Shown: positions 1-64,000 of the stretch, piece by piece
How positions within the stretch are numbered: the stretch's first letter is position 1
Layout of the letters: the number at the start of each line of letters is the position of its first letter
Made by a program: the position numbers and the translations under genes
Notes under the pieces: generated by a model
Told to the model about the DNA's origin: nothing
Databases searched by the model: none
Seen by the model: the letters and a program-made list of their open reading frames with translations, nothing else
Source of the DNA: a virus
Length of the DNA stretch: 64,000 bases
UHGV virus genome: UHGV-0144373
Reading direction: 5' to 3' (one strand)

Positions 1-731
1 ATGAATTAAAGGAAGCACACGCAGAACTATCTAAAGGCCGTCGTATCCACATCGTAGACCATCAAGGGGCAATTGACCAAGATAACCTGCTGGAATTTGT
101 TGACTATCTTGTTAACAGCTTAGACTGTAAGATTATAATTCTTGACCCTATTACGTTGGCTCTGTCACGTTCAGATACAGATGAAGAGGAGGTTTTGTCT
201 GAACTATTACGTCGTTGCAAACGCTACCAGTATGCACAGGTTAACGTCTGTCACGTTCGTAAGAGTGCAGGTGGTCAGAAAGCCAACTCTGAAGGTGGAG
301 ACATCTCTGAAGAGGATATTAAGGGTTCTGGTGCATATTTTCAGATTTCTATGAATAACATTCTGTTAATGCGTAATAAGGTTGACCCAGACCCTGTTAA
401 GAAAAACTTGACAAAAATCAAGTTAACTAAGTGTCGTCGTCATGGTAAGTCAACAGGTATTGCTGGTCATACTTGGTACAATCCAGACACAGGACGTCTT
501 ATCAAAGCTTCTGGGTGTGGTGTTGACATTGATGGTGCAGCAGAAAATATTCGTCAACAGTTTGGTATTGGTGAAGCTGAAGACCATTATGACGATTCTT
601 TACCTCATTATGAGGATGAAGTGTTTGACCGTGAGACTGGTGAAGCCTATACTGAAGAACAGCGTCAAAGCTCAACGATTCCACCTGTATTAAGTGAGGA
701 TGCAGATGACTGCCCATTCGAAACTGAGTGA
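1..731 (+). CDS. replicative DNA helicase (DnaB/T7 gp4-like), C-terminal part; 5' end upstream of window
   Basis: Frame open from base 3 to TGA 729-731; translation has RecA-fold helicase C-terminal motifs (CKIIILDPITLAL; GSGAYFQISMNNILLMRNK, resembling DnaB H3/H4). Family assigned from motif memory. Confidence 0.55.
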   Translation, partial: ELKEAHAELSKGRRIHIVDHQGAIDQDNLLEFVDYLVNSLDCKIIILDPITLALSRSDTDEEEVLSELLRRCKRYQYAQVNVCHVRKSAGGQKANSEGGDISEEDIKGSGAYFQISMNNILLMRNKVDPDPVKKNLTKIKLTKCRRHGKSTGIAGHTWYNPDTGRLIKASGCGVDIDGAAENIRQQFGIGEAEDHYDDSLPHYEDEVFDRETGEAYTEEQRQSSTIPPVLSEDADDCPFETE

Positions 732-987
732 TAGTTATAAAAGAGAGGGGTTTATACCCTTCTTTGAAGAAAAAAGTTTAAATGAATTTCAGGAAGAGTG
801 TTTGACAAAGATTGATAGGTTCTATAGAATGCTCCTCATGAAATGCAATGGGGGAGTTGAGGTAAAAGAAGATTTCCACCAGAGCATGATTACAGTCGTC
901 ATTGCGCTACCTAAGCATAATATTAGTTGGCTGTTTATAATTAAAGAAAATGTGTTTGAATATCAAGTATATCGGAGAATATCATGA
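706..987 (+). CDS. hypothetical protein
   Basis: ATG706 with GAGGA 5 nt upstream; overlaps helicase 3' end; no recognisable motif. The ORF-track start at 694 is an alternative codon. Confidence 0.3.
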   Translation: MTAHSKLSDSYKREGFIPFFEEKSLNEFQEECLTKIDRFYRMLLMKCNGGVEVKEDFHQSMITVVIALPKHNISWLFIIKENVFEYQVYRRIS

Positions 988-1133
988 AACACTCTAAAGC
1001 ATTTGAAAAAGTTTTTGGGGATTCCTTAAAAGCCACTGCTGGAAAACCAGCAAAATACTATGAAGAAAAACGTGTAAGAACTGGAAAAACTGCACGTAAA
1101 GCAGCTTCTAAAGATAAGCACAACATCCAGTAA
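984..1133 (+). CDS. small basic hypothetical protein (49 aa)
   Basis: ATG984 preceded by GGAGA (974-978); 49 codons to TAA 1131-1133; below the ORF-track length cutoff. Confidence 0.3.
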   Translation: MKHSKAFEKVFGDSLKATAGKPAKYYEEKRVRTGKTARKAASKDKHNIQ

Positions 1134-1140
1134 TTAATGT

Positions 1141-1169
1141 TTGACAATAGAGTATCAACAAATTAGAAT
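1141..1169 (+). promoter_or_regulatory. sigma70-like promoter
   Basis: TTGACA (1141-1146), 17-nt spacer, TAGAAT (1164-1169), about 36 nt upstream of ATG1206. Confidence 0.45.
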
Positions 1170-1205
1170 TGATGCTCTTCATAAATTGAGATAGAGGTTT
1201 AAATA

Positions 1206-2063
1206 ATGTCTAAAGTTGTTAAAATGAAAGCTCCGGTAGAGAAGTACAAAGGTACTGAACGTCAAACTCTACGTTACCTTCTGAAAGATGTCTGGTTTTA
1301 TTACCTGAACACTTCACCATATCCGGGGAAAGGTAAATCCATTGATAAGAAATTCCCAGGCAAAGACTGTAACTACAGCGTATCAATTCTGGCAGAAGAC
1401 GGTAACAAACTCTTTAAAGAGTTTACTAAGTCTAAGAAAAACCCAGAAGGTTGGGATAAAGTTACTACTGAAGCAGTTGATGCAGATGACTTCGAAGAGA
1501 AGTTTGGTTGTAAACCACCTTTTGAAGCAGACACTTACTACATCTTGAAAGTAAGTCGTGCAGCAGCTTATAAAGATGGTGCTGTATGGACAGCTAAACA
1601 GTCATTCCCTGTAATGCTGATTGAAGAAGTAAATGGTAAGCGTGTAGCTGTTAAGCAGCCGATGAAGAAAATCAAAGCTCAAGCATCTGATAAACATGAA
1701 GATGATAAGAACTATGATGTAATTCATCCAGATATTGCAGTTGGTAACGGTTCTTTTGGTAGTGTGATTCTTTCTACTCACTTCTACACTTTTGAGAACA
1801 ATGTTCTGACAAAACCTATTCAGGAACAGTTTATCATTGATACTCTTGTACCTTACACTGGTGGTAACGGTGCTAACGGTGAACCTGAACTGGATGAAGA
1901 CGAACTGGCTATGCTTGGTCTTGATGGTGTCGAAGATAACGGTGAAATCACTGAAGAAGACGCAAAAGACCACAAACCTTCGAATGATTCTGATGATGGT
2001 GACGATGAAGATTTGCCAGACCCAGATGACGAAGAGGATGAAGACTTCGATACAGAAGACTAA
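1206..2063 (+). CDS. putative ssDNA-binding protein (acidic C-terminal tail)
   Basis: 285 aa; last about 35 residues almost all D/E (DSDDGDDEDLPDPDDEEDEDFDTED), as in SSB tails; sits between helicase and FEN genes. Inference only. Confidence 0.35.
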   Translation: MSKVVKMKAPVEKYKGTERQTLRYLLKDVWFYYLNTSPYPGKGKSIDKKFPGKDCNYSVSILAEDGNKLFKEFTKSKKNPEGWDKVTTEAVDADDFEEKFGCKPPFEADTYYILKVSRAAAYKDGAVWTAKQSFPVMLIEEVNGKRVAVKQPMKKIKAQASDKHEDDKNYDVIHPDIAVGNGSFGSVILSTHFYTFENNVLTKPIQEQFIIDTLVPYTGGNGANGEPELDEDELAMLGLDGVEDNGEITEEDAKDHKPSNDSDDGDDEDLPDPDDEEDEDFDTED

Positions 2064-2082
2064 TCTCTAAAAGTTACTTTAA

Positions 2083-2110
2083 AGCCCTGTACTCAGTATG
2101 GGGCTTTTTC
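2083..2110 (+). terminator. rho-independent terminator-like hairpin
   Basis: AGCCC-loop-GGGCT followed by TTTTT. Confidence 0.45.
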
Positions 2111-2125
2111 ATATGGAGAGCCATA

Positions 2126-3166
2126 ATGGAGAAGTACACATTAACAAAACTTCCCGATTCAGTTACACACGTCTTTATTGACTCTGACAGTATTGCCTAT
2201 AAAGGTGCTTGTGTAGTTGAGAAAGCAAAATATAAATACGTCAATAAACTCACAGCAGAAGAATCTGAGCCATTTGATAATGCGAAAGATGCTGCAAGAT
2301 GGTTAGCAGACCAGAGAATCCTTGTGGAAGAGCTTGGCCTGACATTTGATGAAGATGAATGGGAAAGACAGACTTGGAAAGAAGCTAAGAGTGAAAAAGA
2401 AGCTATCATGGCTACTCAACAGGTTCTTCAGGAATGGCTTAAGGTTGTTGGTAAAGAGAGAACTTGGGTAGGTTATTTAACAGAGAAAGGTGTGCATAAG
2501 CATAAAGACATTAAAGGTCTTGAGCACCAATATCAAGGTAACCGCAAAGATGCTGTCACGCCAACACACTTAGTTGCTTGTCGTGAATATCTTCTGTCAA
2601 GACCAGAGTTCAAACTGATTCTTGATGGATTTGAAGCTGACTCCATCGTTATTGCTAAAGCTGAAAAGATGGGTAAAAAAGCTGCCTTAATGAGTATTGA
2701 CAAAGACCTTCGACAAGCTGAAGGGACTTATTGTATTGATATGACCTATGAAAAGTCACCTTTGATTTTCATTGCTGACAACAACGTAGGTGAAATTTGG
2801 GATTGCCCAATAAAATCGACACCAAAAGCTAAGAAGACAGTTGGGGTAGGTTTTAAATTTCTTTGTTACCAAGCTGTGGCTGGTGATAATGCTGATAATT
2901 ATTTTGGTTTAAAGGGTGTTGGTAAGGTTACTATAATGAAAGCCCTTGAAGGTAAAACCACTTACAAAGAGTGTCTTGATGCAATTTATGAGCTTTATGC
3001 TAAGAAAGAGTCATACACTTATGTCTCGTGGGATGGTCAAACAATTACCAGAACACCTTTAGAGTTAATGCAGCAACACTTTTTCTTAGCTTATCAGGAA
3101 AGAAACAAGAAAGACGATTTTACTTTTAAGAAATATAATTGGGAGCCGTGTATGAATGAAGATTAA
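2126..3166 (+). CDS. flap endonuclease / 5'-3' exonuclease (FEN-like)
   Basis: 346 aa; motifs VFIDSDSIAYK, GFEADSIVIAKAEKMG, SIDKDLRQ and H3TH-like GLKGVGKVT match the 5'-3' exonuclease family. Confidence 0.7.
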   Translation: MEKYTLTKLPDSVTHVFIDSDSIAYKGACVVEKAKYKYVNKLTAEESEPFDNAKDAARWLADQRILVEELGLTFDEDEWERQTWKEAKSEKEAIMATQQVLQEWLKVVGKERTWVGYLTEKGVHKHKDIKGLEHQYQGNRKDAVTPTHLVACREYLLSRPEFKLILDGFEADSIVIAKAEKMGKKAALMSIDKDLRQAEGTYCIDMTYEKSPLIFIADNNVGEIWDCPIKSTPKAKKTVGVGFKFLCYQAVAGDNADNYFGLKGVGKVTIMKALEGKTTYKECLDAIYELYAKKESYTYVSWDGQTITRTPLELMQQHFFLAYQERNKKDDFTFKKYNWEPCMNED

Positions 3167-3653
3167 AGGATTTGGCAATTGCCCTACCTATGGTCATTGG
3201 GTATCTTTATGTGGGGAAGTTGACCCCACTAAACATTTTGGCTTTGTCTATTTAGTACACTGTAAGAAAACCGGACAATATTATATAGGAAAAAAACAGT
3301 TTAACAGTGTTACTAAAAGAAAAGTTGCTGGGAAGACCCGTAAGAAGATAGTCACTAAGGAAAGTGATTGGATGACTTACGAGACTTCTTCTGAGTATAT
3401 CAAAAAAGATATTGAAAGCTTTGGAAAAGAGTTTTTTGACTTTTACATTATCCAAACCTACTACACAAAAGGTGGCCTAGTCTATGGTGAAGCAAACCTT
3501 CAACATAAATTCGATGTAATGACAAAAAGAATTGACTCGAAGCTCAGACTCTTCTACAATGCCAATATTGCAGCAATTAAGTTTATTACTAAAGAAACTT
3601 ATGAAGATGCTGAAAAAAGAATCAATAAGGTAATGAAAGCAAATTGTGCTTGA
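3156..3653 (+). CDS. GIY-YIG-like nuclease domain protein (possible homing endonuclease)
   Basis: 165 aa; FGFVYLVHCKKTGQYYIGKK fits the GIY...YIG motif pattern; overlaps the FEN gene 3' end. Confidence 0.4.
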   Translation: MKIKGFGNCPTYGHWVSLCGEVDPTKHFGFVYLVHCKKTGQYYIGKKQFNSVTKRKVAGKTRKKIVTKESDWMTYETSSEYIKKDIESFGKEFFDFYIIQTYYTKGGLVYGEANLQHKFDVMTKRIDSKLRLFYNANIAAIKFITKETYEDAEKRINKVMKANCA

Positions 3654-3674
3654 CAACTATTGAGAGAGAATAAA

Positions 3675-3923
3675 ATGTTTAACAAAAGCAAAGCTGTGAG
3701 TCATGTAGCAAAAGTTGACAGCAAGATTGAAGAACTTGAGCGCACTCTTGCAAATGCTAGAGAGTCAATAATTAAAGAAGTTGAAGCTGTTGAATCTCAA
3801 ATGCAGCACCTAATGCTTAAACGCCAAGAGCTACGTGAGCATCTAGAATATATTGAAACACGAGAGCTAAAGGTTAACAAATATTTTAAGGAGTCCGAAT
3901 GTTTAACTCAAGAGAATCAGTAA
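3675..3923 (+). CDS. hypothetical protein (predicted coiled coil)
   Basis: ATG3675 after GAGAGAG; track start 3660 is TTG. Confidence 0.4.
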   Translation: MFNKSKAVSHVAKVDSKIEELERTLANARESIIKEVEAVESQMQHLMLKRQELREHLEYIETRELKVNKYFKESECLTQENQ

Positions 3924-4654
3924 AAAACTGGAACCTTCGTTGTGGAAACACTCAAAAGCAACCTTACAGTAATGAGTATTGGGAATCTTTGAAATCTCAA
4001 TCTCTGTGTATGCTTGAAGAAGCAAAAGAGCTTGTAAAAGCAATTGAAGAGAAAGACCCCATTGAGACACTGGATGCTCAGGCAGATTTGCAATATGTTC
4101 TTGACGGTTTGATTTACCTGTCACAACATGACCATAATGGTGCTATGAAAGCTGTTTGCCATAATAATGACCTGAAGTACACAGACGATTATGAAGAAGC
4201 TTTAAAACGTCTTGCAGACATTGAAAAGCATACTGGTCAAGAGTGTATTATCAGAATGTCAGTAGTTGATGGTAAAGAGTGGTATGCGATTGTTCGTGTA
4301 GCCGATGGGAAGGTTATGAAGCAATCGAACCTCCCTAAAGTACAGCTTGGTGAATACATTGTAGAACTTGAAAGCCAAGAACTTTTTGTGGTAGTATCTG
4401 AGACATGCGTTATCTGCAAAGGTATTGTAGGTAGCTTAAAGGATTTGGGTGTAGATGGTTTTGTAGAAGTTAATCCAATTACCTCTAAAGCAGATAAAGA
4501 CTTCTGTAAAGAGAATGGACTATGGATTGCAGATATTGTCTACTATGATGGTGAGCAGTTCCATGTAACCTCATACCCGAAACTGAATTATGATGCTAAT
4601 AACCTGAAGTGCTGGTTAAAAGGGGTTGGTTATAATGGATTCACAGAACATTAA
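3899..4654 (+). CDS. hypothetical protein with N-terminal MazG-like NTP pyrophosphohydrolase motif
   Basis: AAGGAG SD; LEEAKELVKAIEE...DAQADLQYVLDG resembles the EExxE...D metal-binding pattern of MazG-like domains. Weak. Confidence 0.3.
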   Translation: MFNSRESVKNWNLRCGNTQKQPYSNEYWESLKSQSLCMLEEAKELVKAIEEKDPIETLDAQADLQYVLDGLIYLSQHDHNGAMKAVCHNNDLKYTDDYEEALKRLADIEKHTGQECIIRMSVVDGKEWYAIVRVADGKVMKQSNLPKVQLGEYIVELESQELFVVVSETCVICKGIVGSLKDLGVDGFVEVNPITSKADKDFCKENGLWIADIVYYDGEQFHVTSYPKLNYDANNLKCWLKGVGYNGFTEH

Positions 4655-4958
4655 TAAAGAAGATGTGGCTCAGAAGAGCCACTTCTCAAACTACAATATC
4701 TCTATGACGGTGTTTATGAATGACCCGTTACTTGAGAAGTATGGTGAGACTCCAGATACACTTCTGGATAATGAACAAGTTTTAAAAGCAGTCCTGTACA
4801 AATACGGGATTGACATTGAGAAAGAGTATTCTTTTGAAATCTGCCAACACAGGAATACTTTCGGTAAAGTTGTGATGGCTCCACTCTTTATGGGTGTAGA
4901 AAGGACTGACTATGGTTGGTTGTATCTAAAAAGAAACTTGGAGAAATACCGTGTCTAA
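4635..4958 (+). CDS. hypothetical protein
   Basis: ATG4635 after AAGGGG; no motif. Confidence 0.4.
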   Translation: MDSQNINKEDVAQKSHFSNYNISMTVFMNDPLLEKYGETPDTLLDNEQVLKAVLYKYGIDIEKEYSFEICQHRNTFGKVVMAPLFMGVERTDYGWLYLKRNLEKYRV

Positions 4959-5289
4959 AACAAAAAAGTTATCTTATGATGACATTATCTCAGGTGCTAA
5001 ATTAGGTGTTGATAGTATCGGACAAGATGTTAAGCACGGAGACACAGTTATGTACTGTGACGACCTAAGAGGCAGAAGTGCAATCTTGTTTGGAAGAATT
5101 GTTTGCAAGATACGAGGTAATTACATTGTTGCAGACATGGATGTGAATATTACACAAAAACTTGAAACACTTATGGACGATAATACACCATCATGGTTCT
5201 CCCTGAATTGTATGCACACCTCTTCAGTCACAAAGGTAAGTGATAAGTTTTACGATATGTGGCAGAATGAGCAAATTTTCAAGATTTAA
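4951..5289 (+). CDS. hypothetical protein
   Basis: GTG start with GGAGAAA SD; no motif. Confidence 0.4.
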   Translation: MSKTKKLSYDDIISGAKLGVDSIGQDVKHGDTVMYCDDLRGRSAILFGRIVCKIRGNYIVADMDVNITQKLETLMDDNTPSWFSLNCMHTSSVTKVSDKFYDMWQNEQIFKI

Positions 5290-5294
5290 ACTAC

Positions 5295-5318
5295 GGAGCC
5301 TCTTCGGAGGCTCTTTTC
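5295..5318 (+). terminator. rho-independent terminator-like hairpin
   Basis: GGAGCCTC-TTCG-GAGGCTC then TTTT. Confidence 0.5.
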
Positions 5319-5335
5319 ACCTGTAGGATTCAAAA

Positions 5336-7570
5336 ATGATTAAGACAATTAAAAAATCAAACGGTACAGTAGTAAGCTTTGACCCAGAAAGACTGAATAA
5401 GTGGGCATCATGGGCAGATAAACGTGGAATTATCTGGTCAGAAGTCACTATGGAAGCCATGAAGCGTGTCTATGAGGGTTGCACTACAAAAGAGATGCAC
5501 CAAGCCATGATTGATGTTTGTGTTGATAAACAAACTCAAGAGTACTCAGATATGGCTGGACGGCTACTTCTGGGGATTATCTACAAAGAAGCCTTTGGAG
5601 GCTTTACTAAGGTTCCTACTCTGATTACCTTCGTTAAAAATATGGAGAGAGCAGGACTTTGGGAGAAGATGGATTATTCACAGGAAGAGCTTGAATATCT
5701 GCAAGGTTACATCGTACACTCAAAAGATATCTCTTACGGCTATGCAGTATTGAAACAGTTCAGAGACAAGTATGGTATCCGTGATATTAAAACTGGAAGA
5801 CTTTTTGAGTCACCACAATTTATGTTTATGGGTATGGCTATGAAAGCCTTTGAGAAGCAACCAAAGCACCGTAGACTGCAAGATGTTATCAAGCTGTACA
5901 CTTACCTATCTGACCTGAAGATTAACGCTCCTACGCCTTATTTAAACGGTTTAAGAGCCACCAAGTCAGGCTATGCGTCATGCTGTTTGATTAAGGCAAA
6001 TGATACTGCCGAATCTCTCGGTATTGCTGCAAAGGTTGCTTATGATATGACTACAAAGCAAGCTGGTATTGGTATGCTGATGGAGACACGTACTATTGGT
6101 GATGGTATCCGTCAAAATACAATTGAGCACATGGGTAAACTACCTTATTACAAGCTTGTACGTTCATCTGTAGAGGCAAATAAACAGAAGAGTCGTGGTG
6201 GTTCAGCTAATAACTTCTACACTGCTCTAGACCCGCAGATTGAAGATTTACTGCGTTTGAAGCACCCTACAACGGTTCCTTCTAAACGTATTAATGAGAT
6301 GGACTACTCATTCGGCACAAACGATTACTTCTGGCAGTGTGTTCAGTATGATACAGATTGGTTGCTATTCTCTTACAAAGATGCACCAAAACTCTATGAC
6401 ATGTTCTACACAGCATCTGCTGATGAGTTTGCTATGGCAGTTGGTCACGCAGTACATTCAGGAGTTAAGCACAGACGAGTAAAGGCTCGTGAAATTGCTA
6501 AGCTGTTTATTCAACAGCGTTATGCTACAGGTCGTGTGTATCCATTCTTCACTAACAATGCAAACACACATACACCATTTAAAGAACCATTGAAGATGTC
6601 AAATCTTTGTATGGAAATTGTGTTGCCAGTGTATGGTTTTGAGAAAGAGACAGACCTTTACAGAGATGATGCTGTGAAAGAGGATGGTGAGGTGGCTCTT
6701 TGCTTCCTAGCTAGTTTGGTTGCAGGGAGAATTTCAGAAGATGAATACGCTGACGTTGCTTATTATGCTCTTGCAATGGTTGACTCCGTTATTGACCTTA
6801 TGGATTATCCGTATCCGTCGATGCGCAACCATGTTCAGAAGCGTCGTTCTGTTGGGATTGGCCTTACAAATGTGGCTCATTACCTTGCGAAGAACTATGT
6901 GAACTACTCTTCACGAGCAGGTAAAACGAAACTTCATGAACTTGCAGAGATGCACTCTTACTATCTGCATGAAGCTTCTCTGAGACTTGCTAAAGAGCGT
7001 GGCGTTCCAGAGTACATGAAGTTCACTAAGTATCCTGAAGGCTGGGTTCCTCCAAAGACAGCTAACCAGAAGATTGATGAAAAGCATGATGCAAAACTAC
7101 GATATGATTGGGATGACTTAGCACAACGTATCAAAGAGAATGGTGGAATCCGAAACTCTGTATTAGAAGCTTACATGCCTAATGAGAGTTCTTCACTAGC
7201 AACTAATACGACAAATGGCTTGTACCCAATTCGTGACTTTATTTTAACTAAAAAGTCTGCAACTGGTAACGTACTGTTTATTGTTCCAGATTATGAAGAG
7301 TTGAAGTATGTTTATGAAATTGCTTGGGATATTGACACCTTTGATATGATTGATTGTTATGCAATTGTTCAAAAGTTCACTGGTCAAGCTATTTCTTCAG
7401 ACTTCTATGTTGACTATGCAAAGTCTAAGAAGGTATCATTGGCTCAAGCTTTGAAGTACATGATTTATGCCAACTCGGTAGGTATGAAAACCATGTACTA
7501 CCTTAACAGTCGCATTGGTGTAGGTAAATCTGCACTGCAAGATGCTTATTGCGAGGGTTGTGGTGTTTAG
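5336..7570 (+). CDS. nrdA: ribonucleoside-diphosphate reductase alpha subunit (class Ia)
   Basis: 744 aa; N-terminal ATP-cone (MIKTIKKSNGTVVSFDPERL), active-site NLCMEI motif, C-terminal Cys pair (YCEGCG). Confidence 0.9.
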   Translation: MIKTIKKSNGTVVSFDPERLNKWASWADKRGIIWSEVTMEAMKRVYEGCTTKEMHQAMIDVCVDKQTQEYSDMAGRLLLGIIYKEAFGGFTKVPTLITFVKNMERAGLWEKMDYSQEELEYLQGYIVHSKDISYGYAVLKQFRDKYGIRDIKTGRLFESPQFMFMGMAMKAFEKQPKHRRLQDVIKLYTYLSDLKINAPTPYLNGLRATKSGYASCCLIKANDTAESLGIAAKVAYDMTTKQAGIGMLMETRTIGDGIRQNTIEHMGKLPYYKLVRSSVEANKQKSRGGSANNFYTALDPQIEDLLRLKHPTTVPSKRINEMDYSFGTNDYFWQCVQYDTDWLLFSYKDAPKLYDMFYTASADEFAMAVGHAVHSGVKHRRVKAREIAKLFIQQRYATGRVYPFFTNNANTHTPFKEPLKMSNLCMEIVLPVYGFEKETDLYRDDAVKEDGEVALCFLASLVAGRISEDEYADVAYYALAMVDSVIDLMDYPYPSMRNHVQKRRSVGIGLTNVAHYLAKNYVNYSSRAGKTKLHELAEMHSYYLHEASLRLAKERGVPEYMKFTKYPEGWVPPKTANQKIDEKHDAKLRYDWDDLAQRIKENGGIRNSVLEAYMPNESSSLATNTTNGLYPIRDFILTKKSATGNVLFIVPDYEELKYVYEIAWDIDTFDMIDCYAIVQKFTGQAISSDFYVDYAKSKKVSLAQALKYMIYANSVGMKTMYYLNSRIGVGKSALQDAYCEGCGV

Positions 7571-7625
7571 TTTTAACAACTATGAGGGTCGTAAAAGACC
7601 CTCTAAAAATAACTTTGGAGAGACC

Positions 7626-7883
7626 ATGAAAGATTTAATAGAAAAACATGAGCGGCCTATATACTTGCTCCACAAGCCTCGGAAAACGATGTACTATGTG
7701 AGTAGCACAGACATGATGATAAAACAAAATGATGACTCATGGGTTGCTGGTATCTCTTACATCTCTACAGCAGATGGTAAAATCTACGCAAGACCTTATG
7801 AGATGTTTAACAAAGAAAATTGGGAAGTTTTAGACAGAAAACAAGCCTTAGAAATGATAAAGAAAGGAGAAATCACGCTATGA
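7626..7883 (+). CDS. hypothetical protein
   Basis: ATG7626 after GGAGAG; lies between nrdA and nrdB. Confidence 0.4.
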   Translation: MKDLIEKHERPIYLLHKPRKTMYYVSSTDMMIKQNDDSWVAGISYISTADGKIYARPYEMFNKENWEVLDRKQALEMIKKGEITL

Positions 7884-8953
7884 TTAACCAGCACCCAATC
7901 TTTTTAGGTGGTGAGAGAAAAACTTTTGACTCACTTAATAAGCACTACCCAAAAATCTTTGAACTTTATAAGCAACAAAAAGCACAAGACTGGTCAGAAG
8001 ATGAGTTCCCTTTTGAACAATCACGTCTTGATTTTGAGAGTGTCCCAGCATCAATGTCAGGTGTAATGCTTGAGATTCTTAAGTGGCAATGGGAAGCAGA
8101 CACTCAAGTTGCTAAGAGCTTGGCATTTGCCTTTGCACCATTTATCTCTGATGACATCTATGCAACTGCAATTATGAAGCAGTCTGAGATTGAAAACCTA
8201 CATGCCCTCACTTACTCGGAGATTGTAAGGCAATGTATTAAAAACCCTGAAACAATCTTAGATGAGATTAACCAGAATGTTGCTGTGCAAGAACGATTAA
8301 AAACTGTGAATCGTGTTCTTGAAGAATTACTGGATGAAGGCATAAACTATCGGCTGAGTTATGTCCGTGACTCACTTCTGGACAAAGACCCTTTACACTT
8401 CCATAAAGTGATTCTGAAAGGGCTGTTTGCAGTGACTGCACTTGAAGGTATATCTTTTATGGCATCCTTTGCATGTACTTTTGCACTTGATGCTCAAGAT
8501 AAATTTCAGGGTATTGCTCAAGCTGTCCAGAAAATTATGCTTGACGAAATCCTTCACACTAAAATTGATATTGAAGTTTTAAAAGAAACTTTAAGAGATG
8601 ATGAGTGGCAGAAAGCTTTTCAACAAATTCTTCCAGAGATTAAAGTAATCTTAGATGAAGTAGTTGAAAGTGAAGAGAAATGGTCGTATTATATCTTCTC
8701 CGAAGGACGTGCTGTAGTTGGCTTAAATACAAAGCTTCTTCATGAGTGGGTTTACTATAATGCTGCCCCACTGTATGATATGTTTGGCATTCCCAGAGAT
8801 TTTGTAGCTCCTAAAGAACCACCTTTGAAGTACATGATTAAGAAGATGGAAATTGATAAAGAGCAGAATGCTAATCAGGAGCAACAGAATGGTGCGTACC
8901 TATTGAATACTGTTGTAGATGATTTGAATAGTGGATTTTTAGAGGTTCCTTAA
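7880..8953 (+). CDS. nrdB: ribonucleoside-diphosphate reductase beta subunit
   Basis: ATG7880 after AAGGAGA; about 357 aa; di-iron ExxH-type motifs; immediately follows nrdA. Confidence 0.8.
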   Translation: MINQHPIFLGGERKTFDSLNKHYPKIFELYKQQKAQDWSEDEFPFEQSRLDFESVPASMSGVMLEILKWQWEADTQVAKSLAFAFAPFISDDIYATAIMKQSEIENLHALTYSEIVRQCIKNPETILDEINQNVAVQERLKTVNRVLEELLDEGINYRLSYVRDSLLDKDPLHFHKVILKGLFAVTALEGISFMASFACTFALDAQDKFQGIAQAVQKIMLDEILHTKIDIEVLKETLRDDEWQKAFQQILPEIKVILDEVVESEEKWSYYIFSEGRAVVGLNTKLLHEWVYYNAAPLYDMFGIPRDFVAPKEPPLKYMIKKMEIDKEQNANQEQQNGAYLLNTVVDDLNSGFLEVP

Positions 8954-9195
8954 TGACTTATATAATTTACTCCAAAACTGGATGCCCTCAGTGTGAGACT
9001 GCAAAGAATTTTGCAAAAGCTCGTGGTATTGACCATGTTGTAAGAATGTTAGGGCAGGACTATGAACTATCAGACCTGATGGATATTGCACAGATGCCAG
9101 TTCGTCAGATGCCATTCATCATGAAAACTGATGGACAAAACCTAAAGCCTGTTGGTACGCTACAGAATTTTATGGCAGAGGTGAATAATGCTTAA
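8953..9195 (+). CDS. glutaredoxin/NrdH-like redoxin
   Basis: 80 aa; CPQC dithiol motif near N-terminus; TAATG overlap with nrdB stop. Confidence 0.6.
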   Translation: MTYIIYSKTGCPQCETAKNFAKARGIDHVVRMLGQDYELSDLMDIAQMPVRQMPFIMKTDGQNLKPVGTLQNFMAEVNNA

Positions 9196-9394
9196 ACGCA
9201 TTTGGGAAGGTTTGGTTGTTGATGCACCAGCTATTGTGATTGGTATGCTGATTGTTAACCTATTTACTGACTTTGAACAAGGTTCATTGTTTGGAGCCAT
9301 GTTACTATGGGTTATCTTCGAAATATTAGAGATACAGTTAGGTATCACTGAAAAGCTAAGAGAACTCTTTTCGAAGTTTTCTAAAAAGATTTAA
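9188..9394 (+). CDS. small membrane protein (hypothetical)
   Basis: 68 aa with a hydrophobic core. Confidence 0.35.
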   Translation: MLKRIWEGLVVDAPAIVIGMLIVNLFTDFEQGSLFGAMLLWVIFEILEIQLGITEKLRELFSKFSKKI

Positions 9395-9402
9395 AATGAA
9401 AT

Positions 9403-9423
9403 GGTCTCTTCGGAGACCTTTTT
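9403..9423 (+). terminator. rho-independent terminator
   Basis: GGTCTC-TTCG-GAGACC followed by TTTTT. Confidence 0.55.
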
Positions 9424-9442
9424 AGCATGTAAAGGGGCAATA

Positions 9443-11587
9443 ATGAACAAAGTACAGATTATTAAAAAGAATGGCTCACTCGAAGAACCTGATATCAAAA
9501 AAGTTTTAGTAGCAGTCACAAAGTCAGCTAACAGAGTTGGTTATAAAGAGCTTCCACCAGATGTTACTCAAGCTCTTGAGTCAGCATTTATGAGGATTCT
9601 GGTAAAGTCCACTAAACAGAATAATTTGCTAATTTCGGTAAATGATATTCACAGTATTGTTGAGGGTGCTTTGGCAGAAGTCAATCACGAAATCTATGAG
9701 TCTTACTCAACATATAGAAATTACCGTAAAGAAGTTGCTCAAAATTGGGATGAACTCTACCAGAAGACCAGAGATACACTCTTCTTAGGTGACAGAGAGA
9801 ATGCTAACTTTGACAGCAGTTTAATTTCTACAAAAGGTTCAATTATTCGTGGTTATCTGACTAAAGAAATCTTTAAACAGTACCATTTAACACCAGAGGA
9901 ACTTGAAGCCATTGAAAAAGGGTTTATCTATATCCATGATTTAAGAGACCTAATTTTTGGTGGTATCAACTGTTGCCTGTTTGACATTGGTAAAGTCCTG
10001 AAAGGTGGCTTTGAAATGTCTGGCATCGAATATTGTGAACCGAAGTCTGTGCTGTCGGCCTTACAGGTTATTGGTGACGTAGTTCTTTCAGCAACTGCAC
10101 AGCAATTTGGTGGTTTTACTTTAGCAGAGATTGATAAGGTACTTGTGCCGTATGCTAAGAAGTCTCTACGCTATCATGCTGAGAAAGCAGCATCTTATGG
10201 TATTCCTAAAGAACATTACCACAATTATGTCATGGAGCAGCTACAGCTTGAATTAACTCAGGGTTTCCAGTCACTCGAAATGAAACTAAATACTGTACCT
10301 TGTAGCCGTGGTGATTTTGCATTTACAACTTTGACATTTGGATTACTTGACTCAGATATGTCTAATGAAGACAACCGACTGCAATACATGATTGCAAACA
10401 CCATTCTTGATGTTCGCATGAATGGACAAGGTAAGAGCAAGAAGCCTGTTGTATTCCCTAAACTGGTTTATATTCATGACCAGAAGAGACACGATGAGGA
10501 TATCTGTCAAGGCCAACTGTACAGCAAAGCTATTGAGTGTTGCTCTAAAGCGATGTATCCAGATTTCTTAAGTGTATCTGGTCATGGTGCTGTAGCAGAA
10601 GCTTTTGAGCGTTCTGGCAAGGTAATTTCACCGATGGGTTGCAGAGCTTTCTTATCCCCATATCTTAACGAGAATGGAGAAGAGTTCTACGTTGGTCGTG
10701 CTAATATTGGTGCTGTATCTTTGAACTTACCAATGATTTACCAGTATTCTAAAGAGAATGGTTTAGATTTCTGGAAAGAGCTTGATAAGTACCTAGAAAT
10801 GATTCGTAGCTTCCATAAGAAACGTTACGAAATGATTGCCAATATGCCAGCAAGTTCTAACCCTCTTGCATTCACACAAGGTGGTCTGTATAAAGGGACT
10901 AAGAAGCCTACTGACAAGGTTGGTTGGGATATTGTGAAGTCCTTCACAGCTTCTTTTGGGGTTACTGCTCTTGATGAGTTATCTGTTCTTGCTGAAGGTA
11001 AACGACTTCATGAAGTTGGAAGTTCTAGTTTTGCATACGATGTTCTGGCATACATTAACATGAAAACTGAAGAGTTTAAGAATGAAGATGGCTTCCTGTA
11101 TGCAGTATATGGCACTCCAGCAGAGTCATTGTGTGGAACTCAGCTAAAACAGTTCAGAGATATGTTTGGTGTTATTAAAGGCGTTTCTGACAAGGAATAC
11201 TTTACAAACAGTTTCCATATGAATGTTGCAGCAAACATCTCACCATTTGAGAAGCAGGACTTAGAAGAGCCATTCTTCCATATCTGTAGAGGTGGCAGAA
11301 TCCAGTATGTAAGGGTAGCTAACCCAGAAAACTTACCAGCACTTAAAAGTTGTATTACCAGAGGGATGTTGAAGGGTTTTTATCAGGGACTTAACTTTGA
11401 CTTAGCAATCTGTGAACATTGTGGTAACAGACCAAAGGCTGATGTGGAAGAATGTGAGGTTTGTCATTCACACGATATCTCTGTGATTAACAGGGTGTGC
11501 GGGTACTTGTCATTCACAAAAATTAAAGGTCAGTCTCGAATGAATGACGCTAAGATGGCAGAAATTAAGGATAGAGTTTCTATGTAA
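9443..11587 (+). CDS. nrdD: anaerobic ribonucleoside-triphosphate reductase (class III)
   Basis: ATG9443 after AAAGGGG; ATP-cone N-terminus; C-terminal Zn-ribbon CEHCGN...CEVCHSHD and glycyl-radical motif NRVCGYL. Confidence 0.85.
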   Translation: MNKVQIIKKNGSLEEPDIKKVLVAVTKSANRVGYKELPPDVTQALESAFMRILVKSTKQNNLLISVNDIHSIVEGALAEVNHEIYESYSTYRNYRKEVAQNWDELYQKTRDTLFLGDRENANFDSSLISTKGSIIRGYLTKEIFKQYHLTPEELEAIEKGFIYIHDLRDLIFGGINCCLFDIGKVLKGGFEMSGIEYCEPKSVLSALQVIGDVVLSATAQQFGGFTLAEIDKVLVPYAKKSLRYHAEKAASYGIPKEHYHNYVMEQLQLELTQGFQSLEMKLNTVPCSRGDFAFTTLTFGLLDSDMSNEDNRLQYMIANTILDVRMNGQGKSKKPVVFPKLVYIHDQKRHDEDICQGQLYSKAIECCSKAMYPDFLSVSGHGAVAEAFERSGKVISPMGCRAFLSPYLNENGEEFYVGRANIGAVSLNLPMIYQYSKENGLDFWKELDKYLEMIRSFHKKRYEMIANMPASSNPLAFTQGGLYKGTKKPTDKVGWDIVKSFTASFGVTALDELSVLAEGKRLHEVGSSSFAYDVLAYINMKTEEFKNEDGFLYAVYGTPAESLCGTQLKQFRDMFGVIKGVSDKEYFTNSFHMNVAANISPFEKQDLEEPFFHICRGGRIQYVRVANPENLPALKSCITRGMLKGFYQGLNFDLAICEHCGNRPKADVEECEVCHSHDISVINRVCGYLSFTKIKGQSRMNDAKMAEIKDRVSM

Positions 11588-11601
11588 AACTTGACAAGGT
11601 G

Positions 11602-11985
11602 ATGTGGGTCTTGATAGGCTTACATCACCTTTTTATTTGGAGTTACATTATGGACTTGTGGCTTTATGTAGCAGTTTGTGGGATTGTATGTCTGATAATC
11701 TTATTTATTCTTGGAATAATGCGATTTAGAGACATCATACAGTCAGATTTTTTGCCTGAGTTTGCCATGATGGTTGGAGTTATTGCACTTTGTGTCTTGG
11801 CGGTGTTCTATTCATACAAAACTGTGATACGGATGAAGGCAAACAATTGTGTAAAAACTCATCAACATCGTGAGGTTACTTATTTTGTGAGTGTACTTAG
11901 TGGGAACACCACTGTACTTGTCCCACAAACTTCTGTAGAGTATCTTTACACATGTGATAATGGTAAAACTATATGGTGGAATTAA
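11602..11985 (+). CDS. membrane protein (hypothetical)
   Basis: Two or three predicted TM helices; ATG11602. Confidence 0.4.
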   Translation: MWVLIGLHHLFIWSYIMDLWLYVAVCGIVCLIILFILGIMRFRDIIQSDFLPEFAMMVGVIALCVLAVFYSYKTVIRMKANNCVKTHQHREVTYFVSVLSGNTTVLVPQTSVEYLYTCDNGKTIWWN

Positions 11986-11987
11986 CA

Positions 11988-12188
11988 ATGACAACAATCT
12001 TAAAGGTATTGACACCCATACTACACATAGTAATCTTCTTCTTTGGTGTTAGTGTTATGGTATGGGGTTTTTCAGACCCACAATGGAATTTCTCATATCA
12101 TGGTAAGATGGATTTATGGTCATGCTTCAAACCATTTTTAGGGTTAGCTATAGCATTCAGTGCATTACCAACTAAGGCGAGATTATGA
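11988..12188 (+). CDS. small membrane protein (hypothetical)
   Basis: ATG11988 after GGTGGA; hydrophobic N-terminus. Confidence 0.3.
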   Translation: MTTILKVLTPILHIVIFFFGVSVMVWGFSDPQWNFSYHGKMDLWSCFKPFLGLAIAFSALPTKARL

Positions 12189-12580
12189 TTAAGTTGAACC
12201 AAAAACAGTTAGAGTGGATTAAAGATTACGCCTCAGAGTGTGGCTCTTGCGAAAAGAATCACGTAAGATATTCAACATTCCATACGACCTTCACATTGTA
12301 CATCAGCGACAACGTTCTAAGTGATTCTGTAGAAGATGGTGTAGCATTGCCTAATGAATTGCTTGACAAATTAGCTGTAGTCACTGGAACTTGGTCTGAA
12401 GAAGACGGTCATGAACTATCTAACGATGTTGCCTTCTACAGTCTTGAAAACATTATGAATCCAGAGTACATTATGCTAATGACTTGTGCACAAGACTGTG
12501 TGCCATTACAAAACTTTATTAAAGAGCACTGTGAAGAGTTTATTACTAAACAGGTTCCTTGTCAGGTGGTATTTGAATGA
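12185..12580 (+). CDS. hypothetical protein
   Basis: ORF with AAGGCGAG SD; Cys-rich; no motif. Confidence 0.4.
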   Translation: MIKLNQKQLEWIKDYASECGSCEKNHVRYSTFHTTFTLYISDNVLSDSVEDGVALPNELLDKLAVVTGTWSEEDGHELSNDVAFYSLENIMNPEYIMLMTCAQDCVPLQNFIKEHCEEFITKQVPCQVVFE

Positions 12581-12876
12581 GCAAAACAATTCGAAGAAAA
12601 GGTTTAAAGAACGTTCATGGACTTTATGAGTGGAGAAATGAGGTACGTAACAGAGAAAATGCTTCAGAGGTCTACTACCACTCTGATATGATGTCCAGAA
12701 AAGGTGGCTTTTACGACTTCACAAGTCAGCCTTGTAGAGAAATTAAGAAGGCTACTAAACGTCTTACAAGAACACAAATAAGGCAGCTTTCTAAGACATC
12801 CTTCTTAGATGAAGACTTTGACATTGATAGTAAGTCTCCAAAGAAAGCTGCTAAGAACACTTATATGTATTGGTGA
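12577..12876 (+). CDS. hypothetical basic protein
   Basis: ATGA overlap with upstream gene. Confidence 0.4.
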   Translation: MSKTIRRKGLKNVHGLYEWRNEVRNRENASEVYYHSDMMSRKGGFYDFTSQPCREIKKATKRLTRTQIRQLSKTSFLDEDFDIDSKSPKKAAKNTYMYW

Positions 12877-12885
12877 GGTAACTAG

Positions 12886-13371
12886 ATGAATTACATGGAG
12901 ATTAGACCATTTGACACAGCTAATGGTGAAGGGGTTCGTGTAAGCCTCTTCGTAGCTGGTTGTAAGCATCACTGTGAAGGCTGCTTTAACAGGGAGTCTT
13001 GGAAGTTTAATGCTGGTAAAGAGTTTACTTATGCAAACCTCTATGGAATCATCCAGCTAATGGGTGATAATGCTATCAGTGGGTTGTCAATACTTGGTGG
13101 AGAACCTCTGGATGATAGAAATATTCGAGAGGTCACCAATATATGCAAACGTATTAAAACTATTTATCCAGAGAAATCTATATGGCTCTGGACAGGTTTT
13201 CAACTACACGAAAAAATTCACCTAGATGTGATGAAATATGTTGACGTGGTGATTGATGGTAAGTATGATTCATCTAAACCCACAGTTAAACCATATCGTG
13301 GTTCTGATAACCAAAACCTCTGGAGAAAAGAGTATGGGTGGCAAGGTGATTGTCAGTGGAGAGCCGAGTAA
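12886..13371 (+). CDS. nrdG: anaerobic RNR activating protein (radical SAM)
   Basis: 161 aa; CKHHCEGC = CX3CX2C radical-SAM motif; follows nrdD. Confidence 0.8.
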   Translation: MNYMEIRPFDTANGEGVRVSLFVAGCKHHCEGCFNRESWKFNAGKEFTYANLYGIIQLMGDNAISGLSILGGEPLDDRNIREVTNICKRIKTIYPEKSIWLWTGFQLHEKIHLDVMKYVDVVIDGKYDSSKPTVKPYRGSDNQNLWRKEYGWQGDCQWRAE

Positions 13372-13495
13372 GTCTCGTCATAAAGTAGGTTATCGGTAAA
13401 GGACACTTTACAATGTTCTACAGAACAAACTTAACCGTTTGTGTCACTGAAAAAGAACTTAAAACATTTTGTGAAAATATTGAGAGAGATACGAA

Positions 13496-13753
13496 ATGGG
13501 ACTCTGGAACAGTTTTAAATCAAGAGTAAAAGCAGCACTAGCCTCATTAGGTATGCTCACTGGCGTTGATGTGACTCATCTTATGCAGAACTTTAAGATG
13601 GATGAGAAGCTGGCTAATGAGATTATGAAAAGTATCTATGTAGGCCGTGGTAAAGGTGGTAAGAAACAAGCCCACCGTCCGTCTGGTGCAGCAGCTATTA
13701 AACGAGCAGCTAAGAAAGCTCGTAACCGTAAACGTAATAAGAAGGCTAAATAA
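13496..13753 (+). CDS. hypothetical protein with basic C-terminus
   Basis: 85 aa; C-terminal K/R-rich tail. Confidence 0.4.
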   Translation: MGLWNSFKSRVKAALASLGMLTGVDVTHLMQNFKMDEKLANEIMKSIYVGRGKGGKKQAHRPSGAAAIKRAAKKARNRKRNKKAK

Positions 13754-13755
13754 TC

Positions 13756-14076
13756 ATGAGCAAAGTTTATAACACTCGTAAATTACAGATTTTCGTACTG
13801 TGCCAGTTTATGGCTAAAGAATACAACTTCTACTATTGTGGTACAGGTTTTATTAGCGACGATGATGGTTCATACCTACCATTCAAAGAAGCTGTAAAAC
13901 TCTTTAATGAAGAGAAAAGCTCTAAGAAAGATATTGAAAAGGTTAAGCTAACCTACAGTAAGAAAGATAAGAAAATTATCTGCCTAGATAACTTTGTAAA
14001 AGTTACTGGAGAAGCAAAAGAGTTTATGGATGAGAGTGAGATTTCATTCACAAGCATCTTGAAAGTAGCTCAGTAA
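13756..14076 (+). CDS. hypothetical protein
   Basis: ORF; no motif. Confidence 0.4.
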   Translation: MSKVYNTRKLQIFVLCQFMAKEYNFYYCGTGFISDDDGSYLPFKEAVKLFNEEKSSKKDIEKVKLTYSKKDKKIICLDNFVKVTGEAKEFMDESEISFTSILKVAQ

Positions 14077-14087
14077 ACAGATACTAT

Positions 14088-14118
14088 AAGGGAACTGTAA
14101 AGGTTCCCTTTTTATTTT
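14088..14118 (+). terminator. rho-independent terminator
   Basis: AAGGGAAC-loop-GGTTCCCTT then TTTTATTTT. Confidence 0.5.
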
Positions 14119-14127
14119 GGAGATGAT

Positions 14128-14643
14128 ATGTATCTGTCAAACCTGAAACGTTCTGCTGCAATGTCAGTGTTAAGACTCAGCTTTGAGGAACGTCAAGAGT
14201 TCATTGACTCCCACCAATACGACCCTTCCAACTCGAATCACATGATACTCTGGAATCGTGAGAGTACTCGTGAAAGAGCACTATTCCGCTATTACCCACA
14301 CTACACTATAGATAACCTGTATGAATTGTTTGTTGTGAAGAACACCATTACAGTGCTCAATCAACTTTGCAGATACACAGGTAGTCAATCCTTCACATTA
14401 GGCCACCACAAACCTGTTACAAAGGGTGGTGAGCATCACTGTGCAAACTGGTTTATCCAGACTAAACTTGATAACCAGAAGCAGGGAGATAACCTTCTAA
14501 GCACACCTAAGATGACCTACGAAGAGCAAGAGAAATATATCAAAAATAATATGCCAGATGTGCTTGACAACAACTATACAGATTTGGCAATATCTCTCCT
14601 GTTGAAGTTCGAGACAGTTTATAGGGCAACTTACAATGGCTAA
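14128..14643 (+). CDS. HNH endonuclease-like protein
   Basis: GHHKPVTKGGEHHCANWFIQTKLDNQKQGD fits the HNH pattern (HH...GG...N...N..K). Confidence 0.5.
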   Translation: MYLSNLKRSAAMSVLRLSFEERQEFIDSHQYDPSNSNHMILWNRESTRERALFRYYPHYTIDNLYELFVVKNTITVLNQLCRYTGSQSFTLGHHKPVTKGGEHHCANWFIQTKLDNQKQGDNLLSTPKMTYEEQEKYIKNNMPDVLDNNYTDLAISLLLKFETVYRATYNG

Positions 14644-14914
14644 AGAGAAGTGGGAGATTTTACCATTAGTCAGTGAAGGCGGTAATGGTTGCGAAATGTA
14701 CATGATACGTGGTCATGTTCCAGAACCAATTGCACTTGAGATGGTAAACAACTTTACAGATGGCTCTTACAAAGACTTAGGGGAGCCAACTATAAAGCAG
14801 CAATGGGTAAAGCCTGTACCAGACAGCACAGGTGGCTGTAGTGTACTTTATCACGTTGTAGACCCTGCAAAATGCAAATCTGCAATGGCAGTAACAAACG
14901 TAACTTTTGATTGA
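14636..14914 (+). CDS. hypothetical protein
   Basis: ORF overlapping the HNH gene end. Confidence 0.4.
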   Translation: MAKEKWEILPLVSEGGNGCEMYMIRGHVPEPIALEMVNNFTDGSYKDLGEPTIKQQWVKPVPDSTGGCSVLYHVVDPAKCKSAMAVTNVTFD

Positions 14915-14923
14915 GAGAAAATT

Positions 14924-15379
14924 ATGATTTTTTGCAGCTTCCAAAAAAGAATTATTGAGATTCTATACAATAAGTTTGGGACAGATAACACATTTGACTC
15001 AAATGAAGCTATTGAAGCCCTACAAGAAGGAAGTGATTATATCAAAAAACAGCCAATAGCAAACATCAGGTACTACTTGACTCAGATGAGAAAGTGGGGT
15101 GTGCTCATCGTGGTAGGACAGATTAAGCAACAAGGGAGGATGCTCATCAACCAATTAAACAGAGGTTTTATTGAGAAGCACATTCAGCTAGACTATTTAC
15201 TTAAAGAGCCACGAAACCAACGTGAAGAGCAGCAAAAAGACTTAAGTGGTGGTGTAGGTGTGTCTCCAGACATAAAATTCTTTATTGGTGAGTTGATGTT
15301 TGATACACTCCAAGATGCTGTTGAACACTGCAAAAAGTATATTATCAAAGTAAAACGTGCAAAAATTATTTGGGAGTAA
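14924..15379 (+). CDS. paralog family protein, subtype A (copy 1)
   Basis: Starts MIFCSFQKRIIEILYNKFGTDNTFDSNEAIE; ends AVEHCKKYIIKVKRAKIIWE; homologous to 15801-16265. Confidence 0.5.
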   Translation: MIFCSFQKRIIEILYNKFGTDNTFDSNEAIEALQEGSDYIKKQPIANIRYYLTQMRKWGVLIVVGQIKQQGRMLINQLNRGFIEKHIQLDYLLKEPRNQREEQQKDLSGGVGVSPDIKFFIGELMFDTLQDAVEHCKKYIIKVKRAKIIWE

Positions 15380-15383
15380 TAAC

Positions 15384-15779
15384 ATGTTTGAGCTTCTGAA
15401 GGTTCTGTATATAAATTTTGGCTATGATAAAACATTTTCTGGCTCACAACTAACTAAGGTTTTTAATAAATATCTACCACATGCTTCAATCAGGGATAAA
15501 GCTAATTGGTCTCACAGATTACGTAAAAGTGGGTATATTAGCGTTGTTGGGGCGACAGGCTTTAATAATGAGTATCTTATGAGAATCAATGAAAGCAAAG
15601 CTAAAAATGTGCTTTTAAATTGTAATGACTATCAACAAAAGGATGAAGAGGTCAGTGTAGGTGAAGTAGGGTACTTCATAGGTGACATACACTTTACCAG
15701 TATGGAGGCAGCAGTTGAGCATTGTAAGAGAACGGTTATCCAAACAAAAAGAAAGCGTATTGTTTGGGAAGAAGTTTAA
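15384..15779 (+). CDS. paralog family protein, subtype B (copy 1)
   Basis: ATG15384 (MFELLKVLYINFGYDKTF); shared C-terminal EHCK...K(R/K)xK(I/V)(I/V)WE motif; homologous to 16270-16650. Confidence 0.5.
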   Translation: MFELLKVLYINFGYDKTFSGSQLTKVFNKYLPHASIRDKANWSHRLRKSGYISVVGATGFNNEYLMRINESKAKNVLLNCNDYQQKDEEVSVGEVGYFIGDIHFTSMEAAVEHCKRTVIQTKRKRIVWEEV

Positions 15780-15800
15780 ACATTTGATTAGGAATACACT

Positions 15801-16265
15801 ATGATTTTTTGCAATTTACAGAAGCACGTAATAGAGATTTTATACAAAACCTTCGGGACAGAAAACACTTTTGACTCTAACGAAGCAATTGACACATTAA
15901 GAGAGAATAGCCTTTTTATACGAGGCCAGTCAATCAGTAATACCCGTGGGTATCTGACAATGTTAAGACAGTCTGGTGTACTGCTGACTGTAGGGCAGGT
16001 AAAAAGCAAAGGTAGACTAAGTATTAATCAATTAAATCGAGCCTTTATGGAGAAGCACATACAACTGTCAAGGATGCTAGATAATACGTGTGAAGAGTTG
16101 GGGAGTCCACAAAAAGCGAGTTCATCTGATGTTAAAGATGTGGATGCACAACCTGACGTAAGATACTTTATTGCTGATGTTATGTTTAAAACACTCGATG
16201 AAGCTATTGAGCACTGCAAAAAGCATCTTATTAAAGTTAAACATGCAAAAGTTATTTGGGAGTGA
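15801..16265 (+). CDS. paralog family protein, subtype A (copy 2)
   Basis: MIFCNLQKHVIEILYKTFGTENTFDSNEAID...EHCKKHLIKVKHAKVIWE. Confidence 0.5.
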   Translation: MIFCNLQKHVIEILYKTFGTENTFDSNEAIDTLRENSLFIRGQSISNTRGYLTMLRQSGVLLTVGQVKSKGRLSINQLNRAFMEKHIQLSRMLDNTCEELGSPQKASSSDVKDVDAQPDVRYFIADVMFKTLDEAIEHCKKHLIKVKHAKVIWE

Positions 16266-16269
16266 TGCT

Positions 16270-16650
16270 ATGATTGAACTGTTAAAAGTCCTATATAATA
16301 AGTTTGGTTATGATAAAACTTTTACTTGTTCACAGATACGTAGTATCCATGATAAGGAATTTCCAAATGTATCCAAGACAAACAAGTCAACTCGGTTCAA
16401 TCGTCTTCGCCAGAGGGGTTACATTAAAATAGTTGGATACAAGAATAACTCTTTCGAGTATGTAATGCAGATTAATAGAGAAGTGTCAAGTAAAATACTT
16501 GAAGAGCCAACAGCCGAAGAACAAAAGATACAAGACGGTGAAGTTCGCTTCTTTGTGGAGAAGGAAAGTTTTGGGTCAATAGATGAAGCTATCGAATATT
16601 GTAAAAAGAACATTATTCAGGTAAAGCGTAGAAAGGTTATTTGGGAATAA
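16270..16650 (+). CDS. paralog family protein, subtype B (copy 2)
   Basis: ATG16270 (MIELLKVLYNKFGYDKTF...EYCKKNIIQVKRRKVIWE). Confidence 0.5.
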   Translation: MIELLKVLYNKFGYDKTFTCSQIRSIHDKEFPNVSKTNKSTRFNRLRQRGYIKIVGYKNNSFEYVMQINREVSSKILEEPTAEEQKIQDGEVRFFVEKESFGSIDEAIEYCKKNIIQVKRRKVIWE

Positions 16651-16667
16651 AGAGAGAGAGAGAGAGA
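16651..16667 (+). repeat. (AG)8 dinucleotide repeat in the 5' leader of the prs-like gene
   Basis: AGAGAGAGAGAGAGAGA directly upstream of ATG16672. Confidence 0.9.
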
Positions 16668-16671
16668 AGCT

Positions 16672-17553
16672 ATGAAAACATCTATCCGTGTTACAGTTCA
16701 TTCACCGACTAAAGGGACTCACGAAGAAGAGTTTAACATTATCCAATTCCCTTCTGGTGAGATTGGTGGACACTTTTCACAAGAGCTTGTTGATTTTACT
16801 GCTTATGCAGCATCATCCATCAACAACGTGGTTATGATTGTAAAGGGTTATGACAAAGACACATTGTTTGCTGTTGCACTTGCTAAAGAAGCAATTGATG
16901 ATTTAGTTCCTCATGATTATGCTCTGAAGACTGTCATTTTTTACTACTTGCCAAATGCACGATATGACCGTCACATGTTTAAAGGCGACGCAGCAGCTTT
17001 AAAGGTTTTTGCTAAACAGATTAATGCAATGGGGTTTGGCGCAGTCTGTGCAGTTGACCCTCACAGCTATGTACCAGATAACCTGTTTAACTGCTTCCAG
17101 AGTATCCCTCAAAAGGAAATTGCAGTCCACTATGCAAATGACCCTCTGATTGATTACTTAGTAGCTCCAGATGCAGGTGCTTCTAAGAAGATTGCAGAGA
17201 CTGCTAAAGAGGTAGATAAACCATACATCACAATGTCTAAAGTACGCAACCTCAAGACTGGTGAAATCACTGGTATGCGAATCCTTGATGATGTTGATTT
17301 GACAGATAAAACTGTCATGATTCTGGATGATATTTGTGATGGAGGCCGAACCTTCATAGAAGCAGCTAAACACCTCCGTAAAGCAGGTGCAAAACGTGTG
17401 GAACTATATGTAACACATGGTATCTTCTCTAAAGGTGTTGAAAACTTACTTGACAATGGTATTGACCATATCTACACTACAAACTCTTTAGGCGAAGCTA
17501 AAGACCGTGGCTTAACACATTACGGCCAAGTTACTGTAGCAACCATTGATTGA
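16672..17553 (+). CDS. ribose-phosphate pyrophosphokinase-like protein (PRPP synthetase homolog; possible ADPR-PP synthetase)
   Basis: 293 aa; PRPP-binding loop MILDDICDGGRTF and VAPDAGASKK; Prs family by motif. Confidence 0.75.
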   Translation: MKTSIRVTVHSPTKGTHEEEFNIIQFPSGEIGGHFSQELVDFTAYAASSINNVVMIVKGYDKDTLFAVALAKEAIDDLVPHDYALKTVIFYYLPNARYDRHMFKGDAAALKVFAKQINAMGFGAVCAVDPHSYVPDNLFNCFQSIPQKEIAVHYANDPLIDYLVAPDAGASKKIAETAKEVDKPYITMSKVRNLKTGEITGMRILDDVDLTDKTVMILDDICDGGRTFIEAAKHLRKAGAKRVELYVTHGIFSKGVENLLDNGIDHIYTTNSLGEAKDRGLTHYGQVTVATID

Positions 17554-17563
17554 AACTTTATAG

Positions 17564-17584
17564 GGGCTTAAAAGCCCCATTTTG
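17564..17584 (+). terminator. hairpin (terminator/processing-like)
   Basis: GGGGCTT-AAA-AGCCCC followed by ATTTTG. Confidence 0.4.
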
Positions 17585-17598
17585 AGAGAGATTAAAAG

Positions 17599-19380
17599 AT
17601 GACTAAATCACTTTATGCAGTACCAGCAGGTCTTAATGCAGATGCTTACAAGGCATCACATATATATCAGTATCCAGATGCTACACAATATCTTATGTTG
17701 AACCTGACACCACGTAGTGATAAATGGTTTAACAGTCCTTTAGCAATTGACGGTGTAGTGGCTTTTGGTATTCAACGTTTTGTTAAAGATTACTTGATAG
17801 ACCACTGGAATGCCACTTTCTTTGAACGTGATAAAAAAGAAGCAATTGACGAAATCTTAGAAGTCATGAATGGTGTTCTGGGTAAAGATGCTATCGGTCG
17901 AGAGCATTGGGAAGCACTTCACGACTTAGGCTATCTACCAGTTGAAGTATACGCTGTAGAAGAAGGTGCAGTTGTTCCTATGCGTGTCCCAATGATTGTC
18001 TTCCAGAACACTGTTTCAGGCTTCCATTGGGTAGCAGGGTATCTGGAAGATGCTTTCTCTGCTGAGATTTGGAAGGCTTGCACTATTGCAACTATTGCAT
18101 TGCATTACAAACGCATCTGTAAGAAGTGGGCTGACCTTACTTGCGACAATGACTTACATTTACCCTATCAGTGCCATGACTTTGCTATGCGTGGTATGTC
18201 CGGCTTTACTGATGACGCATTTAACGCTGTAGGTCACTTAACCAGCTTTAAAGGAACTGATAGCTTCCCTGCTGTGTATACGGCTAAACGAATCTATGGA
18301 CAGTCCTACCCAATCTCTGATATTGGTAGCTCTGTACCAGCCACTGAACACTCTGTGATGTGTGCAAACATTGCTTGGGAAGGTGGTAATGAATTGATTG
18401 AAGATGAAAGACGTTTTAAAGGTGAGTTACAAACCTTCCGTCGTTTCTTAACAGAAACTTACCCAACTGGTATTGCAAGTATTGTTTCAGACACTTATAA
18501 CTTCTGGAGAACTGTGTCAGAAATCTTACCAGCACTACGTAAAGAAATTATGGAACGTGACGGTAAACTGGTAATTCGCCCTGACTCTGGAGACCCTGTA
18601 CATATTGTCACAGGTTATAAAGCAATCCACTTAGAGTGTGCTAAAAAGGCTTATTATGAGCACCTAAGCAAGCTGGAAGCCAGTGACACAATGCTGAATG
18701 CTGTTCTGAACATGAAGCTTGAAAACATCAGCTATGGTATTGCTGGATGGCTACTGTCAGAAGGATACGAAATGGTTGTTGATAGAGAAGACTTTGAAGT
18801 TGCTGATACAGTGATGTTGAAAAATGCTTATATGGTTGGTTCTGCAAACGTTATAACACGTCCTGTGGCTGAGATTGATGGAGCTATTAAGACACTGTAC
18901 AACATCTTTGGAGGAACTATTAACTCTAAAGGGTTTAAGGTACTGGATGAGCATATCGGTCTTATCTATGGTGACTCTATCACACTGGAACGTGCAAACG
19001 AAATCCTGAAGCGTCTGTATGAAATGGGTTTTGCAAGCTCTAACGTAGTATTTGGTGTAGGCTCTTACACTTACCAGTACATGACTCGTGACACCTTTGC
19101 ATTTGCTGTCAAAGCAACTCTTGCAAGCATTGGTGGTAAAGAGATTATGCTTGCAAAAGACCCTAAAACAGATAGTGGTGTTAAGAAATCTGCTTTTGGC
19201 GGTGTAGCACCTATGTGGGATGGTGATAAGTTGAAAGCTGTAGATGGCTATGGATTCCAGAGCTTTGCAGATGCACTTGAACATCCAGCTTGTGCTTTAC
19301 GTTTAGTCTTTAGTGACTCTGAGCAGTACGGTTACACATCTCTTGGTGATATTCGAAATAATATTGACAAGCAGCTTTAA
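17599..19380 (+). CDS. nicotinamide phosphoribosyltransferase-like protein (Nampt/NadV homolog)
   Basis: 593 aa; GFTDDAFNAVGHL, GTDSFPAVY and SVPATEHSVMC segments recalled as Nampt-family-like (from memory); immediately downstream of the prs-like gene. Confidence 0.7.
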   Translation: MTKSLYAVPAGLNADAYKASHIYQYPDATQYLMLNLTPRSDKWFNSPLAIDGVVAFGIQRFVKDYLIDHWNATFFERDKKEAIDEILEVMNGVLGKDAIGREHWEALHDLGYLPVEVYAVEEGAVVPMRVPMIVFQNTVSGFHWVAGYLEDAFSAEIWKACTIATIALHYKRICKKWADLTCDNDLHLPYQCHDFAMRGMSGFTDDAFNAVGHLTSFKGTDSFPAVYTAKRIYGQSYPISDIGSSVPATEHSVMCANIAWEGGNELIEDERRFKGELQTFRRFLTETYPTGIASIVSDTYNFWRTVSEILPALRKEIMERDGKLVIRPDSGDPVHIVTGYKAIHLECAKKAYYEHLSKLEASDTMLNAVLNMKLENISYGIAGWLLSEGYEMVVDREDFEVADTVMLKNAYMVGSANVITRPVAEIDGAIKTLYNIFGGTINSKGFKVLDEHIGLIYGDSITLERANEILKRLYEMGFASSNVVFGVGSYTYQYMTRDTFAFAVKATLASIGGKEIMLAKDPKTDSGVKKSAFGGVAPMWDGDKLKAVDGYGFQSFADALEHPACALRLVFSDSEQYGYTSLGDIRNNIDKQL

Positions 19381-19394
19381 AAGTATATGATAAG

Positions 19395-19417
19395 AGGCTC
19401 CTACGGGAGCCTTTTTA
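19395..19417 (+). terminator. rho-independent terminator
   Basis: AGGCTCC-TACG-GGAGCCT then TTTTT. Confidence 0.55.
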
Positions 19418-19433
19418 ATTTCTGGAGAAAACT

Positions 19434-19769
19434 ATGAAAATCAAAGAGATGAATATCAACATTGTCCTAGAAGAACGTTGGGAGAATATTAAGAAATCTG
19501 AAGATGGTAAAAAGTTCCTTAACAAAATTTTAGTAGCAGCTAAAGAAGAACTAACAGGTAAGGTTGCAGCAGCAATCACAATAAAGGTTTGTGTAAAAGG
19601 TCTCCCAGACAATCACCAATTTGCACTTGACGAGTTTAAAGAAGGCTTCTACAATCCAAACAAACAGATGATTGAAAGTAACTTTGCAGTATCTACAAGT
19701 ATCGTCCATGACAGAAGCTTTATCCTTTACAAAAATATGAGAGGTGAGTCATGCAAGCATATTGGATAG
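19434..19769 (+). CDS. hypothetical protein
   Basis: ORF with GGAGAAAA SD. Confidence 0.4.
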   Translation: MKIKEMNINIVLEERWENIKKSEDGKKFLNKILVAAKEELTGKVAAAITIKVCVKGLPDNHQFALDEFKEGFYNPNKQMIESNFAVSTSIVHDRSFILYKNMRGESCKHIG

Positions 19770-19927
19770 AAATTTTACTGTCACTTGGTAGTGTAGCAGT
19801 ATTTGTTTACCTTCTTTGCAAGTACTATGCAGAGTGCAAGAAGTGTGATTACTGCAACGGGGAAGGGTATACAAGAGCAGGTTGTTGCCCTATTTGTGGT
19901 GGTTCTGGTAAAATGTTTAATAAGTAA
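19751..19927 (+). CDS. small Cys-rich membrane protein (58 aa, hypothetical)
   Basis: ATG19751 to TAA 19925-19927; TM segment then CxxC...CCPICGG; below the ORF-track cutoff. Confidence 0.3.
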   Translation: MQAYWIEILLSLGSVAVFVYLLCKYYAECKKCDYCNGEGYTRAGCCPICGGSGKMFNK

Positions 19928-19955
19928 TTTAACAGTAAACTAAGAGGAAAGTATT

Positions 19956-22322
19956 ATGCGCATGGTAAACGACCACGCAGAAGTGCTTAAGAGTTCAACT
20001 TCTTTGGAGACATCTCAAGCACAGATTACAATGACACCTGAAATGTTCAGCCTTTTGAGTTCTGGTGTATACACATTTAAAGAGCGAGCAGTGATTCGTG
20101 AACTGTCATGTAATGCAGTGGATGCTCAGAAAGAAGCTGGAAAAGAGAACATCCCGTTCCATGTGCATTTACCTACTCGATTTGAGCCTTACTTTGAAGT
20201 CCGTGACTTTGGAACTGGATTGACTCATGATAAAGTTATGAGTTTGTACCTAAACTACGGAGCTTCTACGAAGAATGACTCTAATGATTACATTGGTGCA
20301 ATGGGTATCGGCTCAAAATCTCCATTTGCAATTGCTCAGTCATTCACAGTATCTAGCTATGTTGACGGTGTTGTTAATAAGTACTCTGTTTACCTTGAGA
20401 ATGGTATCCCTCAAGTAACTAAGCTTACTACTAACCAAACAAATGAACCTAATGGTTTAGCTGTACGTGTGGCAGTTGCTGACCACCGTATTTCAAAGTT
20501 CTTTGAAGAGGCTGGTCACGTATACTCATACTTTGCTGTAAAACCAGAAAGTAACATTGTATATGATGACGTGTTAGCAGATATGAACGTCATTGCCCGT
20601 GAAGAAGGTGTTTATGATGCTATGATTCATAAGCAAAGCTGGCGTTCTAGTGGCAACAGGACAGATTTTAATGTGGTAATGGGTAATATTGCCTACCCAG
20701 TTAATATGGAAGCATTACTTGGCGATGATTTCTTCAAAGTCTTGCCAGAATTTTTCCGTAGGAGCGTAGACCTTGTAAACATTTACATGCCTATTGGTTC
20801 AGTGGCTATTGCAGCTTCTCGTGAAGCATTGCAGATGAATGATACGACAAAAAATGTTATTATCGAGGCCACCAAAAAGATAACTGGAGCAATTACAAAG
20901 GATGTTATCAAGAAAGTTAATAGTCAACCTACACTCATGGATGCTGCACAGGCTTATGCTGAGTTACGTTTGAACTCACGAGAGATGTTTAATGCTGTGT
21001 GTCCAAAGCTGGAGTGGGGTGGTGTTAAGCTTGATTCTCTGGAAGAAGAATTACTAAACATTCGTCGTGGGATTATCTACGCAGAAGACGGCTCAGTCAT
21101 TTATGAACGTGACGGCAAAGGTAATATTAAGGTTGATAGGAACGGGAACAATATCCCTAAAGTAGATTATCTTTATAATCCAGTTGCTTATGTCAAGTTC
21201 AACTCTTTAGAGAGTAAGATTCGTGCAACAGCACTTTCCTACACTCAAGAGGCAAGTATGTTCAATATCTTTGGTGCAATGCGTAAAAGCCAAATTGAAC
21301 AGTTTTTGTTCGTGATTAATGACCGTCGCAATAAAAATGGCACTGAGAAGACTGTAGGCCGCAATCAGATTCTGCGTGGTGCATGTCGAGATTACGCCAA
21401 TGAGTCAAGTCTGTTTCACAGATACAATGGTATTGTGTTTGTATTCTCGACTGAAAAAGAGTTAGATGATTTAATCAACCTGCATAAACTTGATAAAAGC
21501 TTGTTAAAGATTGTGAAAATGTCTGATAAGGAACACCATTACCAGCGTAAAGAAGCTGTCAGGGGTGTTGTAAAACTCTGGAAAGCTGTTCCAGCAGAAG
21601 GTGTAGCCTCATACACAGAGGTGTCAGAAGACTTTGATACAATTGAAGAACCTCAGCTTTACATTAAGGCAGTTGGTGATACAGTTGATGGCGAATGTTT
21701 TTGCTCATCTCCAGAAGATGTAGCTAAGTCAGTTGCTAATGTTACAGGGAAGACAGTCTATGTTTTCCGAAAAGCAAATTGGAAAAAGATACCAGAAGAC
21801 TGGATTGAAGTAGATGAGAAGCTCTTGAACGACAGTTTAACTGATGTTCACTGGATTAATCATAACAGGTATATGACACGCATCTGTATGCGTGGTGTCC
21901 TTAACCTTACAAGCTGTTGGATTATTACCAGAAACTTTACGTTCAATAACAGGAAGATTTCTGATGGTTATTGCTATTCACGGGACACAAACAAAACTAT
22001 CTTCCTAGAAGGTAATGAAGATGCTGTTGAGGCAATGTTCGGTAAAATCCAATACGTTGCTGCACAATTTGCATACACTTACACTATTAGTGTGTTGCAA
22101 GATTTGAAAAGGTGTCTTGACAATGATACAAAGCTTTATAAGAAAATTAAGAAAGCTGGTGACCGTATGTTTATTAAGGTGACAAACTACTTCTCAAAAA
22201 GAAAACAAGAAAACTTCTTGCTTTCTCATTTAGATTGGAATAAAGTGTCACCCATTGAAGTGAGTAAGTTCTTGGGCTTTGATGTGAAGTGTGTTCCAGA
22301 AGGGACTACAATTTACGATTAA
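19956..22322 (+). CDS. rIIA: rIIA-like protein with N-terminal GHKL (Bergerat-fold) ATPase domain
   Basis: 788 aa; N-box ELSCNAVDA, G1 box VRDFGTGL, G2 box GAMGIGSKS in canonical order; rIIA assignment from architecture, size and following gene. Confidence 0.5.
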   Translation: MRMVNDHAEVLKSSTSLETSQAQITMTPEMFSLLSSGVYTFKERAVIRELSCNAVDAQKEAGKENIPFHVHLPTRFEPYFEVRDFGTGLTHDKVMSLYLNYGASTKNDSNDYIGAMGIGSKSPFAIAQSFTVSSYVDGVVNKYSVYLENGIPQVTKLTTNQTNEPNGLAVRVAVADHRISKFFEEAGHVYSYFAVKPESNIVYDDVLADMNVIAREEGVYDAMIHKQSWRSSGNRTDFNVVMGNIAYPVNMEALLGDDFFKVLPEFFRRSVDLVNIYMPIGSVAIAASREALQMNDTTKNVIIEATKKITGAITKDVIKKVNSQPTLMDAAQAYAELRLNSREMFNAVCPKLEWGGVKLDSLEEELLNIRRGIIYAEDGSVIYERDGKGNIKVDRNGNNIPKVDYLYNPVAYVKFNSLESKIRATALSYTQEASMFNIFGAMRKSQIEQFLFVINDRRNKNGTEKTVGRNQILRGACRDYANESSLFHRYNGIVFVFSTEKELDDLINLHKLDKSLLKIVKMSDKEHHYQRKEAVRGVVKLWKAVPAEGVASYTEVSEDFDTIEEPQLYIKAVGDTVDGECFCSSPEDVAKSVANVTGKTVYVFRKANWKKIPEDWIEVDEKLLNDSLTDVHWINHNRYMTRICMRGVLNLTSCWIITRNFTFNNRKISDGYCYSRDTNKTIFLEGNEDAVEAMFGKIQYVAAQFAYTYTISVLQDLKRCLDNDTKLYKKIKKAGDRMFIKVTNYFSKRKQENFLLSHLDWNKVSPIEVSKFLGFDVKCVPEGTTIYD

Positions 22323-22327
22323 AGTGT

Positions 22328-22357
22328 TTGACAAGGGGCTTTGAAGCCCCTTAGAAT
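22328..22357 (+). promoter_or_regulatory. promoter-like element with GC hairpin in the spacer
   Basis: TTGACA, 18-nt spacer containing GGGGCTTTGAAGCCCC, then TAGAAT. Confidence 0.35.
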
Positions 22358-22401
22358 AGCCTCACAAAATGAGTTATTAACTAACAAGAGAGAGTAATAA
22401 G

Positions 22402-23511
22402 ATGACTACTAAAACTAAAGCACAGATTGACGCAGAAATTTACAAACTGGTTAAAGAAGGTAAGCTTACTAAAACAGCTATTGCACAGAAGTTCAATACT
22501 TCAACCCGTTCAGTTGGTCGTGCTGTAGAGCGTCATGAAGCAACCTTAAAAGGTAAGAAAAAGGTAGCTTCTAAACCAGCTACGAAGACTTTGAAGCAAG
22601 TTGCTAAGTCAGTTAAAAAGAAAGCTGGAAAACCAGTTGAAAAGGTTGTTAAAGAGGTTGTACAAAAGGCTCCGGTAAATAAACTACACGAAGCTATGCA
22701 GAATGGCAACCAGATTGAGTACATGATTACTGGTGACTCTGTTATCATGACTTTCGGTGCAGATTCTGAAATAGTTGAATCTACCCATCCGAACTACAAA
22801 GAAATCGTGATGGCTGTTGTATCCGGTGAGTTTAAGAAAGCCTTTGAACTGATGAACATTCGTAAGTCTATCGAAAACTTCACTCAGGGTGCTATCACAA
22901 TCAAGGGTGACAAACTATTCTACGGTGCTGTTGAGATGCGTTCTACTCTGGTTGACCGTATTCTTCACATGATGAAGACTGGAGATAAAGGTTTTGAACG
23001 CCTTGTAATGTTCTTTGAAAAACTGATGGAAAACCCATCTAAAGATTCTGTAGAACAACTTTGGGGCTTCGTATCCCACCTTGATGTTGAAATTGATGAA
23101 GAAGGTTACATCATTGGTTGGAAGAAAGTCTCTACTCGTGAAGGTAAGCTGGTTGACTCCCACACCTACAGAGTACCTAATGATTTAGGTAACATTGTAG
23201 AAATGCCACGTTGGATGGTTGATAATAACCGTAACGTGACTTGCTCACAAGGTCTTCACGTTGGTGCTTGGGATTATGTTCGTTGCTTCTCAGGTGATAC
23301 AATTCTGAAGGTTCGTGTCCATCCACGAGATGTTGTATCTGTTCCAACTGATTACAACGATATGAAGATGCGTTCATCACGTTATGAAGTTGCAGCAATC
23401 GTTGACAATCAACGTAAAGTGCTGAAAGCATGGGATGGCAAGACTGAAGCTTTGCATGTCATCGTTGGTACTGCTGGCGAACTTATTTCTCAGCGTAAAC
23501 GTGAAATCTAA
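22402..23511 (+). CDS. rIIB: rIIB-like protein (tentative)
   Basis: 369 aa, directly downstream of the rIIA-like gene; Lys-rich N-terminal region; assignment by synteny only. Confidence 0.35.
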   Translation: MTTKTKAQIDAEIYKLVKEGKLTKTAIAQKFNTSTRSVGRAVERHEATLKGKKKVASKPATKTLKQVAKSVKKKAGKPVEKVVKEVVQKAPVNKLHEAMQNGNQIEYMITGDSVIMTFGADSEIVESTHPNYKEIVMAVVSGEFKKAFELMNIRKSIENFTQGAITIKGDKLFYGAVEMRSTLVDRILHMMKTGDKGFERLVMFFEKLMENPSKDSVEQLWGFVSHLDVEIDEEGYIIGWKKVSTREGKLVDSHTYRVPNDLGNIVEMPRWMVDNNRNVTCSQGLHVGAWDYVRCFSGDTILKVRVHPRDVVSVPTDYNDMKMRSSRYEVAAIVDNQRKVLKAWDGKTEALHVIVGTAGELISQRKREI

Positions 23512-23526
23512 TAAGTAATTTCTTAA

Positions 23527-23550
23527 AAGGCTGCTTCGGCGGCCTTTTTT
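23527..23550 (+). terminator. rho-independent terminator
   Basis: GGCTGC-TTCG-GCGGCC stem then TTTTTT. Confidence 0.5.
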
Positions 23551-23552
23551 AT

Positions 23553-23580
23553 TTGTATTTTGTGCAGAGTGCTGTATAAT
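23553..23580 (+). promoter_or_regulatory. sigma70-like promoter
   Basis: TTGTAT, 16-nt spacer, TATAAT (23575-23580). Confidence 0.4.
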
Positions 23581-23611
23581 TGTTGTCACGATAAACTAAA
23601 CAGGAGAACCA

Positions 23612-24160
23612 ATGAAGAAATTGATTCTAGGTTTGTGCTTAATGTTTACAGCACACTTATCTTATGCAGTTGACTGCCCAGAGCTATCAATTAGCCAAAA
23701 AGTAAACATGTTAAAAGCTTACCAGTATGGCGAGAATAACATGGGTAAAGGTTGGGGTATCACTCTAGCTGCTATAGCCTTACAAGAGTCAGAGTTAGGT
23801 CTGAAGGTAGAGAATAAAAAGACACATGATTATGGTATTTTCCAGAACCACTTGAAGACTGTTGTAAAGCGTAACAAAATCAGTCCTAATGTGGCTAAAA
23901 AGAAACTCTTAAAAGATTTTGACTATGCTGCAAAGGAAACTCACAAAGAGCTTGAATTTTGGACTAAGGTACACGGTCAACCAAAGTCAAAGAAGACTTT
24001 ACAAAAAGTTTTAGCATCATATAATGCTGGGTATTCGTACAAAATCCCTAAAGCTAAGAAATATTCTCAAGATGTCTATAACAACATGAAAGTCATTGCT
24101 CAATGTGAATTTGCAACAAACATTTCTAAGGTAAACCATGAAAAAATTAAAAAAGTCTGA
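23612..24160 (+). CDS. secreted protein with lytic-transglycosylase-like motif
   Basis: Signal peptide MKKLILGLCLMFTAHLSYA; LAAIALQESELG resembles the SLT-domain catalytic Glu region. Confidence 0.4.
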   Translation: MKKLILGLCLMFTAHLSYAVDCPELSISQKVNMLKAYQYGENNMGKGWGITLAAIALQESELGLKVENKKTHDYGIFQNHLKTVVKRNKISPNVAKKKLLKDFDYAAKETHKELEFWTKVHGQPKSKKTLQKVLASYNAGYSYKIPKAKKYSQDVYNNMKVIAQCEFATNISKVNHEKIKKV

Positions 24161-24833
24161 TGAAGTACTGTGTCATGCTTACGACTTACATCCTCATGAG
24201 TTAGGTCTTGATTCCTGTGTATGGACTCCAGAACAGTGTAGGGATTTTGAAGACACTGCAAGAGAAGTTGTATGTTCACTCGAAGAGTTCCACACATCAG
24301 AGCCAATTGTGAATGTTGTAGATAAAGAGACTGGACAAACTATAGGTGTAAGTCATGATAGCTTAGTCATAGTCAATAAAGACCTTGTAGAAAAAGGTAA
24401 CCTCATCTTAGCAGATATTGATGGTGTTCTTACAAATTTTAATCACGAAGATTACTCAACGGAATTGACTGATGGTTCATTCTCACAGTATACCAATCTT
24501 CTTGATTCTGTAAGAGCAAAGCCAACGTATGTTTTCAATATCATTGATGCAATTGCTAATCATGCTGCCATTGGACTCTTGACAGCGAGAGGTGAATCTC
24601 AGAGAATACCTACTGAGATGTTTTTAAGGCATAACACAGAGCATGACTACATGCTCTTTATGCGTGGTTTTGGGACTAACTCTATAAGTGCAGAAAGTTT
24701 GAAAGTGAGGATGATTCAGTCTTGCATTCTGCCTTACTTTAATATAGTATGTTTTATAGAAGACACAGAGAAGAATGTGCAGAAGGTGAACAGAATCCTT
24801 CCACACATCAAAACCATGTTAGTTAAACATTGA
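24138..24833 (+). CDS. HAD-superfamily hydrolase/phosphatase-like protein
   Basis: LILADIDGVLTNF fits HAD motif I (DxDG[TV]). Confidence 0.45.
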   Translation: MKKLKKSDEVLCHAYDLHPHELGLDSCVWTPEQCRDFEDTAREVVCSLEEFHTSEPIVNVVDKETGQTIGVSHDSLVIVNKDLVEKGNLILADIDGVLTNFNHEDYSTELTDGSFSQYTNLLDSVRAKPTYVFNIIDAIANHAAIGLLTARGESQRIPTEMFLRHNTEHDYMLFMRGFGTNSISAESLKVRMIQSCILPYFNIVCFIEDTEKNVQKVNRILPHIKTMLVKH

Positions 24834-24843
24834 GAGAAAACTT

Positions 24844-25308
24844 ATGAACAATATCATTACGGTAGCACTTGACGTTACGGCAAACAAATCTGAAGTAGTT
24901 CGTAACATTATCAAGAGCAACTTTGAGGGTAAAATCTTCCGTGCTGTCAACGTAAAAGCAGACGGTAACATCCGAGAGTATCGTGCTCTTTTGAATGTTA
25001 AGAAACACGTAAAAGGTTCTGGCTCAACGACAGCACATAAAGAAAATCTGATGACTATCTATGATATGGGTATGGCTTCAGAATTAGGTGCTGAAGGTAT
25101 CGTTAAAGAAGGTGCTCCGTATCGCTCTTTCAATCTGGAAACTACTCTCATGCTTTCCTTTACAAGTGGTTCTAAAACAACTACTTATCTCTTTACTGAT
25201 GCTGCAACGGTATCTGCTATCAAGGATAGCACTGTCAAAGCTGGGGTAGCTGCTGCTGCAAAAGCTTCTTCGATGGCTGCAAATGTCCTTGCTAAAGTCC
25301 TCGGTTAA
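24844..25308 (+). CDS. hypothetical protein
   Basis: ORF with SD; Ala-rich C-terminus. Confidence 0.4.
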   Translation: MNNIITVALDVTANKSEVVRNIIKSNFEGKIFRAVNVKADGNIREYRALLNVKKHVKGSGSTTAHKENLMTIYDMGMASELGAEGIVKEGAPYRSFNLETTLMLSFTSGSKTTTYLFTDAATVSAIKDSTVKAGVAAAAKASSMAANVLAKVLG

Positions 25309-25320
25309 GGTTAAGATACA

Positions 25321-25341
25321 GGCTCCTTCGGGAGCCTTTTT
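25321..25341 (+). terminator. rho-independent terminator
   Basis: GGCTCC-TTCG-GGAGCC then TTTTT. Confidence 0.55.
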
Positions 25342-25360
25342 CATTTTAGGAGATTGTTAA

Positions 25361-25708
25361 ATGACATTTAAAGAGTTCTGTCAAGCTACCTTCATAATTG
25401 TTTTCTTAGTTGGGGCAGGTGTCTGGGGAGGATACTCTTACAGAGACTATCAAGTTGCTGAAGCTGAGCTAAACAATCAAAAGCTCATAAGTGTTGCTAA
25501 AGATGCTTATCAGGAAGGTTTAGTCACACTGAGCACCAATTACAAAAATGATTTGAAAGATGTGCTTGCTAAGAATAAGCATACAAAAGAGGTACTAACA
25601 TATGAAAAAACTAAGCCAGAGTTTTATAATGTTTGTGTTACTGATAACTATGTCAGGGTGTTCAACGAACAAAGTGAACAGTACATTCAAAAACTCCCAA
25701 GTAAGTGA
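25361..25708 (+). CDS. i-spanin-like protein (N-terminal TM helix plus periplasmic helical region)
   Basis: 115 aa; TM FIIVFLVGAGVWGGYSY then charged helical region; 3' end overlaps the next gene in a different frame. Confidence 0.4.
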   Translation: MTFKEFCQATFIIVFLVGAGVWGGYSYRDYQVAEAELNNQKLISVAKDAYQEGLVTLSTNYKNDLKDVLAKNKHTKEVLTYEKTKPEFYNVCVTDNYVRVFNEQSEQYIQKLPSK

Positions 25709-25871
25709 GAGTGACAAGTACACTCAAGAAGAATCAAGATTCACTGTCAAAGGTAATACTGGCAGCGATGTGGCAGCAGCCCTTGAGTTCTATCGTGATG
25801 GATTTTACCAGTGCACAATCAAAGCTAATAACCTTATTGATATGATTTTATTAGGAAACAAACAGCAATGA
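25602..25871 (+). CDS. o-spanin-like lipoprotein
   Basis: 89 aa; signal peptide with lipobox-like TMSGC; gene starts 107 nt inside the preceding gene. Not Pro-rich, so tentative. Confidence 0.35.
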   Translation: MKKLSQSFIMFVLLITMSGCSTNKVNSTFKNSQVSESDKYTQEESRFTVKGNTGSDVAAALEFYRDGFYQCTIKANNLIDMILLGNKQQ

Positions 25872-26137
25872 CAGAGAATGAAGATACTTTTTACATAGAA
25901 GGGTACTTACTGTTGCCACGACCAAAAGAAACTTATATGCGAATTGATTTCTCACCAACCATTATGGATAATGTGATGTGCCATATCTTTATGCAAGGTG
26001 TCACAGCACAGCTTAAGTATGTTGGTAAAGAGTGCAAAATAAAGGTTGACACTCATCCAGAAATCAAAGAGAATCACTACACATGGTTCTTACCAGACTC
26101 TAAAGAAATCTTAGCAGTTCTTAAAACGAGGAAGTAG
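25868..26137 (+). CDS. hypothetical protein
   Basis: ORF; ATGA overlap. Confidence 0.4.
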   Translation: MTENEDTFYIEGYLLLPRPKETYMRIDFSPTIMDNVMCHIFMQGVTAQLKYVGKECKIKVDTHPEIKENHYTWFLPDSKEILAVLKTRK

Positions 26138-26139
26138 CT

Positions 26140-26463
26140 ATGCAGATTAATGGAAGAGACTTTGTAGCCGTTTACTACGAGAAGGATAAAGAGGTTGGTG
26201 TAGCACAAGTAACCTATGGCAATGGTAAGTGGCTATATGGAACAATCGCAGTAGTAGGAACAAGAAGTGATACAAAAACCTTTAAAGATTGTGTTGACCT
26301 TCTTGAAGAATCCATCCAGAATCATTGGTGTCTGATATGGATGACTGACAACGAAGTGATGGAGCGTTTCAAAAAGATTGATATCAACATTGATAGTATT
26401 GAGCATGTTGATTTATATGAACTGACCGAAAAGGTAAACTATGAAAGCTCTAGAGGTAATTGA
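26140..26463 (+). CDS. hypothetical protein
   Basis: ORF. Confidence 0.4.
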   Translation: MQINGRDFVAVYYEKDKEVGVAQVTYGNGKWLYGTIAVVGTRSDTKTFKDCVDLLEESIQNHWCLIWMTDNEVMERFKKIDINIDSIEHVDLYELTEKVNYESSRGN

Positions 26464-26668
26464 CAAAGATACTGGAGAAGTCACGTCAGCATGTGTTTTC
26501 GTGAGTCACGACACAGTGATACCATTTTACAACCTCGACAGTTTTAGTTTTACAGGGATAACTTCAGAGGAATACTTTGAAGACCTCACCTTTGCCAGAA
26601 TCTCTATAGACACATTCTATAAATGCTTCTATGATGAAGGTAAAGAATTACGAGAAACTGAACTATAA
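26441..26668 (+). CDS. hypothetical protein
   Basis: ORF. Confidence 0.4.
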   Translation: MKALEVIDKDTGEVTSACVFVSHDTVIPFYNLDSFSFTGITSEEYFEDLTFARISIDTFYKCFYDEGKELRETEL

Positions 26669-26680
26669 GGTATATATTAT

Positions 26681-26881
26681 ATGGCTGACTTCTGCAAAGA
26701 CTGTTCTATCGAAATGTTCGGACGTGATACAGGTGACTTAAAAGGTCTTATCACTGAAGATGACTTTAAAGCTGGCTATGCAATGCCAGTAATCTGTGAA
26801 GGTTGTGGGTGCATCTGGGTAGACCACGAAGGACAGCGTGTAAAACCTTCAGAAGATAAAGAATCTTGGGAGAGATGTTAA
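26681..26881 (+). CDS. small Cys-rich protein (zinc-ribbon-like)
   Basis: 66 aa; CKDC...CEGCGC. Confidence 0.4.
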   Translation: MADFCKDCSIEMFGRDTGDLKGLITEDDFKAGYAMPVICEGCGCIWVDHEGQRVKPSEDKESWERC

Positions 26882-27667
26882 ATGGGTATTGTAAAAATAA
26901 TCAATGGTGATATCTTTGCCGCATTTGATAAAGGTAAGTTTGACATCATCGGTCACGGTTGCAACTGTATGAATTTAATGGGTGCAGGTATTGCAGCAAC
27001 TATTTCTAAGCGTTATCCAAAAGTGTATGATACTGACACAGAAGTTTACCTGTTTGCAGGCGGCATCCGTCACAAACCCTGTGAAAATTTACTGGGTAAT
27101 TTCTCCGTAGCACGTTTAAAACAAGGCCGTATAGCTAACCTTTACACCCAACTTCATACTGGTAAAGATGCCCGATACAGTGCTTTAGAGTCATCTTTGA
27201 AACAGCTTAACAGATACTGTGAAGTTAACCAGTTGAAGAAAGTTGGTCTACCTATGATTGGTGCAGGTATTGGTGGACTCGACCCTCAAGCCGCCACAGT
27301 TATCATTAATCAGGTGATGAAAAGTGTAGATGTTTATCTGTATGTCTACGAAGGAGAGATGTACCACAAGTTACTCTCAGGTTGGAAGAACTACTGTGAA
27401 CCAGAATACTTTGCAGGTGTAGTAACGTTCACAGATAATACAGTTACCCTCTTCAGACGAAGAAAAGGTAAGATACATCAAAGTAACCCTCCGGTTGAAA
27501 AGATGTCTCTAAGTAACGCTCTAGTTACCCACCTGTCGAAGAGCAATCACAGAATTGCTGTGACATTTGGTAGTGATGCCGATGCTTACATTTATGCAAG
27601 AACTGATGAGGATATCGAGGCAATCTTCTCTTCACCAGAAGTTACCTTCTTAGACGCAAAGAACTAA
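26882..27667 (+). CDS. macrodomain protein (TARG1/OARD1-like), possible ADP-ribose hydrolase
   Basis: GDIFAAFDKGKFDIIGHGCNCMNLMGAGIA and VGLPMIGAGIGGLDP match the macrodomain signature pattern; about 110-aa C-terminal extension. Confidence 0.55.
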   Translation: MGIVKIINGDIFAAFDKGKFDIIGHGCNCMNLMGAGIAATISKRYPKVYDTDTEVYLFAGGIRHKPCENLLGNFSVARLKQGRIANLYTQLHTGKDARYSALESSLKQLNRYCEVNQLKKVGLPMIGAGIGGLDPQAATVIINQVMKSVDVYLYVYEGEMYHKLLSGWKNYCEPEYFAGVVTFTDNTVTLFRRRKGKIHQSNPPVEKMSLSNALVTHLSKSNHRIAVTFGSDADAYIYARTDEDIEAIFSSPEVTFLDAKN

Positions 27668-27730
27668 GAAACTCTGTAGGATATTCACAATAGGCTAAGC
27701 CTTTCTTATCTGGTAAATTTTTCAGGTAAG

Positions 27731-27920
27731 GAGGGCTTTTTCATTTCAGATTTGTGCAGGTAGAGTTCTGTAGAGGAATCTATAGAGAAAATTTTGAACT
27801 CCAAAGAGCTTTTTCATTTTCAAACTGTGCAGGTAATCTCCAAAGAGCTTTTTCATTTTCAAAACGTGCAGAGAAAAATCAGGTCGGGCAAGAAAAATCA
27901 TTTTAGAATTGTGCAGGTAG
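27731..27920 (+). repeat. four direct repeats (about 33 bp; iteron-like)
   Basis: 27731-27763, 27803-27836, 27841-27873, 27888-27920 share (AAAGAGC)TTTTTCATTTTCAAA-N-GTGCAGGTA; AT-rich stretch follows. Confidence 0.6.
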
Positions 27921-28094
27921 GTGGGTGTAGGTGGGGATGTCGCCATTTCTCACAAGGCTACCACATCCGAAAAGAAAAGTCAACAGAAAAATTTGTAGCG
28001 GATTGAAAAATAATTCTTGATTTGTTTTCTGTTTTGTGGTATTCGCGTGCGCCCGTTTCATTACATTTTGCCAAAAATATTTTTAAAATTTTTC

Positions 28095-28123
28095 TTGACT
28101 CCTCGAACGGGTTTTTATAGTAT
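28095..28123 (+). promoter_or_regulatory. sigma70-like promoter
   Basis: TTGACT, 17-nt spacer, TAGTAT. Confidence 0.4.
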
Positions 28124-28171
28124 TTGCATCAGACGGGGCGACAAGCTCCCTTCCTAAAATGGAAAGTCTAG

Positions 28172-28259
28172 AAAGTACTTTACAAGGGGCTTAAAAGTTG
28201 TTACCTTAAGCCCCAGATAAAGAGCTTTACCAACAACCTTAAACTAGGAGAATATGAAA
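28172..28259 (+). promoter_or_regulatory. class-A cassette element (copy 1)
   Basis: AAAGTACTTTACAA, hairpin GGGGCTTAA-N-TTAAGCCCC, AGATAAAGAGCTTTACC, then SD GGAGA and ATG. Confidence 0.6.
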
Positions 28260-28643
28260 ATGGCATATCGTGCACCTAAATTCATCAATAAAGATAATTT
28301 CCGCAATGCACTGGAAAAATCACTTGATGAGAATTTTACAGGTCAGATTATTGTTGTTCACGCATTCAATTTTAAGTATGATATTAACGGGAATAAAATC
28401 AATCATTACACGGCAACAATGTTAGATGGCACGCTTTCAAGTGAAAAAGCCGTACTAAATGCGCTTGCAGGACGTGGTAAAAACCTGATAAGATGCGATA
28501 AGAGACGTTATCAGGGCGGCGCATATGGTTATGATGATACTGTTTATCATCTTGAAAACATGGGCTATCAAGTAGAAAAAGCTGGAGTGTCGCAGATTAT
28601 TGGTCGTGATGGTTATGTAACTATCTTCAAAATTAACAAATAA
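28260..28643 (+). CDS. hypothetical small protein (cassette gene a)
   Basis: ATG28260 aligned with the conserved SD-ATG context. Confidence 0.45.
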   Translation: MAYRAPKFINKDNFRNALEKSLDENFTGQIIVVHAFNFKYDINGNKINHYTATMLDGTLSSEKAVLNALAGRGKNLIRCDKRRYQGGAYGYDDTVYHLENMGYQVEKAGVSQIIGRDGYVTIFKINK

Positions 28644-28730
28644 AGTACTTTACAAGGGGCTTATAGTTCGATAAAGTAAGCCCCAGATAAAGAGCTTTAC
28701 CACTAAATCCTAAATTGGAGAATCTGAAAA
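28644..28730 (+). promoter_or_regulatory. class-A cassette element (copy 2)
   Basis: Same element; palindrome TAAAGTACTTTA includes the upstream stop codon. Confidence 0.6.
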
Positions 28731-28988
28731 ATGGCTATTATTAAAAACGTTGTAATTACTGCAAAAACTCGTGATGACGCTCGCGTTATGGCTAAAAAGT
28801 TATGTGGGAAAGTGGTTGACAACGGGAAAAAATCTGCTGTAAGATGGGGCGTCAAGGTTGATAAACATTTAACCTTAAGACGCAGTTCAAACAACCTTTT
28901 TAAAGGTGTAAAATCACTCGGTAAAGTGAACGTTTTTACCAAAAAAGGCTATAAAATGCACTTATCATTAACTGGCAATTTAATCTGA
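28731..28988 (+). CDS. hypothetical small protein (cassette gene b)
   Basis: ORF after class-A element. Confidence 0.45.
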   Translation: MAIIKNVVITAKTRDDARVMAKKLCGKVVDNGKKSAVRWGVKVDKHLTLRRSSNNLFKGVKSLGKVNVFTKKGYKMHLSLTGNLI

Positions 28989-29076
28989 TAAAGTACTTTA
29001 CAAGGGGCTTAAAAGTTGTTACCTTAAGCCCCAGATAAAGAGCTTTACCACTAAATCCTAAATTGGAGATTCTAAA
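28989..29076 (+). promoter_or_regulatory. class-A cassette element (copy 3)
   Basis: Same element. Confidence 0.6.
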
Positions 29077-29589
29077 ATGAAAACTGTAGACGCTACCTTT
29101 GAAGTTGTAAAAGAAAAATTTTCAATTATCTATGAAGCGGTGAATTGCTACGAACCAAGCCATAATCTTGATGATTGGAAGTTTACAGATGACCATCAAG
29201 GCGGTGTGACTATTAAAAACCCCAACTATCGTCATAATGCCTTTAAATATGCAATCCCTTTAAATTATAGCCTTAAGCAGCTTTCTAGTGACTATGCAAA
29301 GCAAGGCCGGGAAAATCCATCCCGTGAGGCTTACATCAGCTTACAAAGAGAACTGGAAAGGGATTTAGAGGCTTCAGAATACAACCTTGCTGCAAAAGTT
29401 ATTGATGCAAATGGTCAAACAATTTTAGACAGTTTTTATATTGGTTACGCTTTCGATTGGTGCTATAGCGACGGCGTCGATTTAGAGGATAGACTAAAAG
29501 AGGAAGTGAGCAATTCAGGCGCAGAATCTGAAGTTATGGAACAACTAGAAGCCTTAAAAGATTCAGTGATGAATATCTTTAAGAACTAA
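29077..29589 (+). CDS. hypothetical protein (cassette gene c)
   Basis: 170 aa. Confidence 0.45.
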   Translation: MKTVDATFEVVKEKFSIIYEAVNCYEPSHNLDDWKFTDDHQGGVTIKNPNYRHNAFKYAIPLNYSLKQLSSDYAKQGRENPSREAYISLQRELERDLEASEYNLAAKVIDANGQTILDSFYIGYAFDWCYSDGVDLEDRLKEEVSNSGAESEVMEQLEALKDSVMNIFKN

Positions 29590-29681
29590 ATAGATTTCTT
29601 TACACGGGGTTATCAAGCTGATAAGATAGCCCCAGATAAAGAGCTTTATTTAAATCAACCCTTAAACTAGGAGATTCTAAA
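29590..29681 (+). promoter_or_regulatory. class-A cassette element (variant copy 4)
   Basis: Variant hairpin GGGGTTATC...GATAGCCCC, then AGATAAAGAGCTTTA and class-B-like CTTAAACTAGGAGATTCTAAA. Confidence 0.5.
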
Positions 29682-29978
29682 ATGAAATTATCAAATAAAG
29701 TTAGGGAAAATCTAAGCAAGTTACTCAACAAAATCGATTTTATCGAGACCTCAAGAAATACTCATGAGGTTATGGAATGGTTACACGGGAAAATAAATGG
29801 CCGCCGTGTAGTGATTTGTTTATGGAATAGTTGCAGGGAGTATAAAAAACCTGTATTACAAATTAATGTTTATGATGATACTTTTAAAAGTCCAGTAAAG
29901 TCTAAAAGCGATTTATTAGAATCTTATGAGATATCTGTAAATGGTAAAATCTCACAAAAAGAGGCAATACCATGCTGA
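29682..29978 (+). CDS. hypothetical small protein (cassette gene d)
   Basis: ORF. Confidence 0.45.
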   Translation: MKLSNKVRENLSKLLNKIDFIETSRNTHEVMEWLHGKINGRRVVICLWNSCREYKKPVLQINVYDDTFKSPVKSKSDLLESYEISVNGKISQKEAIPC

Positions 29979-30304
29979 TGACTGGTGTCACCGCAATTAT
30001 AGCCATTTTCGCGCTCTATAAGGCATATAAAGCCTATAATCTGGCAAGTAAGGCAATCACGCAGCAGGTTAGTAATAGCCTTGTAGAGAGCTTTCTAGAG
30101 CGTTTAAACGATGAACAAATAAAACGGTTAGAAATGAGCTTCAGATTTCAATCAAAAACTTATCAAATCAGCGACATTTTCAAAGATGATTTTCAGCTTG
30201 TCGATGATTATAACTCTCTGATAAATGCTTTAAATATCAGTGACTTAAAAGACTACTACGCTGTAATTGTCCAAGAAATGAGCAAACGAAAACAAAATGC
30301 TTGA
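29972..30304 (+). CDS. hypothetical small membrane protein (cassette gene e)
   Basis: N-terminal TM helix; AAAGAGG SD; no private element. Confidence 0.4.
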   Translation: MLMTGVTAIIAIFALYKAYKAYNLASKAITQQVSNSLVESFLERLNDEQIKRLEMSFRFQSKTYQISDIFKDDFQLVDDYNSLINALNISDLKDYYAVIVQEMSKRKQNA

Positions 30305-30393
30305 CACTGGTTTTTAGATAAATTAAATTACACATCAACGGGGAGGAAATGACCCCCCCACTAAATAAAACCCTTAAACTAGGAGATTCAAAA
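30301..30393 (+). promoter_or_regulatory. class-B cassette element (copy 1): promoter plus 5' stem-loop plus conserved SD
   Basis: TTGACA-17-TAAATT, hairpin GGGGAGG-AAATGA-CCCCCCC, leader ACTAAATAAAACCCTTAAACTAGGAGATTCAAAA. Confidence 0.55.
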
Positions 30394-30666
30394 ATGTATG
30401 CTACTAACAATGGTCGTACTCTAAATGTCACTCTGCGTCACTATGTAGACGGTGTGATGCACTTTGAGGATTTACGGGCTGAACAATATATCTTAGATTG
30501 GCAAGTCGCAGGACTCCAAAAAACTGTTACGGGATACGGTAAAAAGATTCCAACCAGTTGGAAAGTTCACTACAAAGGACGTTTGCGCAGAATTTATCAG
30601 GATGTTTGTAGCAATAGCGCATCAAGTTACATCATGGTAAAAGGTAAAAAGCTGCATTTAGTTTAA
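30394..30666 (+). CDS. hypothetical small protein (cassette gene f)
   Basis: ATG30394 after conserved SD; upstream in-frame ATG30349 lies in the hairpin loop and is not taken as the start. Confidence 0.45.
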   Translation: MYATNNGRTLNVTLRHYVDGVMHFEDLRAEQYILDWQVAGLQKTVTGYGKKIPTSWKVHYKGRLRRIYQDVCSNSASSYIMVKGKKLHLV

Positions 30667-30751
30667 AGTACTTTACAAGGGGCTTAAAAGTTGTTACCTT
30701 AAGCCCCAGATAAAGAGCTTTACCACTAAATCCTAAATTGGAGATTCAAAA
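30667..30751 (+). promoter_or_regulatory. class-A cassette element (copy 5)
   Basis: Same as copy 1. Confidence 0.6.
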
Positions 30752-31156
30752 ATGGCTATTAATAATCGTGAATTATCAATCTTAAAAGCACGTTTGACCA
30801 TTAATAGAATTAATGTTATGACATCAGCAGCGCCAGATGAAACCTTATATAATATTATTGGAAAGATTCAAAGTGTTATCTTAGACGTTGAAAACGTGAA
30901 AAACTCATTAACTGACGTTGCAGCAGGTATCACGCTAGACGGTGCACAATACGAAATGGCTGACATGTTGGGCAAATCTAAGGTAATGAATAAAGAGCTG
31001 GATTTAAAAATTTTTAGGTTCGCCGTGAAAGTATGGCTATCCGTCGAGTATGATGCTAATTATGCAATCGCTGACTTTTTCGCCACTTGGTTACAACGTA
31101 ATTTGACAAATCACGATTTTCGTGGTATCTGCGATGCAATTTATGCAGAACTCTAA
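30752..31156 (+). CDS. hypothetical protein (cassette gene g)
   Basis: 134 aa. Confidence 0.45.
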   Translation: MAINNRELSILKARLTINRINVMTSAAPDETLYNIIGKIQSVILDVENVKNSLTDVAAGITLDGAQYEMADMLGKSKVMNKELDLKIFRFAVKVWLSVEYDANYAIADFFATWLQRNLTNHDFRGICDAIYAEL

Positions 31157-31165
31157 AAAATTTTC

Positions 31166-31258
31166 TTGACGCTGGTTTTTAGATAGATTAAATTACACAT
31201 CAACGGGGAGGGTATGACCTCCCCACTAAATAAAACCCTTAAACTAGGAGATTCTAAA
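31166..31258 (+). promoter_or_regulatory. class-B cassette element (copy 2)
   Basis: TTGACG-17-TAAATT; perfect hairpin GGGGAGG-GTATGA-CCTCCCC. Confidence 0.55.
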
Positions 31259-31462
31259 ATGGCTATTATTAACGGTTTAAACATTGAAACCACACACATC
31301 AAAGATATTAAAGTCGGTGATACAGTTCTCTTTCACGGCGTAGAAAAAACCGTCACTGCAAAGGATATAAAAGAGGATTCTTTCATGGGTAGGACTCTTT
31401 TCGGTGATTCTTATTGCTTAGGTTACCTTGCAGTTTTAAAAGTTGTCAAAAATAACAAATAA
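31259..31462 (+). CDS. hypothetical small protein (cassette gene h)
   Basis: ATG31259 after conserved SD. Confidence 0.45.
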   Translation: MAIINGLNIETTHIKDIKVGDTVLFHGVEKTVTAKDIKEDSFMGRTLFGDSYCLGYLAVLKVVKNNK

Positions 31463-31547
31463 AGTACTTTACAAGGGGCTTATAGTTCGATAAAGTAAGC
31501 CCCAGATAAAGAGCTTTACCACTAAATCCTAAACTGGAGATTCTAAA
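31463..31547 (+). promoter_or_regulatory. class-A cassette element (copy 6)
   Basis: Same as copy 2. Confidence 0.6.
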
Positions 31548-32090
31548 ATGAAATGCTTTCACGGTACTACTCAAGAAAATTTCCTCAACCTGATTAATAA
31601 CGGTGATAAACCATCAGGTGCATGGAATTGTTCGGATATGGACGGCAATTTTTACGTGTACCCAGAGAATAAAATCTATGGCGACGATGAGGAAGAGATA
31701 ATCTCTGAAGGTATCCAACAAGCTATGGGAAATGCCGCTATCACCGCAGCTTTCCAGATGAAAACTCAAAACATTGTTATCTTGGAACTTGATATTCCAG
31801 AGGATGAGTTGAATGATGATTTCTCTTGCGATAATATGTCGAGCGTGGCAAGTTTTACAGAATACTTCGATTTGAATTGGATTAAAAAGGTTTACGTAAC
31901 CGAGTTTAATGCGATGTTTTCGCCTTTTTGTCTTCCTTCATTGGATAACCCAAATTTGAACTATCTTGATGAGTCTCTGGAGCTTCTTGCGAAAAGCGTT
32001 CAACAGGCGGACAGTATTCAGGTTTTTTGTGACATCATGGACACACTAACGGGAAACATCGCAGAGGGAGATTTAAAGAGCTTTTTCTGA
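31548..32090 (+). CDS. hypothetical protein (cassette gene i)
   Basis: 180 aa. Confidence 0.45.
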   Translation: MKCFHGTTQENFLNLINNGDKPSGAWNCSDMDGNFYVYPENKIYGDDEEEIISEGIQQAMGNAAITAAFQMKTQNIVILELDIPEDELNDDFSCDNMSSVASFTEYFDLNWIKKVYVTEFNAMFSPFCLPSLDNPNLNYLDESLELLAKSVQQADSIQVFCDIMDTLTGNIAEGDLKSFF

Positions 32091-32156
32091 AAACCTATGC
32101 AATCACCTTATAAACACTAATCAGCCCCTTGTAGGGGCTTTTAGGGGGCTTAAATC

Positions 32157-32390
32157 ATGCTTATAACCGTTTATCTCATCCTTTCTATTTGTAATGGCCA
32201 TTCATGCGACTTTAAAGGGCTTGAAGCGTTTACAGGAAGTAAAGAAAACGCTATTCAGGTTTGTCAGATAGCAAGACAAGACTACCCCGCCAGTGATGAT
32301 ATTCAATGCTACTTTAAAACAGAAGATGACGATGTAATCTATTTTGACAGCGTTGACGGTCAATATGAAATTATCATAGAAAAAGACTAG
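32157..32390 (+). CDS. hypothetical small protein (cassette gene j)
   Basis: ORF after hairpin AGCCCCTTGTAGGGGCT. Confidence 0.4.
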   Translation: MLITVYLILSICNGHSCDFKGLEAFTGSKENAIQVCQIARQDYPASDDIQCYFKTEDDDVIYFDSVDGQYEIIIEKD

Positions 32391-32480
32391 ACAAGCATGA
32401 TAAAAATCTGTAAATTACTAATTAACGGGGAGGAAATGACCCCCCCACTAAATAAAACCCTTAAACTAGGAGATTCAAAA
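32388..32480 (+). promoter_or_regulatory. class-B cassette element (copy 3)
   Basis: TAGACA-17-TAAATT; hairpin GGGGAGG-AAATGA-CCCCCCC. Confidence 0.5.
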
Positions 32481-32822
32481 ATGGCTTATGTAACCGTAAT
32501 TACCGATAAAGCTGGTTCATCTTGGTCAACTCAAGTAAGTGATAAGATGACACCTATGCAGTGCCTAAAATACTTTGAGCAATGGAATAAAGGCGAGGAA
32601 ACAAGCCCCTTTCAAGTGATGCAGATTATTCATGTAGACAATGAAGGGAATAAAACGGTTTTAAGTAGTGAGTACTACGCAAACCGCTTCGAAACGAGAA
32701 GTAAAGCAATGAAGCTTCTACGTGAATCCGGTTACTCCCATATCGCCGCACTAATCTGGGATGACCTGCTAAAAAACCAACGTATCAGCTATGTAAAACC
32801 TGAAAAAATATTCATCAGTTAA
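32481..32822 (+). CDS. hypothetical protein (cassette gene k)
   Basis: ATG32481 after conserved SD. Confidence 0.45.
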   Translation: MAYVTVITDKAGSSWSTQVSDKMTPMQCLKYFEQWNKGEETSPFQVMQIIHVDNEGNKTVLSSEYYANRFETRSKAMKLLRESGYSHIAALIWDDLLKNQRISYVKPEKIFIS

Positions 32823-32956
32823 TCAATAACTTACAAAAAACTTCTAAAAAAGTGTTGACAATACCCCTTGACATTGGTAATGTTGTTCGAGGGGGTTTAT
32901 CTAAAAGGGATTAACTTAAAAGATTCTTTATAGATAAGCTTAAAAAAAAAAATTGC

Positions 32957-33047
32957 TTGCAATCAGATATCAAAACAAGTAAATTACTAATCAACGGGAG
33001 GGATGACCTCCCCACTAAATAAAATCCTTAAACTAGGAGATTCAAAG
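32957..33047 (+). promoter_or_regulatory. class-B cassette element (copy 4)
   Basis: TTGCAA-17-TAAATT; hairpin GGGAGG-GATGA-CCTCCCC. Confidence 0.5.
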
Positions 33048-33578
33048 ATGAACAAGTTCAAAGCTATCAATTACATTCGTTCAAATGCTGTAATGTCTAA
33101 ACCTGTTAAAGATACCTATGAATTTCGCTGCAATGGTGTACACTTTGCAACCATCACTAAATCAGAAAAAGGGGCTTATTACGTTCATCGTCGTAATGTT
33201 GCAACCGTTGTAGTCTCTCATTTTATGCAAGCTATAGCGGAGTTATTACCGCTATTCTTAGAAATTTACTTAGATGAGTGTAAAAACGTTCACAAACACG
33301 TTAAAAGCCTTTTAAACAGTTATAAAATGGCTTACGAGCGTTCTATCAAGTTTTTAAACAAGTTCTATAAAGCCCCTGTAAATACTGTTTCAATGGCTTA
33401 CAATGTAAGCGGTGAGTTGGTTAGTCTCTTCGAAGTGGAAGAAATCGAACTATATAACTCACGTCCTGATGGTTACGCTAAGACACTGGGGGAAGGCTTA
33501 TCTTTCAATATCAAGAACTTAGAAAAAACTCTAAAAGATATTGAAAAAGATATTGACGAGACAATCAAAAATCTGTAA
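33048..33578 (+). CDS. hypothetical protein (cassette gene l)
   Basis: ATG33048 after conserved SD. Confidence 0.45.
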   Translation: MNKFKAINYIRSNAVMSKPVKDTYEFRCNGVHFATITKSEKGAYYVHRRNVATVVVSHFMQAIAELLPLFLEIYLDECKNVHKHVKSLLNSYKMAYERSIKFLNKFYKAPVNTVSMAYNVSGELVSLFEVEEIELYNSRPDGYAKTLGEGLSFNIKNLEKTLKDIEKDIDETIKNL

Positions 33579-33643
33579 ATTGTCAATCAACGGGGAGGCG
33601 ATAACCTCCCCACTAAATAAAGTCCTAAACTGGAGTTATCAAG
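33553..33643 (+). promoter_or_regulatory. class-B cassette element (copy 5)
   Basis: TTGACG-17-TAAATT; hairpin GGGGAGG-CGATAA-CCTCCCC (no ATG in loop). Confidence 0.5.
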
Positions 33644-33907
33644 ATGGAAAACGTAGAATTAACCACACTTTTACAAATTGCAACCGACAAAGAAAACGTA
33701 GCTTTATTTCACCGCATCGAAAGTGATTTGTTCAATGGTGAAATCATCAAAGAGTCTTACGAGGTTGTTGGATTCAAAGATGGTAAAACATTTGGATTCT
33801 TTGACCTCGAAAAAGGCAACGCTGTTACAAAATATGATGTTTTATCTTGTGAGATTCTTACAAAATACAACGAAAAAAGGCTTGCAACATACGCCAATAT
33901 GCAGTAA
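33644..33907 (+). CDS. hypothetical small protein (cassette gene m)
   Basis: ORF. Confidence 0.45.
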   Translation: MENVELTTLLQIATDKENVALFHRIESDLFNGEIIKESYEVVGFKDGKTFGFFDLEKGNAVTKYDVLSCEILTKYNEKRLATYANMQ

Positions 33908-33972
33908 ATTACTAATCAACGGGAGGGATGACCTCCCCACTAAATAAAATCCTTAAACTAGGAGATTCAAAA
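33883..33972 (+). promoter_or_regulatory. class-B cassette element (copy 6)
   Basis: TTGCAA-17-TAAATT; hairpin GGGAGG-GATGA-CCTCCCC. Confidence 0.5.
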
Positions 33973-34221
33973 ATGGCAACTATCCGCGCTACTGTTAACG
34001 AGTTCGGTTTTTCCTCTCTGGATGTTAAATTTGACATTGCAGGCACTGATAACGCCTTTGAAATGGTGAAAGGTCTTATCAGTCAGACCATCAAAGATTA
34101 TAATCCTTCGGATGAGTTCTGGGAGGAAACAAAACAAGAAGTTCTCAAGGATGGTTATACTTATCACTATTGGGGCGATTTAATTGTTTCCCTGTACTAC
34201 GATAAACAAGGTTACAACTAA
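33973..34221 (+). CDS. hypothetical small protein (cassette gene n)
   Basis: ATG33973 after conserved SD. Confidence 0.45.
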   Translation: MATIRATVNEFGFSSLDVKFDIAGTDNAFEMVKGLISQTIKDYNPSDEFWEETKQEVLKDGYTYHYWGDLIVSLYYDKQGYN

Positions 34222-34261
34222 TCAACGCAGCGGGGCTAAACAGCCCCAGATACCTTTATAC

Positions 34262-34284
34262 AGCCCCTCATAGGGGCTTTTTTA
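34262..34284 (+). terminator. rho-independent terminator
   Basis: AGCCCCT-CAT-AGGGGCT then TTTTTT; preceded by a second hairpin GGGGCT-AAAC-AGCCCC (34232-34247). Confidence 0.55.
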
Positions 34285-34289
34285 CGTCT

Positions 34290-35945
34290 TATCAAATCCC
34301 TTATACAACCCTTTCCCTTTCCTTTCCAGAATCTTTCCACTGATTCGATAAAGCCTATCTCATACCTTAAAAAGCAATAACTCTATAGCCTATTCTATAG
34401 CCTTTTATCAAATCCACTAATTGGCATTGTTACCAATCCCTTAAATATAAGCCCATAACCCGAAAGGGAAGGGCAACCCCTAAAACGCTCTATAACGCTC
34501 TATAACAGCCTTATCAACCTAACTTAATGGATTGCATTACCTCACCTTAAAAAGCTCTTTACAGGGCTTTATAGAGCCTTAAAAGAACCTTATAAGGGTA
34601 TAAGCTTTATCATCTCGTTAGTATTCTTGTGAACTACTAAAAAGGGTTTGATAGTTCCTTTAAAGTATGTTATAGGGGCTATAAAGTTACTTCAAAGTAA
34701 CGTAAAAGTTGCTTAAAAGTTACGTAAATGCTAGCCACCTTTAACATTTTCTTAACAATTTCTTAACAATCCCTACATAGTTATACTTGTTAGCAACTTG
34801 TCAGCCCCTTGTTAAATCTCTGTTAAGACCATGTAAAAGCCTTGTAAGAGTCTTTGACATAGCCTTTAAAGCTCCTGTAAAGCCCTATAAAGAGCTATCC
34901 ATACAGTTGAGGGGTAAATACTAGGGAGATACTAAAAGAGCCTATAAAGAGCTATAGAGAGCTTTTAAGAGGTATGTTTAAAGAATCACTAAAAGGGAAA
35001 GGGAACGATAAGAAAGAGATAGTGACCATGTTAACAGTTTGTTAAAAAGATTAAACACTTGTTAGGAACTTGTTAATTATCTTAATTGGTATTGTTACCA
35101 ATCCCTACAAAATAACTCTTTAAAATTAACTATATAGCTCTTGTTAGTCATCTATTAAGAATCTGTAAAGACTATTCAGCACTTGTTAGAAAACTGTTAC
35201 ACTCTTGTTAGTTCTGTTAAGAATCTGTTAAGACCTTTAAAGAGATGTTAAGACGATGTGAGAACTGTTAAGAGATTGTTAAGGATATTTTAAAATTTTG
35301 CAAAGGGGGTGTTAAGGAGCTGTTAAGGGCTACCAAGCAGATATACATCCTAATCAGATATTTTTCAGTTCCTTCAAAGACCCTAAAAAATGACTTGATA
35401 GTCCTATTTTATAAAAATTTTAAAATTCTGAATAATTACCTATACAGTCTTTTAAAAATACAGGTAGAAACAGGCTTATAAGATACCTTGTTAGTACCGT
35501 GTTAGACCTTGTGAGATAAGGTCTGTAAAGATATTCCTGTTAAGTTTGTTAAAACAGTCTATATAGAGGCTTAGTAATACCTAGTGAACACCTATAGAGG
35601 GTATCATAGCTAACCTAATGGGTTACTGTTAAGTAACACAGGTAACCTAGAGATTAAGAGGTGTATAGGAGCTTCTAAGAGGGTATAGAGAGATGGTTAA
35701 GGTGATTGTATAGGTTGTTAAGAAGGCTTGTTAGAGGGCTATTTAGAAGGGTTATACAGATGGCTATTAAGACCACTAGATAGTTACTAAGATACTATAT
35801 AGTACTATATAACTATATAGAGAGTAAGATTAAGAAGGTTGTTAAGAAGGATAGATATTTTATTCACATATGATGGTGACCCAGAGGTTGGGACAACCGA
35901 TAAAATTTTATAAAAAATATAAATTTCGTAAATTTTACTCAATAA
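34290..35945. repeat. 1.65-kb ORF-free, AT-rich region dense in short repeats
   Basis: No ORF of 60 aa or more on either strand; many copies of TGTTAAG/CTTGTTAG, TAAAGAGCT and TATAGAGAGCTT; duplicated 23-mer AATTGG(C/T)ATTGTTACCAATCCCT at 34419-34441 and 35084-35106. Confidence 0.7.
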
Positions 35946-35972
35946 AAAGCCCCCAATTAAGGAGGCTCTTAA
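35946..35972 (-). terminator. rho-independent terminator (minus strand)
   Basis: Minus-strand reading: AGCCTCC-TTAATT-GGGGGCT then TTTTTATT, just downstream of the stop of the 35979-36530 gene. Confidence 0.45.
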
Positions 35973-35978
35973 GATATT

Positions 35979-36530
35979 TTAAATCAGTGTTTCCAGAACT
36001 GTTTTTAGTGATGACTTAGTTGTCTGATAAAAATGAGTGAATCCGTTGTTGTTATCGAATATCTGCATCATGATATCATCTCCCTTGATTGGGTATACTC
36101 GGATATCATAGTGAAACCCATTAAAGACAGCAGAACCATTACAGAATACACTAAAATCACTTGCTGAGATGTACTCTTCATGACCTGTGATTTTTATACA
36201 GACACCTTTACTCGGTCTCTTAGGATTGATATCTTCCATCACAGACATACTCTGTCCACCAAGAGATACCATAGTGACCACTTTACGGTTCTTCTGTTTA
36301 AAGTACATCTTAACTTTCTGTAAAGTGTCTTCATAGAACGGGTAAGACTTCTCTACAAAGACTCCTTCAAGTGGCTCTTTACCATTTTTAACTTCTCTGA
36401 TATGTCGTATTGAGAAGACAAGCTGCTCTAGTATGTCAAGGCTTTCTTTGGATAATGCTTCTCGAACATCACTCCAGTCAAGTACTAGGTAGTTACCTTC
36501 AACTTCTTTTACATCCATAAGCTCTTTCAT
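35979..36530 (-). CDS. hypothetical protein
   Basis: 183 aa; ATG with GAAGGTAG SD; no confident motif. Confidence 0.4.
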   Translation of the reverse strand: MKELMDVKEVEGNYLVLDWSDVREALSKESLDILEQLVFSIRHIREVKNGKEPLEGVFVEKSYPFYEDTLQKVKMYFKQKNRKVVTMVSLGGQSMSVMEDINPKRPSKGVCIKITGHEEYISASDFSVFCNGSAVFNGFHYDIRVYPIKGDDIMMQIFDNNNGFTHFYQTTKSSLKTVLETLI

Positions 36531-36581
36531 TTCGCTACCTTCTAAGTTCTACAAAGGGGCTATCAAGTAACCCCTAAGTTA

Positions 36582-36806
36582 TTACTCAGACTTTTCAGTC
36601 TTCTTATCGGACTTCTTACTAGTCTTCTTCTCAGCTTTCTGTTCAGGTTCCTTCTCAGAAGTTGCCTTGATAACCATATCAAGAAGCTCTGATAAGTCAC
36701 TCTTCAGCAAAGTAACAGGCTGCTCATTGTAGAAGTTTTTGTCAAGATAGACTTTAAACTCTTCTATAGAAGGAAATCCAAAAATTGGTACAGGTGTCTT
36801 AATCAT
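36582..36806 (-). CDS. hypothetical protein with Lys/Glu-rich C-terminus
   Basis: 74 aa; GGAGAGA SD. Confidence 0.4.
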   Translation of the reverse strand: MIKTPVPIFGFPSIEEFKVYLDKNFYNEQPVTLLKSDLSELLDMVIKATSEKEPEQKAEKKTSKKSDKKTEKSE

Positions 36807-36882
36807 TACTTAGTCTCTCCATAGGCATCTTTTAAGATTGCCTTGTTAATCATTTCAGCGATTGCAAAACGAACACATACAG

Positions 36883-37386
36883 CTATAATTGTAGGTTGCA
36901 TTCTTTACTTACCTCTTCAAGTTTAACCTCAGAGTCCTTAAGTCGTTTCTTATGAACTCTGAACCTCATTAGTGAGATGATGATACCAGCTAAAGGAACA
37001 GCATACAAGTACCAAACATCATGTACCTTTGCAGTAATCTGTGTAATGGTCAAGTCTTGAGCTATACAACTGATTGCTGATACTGCCAGTAACATTGCTA
37101 AGAAGAACGCCAGTACCATAACAATACTTAGGCAACCTCTGGCATGGTGTTCATGCTTAATGCACTTATTCTTTTCGTCAACAACTCTGTTGTAGTCGTT
37201 TGTAAAGTCTCTGTAGAAAGCTTTCAAGTATTCTTGACTGTAGCCCTCAAAGCAACCTGTACCGTACCAATAATCACCACCAAAATGTGCTATGATACCG
37301 GTATCTCCATTTGGTTTGGTTACTCTTAGGGAGACATGATGACCAGTCTTCTGGTAATCTATTTTGTATCTTTCTTCGTAAATCAT
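36883..37386 (-). CDS. membrane protein (hypothetical)
   Basis: ATG at 37384-37386 with AGAGGTG SD (track start 37416 also possible); two predicted TM helices. Confidence 0.4.
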   Translation of the reverse strand: MIYEERYKIDYQKTGHHVSLRVTKPNGDTGIIAHFGGDYWYGTGCFEGYSQEYLKAFYRDFTNDYNRVVDEKNKCIKHEHHARGCLSIVMVLAFFLAMLLAVSAISCIAQDLTITQITAKVHDVWYLYAVPLAGIIISLMRFRVHKKRLKDSEVKLEEVSKECNLQL

Positions 37387-37601
37387 TTTCCAACACCTCT
37401 CAATCGTTTGTTCCATTCAAGGTCAACAAGTCTTTGCAGGACTTTCCCTCTAGGTGTTACACCTTTTAAATCTGCATCGTAGCAACGGTAAAAGTCACCT
37501 TCAGCGTGTTTACCATAGCATTTTCTGATATTCTGGCTTCTGCGATACTGTTCTAACAAGGACAGTTTGTAGTAATCTTCGACTGTAGTTAGTTTTTTCA
37601 T
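37383..37601 (-). CDS. hypothetical protein
   Basis: 72 aa; stop overlaps next start (ATGA). Confidence 0.35.
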   Translation of the reverse strand: MKKLTTVEDYYKLSLLEQYRRSQNIRKCYGKHAEGDFYRCYDADLKGVTPRGKVLQRLVDLEWNKRLRGVGK

Positions 37602-37684
37602 TCTTTCACCGTAGTGTTTCTCTAGAAACTAAAAAGGGAACTACCTCTCGATAGCTCCCATCATAATTAATATTGTATACTCGG

Positions 37685-38266
37685 TCAAGAGTATTTTTTA
37701 GGCAGCAATGCACTACGCTTGTTACTCTCTTCACTCAACAGTGCAATGAAATCATCACTTTTACCTTTCCACGGGCTGAATGAAGGTATGTGTTCGCGGA
37801 TAGCCTCAATCACTGTTTTAAGTGCTGTGTTCTTCATCCACCAATCAGAATCTGCTGATGCTACCACGTAGTATCCACCGTCATCAGTTAAAATTGGCTC
37901 TGAAATACATGGTGAAATCAAAGTGGTGATGATTGAACCATTGTTCATGTAGTATGTGCGTTTCATAACCTTTTCAAGAAGCTTGTGAAGGTCACCAAAC
38001 AGTGTTACAAGTTCTTTGTGGTCAATATCTTTTTCGAGGTTTGCTCGATACTTCAATAGAGCAGCATCAACCTCTCTATCATTGAACTTGAAATATTGAA
38101 CTTCTTCAACAAGGCAAACACTGATGTTGTTAACATTCATAGTCAACTTACAAACTTTTGCAGGAGAGTTGATACTTGGTTGAAAAAGTGCAACACACCC
38201 TTCAATGTTTCCAAAATGTTGTACCAGTGTTACTTGTGGAGTGATATTCTGTTGCTCTTCGGACAT
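37685..38266 (-). CDS. hypothetical protein
   Basis: 193 aa; GAGGAAA SD. Confidence 0.4.
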   Translation of the reverse strand: MSEEQQNITPQVTLVQHFGNIEGCVALFQPSINSPAKVCKLTMNVNNISVCLVEEVQYFKFNDREVDAALLKYRANLEKDIDHKELVTLFGDLHKLLEKVMKRTYYMNNGSIITTLISPCISEPILTDDGGYYVVASADSDWWMKNTALKTVIEAIREHIPSFSPWKGKSDDFIALLSEESNKRSALLPKKYS

Positions 38267-38610
38267 TACAGTTTCCTCATTAAATACTTTTTAAGTTGTG
38301 TGTTAGGTTTCTCAAAAACTTCTATAGAAGATATCTTGACAGCTTCACCACGCATACCAGTATGTTTGAATATGTAATACTCTAACATCCCTATGTACTT
38401 TGCTGGTAAGTCATATTTGACATACACCGTCACAGAATCTTCAAATTCGACAACCTTTGTACCATCTTTGTAGTTAAACTCTTTAGGATGGTTGTAGTTG
38501 TCTATGTCGTACATTAAAAAGAGTCTTTTACGTTGTAGGTCAAGCTTATTTGTTAAAGACTCTTTGATATCTGAGAAGTTTTTGTACACTGTGACATGGA
38601 GCTTATTCAT
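38266..38610 (-). CDS. hypothetical protein
   Basis: ATG at 38608-38610 with GAGAG SD (track start 38652 is an alternative codon). Confidence 0.35.
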   Translation of the reverse strand: MNKLHVTVYKNFSDIKESLTNKLDLQRKRLFLMYDIDNYNHPKEFNYKDGTKVVEFEDSVTVYVKYDLPAKYIGMLEYYIFKHTGMRGEAVKISSIEVFEKPNTQLKKYLMRKL

Positions 38611-38896
38611 CGTTAAACTCTCTGACGAAGAAATAGTTGACTTTGTTATCACCTACCATAAGGTCAAAGCAGGTATTTTCAAAAGGTTTGTTGTAGGCAT
38701 CATATGAAACATATGGGTCAGCTACTTGCTTAGTGCTTAACTTCTTACTTGATGGTTTTAAGAGGCCACCATACAGCTTCTTGATAGCCTCTTCTACAAC
38801 AGACCAGATAATTTCGTCAGTAATTTCTTCGTACAGGTCAAGTTCACGCTCTAGTGAGAAGTCACAAATAGGGAAAATAACCTGTACTTTACTCAT
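38603..38896 (-). CDS. hypothetical protein
   Basis: 97 aa. Confidence 0.35.
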   Translation of the reverse strand: MSKVQVIFPICDFSLERELDLYEEITDEIIWSVVEEAIKKLYGGLLKPSSKKLSTKQVADPYVSYDAYNKPFENTCFDLMVGDNKVNYFFVREFNDE

Positions 38897-39285
38897 TAAC
38901 GGATAACCTGTGTGACTTGAATTGCTTCAGTTACTGATAAATCACCTACTTGCTCTTCTTTGATAAAAGTGAAGGTAAGTTCAACGGGTTCTTGCTCTTC
39001 TTGCTCAACCGGAACACCGTTAAGCTCATCAAAGATTGACTGAGTTGTCCAGTCTTCTCCACCATCTGGATAATGGATGGCGTAACGAGGAAACTCCATA
39101 TCATACCAGCCAAATACAGGACAACCATCTTCATCATCTCGCATTCTGCGAAGGGTGCTACCTGAGCCTGTAAAGCGAAGACTAATATTCCCATTACACT
39201 CAAAAATCACTGCGTCGGCAAGTCCAGTATCTTCTCGACCATCATGTCCAAAAGTGTCAACTTTTACTTGAATCTCTTTATTCAT
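38896..39285 (-). CDS. hypothetical protein
   Basis: 129 aa; GAGAGAGG SD. Confidence 0.4.
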   Translation of the reverse strand: MNKEIQVKVDTFGHDGREDTGLADAVIFECNGNISLRFTGSGSTLRRMRDDEDGCPVFGWYDMEFPRYAIHYPDGGEDWTTQSIFDELNGVPVEQEEQEPVELTFTFIKEEQVGDLSVTEAIQVTQVIR

Positions 39286-39676
39286 AAAAACCTCTCTCTG
39301 CTTGTTCGATTTTTGCTCTTAAAACTTCACAACGTTCTATGTGATATCTGGCCTCATGCTCATGTGTTGCCAAAGTCCTTTCAAGAACTGTTTTATAGTA
39401 ACTCACAAGCTGCTCTCTTGTCAAGGGATGTTCTGAAATAATATCAAGGCCGCTTTCCCCTAGAGTATTAAACTGCCCGTGTTCATTTACATGGTAAGTC
39501 TCAAACTTGAATAGGCCGTTGTTAGCAGCCTCAATAGGTGAGAGTTCAACCAACTCAACAGTAAACATTGTGTGTACCCTATCACCAATTGTAACAATGT
39601 TGCTACCAATGATTCTCACCATTGAGCCATTGCGAGTGTACTTAAAAGTTCCAAAGTCACTAGCCCAAAGTTTCAT
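39278..39676 (-). CDS. hypothetical protein
   Basis: 132 aa; AAGGAGAAA SD. Confidence 0.4.
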   Translation of the reverse strand: MKLWASDFGTFKYTRNGSMVRIIGSNIVTIGDRVHTMFTVELVELSPIEAANNGLFKFETYHVNEHGQFNTLGESGLDIISEHPLTREQLVSYYKTVLERTLATHEHEARYHIERCEVLRAKIEQAERGFYE

Positions 39677-39727
39677 AGTTTTCTCCTTAGAAAATAAAAA
39701 AGGCTCCCGAAGGAGCCTATGAAGATA

Positions 39728-40192
39728 TTACTTTGGATATACACTGTCAAGATAAATCTCAGCTTCCATTCTACGTCTGTTTTTCAGGCCGTTTGAAGTG
39801 ACATTCTTACCTTTGACTGTAACCTTGTTCCACCATTGCATAGCTTCTGCACAACCGGCCTTATTACCATCGTTGTGGCGCTTGATAAATGTGGAATCCT
39901 GCATAGCTGTGATGCCAATGTTGTATGTTTCACTTACAAGTGCATCAAACTCATTCTGAGAAGTTGGAACCTTGATAGCTTTGTTCACTGCTGCAACGAA
40001 CTTTTCAACATCTGCGAGAAGATACTGTTCAGCTTGTTCAGCGGTAATCCTCATACCCATCTTAACAGGTTTGCCAGCAATACGGATTGTCCCGTACCCA
40101 ATTGTGGGGATTCCAGCAGAATCTTCGTAAGCCTCTAGCTTAAGACCTTCAAAGAACTTAATAGCTTCTAAACCTTTTCTTGAGAGTTGCAT
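39728..40192 (-). CDS. endolysin, GH24 lysozyme (T4 e / lambda R-like)
   Basis: 154 aa; N-terminal LEAIKFFEGLKLEAYEDSAGIPTIGYGT matches the catalytic Glu/Asp/Thr region of phage lysozymes; GGAGGTATA SD. Confidence 0.8.
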   Translation of the reverse strand: MQLSRKGLEAIKFFEGLKLEAYEDSAGIPTIGYGTIRIAGKPVKMGMRITAEQAEQYLLADVEKFVAAVNKAIKVPTSQNEFDALVSETYNIGITAMQDSTFIKRHNDGNKAGCAEAMQWWNKVTVKGKNVTSNGLKNRRRMEAEIYLDSVYPK

Positions 40193-40824
40193 TATACCTC
40201 CCCTGCTGGGTTAACTGTAACTGTTGCCGCATTAGATGTTACAGAGCCACCTGCGCCAGTAACTACACAGGTGTAGCTTCCTGTATCAGCAGCGGTTGCA
40301 CCTTCTTTGGTGTAAGTTGCAGTAGTTGCATCGAGGATGTCTTCCTCACCTTTCTTCCACTGGTAACCTGTCGCACCTGTTGCCACAACATTCAGCGTTA
40401 AGGTCTCACCTTCATTGATTTCTTGATTGGTTGGTTGCTGAGTGATTGATGGTGGCTTGATAGCATCCTTCAACTTAGCATTCAACATTGAGAATGGTTT
40501 AACTCTTGCCAGCCATTCACAATAAACTGTATCAACGTCTTTACCATTGATAATTGCATATTGTAAGTCCATGAAGAAGTCAGAAGTTCTCATTTGAGCA
40601 CCGATGCTGTAAAGCAACTCATCACTAAATGGGACTTTATAGGCTGGTTTGTAGTCAAACTTCTTAACTTCTGCAATATCAGCTTCAGGCCAATACGAAC
40701 TATAGGTAAGTGGTAAAATAGCCTCTTGATATGTTCTAAAATCATATCTCTTACCAGCCTTTACGTTTGCAATGAAGCCCTTCACAAACTCTTTGAAGTC
40801 TGGGTAAGTCTTTGCTTTAATCAT
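40192..40824 (-). CDS. paralog pair member with C-terminal Ig-like domain
   Basis: 210 aa; N-terminal 125 aa homologous to the next gene; C-terminus PPSITQQP...EGETLTLNVVATGATGYQWKKGEE...DTGSYTCVVTGAGGSV is an I-set-like Ig pattern. Confidence 0.45.
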   Translation of the reverse strand: MIKAKTYPDFKEFVKGFIANVKAGKRYDFRTYQEAILPLTYSSYWPEADIAEVKKFDYKPAYKVPFSDELLYSIGAQMRTSDFFMDLQYAIINGKDVDTVYCEWLARVKPFSMLNAKLKDAIKPPSITQQPTNQEINEGETLTLNVVATGATGYQWKKGEEDILDATTATYTKEGATAADTGSYTCVVTGAGGSVTSNAATVTVNPAGEV

Positions 40825-41192
40825 TTCTTTTTAGCCTCTAAATGTGCGTTTAGTCTAAAATAACCTTTGTGATGCGGAGATACATCACCAACAACAACAC
40901 CTTTAACCTTATAACCTTTACCAATTACATACTGAATATCCATAAGGAATCTTCCCAGACCAACAATATGGAACATTGGATATAATAGATTCTCAGAGTC
41001 TGGAATATTGATTTCTGGTTTGTAGGTGCGTTGTTCGCTTGTTGGTGTAATATCTTCTTCAGGCCATTTACTGAGTCTCCATGTCAAAGGTGTTGGGATA
41101 ACATCATTAAGGTTGTACCTTTCACCATTTTGCACGGAATTGATATAGGATTGTAGGAAGCAATAAAAGTCTTTTGCACTCTTAGCTTTCAT
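40821..41192 (-). CDS. paralog pair member (no Ig domain)
   Basis: 123 aa; shares Y(P/N)DF..F(V/L)..(F/Y)I..V..G.RY and FxMDxQY(A/V)I motifs with the upstream paralog. Confidence 0.45.
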   Translation of the reverse strand: MKAKSAKDFYCFLQSYINSVQNGERYNLNDVIPTPLTWRLSKWPEEDITPTSEQRTYKPEINIPDSENLLYPMFHIVGLGRFLMDIQYVIGKGYKVKGVVVGDVSPHHKGYFRLNAHLEAKKK

Positions 41193-41239
41193 TAAATATC
41201 CTTATAAATAGTTAAAGGGGCATCAGCCCCTATTCACAC

Positions 41240-41830
41240 TTAAGCTTTGGTCTTAAGTAGGTTCTTAAGTTTTTTAAGATTCATACTCTCATCAAACTTA
41301 AAACCAAATCCATTGACATAATCAATGAACTCGGATTTCTTACTGAGTGACAGTGCGTAACTCATATCAAAGTTCTTACTTGTTTCTGCGTCTGGACTAG
41401 AGTTCACATCAAATGAAATTTCTGTAGGCTCTTGCTTACTTTTTCTCATATTATCAATTAACAAACATGTATAGTTTGCTGGATAGAAGTTTACACTACC
41501 ATCAACGTAGCTGTACTTATTATTATGGATAAGGTTGGAAAATACCTTAAGGAATGTTTCTGAGTCGTGGCAAACAAGTTTGAATTGGCTGCTCTCTCCA
41601 AGTGCAACTAATGAGTACGGACTTTCACTATCGAAGTCATAGTTTGGATTCGATGTCGTCACTGTTACACGCATCAAGTTATTAGCAATAGTCTTCTGTT
41701 TAAAAGAATTTTGAACATAGTGAAGACCTCTACCACACTGATTGACTAGCTCTTTAAGTAGGTCATTTGCATACGGTGAATTAATTGATACAGAGCCATC
41801 ACTATTGTAATTAAAACTTACTGTTAACAT
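41240..41830 (-). CDS. hypothetical protein
   Basis: 196 aa. Confidence 0.4.
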   Translation of the reverse strand: MLTVSFNYNSDGSVSINSPYANDLLKELVNQCGRGLHYVQNSFKQKTIANNLMRVTVTTSNPNYDFDSESPYSLVALGESSQFKLVCHDSETFLKVFSNLIHNNKYSYVDGSVNFYPANYTCLLIDNMRKSKQEPTEISFDVNSSPDAETSKNFDMSYALSLSKKSEFIDYVNGFGFKFDESMNLKKLKNLLKTKA

Positions 41831-42057
41831 TTTTCAGTTCTCCTGCGATTTATAATTTTGCTGCAATAGAGAAACGAAGTAAACTCACTGGAAGAAACCA
41901 TTAAGTGTTGTTCACTAGATTGAGCCATTGCCCTGAAATACATTCCAGTCAAAGCATCATAGTGACTATTCTTTCCAATTGAGGTTATATAGCCATGACT
42001 CTTTGCAGTTTGATATAAATCTATAATATCTGCGATTTCTAATTGGGAACTACACAT
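41824..42057 (-). CDS. hypothetical protein
   Basis: 77 aa; AAGAGGA SD. Confidence 0.35.
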   Translation of the reverse strand: MCSSQLEIADIIDLYQTAKSHGYITSIGKNSHYDALTGMYFRAMAQSSEQHLMVSSSEFTSFLYCSKIINRRRTEKC

Positions 42058-42200
42058 AGATAATCCTCTTGTCTTCTGTAATTTTGAAAGAACAGGTACA
42101 GACCAATTTCAGAGGATGAATAGTAGATTAATTCTACCCTTTTTGATTCCTTACAGTGATTGGTATTCTTACCTTTCTTCGGTTTATTTGATTTTCTCAT
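42039..42200 (-). CDS. small basic hypothetical protein
   Basis: ATG at 42198-42200 with AAAGGAGA SD (track start 42221 is TTG). Confidence 0.3.
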   Translation of the reverse strand: MRKSNKPKKGKNTNHCKESKRVELIYYSSSEIGLYLFFQNYRRQEDYLCVVPN

Positions 42201-42449
42201 TAAGTCTCCTTTGTAGAACAAGGCAGACCTACAGCTTTAAGTAAGATGGTACAGTAATCCATACAACAAGTCAAGAACTATTGCAAGTTAAAAAAGTTGT
42301 TGACAAAGCACTTGACAAGGTATAGGCTTATAAATACTTAGAAGATAACTTAAAAGGTTCCTCTAAAAAGGCTATTTAAACAGATATCTTTCTGGATATC
42401 TATCTTTTATCTTAAAAGCCTTTTAAGAGGTCTTATAAGAGGCATACCA

Positions 42450-42821
42450 ATGAAAAACAGAACAAACAAAGGCCAGTTTAAAAAAGGCCAGTCTGGAAAC
42501 CCATCTGGAAGACCAAAAGGCTCTCGTAACAAAAGCTCACTCGTAAAAGCTCAACTGACCATTGATAATTCTGCTGAGTTTGCTGCAAAGTTGTTTGAAG
42601 CGATTGTTACAAGGGACGCTGCTAAGCTTGCAGAGTTCGGTTTGACGACTGACGATGTAAACCTGAAGTCGATGATGGAAGCTGGTAAAACTATCATGAC
42701 CCACTCAGCAGGTGAGATGAAAGCGATTGCAGCAGACACTAAGAAGACCCCTGATAATGGTGGTCAGTCTCAGACAGATAACAAGCCAACGTTCTCTGCT
42801 GTAGCGACTCTCAAAAAATAA
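42450..42821 (+). CDS. hypothetical protein with N-terminal GNPSGRPKG motif
   Basis: 123 aa; basic N-terminus KKGQSGNPSGRPKGSRNK. Confidence 0.4.
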   Translation: MKNRTNKGQFKKGQSGNPSGRPKGSRNKSSLVKAQLTIDNSAEFAAKLFEAIVTRDAAKLAEFGLTTDDVNLKSMMEAGKTIMTHSAGEMKAIAADTKKTPDNGGQSQTDNKPTFSAVATLKK

Positions 42822-42833
42822 TTTTAAAAGGTG

Positions 42834-42869
42834 TTGACAGACTCTACAAAGTTGCTCTAAAGTCTGTCA
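42834..42869 (+). promoter_or_regulatory. promoter-like TTGACA overlapped by a perfect 9-bp inverted repeat (operator-like)
   Basis: TGACAGACT (42835-42843) and AGTCTGTCA (42861-42869) separated by 17 bp; TTGACA at 42834-42839. Confidence 0.4.
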
Positions 42870-42902
42870 CATCAAACAACAAACGAGAGAAGAGAGTAAA
42901 AT

Positions 42903-44318
42903 ATGAGCGAGTTATTTAAACATGCGCACCTTCATGCAGGTCGAACTGAAAATGGTGCTGTAAACCATACTTCATCAATGTCTGCTCTTGTAGACTTTTA
43001 CAAAGCTGCTGGTTCAAGCCGTAGCAACGTAGAAATCTTACCAGACCTGTTCTACAAAGCTTTGCGTGAGGATGTTGATGTTGCAGTTCGTATTTTGCTT
43101 CATATGCGAGATGTACGAGAAGGTATGGGTGAGCGTAAAGCCTTCAGAACTGTTTTGCTTCAAGCGATTGAAGACAAAGTTTTAGAGCCTACACAGTTTC
43201 TTCGCATTATGGATAAGATTGCAGAACTTGGTCGTTTTGATGACTTCAAAATCTTCGTAGGTACTCGTTTCGAGACAGATGCCTTCAAACATTTAGAAGC
43301 AGCATTACTAGACCCTGCAACAGCAGGTTTGGCAGCTAAGTGGTTACCACGAGTCAAACCACGTCATAAGCAGTTTGTAAAACGTTTCTGCAAGTTTGCC
43401 AACTTGAGTGAGAAAGAGTACCGCACACTGTTATCTGCACTGTCTGATACGGTTGAGCAAAAAATCTCTGCTAATGAGTTTGGTAAGATTGACTACAGTA
43501 AGATTCCTTCACTCGCTGCTGCACGTTACCAAAAGCTCTTTAACCGCAAAGATGGAGAACGTTACAAAGCTTACATCGAATCACTCTCAAAGGGTGAGTC
43601 TAAGATTAACGCTGGTGCTGTTTATCCATACGATGTGATTAAGTCTCTCAAGCATGGTAATGCAGATGTTGCCAATGAGCAGTGGAAAGCACTACCAAAC
43701 TGGATGGCAGAAGGTGAGAACATCTTGTGTATGACCGATGTTTCAGGCTCAATGTCTTGGGTGAATCTTGGTTCAATCACTGCCCTTGATATTGGTGTAT
43801 CACTTGCCTTGTATGTAGCAGAACGCAATACTGGTTGCTTTAAGGATGAGTTAATGGTTTATTCAACAAACCCTTACTTCATTGAACTGAGTGGTGATTT
43901 ACGAAACCGTCATCGTCAGGTGATGCGACACGTTGAATATGGCTCAACTAACTTACAAGCAGCTTTTGACCGCATTCTTGAGATAGGTAAGAGAAACAAC
44001 TTGACTCAGAAAGATATGCCAAGCAAGCTTATCATCTTCTCCGATATGGAGTTCAATCAGGTTGATGGAGCTAACGGTCGTACAAACTTTGAAGCAATTC
44101 GAGATAAGTACGAAAAAGCTGGATATGAGATGCCACAACTGGTATTCTGGTACTTAGCAAACCGTAATGGTACTTGCGAAGTGTCTGTTAAGGATAACGG
44201 TGTAGCAATGGTATCTGGTTTCTCTCCAGCCACTTTAAAAGCTCTGCTTGGTGGTGAGAAGTTTGACCCAATCAGCGTAATGCTCAAAGCAGTAATGATT
44301 GACCGTTACATCTGGTAA
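42903..44318 (+). CDS. von Willebrand factor A (vWA) domain protein
   Basis: 471 aa; MIDAS motif DVSGSMS in the C-terminal half; large N-terminal domain of unknown type. Confidence 0.55.
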   Translation: MSELFKHAHLHAGRTENGAVNHTSSMSALVDFYKAAGSSRSNVEILPDLFYKALREDVDVAVRILLHMRDVREGMGERKAFRTVLLQAIEDKVLEPTQFLRIMDKIAELGRFDDFKIFVGTRFETDAFKHLEAALLDPATAGLAAKWLPRVKPRHKQFVKRFCKFANLSEKEYRTLLSALSDTVEQKISANEFGKIDYSKIPSLAAARYQKLFNRKDGERYKAYIESLSKGESKINAGAVYPYDVIKSLKHGNADVANEQWKALPNWMAEGENILCMTDVSGSMSWVNLGSITALDIGVSLALYVAERNTGCFKDELMVYSTNPYFIELSGDLRNRHRQVMRHVEYGSTNLQAAFDRILEIGKRNNLTQKDMPSKLIIFSDMEFNQVDGANGRTNFEAIRDKYEKAGYEMPQLVFWYLANRNGTCEVSVKDNGVAMVSGFSPATLKALLGGEKFDPISVMLKAVMIDRYIW

Positions 44319-44337
44319 AAAGTTTTAAAAAAGGGTA

Positions 44338-44366
44338 TTGACAATGTGTTTGATACCCTTTAATAT
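44338..44366 (+). promoter_or_regulatory. sigma70-like promoter upstream of tRNA array
   Basis: TTGACA, 17-nt spacer, TAATAT; embedded in inverted repeat GGGTAT...ATACCC. Confidence 0.45.
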
Positions 44367-44484
44367 GTTCTACATAGAAACGAAATGAGAGCTTTTCTAA
44401 GATACTGAAAAATATTTTAAAAAAGTTCTTGACAACCACTAAAAAATAATGTTAAAGTGGTTACATAGAGTTTGAAAAGTTTAT

Positions 44485-44561
44485 CTCTGTTTAGCTCAGC
44501 TTGGTAGAGCGTTCCGTTTGGGGCGGTAAGGCCGGAGGTTCAAGTCCTCCAACAGAGACCA
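44485..44561 (+). tRNA. tRNA-Pro (anticodon TGG)
   Basis: Cloverleaf folded by eye: acceptor CTCTGTT/AACAGAG, anticodon loop TTTGGGG, T-loop TTCAAGT, encoded CCA. Confidence 0.65.
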
Positions 44562-44568
44562 AATTAAT

Positions 44569-44646
44569 GTTCCAGTAGACAAAATGGTATAGTCACCACT
44601 CTTTCAAAGTGGATATCTGAGGGTTCAAATCCCTTCTGGAACGCCA
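44569..44646 (+). tRNA. tRNA-Glu (anticodon TTC)
   Basis: Acceptor GTTCCAG/CTGGAAC, anticodon loop CTTTCAA, T-loop TTCAAAT, CCA. Confidence 0.6.
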
Positions 44647-44653
44647 GTTTTGA

Positions 44654-44725
44654 CAGAAGACCAATTACAGCAAACTTAATCTACTCATCTGACACGAAAT
44701 CGGACAAAGAAGATATTTGGTCTGG
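44654..44725 (+). repeat. inter-tRNA structured element, CAGAAGACC...GGTCTGG family (copy 1)
   Basis: Starts CAGAAGACCAATTACAGCAA, ends TTGGTCTGG; termini complementary. Confidence 0.45.
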
Positions 44726-44737
44726 TCATTGAGAATT

Positions 44738-44813
44738 GCGGGTATAGAGAAAGGGCGTCTCACATGTCTCATTAGCATGGTATCGGCAGGTTCGACTCCT
44801 GCACCCGCCTCCA
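44738..44813 (+). tRNA. tRNA with anticodon CAT (Met, fMet or Ile2)
   Basis: Anticodon stem CATGT/GCATG, loop CTCATTA, T-arm GCAGG-TTCGACT-CCTGC, CCA; acceptor has one mismatch. Confidence 0.45.
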
Positions 44814-44819
44814 ATTTTG

Positions 44820-44880
44820 CAGAAGACCGTATTCAGCAACAAAATACTTTTTGCGGATAAAAGAAAAAACACGGTCTGGC
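44820..44880 (+). repeat. inter-tRNA structured element (copy 2)
   Basis: CAGAAGACCGTATTCAGCAA...ACGGTCTGGC. Confidence 0.45.
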
Positions 44881-44890
44881 AATGTATTAA

Positions 44891-44967
44891 GGTTAGGAAG
44901 CACATAAGGTATGTGCGGTCGCCTGTTAAGCGAATGGCACAGGGTTCGAATCCCTGACTAACCGCCA
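44891..44967 (+). tRNA. tRNA-Asn (anticodon GTT)
   Basis: D-stem GCAC/GTGC, anticodon loop CTGTTAA, T-arm CAGGG-TTCGAAT-CCCTG, CCA. Confidence 0.6.
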
Positions 44968-45036
44968 AATTTAGGAGAGAAGCGATTGCTCACCGATTTG
45001 TAAGGTGCAAGTCCTTAGCCTGAATAGAAATTAAAT

Positions 45037-45124
45037 GTGTCGTTATCCCGTAGATGGTAGCGGTGGGGACTGTAAATCCCTTGTCATTGAGACTCGGTAG
45101 GTTCGACTCCTACACGGCACACCA
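45037..45124 (+). tRNA. tRNA-Tyr (anticodon GTA), long variable arm
   Basis: Acceptor GTGTCGT/ACGGCAC, anticodon loop CTGTAAA, 15-nt variable arm, T-arm GTAGG-TTCGACT-CCTAC, CCA. Confidence 0.6.
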
Positions 45125-45129
45125 ATAAA

Positions 45130-45207
45130 GGTTATGTAGTTTAATTTGGTTAAAATACTCCCCTGTCACGGGAGATGATGAGGGTTCAAATCCCTTCGTA
45201 ACCGCCA
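45130..45207 (+). tRNA. tRNA-Asp (anticodon GTC)
   Basis: Acceptor GGTTATG/CGTAACC, anticodon stem CTCCC/GGGAG, loop CTGTCAC, CCA. Confidence 0.65.
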
Positions 45208-45268
45208 ATTTTGAGAGGGCTATTTAGCCCCTCCCTTAAAGGGTTCTTACGAGTATCCTTTAAAGGAG

Positions 45269-45341
45269 CAGAAGACCAAATACAGCAAGAACGTATGAAA
45301 TTTCAAGCCAATTTAATTTTGAAAATTTAAACTTGGTCTGG
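45269..45341 (+). repeat. inter-tRNA structured element (copy 3)
   Basis: CAGAAGACCAAATACAGCAA...ACTTGGTCTGG. Confidence 0.45.
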
Positions 45342-45354
45342 CTCAACAAATTTA

Positions 45355-45486
45355 CAGAAGACCGTTTACAGCAAAACTTAAACAATCTATTTCTCCGGTA
45401 AAGAAAAGGCGAAGGTTCGATTCCTTCACTCGGCAGATGTCGAGTTGGTGTAATGGTAGCACTTAAGATGATAAACAACGGTCTGG
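45355..45486 (+). repeat. inter-tRNA structured element (copy 4) containing tRNA-like hairpins
   Basis: CAGAAGACCGTTTACAGCAA...CGGTCTGG; inside: T-arm-like GAAGG-TTCGATT-CCTTC, acceptor-like hairpin ACTCGGC-AGAT-GTCGAGT, D-arm-like GTG-TAATGGTAG-CAC. Confidence 0.4.
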
Positions 45487-45488
45487 TA

Positions 45489-45630
45489 ATTATCTTTGTA
45501 GATAAGTTATTAAGCTTACCTGTGAGTATGCGACCACAAAGGGTGAAAGGGTAAATTCTAGATTTAAACCCAAAAAGGCACATCGCTACAGACCTTAAGC
45601 AAGTCTGGGTAGCTTATCTACAAAGATAAT
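45489..45630 (+). repeat. perfect 18-bp inverted repeat flanking a 106-nt structured segment
   Basis: ATTATCTTTGTAGATAAG (45489-45506) and its exact reverse complement CTTATCTACAAAGATAAT (45613-45630). Confidence 0.7.
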
Positions 45631-45635
45631 TTAAT

Positions 45636-45711
45636 GGAAGTGTAGCAGAATGGTGATGCGGCAGACTTTTAATCTGACAGGCGATGGGTTCGAATCCCTC
45701 CACTTCTACCA
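45636..45711 (+). tRNA. tRNA-Lys (anticodon TTT)
   Basis: Acceptor GGAAGTG/CACTTCT, anticodon loop CTTTTAA, T-loop TTCGAAT, CCA; T-stem weak. Confidence 0.5.
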
Positions 45712-45715
45712 AAAT

Positions 45716-45792
45716 GGTTCAGTCGCAGATAAGGTAATGCAAGGGTCTCATAAGCCCTATGAATGTGGGTTCGATTCCCATCTGAACCTCCA
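45716..45792 (+). tRNA. tRNA-Met (anticodon CAT)
   Basis: Acceptor GGTTCAG/CTGAACC, anticodon stem AGGGT/GCCCT, loop CTCATAA, T-arm GTGGG-TTCGATT-CCCAT, CCA. Confidence 0.6.
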
Positions 45793-45794
45793 AT

Positions 45795-45869
45795 TGTGGG
45801 TTAGCATAAATGGTAATGCAAACGGCTGATAACCGTTAGAAGAGGGTTCGATACCCTCACCTACAACCA
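45795..45869 (+). tRNA. tRNA-Ile (anticodon GAT)
   Basis: D-stem GCAT/ATGC, anticodon stem AACGG/CCGTT, loop CTGATAA, T-arm GAGGG-TTCGATA-CCCTC, CCA. Confidence 0.65.
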
Positions 45870-45884
45870 ATTTCAATAAAGTTG

Positions 45885-45913
45885 TTGACATTGAGATGTG
45901 ACTACTTTATAGT
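45885..45913 (+). promoter_or_regulatory. sigma70-like promoter inside tRNA array
   Basis: TTGACA, 17-nt spacer, TATAGT. Confidence 0.5.
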
Positions 45914-46117
45914 AACCTTAGTTTTCGTTGCGTAGCGTCTATTTTGCAAATTTAAAATAAATGCAAACGACAATGTTTTTCTGGCAGTAGCTTGATAGGC
46001 TAAACACCAGTGAGGTCTTCCAATCCCTCATCAAAGAATTTGGCGTACTCGCCCACGGTATGATTAATAAGGTGGGCATCTTTAAGGGCTTTCTAAGAGA
46101 GTCTTTAAAGATAATTA

Positions 46118-46199
46118 CGGGGCGTATCTCAGCTGTCTTCTAAACAGCCGTTAACCGAGTAAGTGGAGTATGCGGGTTCGAGTCCTGCCGCCTCGACCA
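46118..46199 (+). tRNA. atypical tRNA-like gene, anticodon TCT (Arg); D-arm apparently missing
   Basis: Acceptor CGGGGCG/CGCCTCG, perfect anticodon arm GCTGT-CTTCTAA-ACAGC, T-arm GCGGG-TTCGAGT-CCTGC, CCA; only 5 nt between position 9 and the anticodon stem, and a 23-nt variable region. Confidence 0.35.
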
Positions 46200-46342
46200 A
46201 TTTAGTTAGCAGATTACTTAGACGACCTAAGCGGGTCTTCCTGTAGGGAGGTGGTCTGTATCTCATGTTTTCCAGAACATGTAAATAATCTGAGAAGGGG
46301 CTTTACAGTGTTGAGATAATACGGTAAGCTTCGAATTATAGT

Positions 46343-46425
46343 ATGGGATGATGTTAAGACTCTAAGGCATGAGCAACGGCTTCCAACACCGTTTCAAAGG
46401 GGTTCAACTCCTCCGTCCCATGCCA
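46343..46425 (+). tRNA. tRNA, anticodon undetermined (possibly Trp, CCA)
   Basis: Acceptor ATGGGAT/GTCCCAT, T-loop TTCAACT, CCA; best anticodon hairpin AACGG/CCGTT around TTCCAAC; about 7 extra nt in the D region. Confidence 0.3.
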
Positions 46426-46438
46426 AAGTCTTATTAGG

Positions 46439-46528
46439 GGTAGGTAGCGGCTAATGGTAGCCAAACTGTCTTGAAAACAGTTGCCACTGTAGAGATACGG
46501 TGAGGGTTCGACTCCTTTACTTACCGCC
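46439..46528 (+). tRNA. tRNA-Ser (anticodon TGA), long variable arm
   Basis: Acceptor GGTAGGT/ACTTACC, anticodon stem ACTGT/ACAGT, loop CTTGAAA, about 20-nt variable arm, discriminator G. Confidence 0.6.
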
Positions 46529-46784
46529 TAATAAGATTTTAAAGCCAAGCTTCATTCGGATGTTGCTTTGGTATCCCTCGTGTATTGTCTAACACACTGA
46601 TAAATCACCTAGTAGGTGTCACGGAGAAGAGATAATATCAAGCTCTCCAAAGGTTCTAGTCACCGGATTAAACAAGACTATGCAAAGACCTTTTTAGGTC
46701 TTTTTAGAGGGCTTCTAAGGTTATTACAGCTTGTTGTGGAACCTTGTTGCTTAGGTTCTTAGAAGTTCTCTAAAAAGATTTAAT

Positions 46785-46861
46785 GCACCTATAGCCCAAC
46801 TGGTAGAGGCAGCAGACTTAGAATCTGCTCAGTGTGAGTTCGAATCTCTCTAGGTGTACCA
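46785..46861 (+). tRNA. tRNA with anticodon TAG (Leu by anticodon) but short variable arm
   Basis: Acceptor GCACCTA/TAGGTGT, anticodon stem GCAGA/TCTGC, loop CTTAGAA, 5-nt variable loop, discriminator A, CCA. Confidence 0.5.
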
Positions 46862-46868
46862 AATTAAT

Positions 46869-46944
46869 GCAGGTGTAGCAAAATGGTTATGCGGCTGACT
46901 CTTAATCAGTAAGACGATGGGTTCAATTCCCTCCACCTGTACCA
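46869..46944 (+). tRNA. tRNA-Lys (anticodon CTT)
   Basis: Paralogous to the TTT tRNA; anticodon loop CTCTTAA; T-loop TTCAATT; CCA. Confidence 0.55.
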
Positions 46945-46950
46945 AACATT

Positions 46951-47026
46951 GGGGATGTAGTTTACATGGTTAAAACATAAGTTTTGCAAACTTAAGTACA
47001 GGGTTCAATTCCCTGCTTCTCCACCA
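46951..47026 (+). tRNA. tRNA-Ala (anticodon TGC)
   Basis: G3:U70 wobble in acceptor (Ala identity element), anticodon stem TAAGT/ACTTA, loop TTTGCAA, T-arm CAGGG-TTCAATT-CCCTG, CCA. Confidence 0.65.
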
Positions 47027-47032
47027 ATTAGT

Positions 47033-47107
47033 GCATCCATAGTTTAAATGGGAAAATTACAGTCTTCCAAACTGAGGTTGAGGGTTCGATTCCCTCTGGA
47101 TGCTCCA
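47033..47107 (+). tRNA. tRNA-Gly (anticodon TCC)
   Basis: Acceptor GCATCCA/TGGATGC, anticodon loop CTTCCAA, T-arm GAGGG-TTCGATT-CCCTC, CCA. Confidence 0.6.
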
Positions 47108-47114
47108 AATTAAT

Positions 47115-47190
47115 GCTCCTATCGTATAATTGGCTATTACGGTTGCCTTGTAAGCAACTTATCAGGGTTCGAATCCTTGTGGGAGCACCA
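47115..47190 (+). tRNA. tRNA-Thr (anticodon TGT)
   Basis: Acceptor GCTCCTA/TGGGAGC, anticodon stem GTTGC/GCAAC, loop CTTGTAA, CCA. Confidence 0.65.
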
Positions 47191-47285
47191 ATTCAGAGGT
47201 CAAGTGAAAGACCGCTGGTGTCAACTGAAGACCGTAACAAATTCCACGGAGTTGAGTTAGCGGCACAACTTCAGACCTCTTTCAT

Positions 47286-47360
47286 ACTCGCTTAGTTTAT
47301 ATGGTAAAACACCACCCTTACAAGATGAAGAAAAAGGTTCAAGTCCTTTAGTGAGTACCA
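47286..47360 (+). tRNA. tRNA-Val (anticodon TAC), weak anticodon stem
   Basis: Acceptor ACTCGCT/AGTGAGT, D-stem GTTT/AAAC, loop CTTACAA with 3 of 5 stem pairs, T-arm AAAGG-TTCAAGT-CCTTT, CCA. Confidence 0.45.
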
Positions 47361-47361
47361 T

Positions 47362-47439
47362 GTTCCAGTATCCCAATTGGCAGAGGATGCAAGCTCAAAC
47401 CTTGTATTAGTGATGGTTCGAATCCGTCTTGGAACACCA
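47362..47439 (+). tRNA. tRNA with anticodon CAA (Leu by anticodon) but short variable arm
   Basis: Acceptor GTTCCAG/TTGGAAC, anticodon stem GCAAG/CTTGT, loop CTCAAAC, discriminator A, CCA. Confidence 0.5.
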
Positions 47440-47444
47440 ATTTT

Positions 47445-47520
47445 GCAGGATTAGTTCAAATGGATAGAGCAACAGTCTACGAAGCTGTTAATAGGGGTTC
47501 GAATCCCTTATCCTGCACCA
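47445..47520 (+). tRNA. tRNA-Arg (anticodon ACG)
   Basis: Acceptor GCAGGAT/ATCCTGC, anticodon loop CTACGAA, T-arm AGGGG-TTCGAAT-CCCTT, CCA. Confidence 0.65.
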
Positions 47521-47538
47521 GACAAGTAAGAGGAATTT

Positions 47539-47781
47539 ATGCAAACATTAATCGTCATTGAACATGAAAATTCCAATAGTATTGAGTTTGTAAGGGTTCC
47601 CACTATAGATACCCACATTTTCTTGAAAGTCGGATGGGGATGTGACCCAATAAAAGTAGAAAATTTTATTGGTCATTACTTTGGTGGAAGACAACTTAAA
47701 AGCGTCAATTTTGAGACAATGTTACCAGAAAACTCAGAAACAAATAATAATGTTTATCTCCTTACGAGGATTAGACAATGA
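47539..47781 (+). CDS. hypothetical protein embedded in tRNA array
   Basis: 80 aa; AAGAGGA SD. Confidence 0.4.
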   Translation: MQTLIVIEHENSNSIEFVRVPTIDTHIFLKVGWGCDPIKVENFIGHYFGGRQLKSVNFETMLPENSETNNNVYLLTRIRQ

Positions 47782-48335
47782 GATATCTGAAGTATGCTTC
47801 ATGGATTTTCCTAGCTTTGTTAGAACCATTGGCAGCAACCTTAGCAGTTATCTTAGCACCCTTTGTAGTCCCATTCTACAGTGAGAAGAAAGGTCATCTA
47901 CCTTTTGGATTCAGATGGATGGAGACATATGACAACCCAATTGATGGTGATAAAGGTCATGTCGAACGATGGGCTAAGATTAGAAAGATTGGTAAGCTTG
48001 GTGTCTATATGCAGAGAGTTGGTTGGCTCTGGAGAAACAAAGCTTATAACTTCTCTTACCATGTGTTAGGAAGAGATGTAAAAGATGTTACTAAGTGGAA
48101 AGGTAATATCAATGTAAGTTCTAACCCTGAAGATAATCAGACAGGTTATCTCCTAATGTGGAACAGTAATGCTTGGGGATTATTCGCTTTTATCCCGTCA
48201 ATTAAAGTCTTTGGTAATCAATTCTACTGGAGAATTTATGTTGGGTGGAAACTTAAAAGTGTTGTCCCAAAAGAAAGAGCATTCTCAAGGGAAAGAGTTA
48301 TGTTGGCATTCTTTATTCATCCACTGAGAAAGTAA
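47778..48335 (+). CDS. hypothetical membrane-associated protein embedded in tRNA array
   Basis: 185 aa; hydrophobic N-terminus; ATGA overlap with upstream ORF. Confidence 0.4.
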   Translation: MRYLKYASWIFLALLEPLAATLAVILAPFVVPFYSEKKGHLPFGFRWMETYDNPIDGDKGHVERWAKIRKIGKLGVYMQRVGWLWRNKAYNFSYHVLGRDVKDVTKWKGNINVSSNPEDNQTGYLLMWNSNAWGLFAFIPSIKVFGNQFYWRIYVGWKLKSVVPKERAFSRERVMLAFFIHPLRK

Positions 48336-48343
48336 AGATTTAA

Positions 48344-48419
48344 AGGGGATTAGTTTACAAGGTTAAAACCTCGGTCTTTGAAATCGAAGAAGTTGGTTCA
48401 ATTCCAACATCCCCCGCCA
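48344..48419 (+). tRNA. tRNA-Gln (anticodon TTG)
   Basis: Acceptor AGGGGAT/ATCCCCC (1:72 mismatch), anticodon loop CTTTGAA, T-arm GTTGG-TTCAATT-CCAAC, CCA. Confidence 0.55.
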
Positions 48420-48421
48420 AT

Positions 48422-48500
48422 GCTCCATTACTCCAATTGGCAGAGAGGCCAGACTTAAAATCTGTGTTATGTATCGGTTCGAATCCGATATGGAGTACCA
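48422..48500 (+). tRNA. tRNA with anticodon TAA (Leu by anticodon) but short variable arm
   Basis: Acceptor GCTCCAT/ATGGAGT, anticodon loop CTTAAAA, T-arm ATCGG-TTCGAAT-CCGAT, discriminator A, CCA. Confidence 0.5.
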
Positions 48501-48505
48501 AATTT

Positions 48506-48581
48506 AGCGGTATAGCATAACTGGCAATGCAGCAGCCTCTGAAGCTGTCCTATTAAGGTTCAAATCCTTATGCCGCTGCCA
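48506..48581 (+). tRNA. tRNA-Gln (anticodon CTG)
   Basis: Acceptor AGCGGTA/TGCCGCT, anticodon stem GCAGC/GCTGT, loop CTCTGAA, T-arm TAAGG-TTCAAAT-CCTTA, CCA. Confidence 0.6.
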
Positions 48582-48612
48582 CTTCTAAGGATTCTTGCGA
48601 GAGTCCTTAAAT

Positions 48613-48688
48613 GTGGCCTTATCATAAACGGTAATGACCCATGCTGTGAACATGGTCTATACGGGTTCAAATCCCGTAGGTCACCCCA
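48613..48688 (+). tRNA. tRNA-His (anticodon GTG)
   Basis: Acceptor GTGGCCT/AGGTCAC, anticodon stem CCATG/CATGG, loop CTGTGAA, discriminator C, CCA. Confidence 0.65.
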
Positions 48689-48693
48689 ATTTA

Positions 48694-48770
48694 TAGTCCA
48701 AGTAGCTTATATGGTTAAAGCGCGTGTCTGAAAAACATGAGAAGAGGGTTCAAATCCCACTGGACTACCA
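48694..48770 (+). tRNA. tRNA-Phe (anticodon GAA)
   Basis: D-stem GCTT/AAGC, anticodon stem CGTGT/ACATG, loop CTGAAAA, T-loop TTCAAAT; exact 5' boundary ambiguous. Confidence 0.5.
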
Positions 48771-48786
48771 ATTTCAAAGGTGCTTA

Positions 48787-49521
48787 ATGAAAGAGATGAC
48801 AGAACAAGGTAAGGAGATTTTTAATCTCTTAAAAACCGGTAAAGGGTTCTCTAACCCGCTTATTACTGGTGCAGCAGTTCTCGGTGGAACCGTAGCTGCT
48901 TCTACATCACTTGTAAGCTCTATTAGTTCTGTAACAGACCCTACAATGAAGGAGAAACTTGTTGCTGCTGGGCTTACAACAGTCCTTCTAAACAGCTTTA
49001 CAACAAGCCTTACAAGCACTACAGCAACTACTAAAACTCTGACAGACTACGGTCAAAAGTCTATTGATGAGTTTTCATCACGTATGCAGGTAGCAAAGGG
49101 GTATTCCAATGTTATGGGTGCAGCAGGAGAACAAGTTGGTTGTACACCATTCAGTGGTATCATGGGTGTTGCTACAGAGTATGGTCAAAAAGCTATTGAC
49201 ATGATAAACAGTACACTAGATAGTGTTAATGGTGTGTTAAGTGACTTACAAGATGCTATTGATAAGGGTCTTGATACTGTTTCTGATTTAGCTAACCAAG
49301 CTGTCAGTAAGATTAATGAAGGTATCTCAAAGATTACAGCTTATGCAGATGAAGTTGTGCAGATGATTGAAGAAGAAGCTGCCCTTATTGCAGAGTACCT
49401 TAAAACGAATATCAATGGGTTCTTAGCAGGTATCTTACCAGACTGGTTTGATGATGCTTGTAAAACTGGTGTAATTGATGCTATTGCAACACCAGAAATG
49501 AAGAACGCATTACAGAAATAA
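48787..49521 (+). CDS. hypothetical Ser/Thr-rich protein
   Basis: ATG48787 after AAAGG; the track start at 48724 (GTG) would overlap tRNA-Phe. Confidence 0.4.
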   Translation: MKEMTEQGKEIFNLLKTGKGFSNPLITGAAVLGGTVAASTSLVSSISSVTDPTMKEKLVAAGLTTVLLNSFTTSLTSTTATTKTLTDYGQKSIDEFSSRMQVAKGYSNVMGAAGEQVGCTPFSGIMGVATEYGQKAIDMINSTLDSVNGVLSDLQDAIDKGLDTVSDLANQAVSKINEGISKITAYADEVVQMIEEEAALIAEYLKTNINGFLAGILPDWFDDACKTGVIDAIATPEMKNALQK

Positions 49522-49523
49522 AT

Positions 49524-49616
49524 GGAAGATTAACCCTAAAAGGTAAGGGAGCAGTTTGCTAAACTGCCAGTAGCTGAGAAATCGGTGTACCAGTTCAAGT
49601 CTGGTATCTTCCTCCA
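49524..49616 (+). tRNA. tRNA-Ser (anticodon GCT), long variable arm
   Basis: Acceptor GGAAGAT/ATCTTCC, anticodon stem GCAGT/ACTGC, loop TTGCTAA, 21-nt variable arm, T-arm ACCAG-TTCAAGT-CTGGT, CCA. Confidence 0.6.
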
Positions 49617-49620
49617 ATTT

Positions 49621-49696
49621 GAATCCGTGACAGAAATGGCTATGTGCCTGTCTGCAAAACAGGTTTATAAGGGTTTGAGTCCCTTCGGATTCTCCA
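49621..49696 (+). tRNA. tRNA-Cys (anticodon GCA)
   Basis: Acceptor GAATCCG/CGGATTC, anticodon stem CCTGT/ACAGG, loop CTGCAAA, non-canonical T-loop TTTGAGT, CCA. Confidence 0.5.
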
Positions 49697-49858
49697 ATTT
49701 ATTTTACTCTCTCTCAATTAAAATAATAATAATGCCCTGCTATAAGTATTCTTCCTTTCGCTACCGAAGAGTATTTTTAGACAGGGCTTTTTTACAGAGT
49801 TATACTTTATAGGAAGACTTATACAGTATGTCTCTGACGTACATTGTGGTTTCTCCTT

Positions 49859-49882
49859 GACGGTCTCTGTGCCGTCTTTTTT
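49859..49882 (+). terminator. rho-independent terminator
   Basis: GACGG-loop-CCGTC then TTTTTT; preceded by a larger hairpin GCCCTG...CAGGGC plus T-run at 49734-49793. Confidence 0.5.
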
Positions 49883-49918
49883 AAGGGGAAACAAGATTAA
49901 TTATTTGGAGAAAACATA

Positions 49919-50119
49919 ATGAGCGAGAACGTTTATAAAGAACTTTATGAAGCTAACAAGAAGTTAGAGTTTATGCAGAATACTATCATGGCAATTGCAG
50001 ACAGGCTATCTGTAGCAACAGGTATTGATATTAAAGAAGCATCTATGGATGCACTTCTTGATGCTGTTGATGCAAAGTTCGAAGTTAAGAAAGAAGAGAC
50101 TGCTACAGACTCTGAATAA
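49919..50119 (+). CDS. hypothetical small protein upstream of terminase
   Basis: 66 aa; GGAGAAAA SD. Confidence 0.4.
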   Translation: MSENVYKELYEANKKLEFMQNTIMAIADRLSVATGIDIKEASMDALLDAVDAKFEVKKEETATDSE

Positions 50120-50140
50120 TTCTATTTGCGGAGGCGCTTA

Positions 50141-51742
50141 ATGGACTTAAATGCTGTTAAGCAGAAGCGAGTGGAAGATGTTAGGAAAGTCCTAGCTGGA
50201 GAGTTGGGGCTTTCTGATGAAGTAAAAGAAATTATCAAATCATTCGGTAAAGACCCCTCTAAATTCCTTCCAACTCAAATTCTGACTTTATTAAGATACA
50301 CACCAGACCAAGTTCGCCTCATCTTTAAATTGATGACTGATAAGAACTATGTAGCCCCTCAACCGGGTTCTCAAGAGGTCTTTTTAAATACTAATGCTGA
50401 CTTGGTTCTCTATGGTGGTGCTGCTGGTGCTGGTAAAACTGCTGCATTGTTAATGGACTCTTTAAGATTCATTGAAGACCCTAACTATAATGCTGTATAT
50501 TTCCGTCGAAATACAACACAGCTACAAGGTGGTTTATGGCCTGCTGCAAAGAAACTATTTGGTAAGTTTGGTGGGATTCCTCACGAGCAGAAGATGACTA
50601 TCACATTCCCTTCTGGGGCAACTATCAAGTTTACCTACCTAGAACTTGAAAAGCACGCTGAAGGTCATCAGGGTATTGAATACTCAGCTATTTACTTTGA
50701 CGAAGGTACACACTTCTCTGCTTCGCAGATTTCATACCTACAAACCCGTCTGCGTTCTGGTGCTGAAGGCGATTCATACATGAAGATTTCCATGAACCCA
50801 GACAGAGACCATTTTATTTATGATTGGGTAGAACCATTCTTAGATGAAGAAGGTTATCCAGACCCTGAAAAGTGTGGTCGTATTCGTTGGTATGTAATGA
50901 ATGATGGTGTGATGGTTTCTGATTGGGAGAGAGACAAGATTCTTGAAATGTTCCCTCTTGAGATTCCTCAAACATACACCTTCATCTCTGGTACGATTGA
51001 TGATAACCCGATTCTTGACTTCTTAGAACCAAAGTATCGCGGTAAGCTTGAAAACAACACTCCTGTAAACGTTGCAAGACTTCGTTTCGGTAACTGGAAG
51101 GCTCGTGCAGAAGGTTCAAACTATTGGCAAAGGCAATGGTGTGAAATTGTTGATTCACTCCCAGAAGATGTATTTGATGTTAGAGCATGGGACTTAGCAG
51201 CAACTTTACCATCTGAGATTAACCCTAATCCAGACTGGACAGCAGGTGTTAAGATGGGTAAATCTAAAAAAGACGGTTGCTATTATATCATTGATGTAGT
51301 AAGATTTAGAGATAGACCCTCTGGAGTCGAAACACAAATTAATTTGACTGCTGAAAGTGACGGTAAGCGAACTGGTATTTTTATCCCTCAAGACCCAGGC
51401 GCTGCTGGTAAATCCTACGCAACATCCCTCATCAGGAAACTTGCCGAGAAAGGCTATCGTGCAAGAGCTAAACCAACAAATAAAGATAAAGTTACCCGCT
51501 TTGCGGGATTTTCTGCTGCTTCTGAAGCTGGACTTGTAAAAGTCTTGAGAGGTAGTTGGAATGAAGCTTACTTTCAAGAGCTTGAAGGCTTTTGTGGTGA
51601 TGGCAAAACTAAAGATGACCAAGTGGATGCTACCAGTGATGCTTTCAACAGTCTTAACGAAGTTAAACTATTCAAGCCACCATCAATGGGTGCTCACACA
51701 GACTTAGTGAGAGGAAATCCATATGAGGGGCTTAGACGTTGA
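50141..51742 (+). CDS. terminase large subunit
   Basis: ATG50141 after GCGGAGG; Walker A LYGGAAGAGKTAA; size and position immediately upstream of portal. Confidence 0.75.
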   Translation: MDLNAVKQKRVEDVRKVLAGELGLSDEVKEIIKSFGKDPSKFLPTQILTLLRYTPDQVRLIFKLMTDKNYVAPQPGSQEVFLNTNADLVLYGGAAGAGKTAALLMDSLRFIEDPNYNAVYFRRNTTQLQGGLWPAAKKLFGKFGGIPHEQKMTITFPSGATIKFTYLELEKHAEGHQGIEYSAIYFDEGTHFSASQISYLQTRLRSGAEGDSYMKISMNPDRDHFIYDWVEPFLDEEGYPDPEKCGRIRWYVMNDGVMVSDWERDKILEMFPLEIPQTYTFISGTIDDNPILDFLEPKYRGKLENNTPVNVARLRFGNWKARAEGSNYWQRQWCEIVDSLPEDVFDVRAWDLAATLPSEINPNPDWTAGVKMGKSKKDGCYYIIDVVRFRDRPSGVETQINLTAESDGKRTGIFIPQDPGAAGKSYATSLIRKLAEKGYRARAKPTNKDKVTRFAGFSAASEAGLVKVLRGSWNEAYFQELEGFCGDGKTKDDQVDATSDAFNSLNEVKLFKPPSMGAHTDLVRGNPYEGLRR

Positions 51743-51758
51743 TAGCTAGGTGAGAAGA

Positions 51759-53225
51759 ATGGCAGATATTACAGAAACACAAGAAAGCTTACCACCATTT
51801 AGAATGGGTGAAGTAGGTTCTTTGGGTCTGAAGGTTAAGAATGGAAGAATCTATGAAGAACCTCGTCAGGCACTAAGGTTCCCTGAAAGTATTAAAACTT
51901 TCCAATTAATGATGCGTGACCCTGCTGTAGCAGCATCTGTAAATATTATTAAGATGTTTGTCAGAAAAGTCAACTGGAGATTCGTACCTCCAAAGGGAAA
52001 AGAGCAAGACCCTAAAATGCTTGAAAGAGCAGACTTCTTTAATTCTTTAATGGATGACATGGAGCATGATTGGGCAGATTTTATTAACTCTGTAATGTCA
52101 TTCTGCACTTATGGGTTCTGTGTTAACGAGAAAGTTTATAAGAAGCGACAGGGCAAGAAAGGAAAGTACCAGTCTAAGTTTGATGATGGTCTAATTGGGT
52201 GGGCTAAATTACCAATCAGAAACCAATCAACACTCGATAAGTGGTATTTTGACGAAGACTTTAGAAAAGTTACTGGTGTCAGACAAAATCTGAGAAATGT
52301 TTCACATATTGCCGGAGCAATTAATCTTGGAGAGAGACCACTAACAAGAAAACTTCCACGAGCTAAATTCATGCTGTTTAAGTATGACGATGAATATGGA
52401 AATCCAGAAGGTCGTTCACCATTACTTAATGCCTATGTGCCGTGGAAGTATAAAGTTCAGATTGAAGAGTACGAAGCTGTTGGTGTTTCAAGAGACTTGG
52501 TAGGTATGCCAAAGATTGGTTTACCACCAGATTATCTGGATGAAAATGCAGAACCTGAAAAGAAAGCTTTCGTACAATACTGCAAAACTGTTGTTAATGA
52601 TATGATTGCTAATGACAGAGCAGGTTTAATCTGGCCTAGATATATTGACCCAGATACTAAAGAGGATATTTTTGAGTTCTCATTAGTTTCTAGACAGGGT
52701 GCTAAAGCATACGATACAGGTTCTATTATTGACAGATATTCTAAGCAGATTATGATGGCATTTATGTCAGATATTCTTGCTATGGGTCAGTCAAAATATG
52801 GTTCATTCTCTCTTGCAGATTCTAAGACAAGCTTACTAGCAATGTCAGTAGATATTCTGCTGAAGCAAATTAAGAACGTAATTAACCGTGATTTAGTTGC
52901 ACAGACTTATGCTCTTAATATGTGGGACGATGAAGAACATGTGCAAATCACATATGATGATATCGAAACCCCAGACCTTGAAGTAATTGGTTCTTATATC
53001 CAGAAGACTGTTGCAGTAGGTGCTTTGGAAGTTGACAAAGAGCTATCTAACAAGCTTAGAGAGCATATTGGTCTTCCTCCTGCTGATGAGTCTCAGCCAG
53101 TATCTGAAAAGCTTTCTCCAAATAGCCAAAGCCGTTCAGGAGATGGTTATAAGACCGCTGGAGAAGGTACTGCAAAGACACCTTCAGCGAAAGACCCAAG
53201 CACAGCAAATAAGGCAAATAAATAA
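51759..53225 (+). CDS. portal protein
   Basis: ATG51759 after GAGAAGA; 488 aa; between terminase and head protease. Assigned by synteny and size. Confidence 0.6.
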   Translation: MADITETQESLPPFRMGEVGSLGLKVKNGRIYEEPRQALRFPESIKTFQLMMRDPAVAASVNIIKMFVRKVNWRFVPPKGKEQDPKMLERADFFNSLMDDMEHDWADFINSVMSFCTYGFCVNEKVYKKRQGKKGKYQSKFDDGLIGWAKLPIRNQSTLDKWYFDEDFRKVTGVRQNLRNVSHIAGAINLGERPLTRKLPRAKFMLFKYDDEYGNPEGRSPLLNAYVPWKYKVQIEEYEAVGVSRDLVGMPKIGLPPDYLDENAEPEKKAFVQYCKTVVNDMIANDRAGLIWPRYIDPDTKEDIFEFSLVSRQGAKAYDTGSIIDRYSKQIMMAFMSDILAMGQSKYGSFSLADSKTSLLAMSVDILLKQIKNVINRDLVAQTYALNMWDDEEHVQITYDDIETPDLEVIGSYIQKTVAVGALEVDKELSNKLREHIGLPPADESQPVSEKLSPNSQSRSGDGYKTAGEGTAKTPSAKDPSTANKANK

Positions 53226-53725
53226 TGACTGAAGTTATCTCTATTTCAAATGCTACACGAGTGCATTCGTATAGAGGTGTCCTTATCATTACTGACAAGT
53301 TATCTGTAGAGGCTGGCTCAAGGGTCAGCCTTTCAGGTTATGTAAGTGATGGTGGAACCTCTGACGTTTTCACTATTTGCAGGTTACTTGATTCCCCAAT
53401 GAGTGGAAAACCGTTTATTTCAGGAAATTGTAGTGAAATTGTTAAAATTCCATTTGACAGTTCATGCCTTTTGGGTGTAAAGTTATATAACTGCGAGAAT
53501 AAACGTATCAATGTTAATAGCATTGAAGCCGCTTTCATTACCCTCGACACTGCATTTCAATCTCCAATGACAGTTAATAGAGAAACAAACAGACTTGAAT
53601 ACATTTTTTCACAAAATGATTACAAAGTACTTGTCAAAGGCAAAGTATATGATATGATTGTAAATGTGGTAGATGAATCTGGTAACCATTCAACAGTCCT
53701 TAAACAAAAAGTAAGGTTTAATTAA
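53225..53725 (+). CDS. hypothetical head-module protein
   Basis: 166 aa; TAATG overlap with portal stop. Confidence 0.4.
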   Translation: MTEVISISNATRVHSYRGVLIITDKLSVEAGSRVSLSGYVSDGGTSDVFTICRLLDSPMSGKPFISGNCSEIVKIPFDSSCLLGVKLYNCENKRINVNSIEAAFITLDTAFQSPMTVNRETNRLEYIFSQNDYKVLVKGKVYDMIVNVVDESGNHSTVLKQKVRFN

Positions 53726-54057
53726 TGGGAACATTAACTATTGATGGTAAGAATAAAATCCTCGCCACGCTAACCCCAACGACTATTATTTTACACAATG
53801 TAGACCCAACGGCAGACCCTACAGCAAATAAGGTTACTCAGCCAGTGGCTATTTATTTTTCTGAACCGGATAATGGCTTAATTGCCTCAGAAGACACAGT
53901 TAACATTACTGTTCCAGCTTCTGCAACGGTCTCACACTATAGCTTGTGGGATGCTAACGATAAATGCGTGGCAACTGGTGCTCTTAGCAAACCTCAATTC
54001 TTCGCTGAAGAAGGTATCTATGTTATCTCTTCAGTCTCTGTAGATTTAAACAAATAG
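53725..54057 (+). CDS. hypothetical head-module protein
   Basis: 110 aa. Confidence 0.4.
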   Translation: MGTLTIDGKNKILATLTPTTIILHNVDPTADPTANKVTQPVAIYFSEPDNGLIASEDTVNITVPASATVSHYSLWDANDKCVATGALSKPQFFAEEGIYVISSVSVDLNK

Positions 54058-54068
54058 GGTGAGTAAAA

Positions 54069-55415
54069 ATGAGTTCGAATATCTTCAGACTTGCTGATAG
54101 ATTATTCAACCAACCTTTACTAGCCACTGAATCATTAGCTCACTCAGCAGCAACTTATGTGAATAACAGATTGCTGGGTGATGTCCAAGCAGCAGTAAAC
54201 TTTGATAAACCCAAAGGTGAAGCAAGAAGTCTTTTAAAAGTAAAAGATGACATTGCTATTATCCCTATTATGGGTGGTTTAACCCATCGTATGACATTCA
54301 TTGATGCAATGTGTACAGGTGGATTAAGCTCTTATGAGGGTTTACGTAGAGGCTTTGACGAAGCTTTAGCAGATGAGTCAATTAAGACTATTGTTCTGCA
54401 CATTGATTCTGGTGGTGGTGAAGCTTCAGGTTGCTTTGAATTAGCACGTCACATCATGGCTTCAAGAGGCCAAAAGAAAATTATTGCTTATGTAGATGAG
54501 TTCGCTTGTTCCGCTGCATATGCTCTTGCATCTTCTGCTGAAGAAATTATTGCATCACCAGATGCAGATGTTGGTTCTATTGGTGTAATCATGGTTCATC
54601 AGGAATTAACTAAGGCATTTGAAAAGAATGGCGTAACAATTAACGTCATCAAAGCTGGTGAGTTTAAAGGTATGGGTTCACCATTCCAAGCACTCTCAGA
54701 AGAAAGCAAAGAAAGACTTCAAAAGAGAATTAATGATACCTACGCAACCTTTACAGGTTTTGTAGCTGAATCTCGTAATCTCTCTGAAGAAGCTGTAAAG
54801 AATACTGAGGCGAATGTTTATTCTGCTCAGGAAGCTCTTGAACTTGGTTTAATTAACTCAATCATGTCTCAAGATGATTTCTTAAATTACTTACAAGGTT
54901 CTGAAGAGGCTCCTGTAAGTTTAAACGTTAACAATTCAGGTGAAGAAATGACTGAACAAGAAAAGCAAGAACTAGAAGCTTTGCGTCTTCAGGTTGCTCA
55001 AATGAAAGCTAAAGAACAGGAAGCTGCTTTGTCAGATTTGACTAATAAGATTTCTGCTTCTGCTGAAGCTTTTGGGTTTGATGCAAAAGAAGCTGCAACG
55101 ACTATTTTAGGTGCTGGTCTTGATAACCCTCTAAGCGTTCTGTTTATGAATGCTATGGAAGGTGCTAACCAGAAACTTAATGAAACTATCGCGTCCCATG
55201 CTTCTGCAATGGAAGAAAAAGAATCAGAAATTACCAAGCTGAAAGAAACTGCTGGTGCTGTTCTTGAACATTCCAACGCTATGGAAGAAGTGGGTAATGA
55301 CGGCGAAGCTGATTTGGTTGAAGAAGAAAAAGAACCAGCTAAGAATGCTTCCGAAGACACCGCTGAACAACGCAAACTGGCTCTCCAGAATGCTCTAAAA
55401 TCTCTTATCAAATAA
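54069..55415 (+). CDS. prohead protease (S49/ClpP-like) with C-terminal scaffold-like region
   Basis: 448 aa; FACSAAYALASSAEEII matches the S49 serine-peptidase active-site region; C-terminal 200 aa is Ala/Glu-rich helical, as in lambda C/Nu3. Confidence 0.65.
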   Translation: MSSNIFRLADRLFNQPLLATESLAHSAATYVNNRLLGDVQAAVNFDKPKGEARSLLKVKDDIAIIPIMGGLTHRMTFIDAMCTGGLSSYEGLRRGFDEALADESIKTIVLHIDSGGGEASGCFELARHIMASRGQKKIIAYVDEFACSAAYALASSAEEIIASPDADVGSIGVIMVHQELTKAFEKNGVTINVIKAGEFKGMGSPFQALSEESKERLQKRINDTYATFTGFVAESRNLSEEAVKNTEANVYSAQEALELGLINSIMSQDDFLNYLQGSEEAPVSLNVNNSGEEMTEQEKQELEALRLQVAQMKAKEQEAALSDLTNKISASAEAFGFDAKEAATTILGAGLDNPLSVLFMNAMEGANQKLNETIASHASAMEEKESEITKLKETAGAVLEHSNAMEEVGNDGEADLVEEEKEPAKNASEDTAEQRKLALQNALKSLIK

Positions 55416-55426
55416 GGAACACAACA

Positions 55427-55804
55427 ATGGCATATCAAGGTTTTACTAAGTTAGGTAAAAGAGAACCTCTGAATGATATCATTCTTTGGGAACAGGTTAC
55501 CCCAACAGGTCACTCTCGTAAAGAGTACACTCCAAAAGCTTCTACAGAATACCGTGTTGGTGAAGTTCTGAAAGCAGATGGCTCTAAAGTTGCAGCAGGA
55601 GAAGAAGCTCAGGCCGATTCTGTATGTATCGTTAACTTTTATGCAGACCTGCAACTGTCTTACCATGGTCAGTTGAAAGTGGTTGGTATTTACCGTGACG
55701 CAGAACTGAAAGACATGCTTACTCTTGAATCAAGCGTTAATGCTGATGAAGTCAAGAAAGCTCTGGCTGCTAAAGGTATTGATTTCGTACCAACTGGCCT
55801 GTAA
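55427..55804 (+). CDS. putative head decoration protein
   Basis: 125 aa, between protease and major capsid gene. Synteny only. Confidence 0.35.
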   Translation: MAYQGFTKLGKREPLNDIILWEQVTPTGHSRKEYTPKASTEYRVGEVLKADGSKVAAGEEAQADSVCIVNFYADLQLSYHGQLKVVGIYRDAELKDMLTLESSVNADEVKKALAAKGIDFVPTGL

Positions 55805-55837
55805 TAACAATAATAAGACATTCTGGAGAATTTTACA

Positions 55838-56944
55838 ATGTTGACTAATTCTGAAAAAAGCAGATTTTTCCTTGCTGACCTAACTGGTGAAGTCCAGTCT
55901 ATCCCAAATACTTATGGGTATATTTCCAACTTAGGTCTGTTCCGTTCAGCACCAATCACCCAAACTACTTTCCTTATGGACTTGACTGATTGGGATGTTA
56001 GCTTGCTTGATGCGGTAGACCGTGATAGCCGTAAAGCAGAGACTAGCGCACCTGAGCGTGTTCGTCAAATCAGCTTCCCAATGATGTACTTCAAAGAAGT
56101 TGAAAGCATTACTCCTGATGAGATTCAGGGTGTACGTCAGCCAGGCACTGCAAATGAACTGACTACTGAAGCTGTAGTACGTGCTAAGAAGCTGATGAAG
56201 ATTCGTACCAAGTTCGATATTACTCGTGAGTTCCTGTTTATGCAAGCTCTGAAGGGTAAAGTTGTTGATGCTCGAGGTACTCTGTATGCTGACCTGTACA
56301 AACAGTTCGACGTTGAGAAGAAGACTGTTTACTTCGACCTTGACAATCCGAACTCTGATATTGATGCTCACATCGAAGAACTACGTATGCACATGGAAGA
56401 CGAAGCTAAGACTGGTACTGTAATCAACGGTGAAGAGATTCACGTAGTTGTTGACAGAACTTTCTTCAGTAAACTTACCAAGCATCCGAAGATTCGTGAC
56501 GCATACCTTGCACAGCAGACTCCGCTGGCATGGCAACAGATTACTGGCTCTCTGAGAACTGGTGGTTCTGATGGTGTTCAGGCTCATATGAACACTTTCT
56601 ACTACGGTGGTGTTAAGTTTGTCCAGTACAACGGTAAGTTCAAAGACAAGCGTGGTAAGGTTCACACTCTGGTGAGCATTGATAGTGTAGCAGCAACTGT
56701 TGGTGTAGGTCATGCTTTCCCTAACGTTTCTATGCTGGGTGAAGCTAACAACATCTTCGAAGTGGCATATGGTCCATGTCCTAAGATGGGTTACGCAAAT
56801 ACACTTGGTCAGGAACTGTACGTATTTGAATACGAAAAAGACCGTGACGAAGGTATTGACTTCGAAGCTCACTCTTACATGCTGCCATACTGTACTCGTC
56901 CTCAGTTGCTGGTAGATGTTCGCGCTGACGCTCAAGGTGGCTAA
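55838..56944 (+). CDS. major capsid protein (HK97-fold, lambda E-like)
   Basis: 368 aa; CTGGAGAA SD; position after protease and decoration genes. Confidence 0.65.
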   Translation: MLTNSEKSRFFLADLTGEVQSIPNTYGYISNLGLFRSAPITQTTFLMDLTDWDVSLLDAVDRDSRKAETSAPERVRQISFPMMYFKEVESITPDEIQGVRQPGTANELTTEAVVRAKKLMKIRTKFDITREFLFMQALKGKVVDARGTLYADLYKQFDVEKKTVYFDLDNPNSDIDAHIEELRMHMEDEAKTGTVINGEEIHVVVDRTFFSKLTKHPKIRDAYLAQQTPLAWQQITGSLRTGGSDGVQAHMNTFYYGGVKFVQYNGKFKDKRGKVHTLVSIDSVAATVGVGHAFPNVSMLGEANNIFEVAYGPCPKMGYANTLGQELYVFEYEKDRDEGIDFEAHSYMLPYCTRPQLLVDVRADAQGG

Positions 56945-56964
56945 TAAACTTAGGAGGGTTATGA

Positions 56965-57414
56965 ATGTGTTATACAGGCGACCCAGCCAATAACCCTCTT
57001 GATAGAGTAAGAATCCTCTGCACAGACACTAATAATGATGAAATTCTTATTGAGCAGTCTGTGCTAGAGTGGTTCTATCTAGAATCTGGAAAGGATGAAA
57101 AGAAAGCAGCCATCAAAGCTCTTAAATATTTACTCTTTCAAGTAGCCAAGATGGGAGATGAGAAGGTTGGTGGTGTTTATTTACGTAACTCTTCCAGATT
57201 CAAATCTCTGAAAGCTGTTTATGACGACCTTGTTAAAAGCTCTGTTTCAGGACTACCCTATGCAGGTGGTATTAATCAGTGTGATATTGACATGCGTCGT
57301 CAGAATCCTTGCTCTGTCAAGAAATACACAGAATATGGTGATGCTGCCAGATACGAAGGCAGAGATTACTGCAACCGTGTTAATGGCGTATTTATTATCG
57401 AGCGAGATGAATAA
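56965..57414 (+). CDS. head-tail connector/neck protein (hypothetical)
   Basis: 149 aa; TAGGAGGG SD. Confidence 0.4.
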   Translation: MCYTGDPANNPLDRVRILCTDTNNDEILIEQSVLEWFYLESGKDEKKAAIKALKYLLFQVAKMGDEKVGGVYLRNSSRFKSLKAVYDDLVKSSVSGLPYAGGINQCDIDMRRQNPCSVKKYTEYGDAARYEGRDYCNRVNGVFIIERDE

Positions 57415-57896
57415 TGGTTAAAAGGGTTATTCACCCCGCTAGAGCAAAATTAGTCGGGGCTATGAAGAACTTGCAAACGGCTAATGCTCAAGTTGGGTAT
57501 TTTCAAGAACAAGGTCAACATAGCTCTGGTTTTTCTTATCCTGCTTTAATGTATTTACAAGAAGTTATTGGGGTTCCTTCAGCTTCTGGTAAAGTATATC
57601 GTAGGTTGTTTGAAATCACTATGATGCTAAACAAACAGACCTTGTTAGAGCAGACTAAGAAGAATCTATATAAGCAACTTAGCAGTCTCAACACAGACCC
57701 TTCAAATACCTTAGAAGCATTTGCAAAGAATGCTCAAAAGGCAATTAAAAGGGGGTTTGGTAATTCTGCTATCCTCCCTCCTAACGCACCTTCCACAGTC
57801 AAGAAAAAAGGCTTTAACGCACCTCTTGTTGAGACAGGTGACTTAAGAGATAACCTTGCTTATAAAATTTCTACTAAGAAGGGTATTAAAAAATGA
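57414..57896 (+). CDS. neck/head completion protein (hypothetical)
   Basis: 160 aa. Confidence 0.4.
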   Translation: MVKRVIHPARAKLVGAMKNLQTANAQVGYFQEQGQHSSGFSYPALMYLQEVIGVPSASGKVYRRLFEITMMLNKQTLLEQTKKNLYKQLSSLNTDPSNTLEAFAKNAQKAIKRGFGNSAILPPNAPSTVKKKGFNAPLVETGDLRDNLAYKISTKKGIKK

Positions 57897-58294
57897 GACT
57901 CTTAAACAGGCACAGCTTTGTAGTAAAGCGTAAAGTCTCTGAAGACGGTTATTATAACGATGATGGTGATTGGGTAGCTTCACAAGATATTGTAGAGGTT
58001 AACTGCAAAGGTAATATCCAGCCATATATCAAAGGTTCTGTAAAGAATGGTACACAGATTGCTTTACCGGAAGGTATCAGACTTACCGATACAAGAATCC
58101 TGTATACCACATATAAACTTAGAACTTCAGATGATGTAGAGTGGAATGAGTCTGATATTGTTATGATTGATGGTCATGAGTATGAAGTATTTATGACTAT
58201 GGATTGGTCACAGCAATTAGCCCATACGTCCCATTATGAATATATTATTATTAGAAGGGATAAAATGAATGCAGTTAGAAACAGCAGAACTTGA
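57893..58294 (+). CDS. neck/tail completion protein (hypothetical)
   Basis: 133 aa. Confidence 0.4.
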   Translation: MRLLNRHSFVVKRKVSEDGYYNDDGDWVASQDIVEVNCKGNIQPYIKGSVKNGTQIALPEGIRLTDTRILYTTYKLRTSDDVEWNESDIVMIDGHEYEVFMTMDWSQQLAHTSHYEYIIIRRDKMNAVRNSRT

Positions 58295-58868
58295 AAAAGG
58301 TCTAGTTAGAACCTTAGTGGATGTTATTGGTCACAGACTAGCTCGTGATAAAAATAATAGACCGAACGTAATTAGAGCTTACCCTTCTGATAACTCAAAT
58401 GACAAAGGTTTAAAACCTGACCAGCCATTTATCACTGTATATTGTCAAGATGCTGCAACACCTTATGGTTGGGTTCTTGATAAGTTTGTTGAGGATGATG
58501 TAGTTTGCTACAGAATTGCTTTTCAGATTCCTGTATTAATTACGGTAAATGGTAAAGGTGCTCACAGTATTATGCTTGAGCTTAAACAACGATTAGAGAT
58601 GAGTTCAGTCAGGGATTTAATTCTTGAAGAGACAGGAGCTACAGTACTAGACACTGGAGCCATCCCAAATGACTACACTTATCTCAATACAGATTTCGAA
58701 AATTCTGCGCCTCTTGTTGTAACTCTTGTAAAAAACTCAGTCCTGAAGGATGAACGTGGAAGTATTATTGAGCGTGTCATTGTTGATGGTGAGTTGGTTT
58801 ATGAAGAAGGACAAGAGCCACCAGAATATACTATCCATCTAGATGTAGACTCCAAAGGGGTAAAATAA
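58269..58868 (+). CDS. neck/tail terminator protein (hypothetical)
   Basis: 199 aa. Confidence 0.4.
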   Translation: MQLETAELEKGLVRTLVDVIGHRLARDKNNRPNVIRAYPSDNSNDKGLKPDQPFITVYCQDAATPYGWVLDKFVEDDVVCYRIAFQIPVLITVNGKGAHSIMLELKQRLEMSSVRDLILEETGATVLDTGAIPNDYTYLNTDFENSAPLVVTLVKNSVLKDERGSIIERVIVDGELVYEEGQEPPEYTIHLDVDSKGVK

Positions 58869-60221
58869 ATGTGGAATCCAATTGTTAATGTAGATATTAC
58901 ATTGAACACCGCAGGAACTACAAGAGAAGGTTTTGGTTTGCCACTATTCTTAGCTTCAACAGATAACTTTGAAGAAAGAGTTCGTGGCTACACTTCCTTA
59001 ACTGAAGTTGCTGAAGATTTCGATGAGAGGTCTGCTGCATATAAGGCTGCTAAACAACTTTGGAGTCAGACTCCTAAAGTAACTCAGCTTTATATTGGTA
59101 GACGTGCTATGCAGTACACTGTATCAATTCCTAATGCCGTTGCTGAAAGTACAGACTACTCAATTACTGTAGCTGTTGGCGGTGGAATTTCTCAACCATA
59201 CCAGTACACATCAAAAAACTCAGATACTGCTGAGAAAGTTTTGCAACAGTTTAAAACACAGATTGAAGCTGACCCAACAATCAAAGATAAGGTTTCTGTG
59301 AACGTAACTGGTAGTGGTGCTTCTGCCACAATGATTATTACCAAAGCTGGTGATAATGACTTTGTGAAAGTAACAACTACAGCACAGACTGTATATATTG
59401 CAAGTACAACTGCTGATACAGCATCAACTGCTCTGGCAGCTATCGAAGCTTACTCTACTGACTGGTATTTCATTGCAGCAGAAGACAGAACGCAACAGTT
59501 TGTCTTAGCAATGGCTTCTGAGATTCAGGCTCGTAAGAAAATCTTCTTTACGGCTAACTCCGATGTAACAGCCCTACAAGGTACAGAGTTAGCCAGCGCA
59601 AATGATGTTCCAGCACAGCTTGCTAAGAGCATGTACACCCGTACAGTTTGCTTGTGGCATCACACAGCAGCAGAAGATTATCCAGAAATGGCATACATTG
59701 CTTATGGTGCTCCATACGATGCAGGTTCAATTGCTTGGGGCAATGCTCAACTAACTGGTGTAGCTGCTTCTCTACAGCCAGCTAATAAGAGACCTCTGAC
59801 AAGTATTCAGAAGTCAGCTTTAGATGCACGTCACTGTAACTTTATTGACCTTGATGGTGGTGTTCCAGTGGTTCGTAGAGGGATTACTTCTGGTGGGGAA
59901 TGGATTGATATCATCCGTGGTGTTGACTGGTTAGAATCAGACCTGAAAACTTCTCTGAGAGACTTGCTAATTAATCAGAAGGGTGGTAAGATTACTTATG
60001 ATGATACTGGTATTACCCGTATTCGTCAAGTCATTGAAACCTCTCTGCAAAGAGCAGTCAACAGAAACTTCCTGTCATCTTACACAGTTAATGTTCCTAA
60101 AGCCTCTCAAGTTGCTTTGGCAGACAAGAAAGCACGTATCCTGAAAGACGTTACCTTCGCAGGTGTCTTAGCAGGGGCTATCTTGGATGTTGACTTGAAA
60201 GGTACAGTGGCTTACGAATAA
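58869..60221 (+). CDS. tail sheath protein (putative)
   Basis: 450 aa, followed by a 148-aa tube-sized protein, chaperone pair and tape measure: myovirus-type order. Confidence 0.45.
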   Translation: MWNPIVNVDITLNTAGTTREGFGLPLFLASTDNFEERVRGYTSLTEVAEDFDERSAAYKAAKQLWSQTPKVTQLYIGRRAMQYTVSIPNAVAESTDYSITVAVGGGISQPYQYTSKNSDTAEKVLQQFKTQIEADPTIKDKVSVNVTGSGASATMIITKAGDNDFVKVTTTAQTVYIASTTADTASTALAAIEAYSTDWYFIAAEDRTQQFVLAMASEIQARKKIFFTANSDVTALQGTELASANDVPAQLAKSMYTRTVCLWHHTAAEDYPEMAYIAYGAPYDAGSIAWGNAQLTGVAASLQPANKRPLTSIQKSALDARHCNFIDLDGGVPVVRRGITSGGEWIDIIRGVDWLESDLKTSLRDLLINQKGGKITYDDTGITRIRQVIETSLQRAVNRNFLSSYTVNVPKASQVALADKKARILKDVTFAGVLAGAILDVDLKGTVAYE

Positions 60222-60236
60222 TAGAGGTAAATTGGA

Positions 60237-60683
60237 ATGGCTATGTATCAGCAATATTCCCCTAAAGACGTTGTATGTAGCTGGAATGGTATTGCCATTG
60301 AAGGCTTTGCCCCAGATTCATTCTTGCGTCTACAGAGAACATCACCGCTTGTGACACCAGTTGTTGGTGCAGGTGGTCAAGTTGCTCTGACAAGAAATGC
60401 AGACAAGACAGGTACTATTGAGATTGAGTTAATGCAGACTTCTCTCTCTAACCAGATGCTTTCTGCAATTCAAGCTAAACAAGACAATATGGAACTTGAA
60501 GAAGATATCTCTTCTAACTTCGTAATCTACGACCCATCAGGCTCTGTTCTGGCAACTGGTATTAATGCTTGGTTGCAGGAATTACCACAGATTGAACTTG
60601 GTCGTGACCAGAACTCTAAAACTTGGATTTTTGGTTGTGAGAAGCTAGACTACACTTCTACAATTCCAGCGTCAAGTGTTTAA
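60237..60683 (+). CDS. tail tube protein (putative)
   Basis: 148 aa; AGAGGTAAA SD; synteny. Confidence 0.45.
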   Translation: MAMYQQYSPKDVVCSWNGIAIEGFAPDSFLRLQRTSPLVTPVVGAGGQVALTRNADKTGTIEIELMQTSLSNQMLSAIQAKQDNMELEEDISSNFVIYDPSGSVLATGINAWLQELPQIELGRDQNSKTWIFGCEKLDYTSTIPASSV

Positions 60684-60756
60684 TAAATCCTATAAGGGGG
60701 AGACTTTAAAAGGTCTTCCCCTTTTTTGTTTCTTTTAAAAGTATTAAGGAATCACA

Positions 60757-61155
60757 ATGAAAACAGAATCTAGAGTAATTAATGGTAAGAAAGTGAATAT
60801 CATTCTGCTTGGGGCAAGAGATGGTATTAGGATGTCTATGAAGTTGGGTAAAATTGTTGTTCCAACTTTTGCACAGATGCTGTCAAGTCTGACTGACAAG
60901 GGTAAGAAAGAAGCTCCAATGGTTCCATTTAAAGAACTTGTTGAAGCTTGTTTTGACAGAATTGAAGAAATTAACCTTGAAGAAATGGCTACCCTGTTAT
61001 TTCAAGGGGCAACTGTTGATGACTTCCCACTTAATATTGATACGTACTTCCAAGCAAACTACGGTGAGTTTATTGATTACTTAGCATTTGCGCTGGAGGC
61101 AAACTTCGGAAGTTTTTTCGAAGCAAGCATTTTCAAAAGCCTAACTTCTCAGTAA
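60757..61155 (+). CDS. tail assembly chaperone (G-like)
   Basis: 132 aa immediately upstream of tape measure; slippery heptamer TTTTTTC near the 3' end. Confidence 0.5.
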   Translation: MKTESRVINGKKVNIILLGARDGIRMSMKLGKIVVPTFAQMLSSLTDKGKKEAPMVPFKELVEACFDRIEEINLEEMATLLFQGATVDDFPLNIDTYFQANYGEFIDYLAFALEANFGSFFEASIFKSLTSQ

Positions 61156-61157
61156 AC

Positions 61158-61396
61158 ATGGGTAACACTCTACAGACACCACTAACTGATGCTGCTGTAG
61201 AGGCAACCTATGAAGAAGCAGACGAGATGAAATTTGTGCTTGCTATTTATGGTATGGAAGGGTGTAAAGAAACACTTGACCAACTCTTTGCTATGACATT
61301 CTCTGATTTATTATCATTGAGACAATTTCTTGAGATTCAGAGGTCGTATAAAGAGGAAATTGCTTACAACGAACTTAGAAGAGCAGGAAAAATGTA

Positions 61397-61397
<1 letters not shown>
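61158..61397 (+). CDS. tail assembly chaperone -1 frame extension (T-like)
   Basis: ORF in the -1 frame relative to 60757-61155; frame open from the slippery site at 61113-61119 through to 61397. Confidence 0.45.

Positions 61398-64000
<2,603 letters not shown>

Follow-up and report, generated by a model that had tools for sequence, protein, structure and literature searches.

A gene-free, repeat-dense region of a Felix O1-like phage as the probable terminal region of its chromosome

What does a phage keep in 1.65 kb of DNA that carries no gene? The question is raised by the virus genome UHGV-0144373, of which a stretch of 64,000 nucleotides (here called the window) was analysed, and in which positions 34290 to 35945 hold no sizeable reading frame and many short repeats. 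A sequence-only reading of the window had put forward a replication origin, a packaging or terminus-associated site, a protein-binding array and a long non-coding RNA locus as candidates. Comparison with related phages makes it very probable that the region is the terminal region, or concatemer junction, of a Felix O1-like chromosome that is packaged as linear, non-permuted DNA with a short direct terminal repeat (DTR). The identity of the region is in this sense already known, as the ends were mapped earlier in close relatives, and it is real and largely ordinary. The substructure of its repeat arrays, however, appears to be undescribed in the literature that was searched.

A gene-free region between two terminators

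The phage belongs to the genus Felixounavirus, the Felix O1-like myoviruses. The region is matched by 257 Felixounavirus-type records at 80-95% identity. The phage is a species-level lineage distinct from these, its nearest database genome being only about 90% identical. From the stop of the last plus-strand gene at 34221 to the stop of the first minus-strand gene at 35979, the longest open reading frames are 45 aa, so that the earlier claim of a region free of frames of 60 aa or more holds. It also holds for the relatives, where the sequence-only reading had asked whether intact genes lie here and none do. A conserved frame was sought across 24 homologous regions and none was found: frames of at least 60 aa occur in 0 of the 24, the longest is 53 aa, and two of the regions are devoid even of frames of at least 30 aa.

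The two neighbouring genes offer no functional hint. The gene at 33928..34221 (plus strand, 97 aa), the last before the right chromosome end, falls in PHROG 4559, and the gene at 35979..36530 (minus strand, 183 aa), the first past the left chromosome end and transcribed toward it, also falls in a PHROG family; in both cases the family is without functional annotation. Many GenBank records start about 1.2 kb ahead of the latter gene. Terminators flank the region on both sides, as the earlier reading had claimed. Rightward transcription is predicted to end at an intrinsic terminator at 34262..34285 on the plus strand, made up of a hairpin at 34262-34278 (AGCCCCTCATAGGGGCT) followed by TTTTT, and terminators are annotated at the equivalent place in phages Barry and Moogle. 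Leftward transcription would end at 35941..35964 on the minus strand, where a hairpin at 35964-35950 is followed by a T-run; this terminator is conserved at 0.99 within the genus and is annotated in Moogle too.

Terminal repeat and chromosome ends

Evidence on the nature of the region comes from relatives. Exact terminal duplications are found at both ends of four records, I14.1 (581 bp), ZX4221 (591 bp), Pr103Blw (581 bp) and CRP22 (579 bp), and the boundaries of all four align to window positions 34734 and 35334. In the Pr103Blw record the 581-bp duplications are annotated as a short DTR found by PhageTerm (PMC8303462), and I14.1 was likewise analysed with PhageTerm (PMC11737134). For UAB_Phi87, a DTR of 608 bp and the absence of cos ends were established by Bal31 digestion, run-off sequencing and a heat test (PMC4837284). 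The segment 34734-35334 is present twice in 22 of 222 records, and record MW481326 annotates the repeat as a 'short direct terminal repeat'. The DTRs of UAB_Phi87 and Pr103Blw lie at the same locus, with 34734-35334 aligning end to end and both boundary sequences in common. The Felix O1 genome paper itself goes no further than to infer 'short terminal repeats' and has no description of the present region. Among the functions first proposed, the packaging or terminus-associated site was the right one, as the ends of relatives and their DTR of about 600 bp map inside the region (PMC4837284, PMC8303462). A headful pac site was rejected because independent records share boundaries that are identical to the base and because Bal31 takes off discrete terminal fragments from UAB_Phi87 DNA (PMC4837284).

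The ends of the present phage are placed by homology, which suggests that they would be the same. The equivalent of the DTR is the 601-bp segment 34734..35334, onto which the exact duplications of the four records map. The assembly shows it only once, having been circularised and then opened at another point; virion DNA would have two copies. To its left lies a non-coding flank of 512 bp (34222..34733), which in the virion would form the tail of the right arm, the unique DNA adjoining the right-end copy of the DTR. To its right, a non-coding flank of 644 bp (35335..35978) would form the head of the left arm. The convergence of plus- and minus-strand transcription noted earlier is thus only apparent, a product of the circularly opened assembly at what is a concatemer junction. 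In the virion, the two gene blocks lie at opposite ends of the linear chromosome, and each is transcribed outwards.

The left chromosome end would fall between A34733 and G34734 (AAATGCTA/GCCACC), where the exact DTRs of the four records begin and where several further GenBank records start or end. The right end would fall between C35334 and A35335 (GTTAAGGGCTACC/AAGCAGATATAC; in short, ..GGGCTACC/AAGCAG..), where the same four DTRs stop and where the pEP20 record starts on the opposite strand. The right boundary motif, GGCTACCAAGCAGATATAC, is identical in all 24 genomes compared, and 17 of the 24 also have the exact left motif. The distance between the two motifs is 579-658 bp in 17 genomes; in UAB_Phi87 it is 614 bp as against the 608 bp found by experiment, so that the exact cut positions could be a few bases off. 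A short sequence, GCTW^G, read on the strand whose 5' end is created, is present at both boundaries in the enteric genera. As a shared nick-site motif it was dropped, because it is too short and weakens in Erwinia phage phiEa21-4.

Distinct sequence elements lie just outside each of the cut sites. On the left, two AAAGTWACGTAAA units 22 bp apart (34694..34730), with the palindrome TTACGTAA at 34720-34727 within the pair, form a candidate left-end recognition element directly outside the cut. This element is kept in Moogle and mistaenkt, the latter with four GTTACGTA copies. On the right, an AT-rich block at 35335..35480 (26% GC, falling to 20% over 35395-35465) is a candidate core packaging or cleavage signal, and would be the first unique DNA past the left-end DTR in the virion. 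Its sub-blocks are, in order, AAGCAGATATACA, CAGATAT, CTTCAAAG, CTTGATAG and an A/T run.

Within the genus, the region as a whole is as conserved as the flanking genes. The AT-rich block reaches 0.93-1.00, the highest of the region; positions 35325-35349 are 100% conserved and 35325-35600 are 97-100% conserved, while the left flank (34222..34733) stands at 0.8-0.95. Beyond the genus, Mooglevirus and Suspvirus have conserved the two boundaries, making three genera in all, and both can be recognised in phiEa21-4. The AT-rich sub-blocks can likewise be recognised in Moogle, mistaenkt and phiEa21-4, with AAGCAGATATACA at the right boundary of the last as well, and four genera of the subfamily Ounavirinae share the terminal architecture. 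Cross-genus nucleotide identity is 75-77% for the region and 66-81% for the flanking genes, only modestly better, and this conservation was for that reason not used as strong evidence. An argument from base composition (a region of 35% GC in a Suspvirus genome of 47% GC) was also dropped, as the flanking genes of mistaenkt are 36-38% GC too.

Arrays of short oriented units

The earlier description of the region as packed with short repeats was compared, on both strands, with 500 dinucleotide-preserving shuffles of the region, and it stood up, with motifs enriched 10- to 70-fold over the shuffles. TGTTAAG occurs 14 times against 0.50 in shuffles (shuffle maximum 4), CTTGTTAG 7 times against 0.13, CTGTTAAG 7 times against 0.10, CTNTWAAG 27 times against 2.0, and CTATAKAG 11 times against 0.42. 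Motif density is 18-27 per 500 bp in the region; for the remaining window the median is 1 (95th percentile 5), and a search for a second cluster across the 64 kb found none. The motifs are given here as explicit patterns; an EM motif search was abandoned in their favour, as it yielded a weak palindromic A/T-rich profile of 3.7 bits in total.

In all, about 45 oriented 8-bp units (TGTTAAG, CTTGTTAG, CTNTAAAG) occupy the DTR and the right flank over about 1.1 kb. The DTR starts with three (C/T)TTAACA units on the minus strand (34740..34768), spaced 11 bp apart and inverted with respect to the remaining array, so that the direction of the units changes about 40 bp in from the left boundary. This is followed on the plus strand by an array of about 30 8-bp units (CTTGTTAG, CTGTTAAG, CTNTAAAG, CTATAGAG) at 34786..35329, mostly 10-11 bp apart, which extends up to the right cut site. 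A second plus-strand array, at 35487..35846 in the flank that would be unique to the left end, is made up of TGTTAG/TGTTAAG, CTATATAG and CTATTAAG, and is conserved at 0.95-1.0 in the genus apart from an indel. The left flank (34222..34733) carries units of the CTCTATAR, CTTTAYAG and CCTTAAAAG types, mostly in the opposite orientation to the units of the DTR. The tandem repeat that had been placed at 34485-34510 is also present, as two copies of CGCTCTATAA at 34486-34505.

The spacing of the units is mostly close to one helical turn. Distances of 10 or 11 bp make up 36% of those between neighbours, compared with 5.8% under random placement (maximum 21% in 5000 trials), and the lags between all pairs of units peak at 11, 20-22, 31-33, 42-44 and 55. 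Spectral power at 10-11.5 bp, in contrast, falls inside the range of background seen in other 601-bp windows for both the DTR and the right flank, and for this reason only a local spacing is claimed. The left flank alone comes near the background maximum of the 601-bp windows and, of the three segments, shows the strongest local periodicity at 11.1 bp. Within the DTR, motif cores are better conserved than spacers, at 93% versus 73% in mistaenkt and 83% versus 68% in Moogle. The inverted units at the start of the DTR are kept in Moogle and mistaenkt and occur as GTTAACA/TTTAACA in phiEa21-4, in which the TGTTAAG(A) unit is also enriched, with 9 copies of TGTTAAGA against 0.06 expected.

A duplicated 23-mer (AATTGGCATTGTTACCAATCCCT) singled out earlier does exist as exact plus-strand copies at 34419..34441 and 35084..35106, with 0.01 expected, but it is not conserved and is a presence/absence insertion: the first copy is unique to this phage among 24 genomes, and the second, a 22-bp insertion, is found in 5 of the 24. 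A further indel of 32 bp at 35611-35642, bordered by TAACCTA, lies inside the second array.

The orientation of the units, their 10-11 bp spacing and the better preservation of their cores make the protein-binding array proposed earlier plausible, and suggest that the arrays bind protein. A search for a candidate binder among the flanking reading frames and a 66-aa frame (49919-50119) upstream of the large terminase gave none, as these fall in PHROG families without functional annotation. No small terminase is annotated in Felix O1-like phages (PMC4837284). Papers on Felix O1-like DTRs, as far as searched, give the length of the repeat and no description of flanks, boundary motifs or arrays, and the main text of a knockout study of Bas63, a Felixounavirus, holds no intergenic data on the region.

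Packaging and alternative functions

The likeliest function of the region is recognition and cleavage by terminase together with DTR-mediated formation of concatemers. By analogy with T7-type phages with short DTRs, replication and recombination between DTRs would yield head-to-tail concatemers with one repeat per junction. Terminase would then recognise the conserved blocks outside the boundaries, the two AAAGTWACGTAAA units on the left and the AAGCAGATATACA...CAGATAT...AT-rich series on the right, and may cut between 34733 and 34734 on one strand and between 35334 and 35335 on the other. Strand-displacement synthesis would duplicate the repeat, leaving a copy at both ends of each packaged genome, and the terminators on both sides would prevent transcription, which runs outwards in each arm, from entering the terminal DNA. 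The large terminase subunit is encoded at 50126-51742, and the large terminase of the genus is reported to cluster with DTR-type terminases (PMC4837284). The units, about 45 in number and mostly one helical turn apart, would most likely be a cooperative binding platform for a phage protein in the cleavage or packaging process, possibly a small terminase or recognition subunit.

The junction of T7 and T3 is similar in that a short exact DTR has many 7-8-bp units inside and adjoining it. In T7, 17 C(C/T/A)TAAAG units lie within the first 470 bp, in or next to the 160-bp repeat, compared with about 45 units here, and the TAAAG-like core is shared with the CTNTAAAG class. There is, however, no sequence homology between the two, T7 units are mostly 13 bp apart rather than 10-11 bp, and the repeat is about four times longer here. 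Packaging of T7 begins at the concatemer junction (PMC3276506). Critical positions in T7 are found at the repeat boundary and insertions are tolerated at most other terminal loci (bioRxiv 10.1101/2024.10.10.617714), and individual units may therefore be dispensable in the present phage. The RNA polymerase of T7 pauses at the junction, with ATCTGTT at T7 position 161; this pause signal was rejected as a shared feature, since ATCTGTT occurs only once in the region. A single-subunit RNA polymerase has not been reported for Felix O1-like phages (PMC3185647). The early promoters of T7 lie after the left repeat and are directed inwards; here, in contrast, transcription of both arms runs toward the ends.

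The R sites of lambda cosB and the pacL/pacR sites of SPP1 are short repeated elements bound by a known small-terminase subunit. The region is similar in having several short elements next to a cleavage site, with a phased spacing that suggests a wrapped or bent nucleoprotein complex. The lambda and SPP1 sites differ in holding a handful of elements over 100-200 bp rather than about 45 units over 1.1 kb, and fixed DTRs are found in neither phage, lambda having cohesive ends and SPP1 headful, permuted ones.

It is conceivable, if unlikely, that the region is or also holds a replication origin, in which the units would be iterons and the AT-rich block at 35335-35480 an unwinding element. Such a function is compatible with a role as terminus, and in T7 secondary origins adjoin the terminal repeats. 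As in iteron-type origins, helix-phased direct repeats here are dense and adjoin an AT-rich stretch (26% GC; 20% over 35395-35465), although AT-richness alone is not diagnostic of an unwinding element. Cumulative GC skew also has a local extremum at the region; it is uninformative on this point, as the skew changes where transcription changes direction. At 8 bp the units are shorter than typical iterons (17-22 bp), and their positional logic follows the chromosome ends, unlike that of iteron-type origins. The region has one match to the DnaA box (TTWTNCACA), at 35860, in place of a cluster, no consensus sites for IHF or Fis, and no adjacent initiator gene, the neighbours belonging to PHROG families without functional annotation. 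The origin suggested by the sequence-only reading thus finds no positive support beyond the AT-rich block, while those features that do have a positive explanation, the boundaries and the duplication in virion records, belong to a terminus. A long non-coding RNA, or several, was suggested as well, and we hold this to be very improbable. A conserved stretch of 1.65 kb without reading frames might be expected of such a locus, and 35335-35945 folds somewhat more stably than its shuffles (z of -1.9 on the plus strand and -3.0 on the minus strand), a weak signal of the kind that palindromic units such as CTATATAG would give. A search of Rfam returned no family match (best E 0.39, over a terminator), sigma-70-like sites show no enrichment (14 against 9.8 +/- 3.0), the region is shielded by terminators that point into it from both sides, and indels of 22-32 bp are tolerated.

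The arrays might also serve as a binding platform apart from packaging, such as a regulator sink or operator, a 'telomere' for end protection or synapsis, or a silencing or nucleoid anchor. There are 7 TGTTAA-N5-TGTTAA pairs in the region and a single one in the remaining 62 kb. A spacing of one helical turn and a uniform orientation are what a binding platform would have, and phages of Escherichia, Salmonella, Citrobacter and Erwinia all retain the motif, which would fit a conserved phage or enterobacterial protein. Tandem hexamers with N5 between them resemble sites of the OmpR/PhoB family, for which PhoP TGTTTA, CpxR GTAAA and PhoB CTGTCAT are known boxes; the resemblance is one of architecture only, as all hexamers here are TGTTAA with no exact match to these boxes, and CpxR-type GTAAA-N5-GTAAA pairs number 0 in the region. 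No candidate protein was found for such a role, and the layout of the arrays, which break off at the right cut site and change orientation close to the left, ties them to the chromosome ends. We consider a platform of this kind improbable. Least credible of all is a non-functional filler of decayed genes or slippage repeats at a recombination-prone junction, for which we see almost no likelihood. Several presence/absence indels, a small element at differing positions and a DTR length that ranges from 579 to 658 bp are in keeping with it. Against it stand conservation within the genus equal to that of the flanking genes (97-100% over 35325-35600), the better conservation of motif cores than of spacers, and an architecture and boundary sequences that are kept in four genera.

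Under the preferred reading, a packaging junction with its arrays as platform, the units combine one-helical-turn spacing and inversion at the left end with conservation from Escherichia and Salmonella phages to those of Erwinia. We put forward, as a tentative and rather doubtful extension, that they may be the recognition code of a putative sequence-specific end-binding protein of the Ounavirinae, either an equivalent of the small terminase or a telomere-like complex for pairing, protecting or marking the ends. If this is true, the protein would coat about 1 kb of DNA, unlike a compact pac or cos site.

Taken as the terminal repeat, 34734-35334 fixes the true start and end of the chromosome and corrects the gene map, in which the 'converging' gene blocks become the two arms of the chromosome, each facing outwards. 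Annotation, engineering and comparison likewise gain a defined point at which to open the genome. Salmonella typing and biocontrol make use of Felix O1-like phages, and Bas63 is among the emerging models for engineering. The boundary blocks and arrays provide concrete targets for the study of how the Ounavirinae recognise and cut their DNA, and they also delimit a minimal junction fragment for transduction or in vitro packaging.

Probable chromosome ends within the ORF-free interval

The ORF-free, repeat-dense interval at 34290-35945 is real and highly non-random. Between the stops at 34221 and 35979 there is no ORF of 60 aa or more, as the sequence-only reading had stated, and the same is true of 24 of 24 homologous regions from relatives, where the longest ORF is 53 aa, two regions lack any ORF of at least 30 aa, and no conserved ORF was found. 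The terminators described on both sides are present, with one intrinsic terminator ending the transcription unit on each flank. The proposed motif enrichment is also borne out. Measured against 500 dinucleotide-preserving shuffles, TGTTAAG occurs in 14 copies versus 0.5, CTTGTTAG in 7 versus 0.13, and CTNTWAAG in 27 versus 2.0. Motif density reaches 18-27 matches per 500 bp in the region versus a median of 1 elsewhere in the window, and there is no second cluster within the 64 kb. Both the tandem CGCTCTATAA (34486-34505) and the two 23-mers (34419-34441 and 35084-35106) are exact.

A sequence search with 34230-35980 gave matches of 80-95% identity to 257 phage records. Almost all of these are Felix O1-like myoviruses of Escherichia, Salmonella, Shigella, and Citrobacter, belonging to Felixounavirus and neighboring genera. 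In many GenBank records of these relatives the sequence starts or stops inside the region, and invariably at one of two positions. Of seven such records retrieved at both ends, four, from different laboratories, carry an exact duplication at their two ends (I14.1, 581 bp; ZX4221, 591 bp; Pr103Blw, 581 bp; CRP22, 579 bp). In all four, the direct terminal repeat (DTR) starts at ..AAATGCTA|GCC.., equivalent to 34733|34734, and ends at ..GTTAAGGGCTACC|AAGCAG.., equivalent to 35334|35335. The Pr103Blw record labels this segment a short direct terminal repeat, which was determined with PhageTerm (PMC8303462), and I14.1 was likewise run through PhageTerm (PMC11737134). Used as query, the 601-bp segment matches 222 records, of which 22 contain it twice. 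In UAB_Phi87, a Felix O1-like phage, a 608-bp DTR was determined by Bal31 digestion and run-off sequencing, and cohesive ends were absent by a heat test (PMC4837284); in its genome the boundary motifs lie 614 bp apart.

Given these shared ends, the duplications, and the UAB_Phi87 repeat, the ORF-free region is very probably the chromosome terminus with its repeat; a terminus-associated site was among the candidates raised from the sequence. It would comprise a right-arm tail (34222-34733), the terminal repeat (34734-35334), and a left-arm head (35335-35978). The class of end, short, exact, non-permuted DTRs, is established. The assembly was circle-closed and then opened elsewhere, and the "converging" blocks are two chromosome arms, each transcribed outwards to its own end. 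Both gene blocks do point into the region, as had been noted, but they meet only in the replicative concatemer. The locus is the DTR already reported for Felix O1-like phages (PMC4837284, PMC8303462), and its identity is ordinary and known for the genus. The Felix O1 genome paper had inferred only "short terminal repeats" and did not discuss the interval (PMC3185647).

The 81,579-bp IMG/VR metagenome contig 3300045988_004931 has its end ~16 nt into the DTR from the left boundary (equivalent to ~34750 in the window), as would an assembly broken at a physical end or repeat. GenBank GU169904.1 ("Staphylococcus phage SA1", 147 kb) contains a Felix O1-like terminal region at 135365-137080 with ~88% identity, which suggests a chimeric or contaminated deposit. 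The taxonomy line of PP892526.1 (Escherichia phage vB_EcoM_I14.1) reads Tequintavirus, probably wrongly, as by sequence this phage, with its 581-bp DTR, belongs to Felixounavirus.

Genomic setting

The window encodes a large terminase, portal, protease, and major head gene, along with 25 tRNA genes, rIIA/rIIB, and nucleotide metabolism genes. Over 14 kb (28000-42000), the window shares only ~90% identity with the nearest genome of the phage collection; the source is therefore a further lineage of this well-known genus, probably a Felixounavirus species missing from that collection. Three neighboring ORFs of 151, 154, and 159 aa (14924-16650) all belong to phrog_29478 (function unknown) and so form a tandem paralogue array. 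GATC has 0 sites in the window versus 184 +/- 11 expected from dinucleotide shuffles; the 6-bp palindromes ATGCAT, CTGCAG, GAATTC, GAGCTC, CACGTG, and GCATGC are also at zero, with 7-22 expected for each, and depletion extends to CTAG, CCGG, and CGCG. Such a pattern suggests that restriction or Dam sites are strongly avoided. A 60-90-bp intergenic element occurs in at least six copies between small genes downstream of rIIB (28164-28238, 28639-28711, 28981-29059, 29598-29664, 30660-30734, and 31432-31530); four sites between genes of Erwinia phage phiEa21-4 match it at 75-83%. The promoter/terminator direct repeats that the Felix O1 genome paper describes (PMC3185647) are probably its counterpart.

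Arrays, boundary blocks, and their conservation

Directly outside the left cut site are two AAAGTWACGTAAA units, 22 bp apart, that include the palindrome TTACGTAA. At its start, the DTR has three minus-oriented (C/T)TTAACA units spaced 11 bp apart, followed from 34786 by a main array of ~30 plus-oriented units (CTTGTTAG, CTGTTAAG, CTNTAAAG, CTATAGAG) that stops no more than five bases short of the right cut site. Directly outside that site is a 146-bp block of 26% GC, made up in order of AAGCAGATATACA, CAGATAT, CTTCAAAG, CTTGATAG, and an A/T run. A second plus-oriented array occupies 35487-35846, and related units (CTCTATAR, CTTTAYAG, CCTTAAAAG), most of them facing the other way, are found in the left flank. 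Among 43 plus-strand units, 36% of neighbor spacings are 10 or 11 bp versus 5.8% under random placement (maximum 21% in 5000 trials), and all-pair distances peak at 11, 20-22, 31-33, 42-44, and 55 bp. The phasing is local, with whole-segment spectral power unremarkable save in the left flank.

Across 24 sequences of the genus (mean pairwise identity 91%), the region is conserved on par with the flanking genes, reaching 97-100% at 35325-35600 and 35650-35900. Where conservation drops, the cause is indels rather than substitutions, namely the two 23-mers, an insert of 32 bp (35611-35642) that contains a GTTAC..GTAAC hairpin and is itself flanked by direct TAACCTA, and an AT-rich 25-bp insert (35916-35940), both inserts varying by presence or absence. 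The 23-mer is a 21-23-nt palindromic element, ATTGG(C/T)ATTGTTACCAATCCC, with arms TTGGTA/TACCAA, mostly bordered by TA..TA. It is present or absent at at least five different terminal-region positions among the 24 relatives, once inverted (noted at homologous loci L002, L019, L023, L029, L031, L037, and L038, the last being UAB_Phi87), and none was found outside the terminal region of the window. It is possible that it is a tiny mobile binding site, or that it reflects gene conversion between array units.

Beyond the genus, Citrobacter phage Moogle (1.74 kb, terminators annotated on both sides) and the Suspvirus mistaenkt (1.73 kb) have equivalent gene-free intervals that align to the window at 75-77% over ~1.65 kb with both boundaries intact. 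Inside the DTR, motif-core columns are better conserved than spacers (93% vs 73% in mistaenkt, 83% vs 68% in Moogle). In Erwinia phage phiEa21-4 (Kolesnikvirus), the matching position in gene order is a gap of 1.2-1.4 kb, and only 128 bp around the right boundary align by BLAST. This gap contains nine copies of TGTTAAGA versus 0.06 expected. Its presumed left end (TA|GCCAC..) has TTAACA units in inverted orientation, its presumed right end has AAGCAGATATACA, and its left-flank unit is a different one (CTTCTAAR). Given their conservation in these three phages, the architecture and main unit are features of the whole subfamily.

Possible functions and the T7 analogy

In the accepted model for T7-class phages, replication and recombination between repeats produce concatemers with one repeat per junction. 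Terminase would then nick opposite strands at the two DTR boundaries, and strand-displacement synthesis would duplicate the DTR to leave one copy at each end of the packaged genome. The invariant blocks just outside each boundary may serve as recognition and cleavage signals, and the phased, oriented arrays as a cooperative protein-binding platform, one tied to the ends, since the arrays end at the right cut and change orientation at the left. We lean slightly towards these arrays acting in packaging or end processing rather than in something else. Small terminase annotation is absent in Felix O1-like phages (PMC4837284). A 66-aa acidic ORF (49919-50119, plus strand; PHROG 4397, function unknown) sits where the small terminase gene usually lies, directly upstream of the large terminase gene (50126-51742).

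An origin of replication could coexist with the terminus, and the AT-rich block is the sole point in its favor; there is but one DnaA-box match, IHF and Fis sites and an initiator gene are lacking, and GC skew tracks transcription direction. Alternatively, the arrays may bind a regulator or host factor, as is suggested by the hexamer-N5-hexamer architecture of TGTTAA-N5-TGTTAA, found seven times in the region versus once elsewhere, although the units match no known box. The long non-coding RNA also proposed from the sequence drew no support from promoter, Rfam, or RNA-fold scans, and conservation contradicts non-functional filler.

Among well-studied systems, the T7 concatemer junction is the nearest parallel to this locus. 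The T7 left end has, by our count, 17 C(C/T/A)TAAAG units within and beside a 160-bp repeat, mostly 13 bp apart. In T7, insertions are harmful close to the repeat boundary but tolerated at most other terminal loci (bioRxiv 10.1101/2024.10.10.617714), and packaging begins at the junction, where RNA polymerase pauses (PMC3276506). Both systems combine a short DTR with unit arrays, and one Felix-type unit class has a TAAAG-like core. However, sequence homology is absent, the Felix-type repeat is about four times longer, its spacing is helical rather than 13-bp, and its adjacent genes are transcribed outwards rather than inwards; a phage RNA polymerase, moreover, is not reported for Felix O1-like phages (PMC3185647). 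The literature searched holds no description of the substructure, namely the boundary motifs, two-sided arrays, orientation switch, and four-genus conservation, and this substructure gives a tangible starting point for defining how Felix O1-like phages recognize their DNA for packaging.

What the first reader, a model, noticed from the sequence alone, without database searches (positions are those of the whole stretch)
42903..44318. Large vWA/MIDAS protein immediately upstream of the tRNA array
A 471-aa protein with a clear MIDAS motif (DVSGSMS) in its C-terminal half and a large unassigned N-terminal domain. I suspect a resemblance to Ro60-like (TROVE plus vWA) RNA-binding proteins that pair with tRNA-like Y RNAs, but this is speculative and the TROVE part is not demonstrated. 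Its position right before a tRNA array rich in tRNA-like elements makes an RNA-binding role worth testing.
Basis: inference. Interest (0 to 1): 0.5.

Follow-up and report, generated by a model that had tools for sequence, protein, structure and literature searches.

The report
Phage Ro60-like protein with partner RNAs
This FelixO1-type phage gene encodes a diverged relative of the Ro60 RNA-binding ring protein, and comparison with about 240 other phage loci shows that this protein family travels with its own small structured RNAs, four of which sit in "tRNA slots" of the adjacent tRNA array.

Summary
The ORF is real: 42903..44318 (+), 471 aa, gene 42 of FelixO1-type phages. It belongs to the large DUF2828+DUF7788 family (PHROG 850; about 8,700 clusters at 50% identity).

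This family is coupled, on the same strand and usually within 500 nt, to a small RNA with a covarying basal helix, a CAGCAA motif and an A-rich 3′ side. Some copies carry a permuted tRNA-like (YrlA-type) core. This held in 49/81 viral loci and replicated in 42/80 independent bacterial-assembly loci.

The window has four copies, E1–E4 at 44651–45489, interleaved with tRNAs. E4 has the tRNA-like core. A model built without Felix sequences ranks E1–E3 as its top three hits.

RNA binding and function are untested, and the SUSP1 ortholog is dispensable in the lab.

The parts
42834..42863 (+). sigma-70-like promoter candidate for the gene (TTGACA-18-TAAAGT)
   Evidence: Consensus scan, 10 of 12 matches and sequence. 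This is a consensus match only; the total number of such sites in the region is not above the shuffle expectation.
42903..44318 (+). ORF of 471 aa: Ro60-like protein of the DUF2828/DUF7788 family (PHROG 850; Felix O1 gene 42)
42903..43706 (+). N-terminal all-helical HEAT-like alpha-solenoid domain (aa 1-268; Pfam DUF2828). Invariant basic residues R40, R69, R72, R78, R111, K146, R208.
43707..44315 (+). C-terminal vWA domain (Pfam DUF7788) with a complete MIDAS: D279-x-S281-x-S283 (nt 43737-43751), T349, D381
   Evidence: Pfam DUF7788 4e-43, VWA_2 2.8e-4. MIDAS residues invariant. hhalign to the Ro60 vWA and preceding helices at 86-89% probability, E 2.5e-6.
44330..44361 (+). 12-bp hairpin just after the stop codon (terminator t42 of Felix O1), overlapping a promoter-like site at 44338-44366. 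A second promoter-like site lies at 44429-44458, before tRNA-Pro.
   Evidence: sequence, and Felix O1 Table 2.
44651..44728 (+). E1: short-form CAGCAA stem-loop RNA, between tRNA-Glu and tRNA-Met
   Evidence: Pattern match. Model R2, built only from non-Felix phages, scores it 32.3 bits, E 1.5e-5. The MFE fold reproduces the outer 4-bp helix, the AGA x G loop and the 7-bp helix. Conserved in Alf5, Sf17 and SUSP2.
44817..44882 (+). E2: short-form CAGCAA stem-loop RNA, between tRNA-Met and tRNA-Asn
   Evidence: R2 34.8 bits, E 3.4e-6, the best hit in the window.
45266..45344 (+). E3: short-form CAGCAA stem-loop RNA
   Evidence: R2 28.4 bits, E 1.5e-4.
45352..45489 (+). E4: long-form member. Same basal module, enclosing a permuted tRNA-like core (T-arm, then hairpin, then D-arm; core 45397-45471), i.e. 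YrlA-type architecture.
   Evidence: Model R1 scores it 32.9 bits, E about 9e-9; it is the top hit in the window and the only strong hit that is not a tRNA-tRNA junction. It aligns with 22 long forms from other phages, with covariation. The inter-arm hairpin changes from CTCG/CGAG to CACG/CGTG in Sf17 and SUSP2. Fold.
44485..49696 (+). Co-oriented array of 25 tRNA genes in which E1-E4 occupy tRNA-like slots
   Evidence: ARAGORN and Rfam.

Best explanation
The ORF encodes a diverged Ro60-type RNA-binding protein: a HEAT-like helical arc joined to a vWA/MIDAS domain in the same arrangement as the Ro60 ring.

Its likely ligands are the small RNAs E1-E4, encoded 330-1170 nt downstream on the same strand. 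These RNAs share a basal helix (5' AGACC.. / ..GGUCU-G 3'), a UUA-CAGCAA internal-loop motif and an A-rich 3' side. E4 adds a permuted tRNA-like domain, as bacterial YrlA Y RNAs have.

Because E1-E4 lie between tRNA genes, they would be cut out of the array transcript by the tRNA-processing enzymes (inferred).

By analogy with Rsr-YrlA and with phiRo60 of Thermus phage phiLo, the protein would bind the conserved basal module on its outer surface to form an RNP. That RNP would engage structured RNAs or a host exoribonuclease such as PNPase, with the tRNA-like domain of E4 acting as a handle for tRNA-recognising factors. The role would be conditional, for example RNA quality control or repair, or counter-defence.

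Shown here: the fold resemblance, family membership, and the genomic coupling of protein family and RNA family, with covariation. Inferred: actual binding, processing, and the biological role.
For: Protein:
- The full-length AF2 model (pLDDT 86) hits only Ro60/Rsr/TROVE structures in the Foldseek top 10 (E about 1e-8, TM up to 0.65).
- hhalign of the family against Ro60 profiles gives 86-89% probability, E 2.5e-6, extending into the helices before the vWA.
- MIDAS is invariant.
- Related proteins are annotated 'Ro-like RNA binding protein' in mycobacteriophages.

RNA:
- Rfam YrlA hits lie next to DUF2828-type genes in Klebsiella phage phi1_175008 (two copies), mycobacteriophage Samty and Sinorhizobium phage phiM19.
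- The positive control on canonical phage Ro60 loci works.
- Model R1 finds 26 orphan permuted-tRNA-like modules in 19 of 81 loci, at a median of 271 nt from the gene (permutation P < 5e-5).
- In the 23-sequence alignment, 86.5% of cells are paired against 61.6% in shuffles (0/500), with 95 double-change cells against 29 expected, and all 7 basal-helix pairs are compensatory.
- The motif scan gives 115 gene-strand hits against 20 on the opposite strand, 70 of them within 500 nt. 49 of 81 loci have a module within 1.5 kb, against 2 of 81 on the opposite strand.
- Independent replication on 80 bacterial-assembly loci: 48 R2 hits at E <= 0.01, all on the gene strand, 27 within 250 nt and 0 in the 2-3 kb bin; 42 of 80 loci are positive.

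Window:
- Four copies of CAGAAGACCnnnTACAGCAA against 0.25 expected by chance.
- R2, built without Felix sequences, ranks E2, E1 and E3 as its top three hits.
- R1 ranks E4 first.
- The elements are conserved across three Ounavirinae genera.

Precedent: phiRo60 binds adjacent Y-like RNAs and host PNPase (PMC12135203). YrlA lies within 4 kb, on the same strand, of Ro60 in 254 bacteria and 22 phages (PMC4201824).
Against: - The Pfam TROVE and vWA_Ro60 models do not match the protein at E <= 1, and canonical Ro60 proteins do not match DUF2828/DUF7788.
- The N-terminal region has no profile-profile signal to TROVE (E 0.22, against 0.27 for a reversed control).
- The N-terminal domain modelled alone retrieves generic alpha-solenoids first.
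- The helical part is about 80 residues shorter than in Ro60, so a closed ring is not established.
- The Rfam YrlA model finds nothing in the 64-kb window.
- Thermodynamic z-scores of E1-E4 are modest, -1.3 to -2.6.
- RNA modules were detected in only about 50-60% of loci.
- The alignments used for covariation were assembled by searching for complementarity. This is partly controlled by the shuffled-flank test (25/27 against a maximum of 14) and by the independent replication.
- E-values from the home-built models are rough.
- Knockdown of the SUSP1 ortholog gave no fitness defect.
- There is no experimental evidence here for expression of E1-E4, for binding, or for any link to PNPase.
Confidence: 0.6

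Rival explanations
1. The CAGCAA stem-loops are cis-acting operators or stabilisers on the mRNA of the DUF2828-type gene (autoregulation or transcript-end protection), not stable trans-acting partner RNAs.
For: In most loci the module lies within 33-350 nt of the gene. In the bacterial-assembly set it is mostly upstream (44 of 48), where a 5' UTR would be. Thermodynamic stability is modest.
Against: In the Felix window, E1-E4 are separated from the gene by a terminator hairpin, two promoter-like sites and two tRNAs, and they lie between tRNA genes. Modules occur both upstream and downstream, and in tandem sets of up to five. A subset carries a YrlA-type tRNA-like domain, which characterises stable Y RNAs. 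This reading would still imply that the protein binds these RNAs.
Confidence: 0.15
2. The protein is a vWA/MIDAS adaptor with a generic HEAT-like domain that works through protein-protein contacts (for example as a cofactor of a chaperone or assembly factor). It has no RNA role, and the neighbouring RNA elements are processing or spacer signals of early transcripts and tRNA precursors.
For: The N-terminal domain alone matches many non-RNA solenoids. There is no sequence link to TROVE. MIDAS motifs usually bind acidic residues of partner proteins (established knowledge of vWA domains). The ortholog is non-essential in the lab.
Confidence: 0.1
3. The protein acts directly on the phage's own tRNAs or pre-tRNAs (folding surveillance, or protection from host anticodon nucleases) without a dedicated Y-like RNA. 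E1-E4 are decayed tRNA genes.
For: tRNAs lie within 3-6 kb in about 40% of loci, essentially always on the same strand: 114 against 1 in the bacterial set and all in the viral set. Canonical phage Ro60 genes also sit in or next to tRNA arrays. Ro60 is known to bind misfolded structured RNAs (literature).
Against: About 60% of loci have no tRNA nearby yet often keep the CAGCAA module. The basal module is conserved and covaries, which decayed tRNA genes would not do. The short forms have no tRNA-like features.
Confidence: 0.12

Closest known systems
Bacterial Rsr (Ro60) with YrlA/YrlB Y RNAs (Salmonella rsr-yrlBA-rtcBA; Deinococcus Rsr-Yrn1-PNPase 'RYPER')
   Same: Two-domain protein with a helical repeat arc plus a vWA with MIDAS. 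One or more small RNAs are encoded within a few hundred nt on the same strand. The RNA has a long-range basal helix that encloses, in some copies, a permuted tRNA-like domain (T-arm before D-arm), alongside shorter copies without it, as with YrlB.
   Different: There is no match to the Pfam TROVE or vWA_Ro60 models, and the helical part is about 80 residues shorter. The RNA carries its own signature (AGR helix base, UUA-CAGCAA, A-rich 3' side, trailing G) that is absent from three canonical phage Ro60 loci. The window's RNAs score nothing with the Rfam YrlA model. RtcB linkage is only sporadic.
phiRo60 of Thermus phage phiLo with Yrl1/Yrl2 (PDB 9kop, 9l5y; PMC12135203)
   Different: phiRo60 is deposited as a TROVE-domain protein and its RNAs were picked by a CGAA motif. 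Sequence identity in the structural alignments is only 15-16%. Nothing has been tested for the Felix protein.
Ro60 + YrlA of cluster C mycobacteriophages and other actinophages (ET08, Sixama, Mildred21)
   Same: Phage context with tRNA arrays nearby. In Sixama the Ro gene directly precedes a tRNA array, and a YrlA lies inside that array.
   Different: Those proteins are canonical TROVE + vWA_Ro60 and almost confined to actinophages (359 records). The Felix-type family is found in phages of many host phyla (710 records).
Small stable RNAs encoded inside phage tRNA clusters (T4 species 1 and 2 RNAs; own knowledge, not checked here)
   Same: Non-tRNA structured RNAs that occupy slots in a phage tRNA cluster and are presumably released by tRNA-processing enzymes.
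   Different: No protein partner or sequence relationship is known to me. This is a recalled analogy only.

Membership tests
DUF2828/DUF7788 family (Pfam PF11443 + PF25043; PHROG 850 'RNA-binding protein') | Matches to both Pfam models above their gathering scores, and an end-to-end match to the PHROG profile | tested here: met
   DUF7788 147.6 bits (cut-off 27.1), DUF2828 103.3 bits (cut-off 29). PHROG 850 E 1.5e-182 over residues 1-471.
Ro60/Rsr (TROVE) family | Sequence match to the TROVE domain model (PF05731) | tested here: not met
   No TROVE hit at E <= 1. N-terminal hhalign against TROVE profiles gives E 0.22, the same as a reversed control. Canonical Ro60 proteins match TROVE at 1e-26 to 1e-49.
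Ro60/Rsr (TROVE) family | Ro60-type vWA domain with MIDAS (PF25045 vWA_Ro60) | tested here: inconclusive
   No direct PF25045 hit. However, hhalign aligns residues 217-451 to the Ro60 vWA and preceding helices at 86-89% probability, and the MIDAS residues are invariant.
Ro60/Rsr (TROVE) family | Overall architecture: HEAT-repeat arc closed by the vWA domain into a ring | tested here: met
Ro60/Rsr (TROVE) family | The helical domain on its own is recognisably TROVE rather than a generic solenoid | tested here: inconclusive
Ro60/Rsr (TROVE) family | Y RNA encoded nearby on the same strand | tested here: met
   At family level. In the window: E4 by R1 and E1-E3 by R2.
Ro60/Rsr (TROVE) family | Binding of Y RNA on the outer surface and of misfolded RNA ends in the central cavity | not testable with these tools
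   This needs biochemistry or a structure of the complex.
YrlA RNA (Rfam RF02553), for element E4 | Score at or above the Rfam gathering threshold (69 bits) | tested here: not met
   No YrlA hit in the window at E <= 5 (9.5 kb) or E <= 0.05 (64 kb). Accepted phage YrlAs also score only 37-47 bits.
YrlA RNA (Rfam RF02553), for element E4 | Permuted tRNA-like domain (T-arm, hairpin, D-arm) enclosed by a long-range helix | tested here: met
   R1 32.9 bits with full model coverage. The fold shows a basal helix enclosing a cloverleaf-like junction. It aligns with 22 long forms, with covariation.
Generic vWA (PF13519 VWA_2) | Score above the gathering threshold | tested here: not met

The most novel reading that the evidence does not exclude
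DUF2828/DUF7788 proteins and the 'CAGCAA' stem-loop RNAs form a second, very widespread and so far undescribed class of phage and prophage Ro60-type RNPs. It runs parallel to Rsr-YrlA but has its own RNA recognition module. In FelixO1-type phages its RNAs have been inserted into the tRNA array, so that the tRNA-processing machinery releases them. The RNP would serve to manipulate host RNA decay or to protect or repair phage tRNAs under attack by host defences.
Probability: 0.45. Interest if true: 0.75.

Novelty: new variant of a known kind. Interest (0 to 1): 0.65.

Why it matters
Ro60-Y RNA particles are conserved from bacteria to humans, yet their function is still only partly understood. 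Bacterial and phage examples have been looked for only where a TROVE domain is annotated (Chen et al. 2014).

If the Felix-type family is a true functional analog, the known range of Ro60-type RNPs in viruses grows from a few hundred actinophage genomes to thousands of protein clusters in phages of Enterobacteria, Vibrio, Campylobacter, Listeria, Staphylococcus, Clostridia, cyanobacteria and others.

It would also supply a compact RNA recognition module of about 55 nt that is easy to test, in genetically tractable coliphages (FelixO1, SUSP1) where knockdown tools already exist.

Several 'hypothetical protein' CDS in deposited records overlap these RNA elements and are probably annotation artefacts.

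Tried and rejected
- Sequence searches of the PDB with the protein and with a 40-sequence profile found no Ro60. Pairwise BLASTP against human Ro60 was not significant.
- NCBIfam gave nothing.
- hhalign of the N-terminal region alone was negative.
- The N-terminal domain modelled alone did not single out TROVE.
- The Rfam YrlA model gave no hit in the window.
- A 'longest helix' heuristic for the basal stem was misled by AT-rich sequence and was replaced by motif-anchored detection.
- A loose motif scan was too noisy (59 opposite-strand hits) and was tightened.
- Conserved protein partners were sought and not found. RtcB, the macro domain and DUF5681 each occur next to the gene in only one or two of 81 loci by tblastn. 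There is no MoxR-type ATPase in the Felix neighbourhood.
- Thermodynamic stability is not a useful discriminator.
- I could not retrieve Burroughs & Aravind 2016 or Sim et al. 2020, so I cannot exclude that they mention this family. Full-text searches for DUF2828 found no paper linking it to Ro60 or Y RNAs. Searches on YrlA and phage found none beyond the TROVE-based Chen et al. 2014.
- The 98% pairing in alignment A7 is partly by construction and was not used as evidence.

Full report
**Observation.** The ORF is exactly as described: ATG at 42903, stop ending at 44318, + strand, 471 aa, with DVSGSMS at residues 279-285. ARAGORN finds 25 tRNA genes on the same strand from 44485 to 49696, so the first tRNA starts 166 nt after the stop. 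The window is a FelixO1-type myovirus, 97.9% identical over this region to Escherichia phage Alf5. In the Felix O1 genome paper this is gene 42. Its transcript was detected by RT-PCR with a maximum at 25 min, and the hairpin after the stop (window 44330-44361) is that paper's terminator t42 (PMC3185647).

**What the protein is.** Pfam assigns the N-terminal part to DUF2828 and the C-terminal part to DUF7788. Generic vWA models score below threshold, and the TROVE and vWA_Ro60 models do not match. PHROG 850, labelled 'RNA-binding protein', matches end to end.

The family is large. tblastn finds it in 710 phage records from many host genera. An exhaustive profile search finds 8,722 representatives at 50% identity, of which 3,956 have E <= 1e-30. 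In a 40-sequence alignment the complete MIDAS signature (D279, S281, S283, T349, D381) and a set of basic residues in the helical part are invariant.

**Is it Ro60-like?** Sequence-only searches do not reach Ro60. The full-length AlphaFold model is confident (pLDDT 86, pTM 0.86).
- The ten best Foldseek hits in the PDB are all Ro60, Rsr or a phage TROVE protein, aligned over more than 500 columns. The next tier covers only the vWA domain.
- Profile-profile comparison with two Ro60 alignments gives 86-89% probability (E 2.5e-6) over residues 217-451. This includes the helices before the vWA, where Ro60's conserved 'RIHP' aligns with the family's invariant 'VYPYD'.

Three results go the other way.
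- The N-terminal 230 residues show no profile signal to TROVE: E 0.22 against 0.27 for a reversed control.
- A model of residues 1-268 alone (pLDDT 86) retrieves generic HEAT/ARM/MIF4G solenoids first. Phage Ro60 is at rank 17, although it has the longest alignment.
- Canonical Ro60 proteins and this family do not cross-hit each other's Pfam models.

My reading is that the protein has the Ro60 architecture and a Ro60-related vWA. Its helical domain is of the right fold class but too diverged to be called TROVE, so it is not a canonical family member.

**The RNA side.** Rfam finds no Y RNA in the window, although the same search detects YrlA next to canonical phage Ro60 genes.

I then looked at distant homologs of the Felix protein. 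In six annotated phages the gene always lies near same-strand tRNAs. Rfam reports YrlA-type RNAs directly after the gene in Klebsiella phage phi1_175008 (two copies, between the gene and its tRNA array), directly after the gene in mycobacteriophage Samty, and 1.3 kb upstream in Sinorhizobium phage phiM19. The alignments show the permuted order T-arm, hairpin, D-arm, so these are not tRNAs.

A covariance model of this core (R1) run on 81 loci found 26 modules that overlap no ARAGORN tRNA, in 19 loci. In the 16 loci not used to build the model they lie at a median of 271 nt from the gene, which no random placement reached in 20,000 trials.

Their flanks share one architecture: a 7-10 bp basal helix that differs between loci but keeps an AGR/YCU base, a U-rich linker, a (A/C)C(A/C)GCAA motif, the tRNA-like core, an A-rich stretch, the 3' strand and a trailing G.
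- An anchored helix of 7 bp or more is present in 25 of 27 elements, against at most 14 when the 3' flank is shuffled.
- On a 23-sequence MAFFT alignment, 86.5% of cells pair against 61.6% in shuffles.
- There are 95 double-change cells against 29 expected, and slid registers give about 40% pairing.
- All seven basal pairs show compensatory changes.

**A commoner short form.** The same basal module also occurs without the tRNA-like core, as hairpins of about 55 nt. A pattern scan of the 81 loci gave 115 hits on the gene strand against 20 on the opposite strand. Seventy of the 115 lie within 500 nt of the gene, about 35 times the density beyond 4 kb. 49 of 81 loci have a module within 1.5 kb, against 2 of 81 for the opposite strand, and this includes loci without any tRNA. 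Three canonical TROVE loci have none.

**Replication.** I then drew 80 further loci from bacterial genome assemblies, none of which was used in model building. The short-form model R2 gave 48 hits at E <= 0.01, all on the gene strand, in 34 loci. Of these, 27 are within 250 nt of the gene and none is in the 2-3 kb bin. Together with 20 orphan long-form modules, 42 of 80 loci are positive. tRNAs lie within 3-6 kb in about 40% of loci in both sets, almost always on the same strand. No protein-coding neighbour is conserved.

**In the window.** The motif CAGAAGACCnnnTACAGCAA occurs four times, all on the + strand between 44654 and 45374, against 0.25 expected by chance.
- The four elements are E1 (44651-44728), E2 (44817-44882), E3 (45266-45344) and E4 (45352-45489).
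- E1 and E2 each fill the gap between two tRNA genes; E3 and E4 lie in tandem between tRNA-Asp and tRNA-Lys.
- Their outer 4-bp helices covary between copies: TGAC/GTCA, TTGC/GCAA, GAGC/GCTC, TTAC/GTAA.
- R2, built only from non-Felix phages, ranks E2, E1 and E3 as its three best hits in the whole window (34.8, 32.3 and 28.4 bits; the next hit is 15.4).
- R1 ranks the core of E4 first, at 32.9 bits. Its other strong hits are junctions between adjacent tRNAs.
- All four are conserved in place in Alf5, Mooglevirus Sf17 and Suspvirus SUSP2. The basal modules are nearly invariant, the apical parts diverge, and the E4 inter-arm hairpin shows a compensatory change.
- Stability z-scores are unremarkable, so the case is comparative and not thermodynamic.

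**Mechanism.** The best-supported model is a Ro60-type RNP. The protein binds the conserved basal module of E1-E4, and the RNAs are released from the array transcript by tRNA-processing enzymes. The particle then acts on structured RNA or on a host exoribonuclease, as shown for Rsr-YrlA-PNPase and for phiRo60, which binds two adjacent Y-like RNAs and attenuates host PNPase (PMC4201824, PMC12135203). Every step after the genomic coupling is inference.

A genome-wide knockdown screen of the FelixO1-like phage SUSP1 scored the ortholog (agp131) 'Not Fit' (PMC11879866 supplement). This fits an accessory, condition-dependent role but gives no positive functional evidence. The rival explanations are cis-regulatory operators, a protein-only adaptor, and direct tRNA surveillance; each is set out with its test in the rivals section.

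**Novelty.** That this family resembles Ro60 is already reflected in annotations ('Ro-like RNA binding protein', PHROG 'RNA-binding protein'). Ro60 with Y RNAs in phages is also established, but only for TROVE-annotated proteins. I found no Rfam family or paper that describes the CAGCAA RNA family or links DUF2828 proteins to Y-like RNAs. I could not read two relevant reviews. I therefore rate it a new variant of a known kind.

Noticed in passing
window 42450-42821 (+): The upstream gene (123 aa, Pfam DUF5681, PHROG 4114) has its own promoter-like site. Its SUSP1 ortholog agp130 was scored 'Fit', i.e. important for infection, in the CRISPRi-ART screen, unlike the Ro60-like gene. It accompanies the Ro60-like gene only in Felix-like phages and the relative L016.
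   Followed up: partly
window 45260-45583 (-): A 107-aa minus-strand ORF, annotated as a hypothetical protein in Alf5 (ORF044c), overlaps E3 and E4 and is probably spurious. In the same way, a 171-nt 'hypothetical protein' CDS in SUSP1/SUSP2 lies in the tRNA-Glu to tRNA-Asp interval where the window and Sf17 have E1, tRNA-Met, E2, tRNA-Asn and tRNA-Tyr, and a Samty CDS (L009:6562-6756) overlaps its YrlA-like RNA.
   Followed up: partly
window 44968-45036 and 47191-47285 (+): Two more non-tRNA segments fill tRNA-sized slots in the array and fold into closed stem structures (AUUUAGG/CCUGAAU; AGAGGUC/GACCUCU, -30.7 kcal/mol). They lack the CAGCAA motif and were not hit by R1 or R2.
   Followed up: no
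window 45870-46438 (+): A 569-nt non-coding gap begins with the best promoter match in the region (45885-45913, TTGACA-17-TATAGT; P45 of Felix O1). It contains weak tmRNA-like hits (45812-45995 tmRNA_permuted 32.5 bits; 45927-46116), a tRNA-like pseudo-gene (46117-46196, with a T-arm at 46175) and an orphan T-arm at 46401 just before tRNA-Ser. Alf5 has an HNH endonuclease inserted here.
   Followed up: no
window 46529-46784 (+): A 256-nt non-coding segment between tRNA-Ser and tRNA-Leu has a very stable predicted fold (-68 kcal/mol), including a long hairpin. Its function is unknown.
   Followed up: no
window 47778-48335 (+): A 185-aa ORF is embedded in the tRNA array. Its probable SUSP1 counterpart, matched only by its 558-nt length and its position in the tRNA array (agp134), was scored 'Semi-Fit' in the knockdown screen.
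   Followed up: no
L010:3426-3977 (Listeria phage List-36): A ROOL RNA (Rfam RF03087, 91.5 bits, E 4e-17) lies about 1 kb upstream of the Ro60-like gene, between tRNAs. Three tandem CAGCAA modules (4619-4885) sit immediately before the gene, and an RtcB RNA ligase lies 1.3 kb downstream.
   Followed up: partly
L003:4968-5389 and L003:5874-5972 (Gordonia phage Sixama): A canonical Ro60 gene is followed by a tmRNA and a tRNA array, with a YrlA inside the array. This is the same gene-then-array layout as in the Felix window, reached with a different protein family.
   Followed up: partly
L035, L040, L024, L032 and window 45440-45471: A subfamily of long-form RNAs, including Felix E4, uses a distinct D-arm (GTGTAAYGGTAGCAC) in place of the usual TAGCTCAGTGGTAGAGC, which suggests at least two lineages of the tRNA-like core.
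   Followed up: no

What the first reader, a model, noticed from the sequence alone, without database searches (positions are those of the whole stretch)
44654..45630. Family of structured elements interleaved with tRNA genes, including a perfect 18-bp inverted repeat and tRNA-like hairpins
Four elements (44654-44725, 44820-44880, 45269-45341, 45355-45486) each begin CAGAAGACC-N2-3-T(T/A)(A/C)CAGCAA and end (T/C)(T/G)GGTCTGG, so their termini can pair. Copy 4 contains T-arm-, acceptor- and D-arm-like hairpins in non-canonical order (45411-45462), resembling a rearranged or degenerate tRNA. Next to it, an exact 18-bp inverted repeat (45489-45506 / 45613-45630) brackets 106 nt of further predicted structure. 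These may be stable small RNAs, processing scaffolds, or remnants of mobile mini-elements.
Basis: seen in the sequence. Interest (0 to 1): 0.6.

Follow-up and report, generated by a model that had tools for sequence, protein, structure and literature searches.

The report
Y-like RNAs beside phage Ro60-like gene
The four repeated elements are small non-coding RNAs of a widespread family, not found described in Rfam 15 or the literature available here, that lies next to, and on the same strand as, a phage gene for a Ro60-like RNA-binding protein, and they significantly resemble the 'Class I' RNAs of social amoebae, whose function has been unknown since 2004.

Summary

A covariance model built only from distant phages finds E2, E1 and E3 as the top three hits in the window (E 3.5e-7 to 1.4e-3). 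Across 161 loci carrying the protein gene it gives 162 hits, all on the gene's strand. Starting from the RNA signature alone, 20 of 38 matches in IMG/VR have the gene within 850 nt, same strand.

E4 carries a circularly permuted tRNA (T arm, capped acceptor helix, D arm), as in bacterial YrlA Y RNAs. The 18-bp inverted repeat is a conserved, single-copy + strand structured RNA with a miniature copy of the same module.

Best reading: modular Y-RNA-like partners of a phage Ro60-like protein.

A model built only from Dictyostelium Class I RNAs hits the phage elements (best E 4.7e-5; 33 of 34 hits on the gene's strand). No transcripts or binding were tested here.

The parts
42903..44318 (+). Gene for a 471-aa Ro60-like protein (DUF2828 + DUF7788/vWA); the proposed protein partner of the RNAs
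44338..44458 (+). Two sigma-70-type promoters (44338-44366 TTGACA-17-TAATAT; 44429-44458 TTGACA-18-TAAAGT) driving the block tRNA-Pro ... tRNA-Ile that contains E1-E4 and the IR element
   Evidence: Consensus scan, 10 of 12 matches each. The next + strand promoter is at 45885-45913 and no + strand terminator lies between. Consensus matches only, not shown to be functional.
44654..44725 (+). E1, short element: stalk 44658-44664 / 44717-44723, motif ACAGCAA 44667-44673. Starts 8 nt after tRNA-Glu and ends 11 nt before tRNA-Met.
   Evidence: Model R1 (built from distant phages only) 30.4 bits, E 2.1e-5. Rfam RF01414 17.5 bits. Dictyostelid-only model R2 15.8 bits, the top hit in the window.
44820..44879 (+). 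E2, short element: stalk 44824-44830 / 44871-44877, motif UCAGCAA 44833-44839. Starts 7 nt after tRNA-Met and ends 11 nt before tRNA-Asn.
   Evidence: R1 37.0 bits, E 3.5e-7, the best hit in the window. Rfam RF01414 24.0 bits. R2 14.1 bits, second hit in the window. Fold z -3.2.
45269..45341 (+). E3, short element: stalk 45273-45279 / 45333-45339, motif ACAGCAA 45282-45288
   Evidence: R1 23.6 bits, E 1.4e-3, third hit in the window. Conserved in all Ounavirinae examined.
45355..45486 (+). E4, long element: stalk 45359-45366 / 45477-45484; motif 45368-45374; inner helix 45377-45381 / 45463-45467; hairpin 45390-45406; T arm 45411-45427; capped acceptor-like helix 45428-45445; D arm 45448-45462. 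It is a circularly permuted tRNA on the family stalk (YrlA-like layout).
   Evidence: MFE fold. Rfam tRNA partial hit 23.3 bits. ARAGORN calls tRNA-Thr(GGU) after re-permutation only. RNAalifold consensus over 8 phages has 3 acceptor-helix pairs with compensatory change and invariant T and D arms. The same layout occurs in the long elements of unrelated phages, and Rfam YrlA hits some of those at up to 38.9 bits, E 5e-5.
45487..45632 (+). Inverted-repeat element: a roughly 28-bp outer stem (exact 18 bp at 45489-45506 / 45613-45630) enclosing about 100 nt. The apical mini-module AGAC-CUUAAGCAA-GUCU-GG lies at 45590-45608.
   Evidence: Fold z -6.2. Single copy in 190 Felixounavirus records at >=94.5% identity. 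The outer stem is kept in Suspvirus and Mooglevirus with 4 double-sided changes and several G.U pairs, which indicates a + strand RNA. The apical hairpin covaries: CAGAC/GUCUG versus AAACC/GGUUU around CUU(A/U)AGCAA. Membership in the E family is an inference.

Best explanation
E1-E4 are genes for small non-coding RNAs that serve as Y-RNA-like partners of the Ro60-like protein encoded just upstream. They are transcribed from the two sigma-70 promoters together with nine tRNAs. They are probably released by the same cuts that mature the tRNAs: RNase P at the 5' end of the next tRNA, and 3' trimming of the previous one. Each RNA has two parts. The constant part is the stalk formed by the 5' and 3' ends (5' AAG, a 7-8 bp helix, 3' CUG) with the single-stranded (U)UACAGCAA next to it; this is proposed to be the protein-binding site. 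The variable part is proposed to be an effector module. In E4 that module is a tRNA mimic, as in bacterial YrlA, which could recruit or distract tRNA-recognising enzymes or nucleases. The resulting RNPs would act on RNA during infection, by analogy with Ro60-Y RNA-PNPase machines and with the report that the Bas63 orthologue counters the ppl defence. The inverted-repeat element is a fifth structured RNA of the same transcription unit and carries a miniature copy of the module. Shown here: sequence family, structure, covariation, linkage to the gene and the protein fold. Inferred: transcription and processing, protein binding, effector role and biological function.
Against: There is no expression, end-mapping or binding data. 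The protein has no sequence-level similarity to TROVE/Ro60, so its RNA-binding mode cannot simply be transferred. The known Ro-binding motif of bacterial Y RNAs (GNCGAAN0-1G) is absent. No Rfam family reaches its gathering score on any of the four elements. Sequences in alignment A2 were picked by a scan that required pairing, so its 100% pairing is by construction; only the diversity of pair types is informative. About a third of loci carrying the gene show no hit, and some true elements lie more than 1 kb from any detectable gene. A G.U versus A.C strand test on the stalks was inconclusive.
Confidence: 0.75

Rival explanations
1. The elements are cis-acting sites rather than free RNAs. They would be binding sites through which the Ro-like protein regulates its own mRNA or the tRNA precursor, or signals that guide nucleolytic processing of the polycistronic tRNA transcript.
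For: In many other phages the elements lie directly upstream of the protein gene, that is, in its likely leader, or about 30 nt after its stop codon. In the window they are embedded in a tRNA precursor.
Against: Copies are multiple and modular, with elaborate conserved inserts such as a complete tRNA mimic, which is not expected for a simple operator or cleavage signal. The position relative to the gene (upstream, downstream, up to several kb away) is not fixed. The closest known relatives by model score, YrlA and Class I RNAs, are free and abundant RNAs.
Confidence: 0.1
2. They are free RNAs that work independently of the neighbouring protein, for example as decoys for host tRNA-targeting nucleases or as partners of a host protein, and are merely co-located and co-regulated with it.
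For: Phage tRNA clusters are thought to counter tRNA-directed defences. In Dictyostelium the one proven direct binder of a Class I RNA is an RRM protein, Rnp1A, not a Ro-like protein. Some elements occur without a detectable gene nearby.
Against: The linkage and co-orientation hold across phages of Proteobacteria, Firmicutes, Actinobacteria and Campylobacterota, and across many MAG lineages, while all other neighbours change. That pattern is the hallmark of a physical partnership and mirrors Ro60 with its Y RNAs.
Confidence: 0.1
3. They are decaying tRNA genes and debris of small mobile elements (MITE-like, or scars of homing-endonuclease activity) with no function.
For: E4 contains tRNA parts in the wrong order. 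HNH endonuclease genes are inserted in this block in some relatives. The termini are inverted repeats.
Against: The positions are syntenic and the termini conserved in three genera. There are no copies elsewhere in the 64 kb. Helices are kept by compensatory substitutions. The IR element is more conserved than its surroundings. The family is present in hundreds of unrelated genomes and always co-oriented with one gene.
Confidence: 0.03
4. They act as DNA, for instance as recombination, replication or packaging sites, or as protein-binding palindromes.
For: Inverted repeats can form cruciforms, and the 18-bp repeat is perfect.
Against: The asymmetric motif is always in one orientation relative to the gene (162 of 162 model hits). 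G.U pairs in the E4 and IR helices would be A.C mismatches on the other strand. tRNA-like modules make sense only as RNA.
Confidence: 0.02

Closest known systems
Bacterial and phage Y RNAs of the YrlA/YrlB type with Ro60/Rsr (Rfam RF02553; Chen et al. 2014, PMC4201824)
   Same: Small RNAs encoded within a few kb of, and on the same strand as, a ring-shaped Ro60-fold protein with a vWA domain. A stalk is formed by the 5' and 3' ends. One long RNA per genome carries a tRNA mimic in the order T arm, capped acceptor-like helix, D arm, accompanied by shorter RNAs that lack it (E4 versus E1-E3). tRNA and RNA-repair genes are often nearby.
   Different: The partner protein belongs to a different sequence family (DUF2828/DUF7788, with no TROVE hit). 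The proposed binding module is a helix plus single-stranded (U)UACAGCAA, not GNCGAAN0-1G. Rfam's YrlA model does not reach its threshold (best 38.9 versus 69 bits in other phages; no hit on E4). There are up to 4-6 copies, interleaved with tRNA genes.
Class I RNAs of dictyostelid social amoebae (Rfam RF01414; Aspegren 2004; Avesson 2011; Kjellin et al. 2021, PMC7919456)
   Same: A 5' AAG; a 6-8 bp terminal helix kept by compensatory changes with a near-invariant outer G-C; the motif CCUUACAGCAA directly after the 5' strand (9 of 11 bases in E1 and E4, 11 of 11 in some other phages); an A-rich run before the 3' strand; a 3' CUG(U); about 50-70 nt and low GC; many copies per genome; occasional long members with T-arm-like inserts. 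RF01414 is the only non-tRNA Rfam family that aligns end to end with the shared stalk and motif. A model built from dictyostelid sequences alone finds the phage elements (best E 4.7e-5; 33 of 34 hits on the gene's strand).
   Different: The hosts are eukaryotes, with their own DUSE promoter and single-gene transcription. The motif lies 9 nt from the 5' G in most amoebal RNAs and 8 nt in the phages (8 also occurs in amoebae). Scores stay below Rfam's gathering threshold. The only proven direct binder is the RRM protein Rnp1A. Whether dictyostelids have a DUF2828 protein could not be checked here.
Thermus phage phiLo Ro60 with Yrl1/Yrl2 (PMC12135203)
   Different: phiLo has a canonical TROVE protein and RNAs with the CGAA motif. 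It has no tRNA cluster and no ACAGCAA module.
Circularly permuted tRNA genes (red alga Cyanidioschyzon merolae; from my own knowledge, not checked here)
   Same: The 3' half of a tRNA is encoded upstream of the 5' half.
   Different: Those genes are processed through a circular intermediate into normal tRNAs. E4's acceptor helix is closed by a 4-nt loop and its ends lie on the family stalk, so it cannot yield an aminoacylatable tRNA.

Membership tests
YrlA Y RNA (Rfam RF02553) | Reaches Rfam's gathering score (69 bits) | tested here: not met
   No YrlA hit on E4 at E<=10. Long elements of other phages score 38.9, 28.7 and 26.7 bits.
YrlA Y RNA (Rfam RF02553) | tRNA-like domain in the order T arm, acceptor-like stem-loop, D arm, on a stem formed by the RNA's ends | tested here: met
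   E4 fold, ARAGORN after re-permutation, and consensus structure with covariation.
YrlA Y RNA (Rfam RF02553) | GNCGAAN0-1G motif near the 5' end (proposed Rsr contact) | tested here: not met
   The 5' ends read CAGAAGACC...(U)UACAGCAA, with no CGAA.
YrlA Y RNA (Rfam RF02553) | Encoded within about 4 kb of, and on the same strand as, a Ro60 orthologue | tested here: inconclusive
   E1-E4 lie 0.3-1.2 kb downstream on the same strand, but the protein matches Ro60 only by fold, not by sequence family.
YrlA Y RNA (Rfam RF02553) | Bound by Ro60/Rsr in vivo | not testable with these tools
   Needs RNP purification or EMSA.
Dictyostelid Class I RNA (Rfam RF01414) | Reaches Rfam's gathering score (41.5 bits) | tested here: not met
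   E2 24.0, E1 17.5, E4 12.8, E3 no hit. Other phages score 24.3-30.7. Kjellin et al. used CM score >=25 plus a stem as their own candidate criterion, which several phage elements outside the window would pass under the Rfam model.
Dictyostelid Class I RNA (Rfam RF01414) | Short helix joining the 5' and 3' ends, conserved as structure and not as sequence | tested here: met
   7-8 bp in E1-E4, compensatory between copies. All 7 pairs vary on both sides across 38 phage elements.
Dictyostelid Class I RNA (Rfam RF01414) | 11-nt motif CCUUACAGCAA next to the 5' strand; positions 3, 6, 9, 10 and 11 nearly invariant | tested here: met
   E1 AAUUACAGCAA and E4 GUUUACAGCAA keep all five positions. E2 and E3 keep C6, C9, A10 and A11. 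The exact 11-mer occurs in Aeromonas and other phage elements.
Dictyostelid Class I RNA (Rfam RF01414) | Conserved ends: AAG at the start, CUGU at the end | tested here: met
   The window has ...AGAAG-ACC... and ...GGU-CUG-G (AAG and CUG kept, fourth base G). The consensus of 38 phage elements is AAG...CCUGnUA.
Dictyostelid Class I RNA (Rfam RF01414) | DUSE promoter about 60 nt upstream; individual eukaryotic transcription units | tested here: not met
   Sigma-70-type promoters and co-transcription with tRNAs.
Dictyostelid Class I RNA (Rfam RF01414) | Recognised by a model built from dictyostelid sequences only | tested here: inconclusive
   In the window, E1 and E2 are the two best hits of 128 kb searched, but at E 0.11 and 0.29. 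In other phages it is met: 11 hits at E<0.01, best 4.7e-5, 33 of 34 on the gene's strand.
Ro60 / TROVE protein family (for the neighbouring gene) | Matches Pfam TROVE or solved Ro60 sequences | tested here: not met
   No TROVE hit even at E<=10. The family profile finds no Ro60 chain.
Ro60 / TROVE protein family (for the neighbouring gene) | Helical-repeat ring plus C-terminal vWA domain (the Ro60 fold) | tested here: met
Canonical tRNA (for E4) | Cloverleaf in the standard 5'-to-3' order with free acceptor ends | tested here: not met
   ARAGORN finds nothing in the native order. The acceptor helix is capped by AGAU.
Miniature mobile element (MITE-like) | Dispersed copies, presence/absence polymorphism, target-site duplications | tested here: not met
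   Copies occur only in this block, are syntenic in three genera, and the IR element is single-copy.

The most novel reading that the evidence does not exclude
The phage elements and the Class I RNAs of dictyostelid amoebae are one RNA family. Its constant module (terminal helix plus single-stranded UUACAGCAA, AAG...CUG ends) is the docking site for DUF2828-type Ro60-like proteins. On this reading Class I RNAs, reported as unique to Dictyostelia and functionally unexplained since 2004, would be the amoebal counterpart of Y RNAs. The protein-RNA pair would span phages of many bacterial phyla, giant viruses of protists (which carry the protein, and in two MAG contigs the RNA) and eukaryotes.
Probability: 0.4. 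Interest if true: 0.9.

Novelty: new variant of a known kind. Interest (0 to 1): 0.8.

Why it matters
Ro60 with its Y RNAs is a conserved RNA-surveillance machine and a major human autoantigen, yet its phage versions are barely explored. This work identifies concrete RNA partners for a second, much larger family of Ro60-fold proteins: DUF2828, found in 710 phage records in one collection and also in giant viruses and eukaryotes. Until now that family had only an 'RNA-binding protein' label and, for Bas63 gp130, a speculative remark that 'some tRNA genes are possibly Y RNAs'.

It supplies a defined binding module to mutate, a set of modular effector domains (tRNA mimics and others) to characterise, and an explanation for unannotated gaps in many phage tRNA clusters.

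It bears on how phages counter host defences, since the Bas63 orthologue counters ppl.

It also makes an old question testable: what do the abundant Class I RNAs of Dictyostelium do, and with which protein?

Tried and rejected
- Rfam at gathering thresholds finds only tRNAs in the window. Permissive Rfam searches gave the two leads (RF01414, and RF02553 in other phages), but nothing above threshold on the four elements.
- My first loose stem-plus-motif scanners were too noisy, about 6 hits per shuffled window. I replaced them with a fixed-geometry scan and then with covariance models.
- A G.U versus A.C test for strand of action on the stalks was inconclusive (29 vs 22).
- Checking for a DUF2828 protein in Dictyostelium failed on every route: the afdb50 library was unavailable; literature searches for DUF2828, PF11443 and UCP015417 gave only plant papers and a tardigrade/mimivirus paper; the proteome file in the Kjellin supplement is truncated and held no match; Avesson 2011 and Aspegren 2004 are not held.
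- No left-edge gene fragment was found in the two giant-virus MAG contigs. The ORF next to the L129 element is a vWA protein of another type.
- I considered and rejected the T5-like context I first assumed. The phage is Felix O1-like.
- I considered and rejected an anticodon-loop junction formed by joining the element's 3' end to its 5' end, because it would give a 6-nt loop.
- I found no complementarity between ACAGCAA and tRNA loops by eye, and did not pursue it.
Full report
**What the window is.** The region is 98.5% identical to Escherichia phage VpaE1_ev035 and matches 351 phage records, mostly Felix O1-like myoviruses of the genus Felixounavirus. ARAGORN finds 25 tRNA genes on the + strand between 44485 and 49696. 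In the three relatives whose annotation of this block I read, no feature is annotated over the elements in question. The Felix O1 genome paper does not mention them either.

**The observation.** The sequence shows four elements:
- E1: 44654-44725
- E2: 44820-44879
- E3: 45269-45341
- E4: 45355-45486

Each starts CAGAAGACC, continues 2-3 nt later with (U)UACAGCAA or a one-base variant, and ends GGTCTGG. The exact 9-mer occurs five times in 64 kb; four are these elements, all on the + strand. The longer 5' pattern is not expected by chance at all. The repeat finder recovers both the 5' family and the shared 3' ends.

The ends pair as AGACC-NN(N) with NN(N)-GGTCT. The variable inner pairs differ between copies in a compensatory way: AA/TT, GT/AC, AA/TT, GTT/AAC.

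The 18-bp inverted repeat is exact and extends to 22 nt at 95%. The element it encloses folds far better than shuffles, with z = -6.2.

**Element 4 is a permuted tRNA on a stalk.** The minimum-energy fold of E4 has, in order:
- the terminal stalk and a short inner helix;
- a hairpin (45390-45406);
- a T arm (45411-45427);
- a 7-bp helix capped by AGAU (45428-45445);
- a D arm (45448-45462).

Rfam's tRNA model aligns the stretch from the hairpin to the 3' acceptor strand. When I joined the acceptor-5'/D-arm half in front of the hairpin/T-arm/acceptor-3' half, ARAGORN called a 75-nt tRNA-Thr(GGU). In the native order it calls nothing.

Across eight phages of three genera the T and D arms are invariant. 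The capped helix has three unrelated sequences that each keep seven pairs. This is a maintained structure, not decay.

**The neighbouring gene.** The ORF at 42903-44318 ends 335 nt before E1. It is a DUF2828 + DUF7788/vWA protein, and PHROGs calls its family 'RNA-binding protein'.
- An AlphaFold2 model built on 36 homologues has pLDDT 83.8.
- Its 11 best Foldseek matches in the PDB are all Ro60/TROVE proteins.
- At the sequence level there is no match to TROVE or to solved Ro60 chains.

**Why Y RNAs are the right comparison.** Bacterial Y RNAs lie within a few kb of Ro60 on the same strand. YrlA has a stem formed by its ends and a tRNA mimic in the order T arm, acceptor-like stem-loop, D arm. 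A shorter YrlB lacks the mimic. E4 and E1-E3 reproduce this arrangement. A canonical phage Ro60 has been shown to bind phage-encoded Y-like RNAs and host PNPase.

**The family exists far beyond this phage.** tblastn finds the protein in 710 phage records, from enterobacterial, Vibrio, Aeromonas and Campylobacter phages to Listeria, Staphylococcus, Enterococcus, Bacillus and Mycobacterium phages.

In six annotated examples (protein 29-54% identical) a simple scan found candidate elements in non-coding DNA next to the gene on the same strand. Five had tandem arrays of 2-6 clean copies. The two hits in Vibrio phage ValKK3 were less clear.

In every confident copy the outermost stem pair lies exactly 9 nt before [A/U]CAGCAA. 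Using that geometry on 81 loci (959 kb):
- there were 146 same-strand and 53 opposite-strand hits overall;
- within 500 nt of the gene there were 73 versus 4.

Sizes fall into two groups: 46-66 nt, and a broad range of about 77-260 nt.

**Independent confirmation with covariance models.** I aligned 38 short elements from distant phages only. CAGCAA is invariant, the outer G-C pair is nearly so, and all seven stalk pairs change on both sides. The 100% pairing in that alignment is by construction, because the scan that picked the sequences required pairing. The model built from it, R1, gave these results:
- **In the window** (whole 64 kb, both strands, filters off): E2 37.0 bits (E 3.5e-7), E1 30.4 bits (2.1e-5) and E3 23.6 bits (1.4e-3) as the top three hits. 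Nothing else was better than E 0.21. E4 matched only partially because of its insert.
- **In the 81 viral loci:** 82 hits at E<=0.1, all on the gene's strand, in 55 loci. Of these, 44 were not training sequences.
- **In 80 further loci** from bacterial genomes and MAGs (protein 33-43% identical): 80 hits at E<=0.05, all on the gene's strand, in 51 loci.

In the reverse direction I scanned all IMG/VR contigs for the RNA signature alone. That gave 38 stretches. Twenty have the protein gene within 850 nt, all on the same strand. About half of the rest lie within a few hundred nt of an end of the stored stretch. Several of the remaining stretches with more than 1 kb on both sides still hold high-scoring tandem copies.

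**Conservation within the lineage.** All four elements occupy the same positions, with the same termini, in Felixounavirus, Suspvirus and Mooglevirus.

**The long elements elsewhere.** Many 100-130-nt elements in other phages carry the same T arm / capped helix / D arm module as E4. Examples are mycobacteriophage MsGreen L009 7524-7651, L021 317-438, L048 7422-7544, L059 7528-7635 and L077 5684-5798. Rfam's YrlA model hits some of them: L076 10497-10612 at 38.9 bits, E 5e-5, which is below the gathering score of 69. Other long elements share different, recurring inserts. The stalk therefore carries interchangeable modules.

**The inverted-repeat element.**
- It is single-copy and at least 94.5% identical in 190 Felixounavirus records, 125 of them at least 99% identical. 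The surrounding 2 kb ranges from 80 to 99% identity.
- In Suspvirus and Mooglevirus the interior has diverged, but a roughly 28-bp outer stem is kept. Four pairs change on both sides, and several G.U pairs would be A.C on the other strand. These changes reflect essentially one evolutionary split, so the covariation evidence is modest.
- Its apical hairpin reads AGAC-CUUAAGCAA-GUCU-GG here and AAACC-CUUUAGCAA-GGUUU in the other genera. That is the family's stem, motif and GG tail in miniature, and one Dictyostelium RNA (DdR-57) has the same CCUUUAAGCAA variant. I treat its membership as an inference.
- A perfect 18-22-bp RNA helix would also be an RNase III substrate. This is from established knowledge and was not tested.

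**Transcription and release (inferred).** Two strong sigma-70-type promoters precede tRNA-Pro. The next promoter lies after tRNA-Ile, and no + strand terminator was found between them. E1 and E2 begin 7-8 nt after the CCA end of the preceding tRNA and end 11 nt before the next tRNA. RNase P cleavage and 3' trimming of the tRNAs would therefore free them with short tails. The same tRNA linkage is seen in Aeromonas phage 4_4572.

**The Dictyostelium connection.** Apart from tRNA-related models, the only Rfam family that aligns end to end with the shared stalk and motif of the elements is RF01414, the Class I RNAs of Dictyostelium. Scores are E2 24.0 bits, E1 17.5, E4 12.8 and E3 no hit, against a gathering score of 41.5. 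In five distant loci the same family gave six hits of 24-31 bits, all on the + strand.

Kjellin et al. define Class I RNAs by these features:
- a conserved AAG start;
- a 6-bp terminal helix kept by compensatory changes, with an invariant 5' G;
- the 11-nt motif next to the 5' strand;
- a CUGU end;
- a length of about 60 nt and low GC.

They conclude that the class is unique to Dictyostelia. The phage consensus, AAG-G.U.C-UUACAGCAA ... A-rich ... G.A.CCUG.UA, shares every one of these features.

From their supplement I took 39 Class I RNAs of five species and built a model, R2, from these alone.
- On 1.9 Mb of phage sequence R2 gave 34 hits at E<=1, 33 of them on the gene's strand. The best was E 4.7e-5 and 11 were below 0.01. 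Those I cross-checked against the R1 list coincide with the phage elements.
- In the window its two best hits are E1 and E2, at a weak E of 0.11 and 0.29.

Some amoebal members even carry T-arm-like inserts, namely asu_can_20 and ppa_can_99.

The protein family also occurs in giant viruses of protists. Two giant-virus MAG contigs hold perfect elements.

I could not check whether dictyostelids encode a DUF2828 protein. The one proven direct binder of a Class I RNA is an RRM protein. The resemblance is statistically real. Common descent and a common partner remain hypotheses.

**Is it known?** Searches of the held literature for the motif, DUF2828, Ro-like phage proteins and Felix O1 transcriptomes returned no description of these RNAs. 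Rfam 15 has no family for them. The closest statement is the speculation in the PhageMaP preprint. Papers in subscription journals are not covered, so prior description cannot be excluded.

**Verdict.** The elements belong to a large, apparently undescribed family of modular, Y-RNA-like small RNAs genetically coupled to a Ro60-fold protein of the DUF2828 family. One member mimics tRNA, and the family shows a significant, unexplained likeness to amoebal Class I RNAs. Expression, protein binding and function are inferred, not shown.

Noticed in passing
window 47191-47285 (+): The gap between tRNA-Thr and tRNA-Val folds into a long hairpin (z -2.86) with ends CAGAGGUC.../...CAGACCUCU. It has no ACAGCAA motif and model R1 does not hit it.
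   Followed up: partly
window 46117-46196 (+): A tRNA-like sequence annotated as 'tRNA' or tRNA-Arg in relatives, but not called by ARAGORN here. Rfam gives only a weak tRNA-Sec-type hit of 23 bits.
   Followed up: no
window 45812-46116 (+): Weak Rfam hits to permuted tmRNA (32.5 bits, E 7e-4) and tmRNA (16 bits) around the strong promoter at 45885-45913. The roughly 570-nt stretch between tRNA-Ile and tRNA-Ser is otherwise unexplained.
   Followed up: no
window 44968-45036 and 45208-45268 (+): Two further inter-tRNA spacers fold better than shuffles (z -2.64 and -2.98). The first contains a T-arm-like AAGGTGCAAGTCCTT and may be a tRNA remnant.
   Followed up: partly
L006 (Aeromonas phage 4_4572) 3494-3610: A tRNA body in normal order, called tRNA-Pro(AGG) 'with intron' by ARAGORN, whose anticodon loop is replaced by about 43 nt carrying CCUUACAGCAA. 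It is the non-permuted counterpart of E4 and may be an evolutionary intermediate.
   Followed up: partly
Dictyostelid Class I RNAs asu_can_20, ppa_can_99, DdR-66/67 (Kjellin 2021 supplement): Some amoebal Class I RNAs carry T-arm-like (GGUUCGAUCC) or other long inserts on the same stalk, paralleling the modular long elements of phages.
   Followed up: partly
L101 223-290 and L129 330-410 (giant-virus MAG contigs): Perfect copies of the element (R1 43.7 and 39.1 bits) lie at the left edge of two contigs labelled as giant-virus MAGs. L129 also encodes a CAP59-type mannosyltransferase and, 300 nt downstream of the element, a vWA protein that is not DUF2828.
   Followed up: partly
L008 8808-10019; L006 11071-11994; mycobacteriophage LeBron: RNA-repair genes lie near the Ro-like gene in other phages: RtcB ligase in Listeria phage LMTA-57 and RNA ligase 2 in the Aeromonas phage. 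In LeBron the Ro-like gp53, RNA ligase gp85 and polynucleotide kinase gp74 are each toxic when overexpressed.
   Followed up: no
L051 5652-5897, L068 1891-2141, L077 5435-5673, L074 5714-5877; L019 7471-7721, L043 7754-7936, L055 7758-7940; L016 5276-5370, L017 3133-3232, L021 149-280, L026 1265-1373: At least three recurring classes of long, non-tRNA inserts sit on the same stalk in unrelated viral contigs. This suggests further effector modules of unknown nature.
   Followed up: no
relatives of the window (Alf5, mio, SLAM_phiST56, VpaE1_ev78): HNH or endonuclease VII-type genes are inserted within this first tRNA block in some Felixounavirus genomes, lengthening it by 300-470 bp.
   Followed up: no
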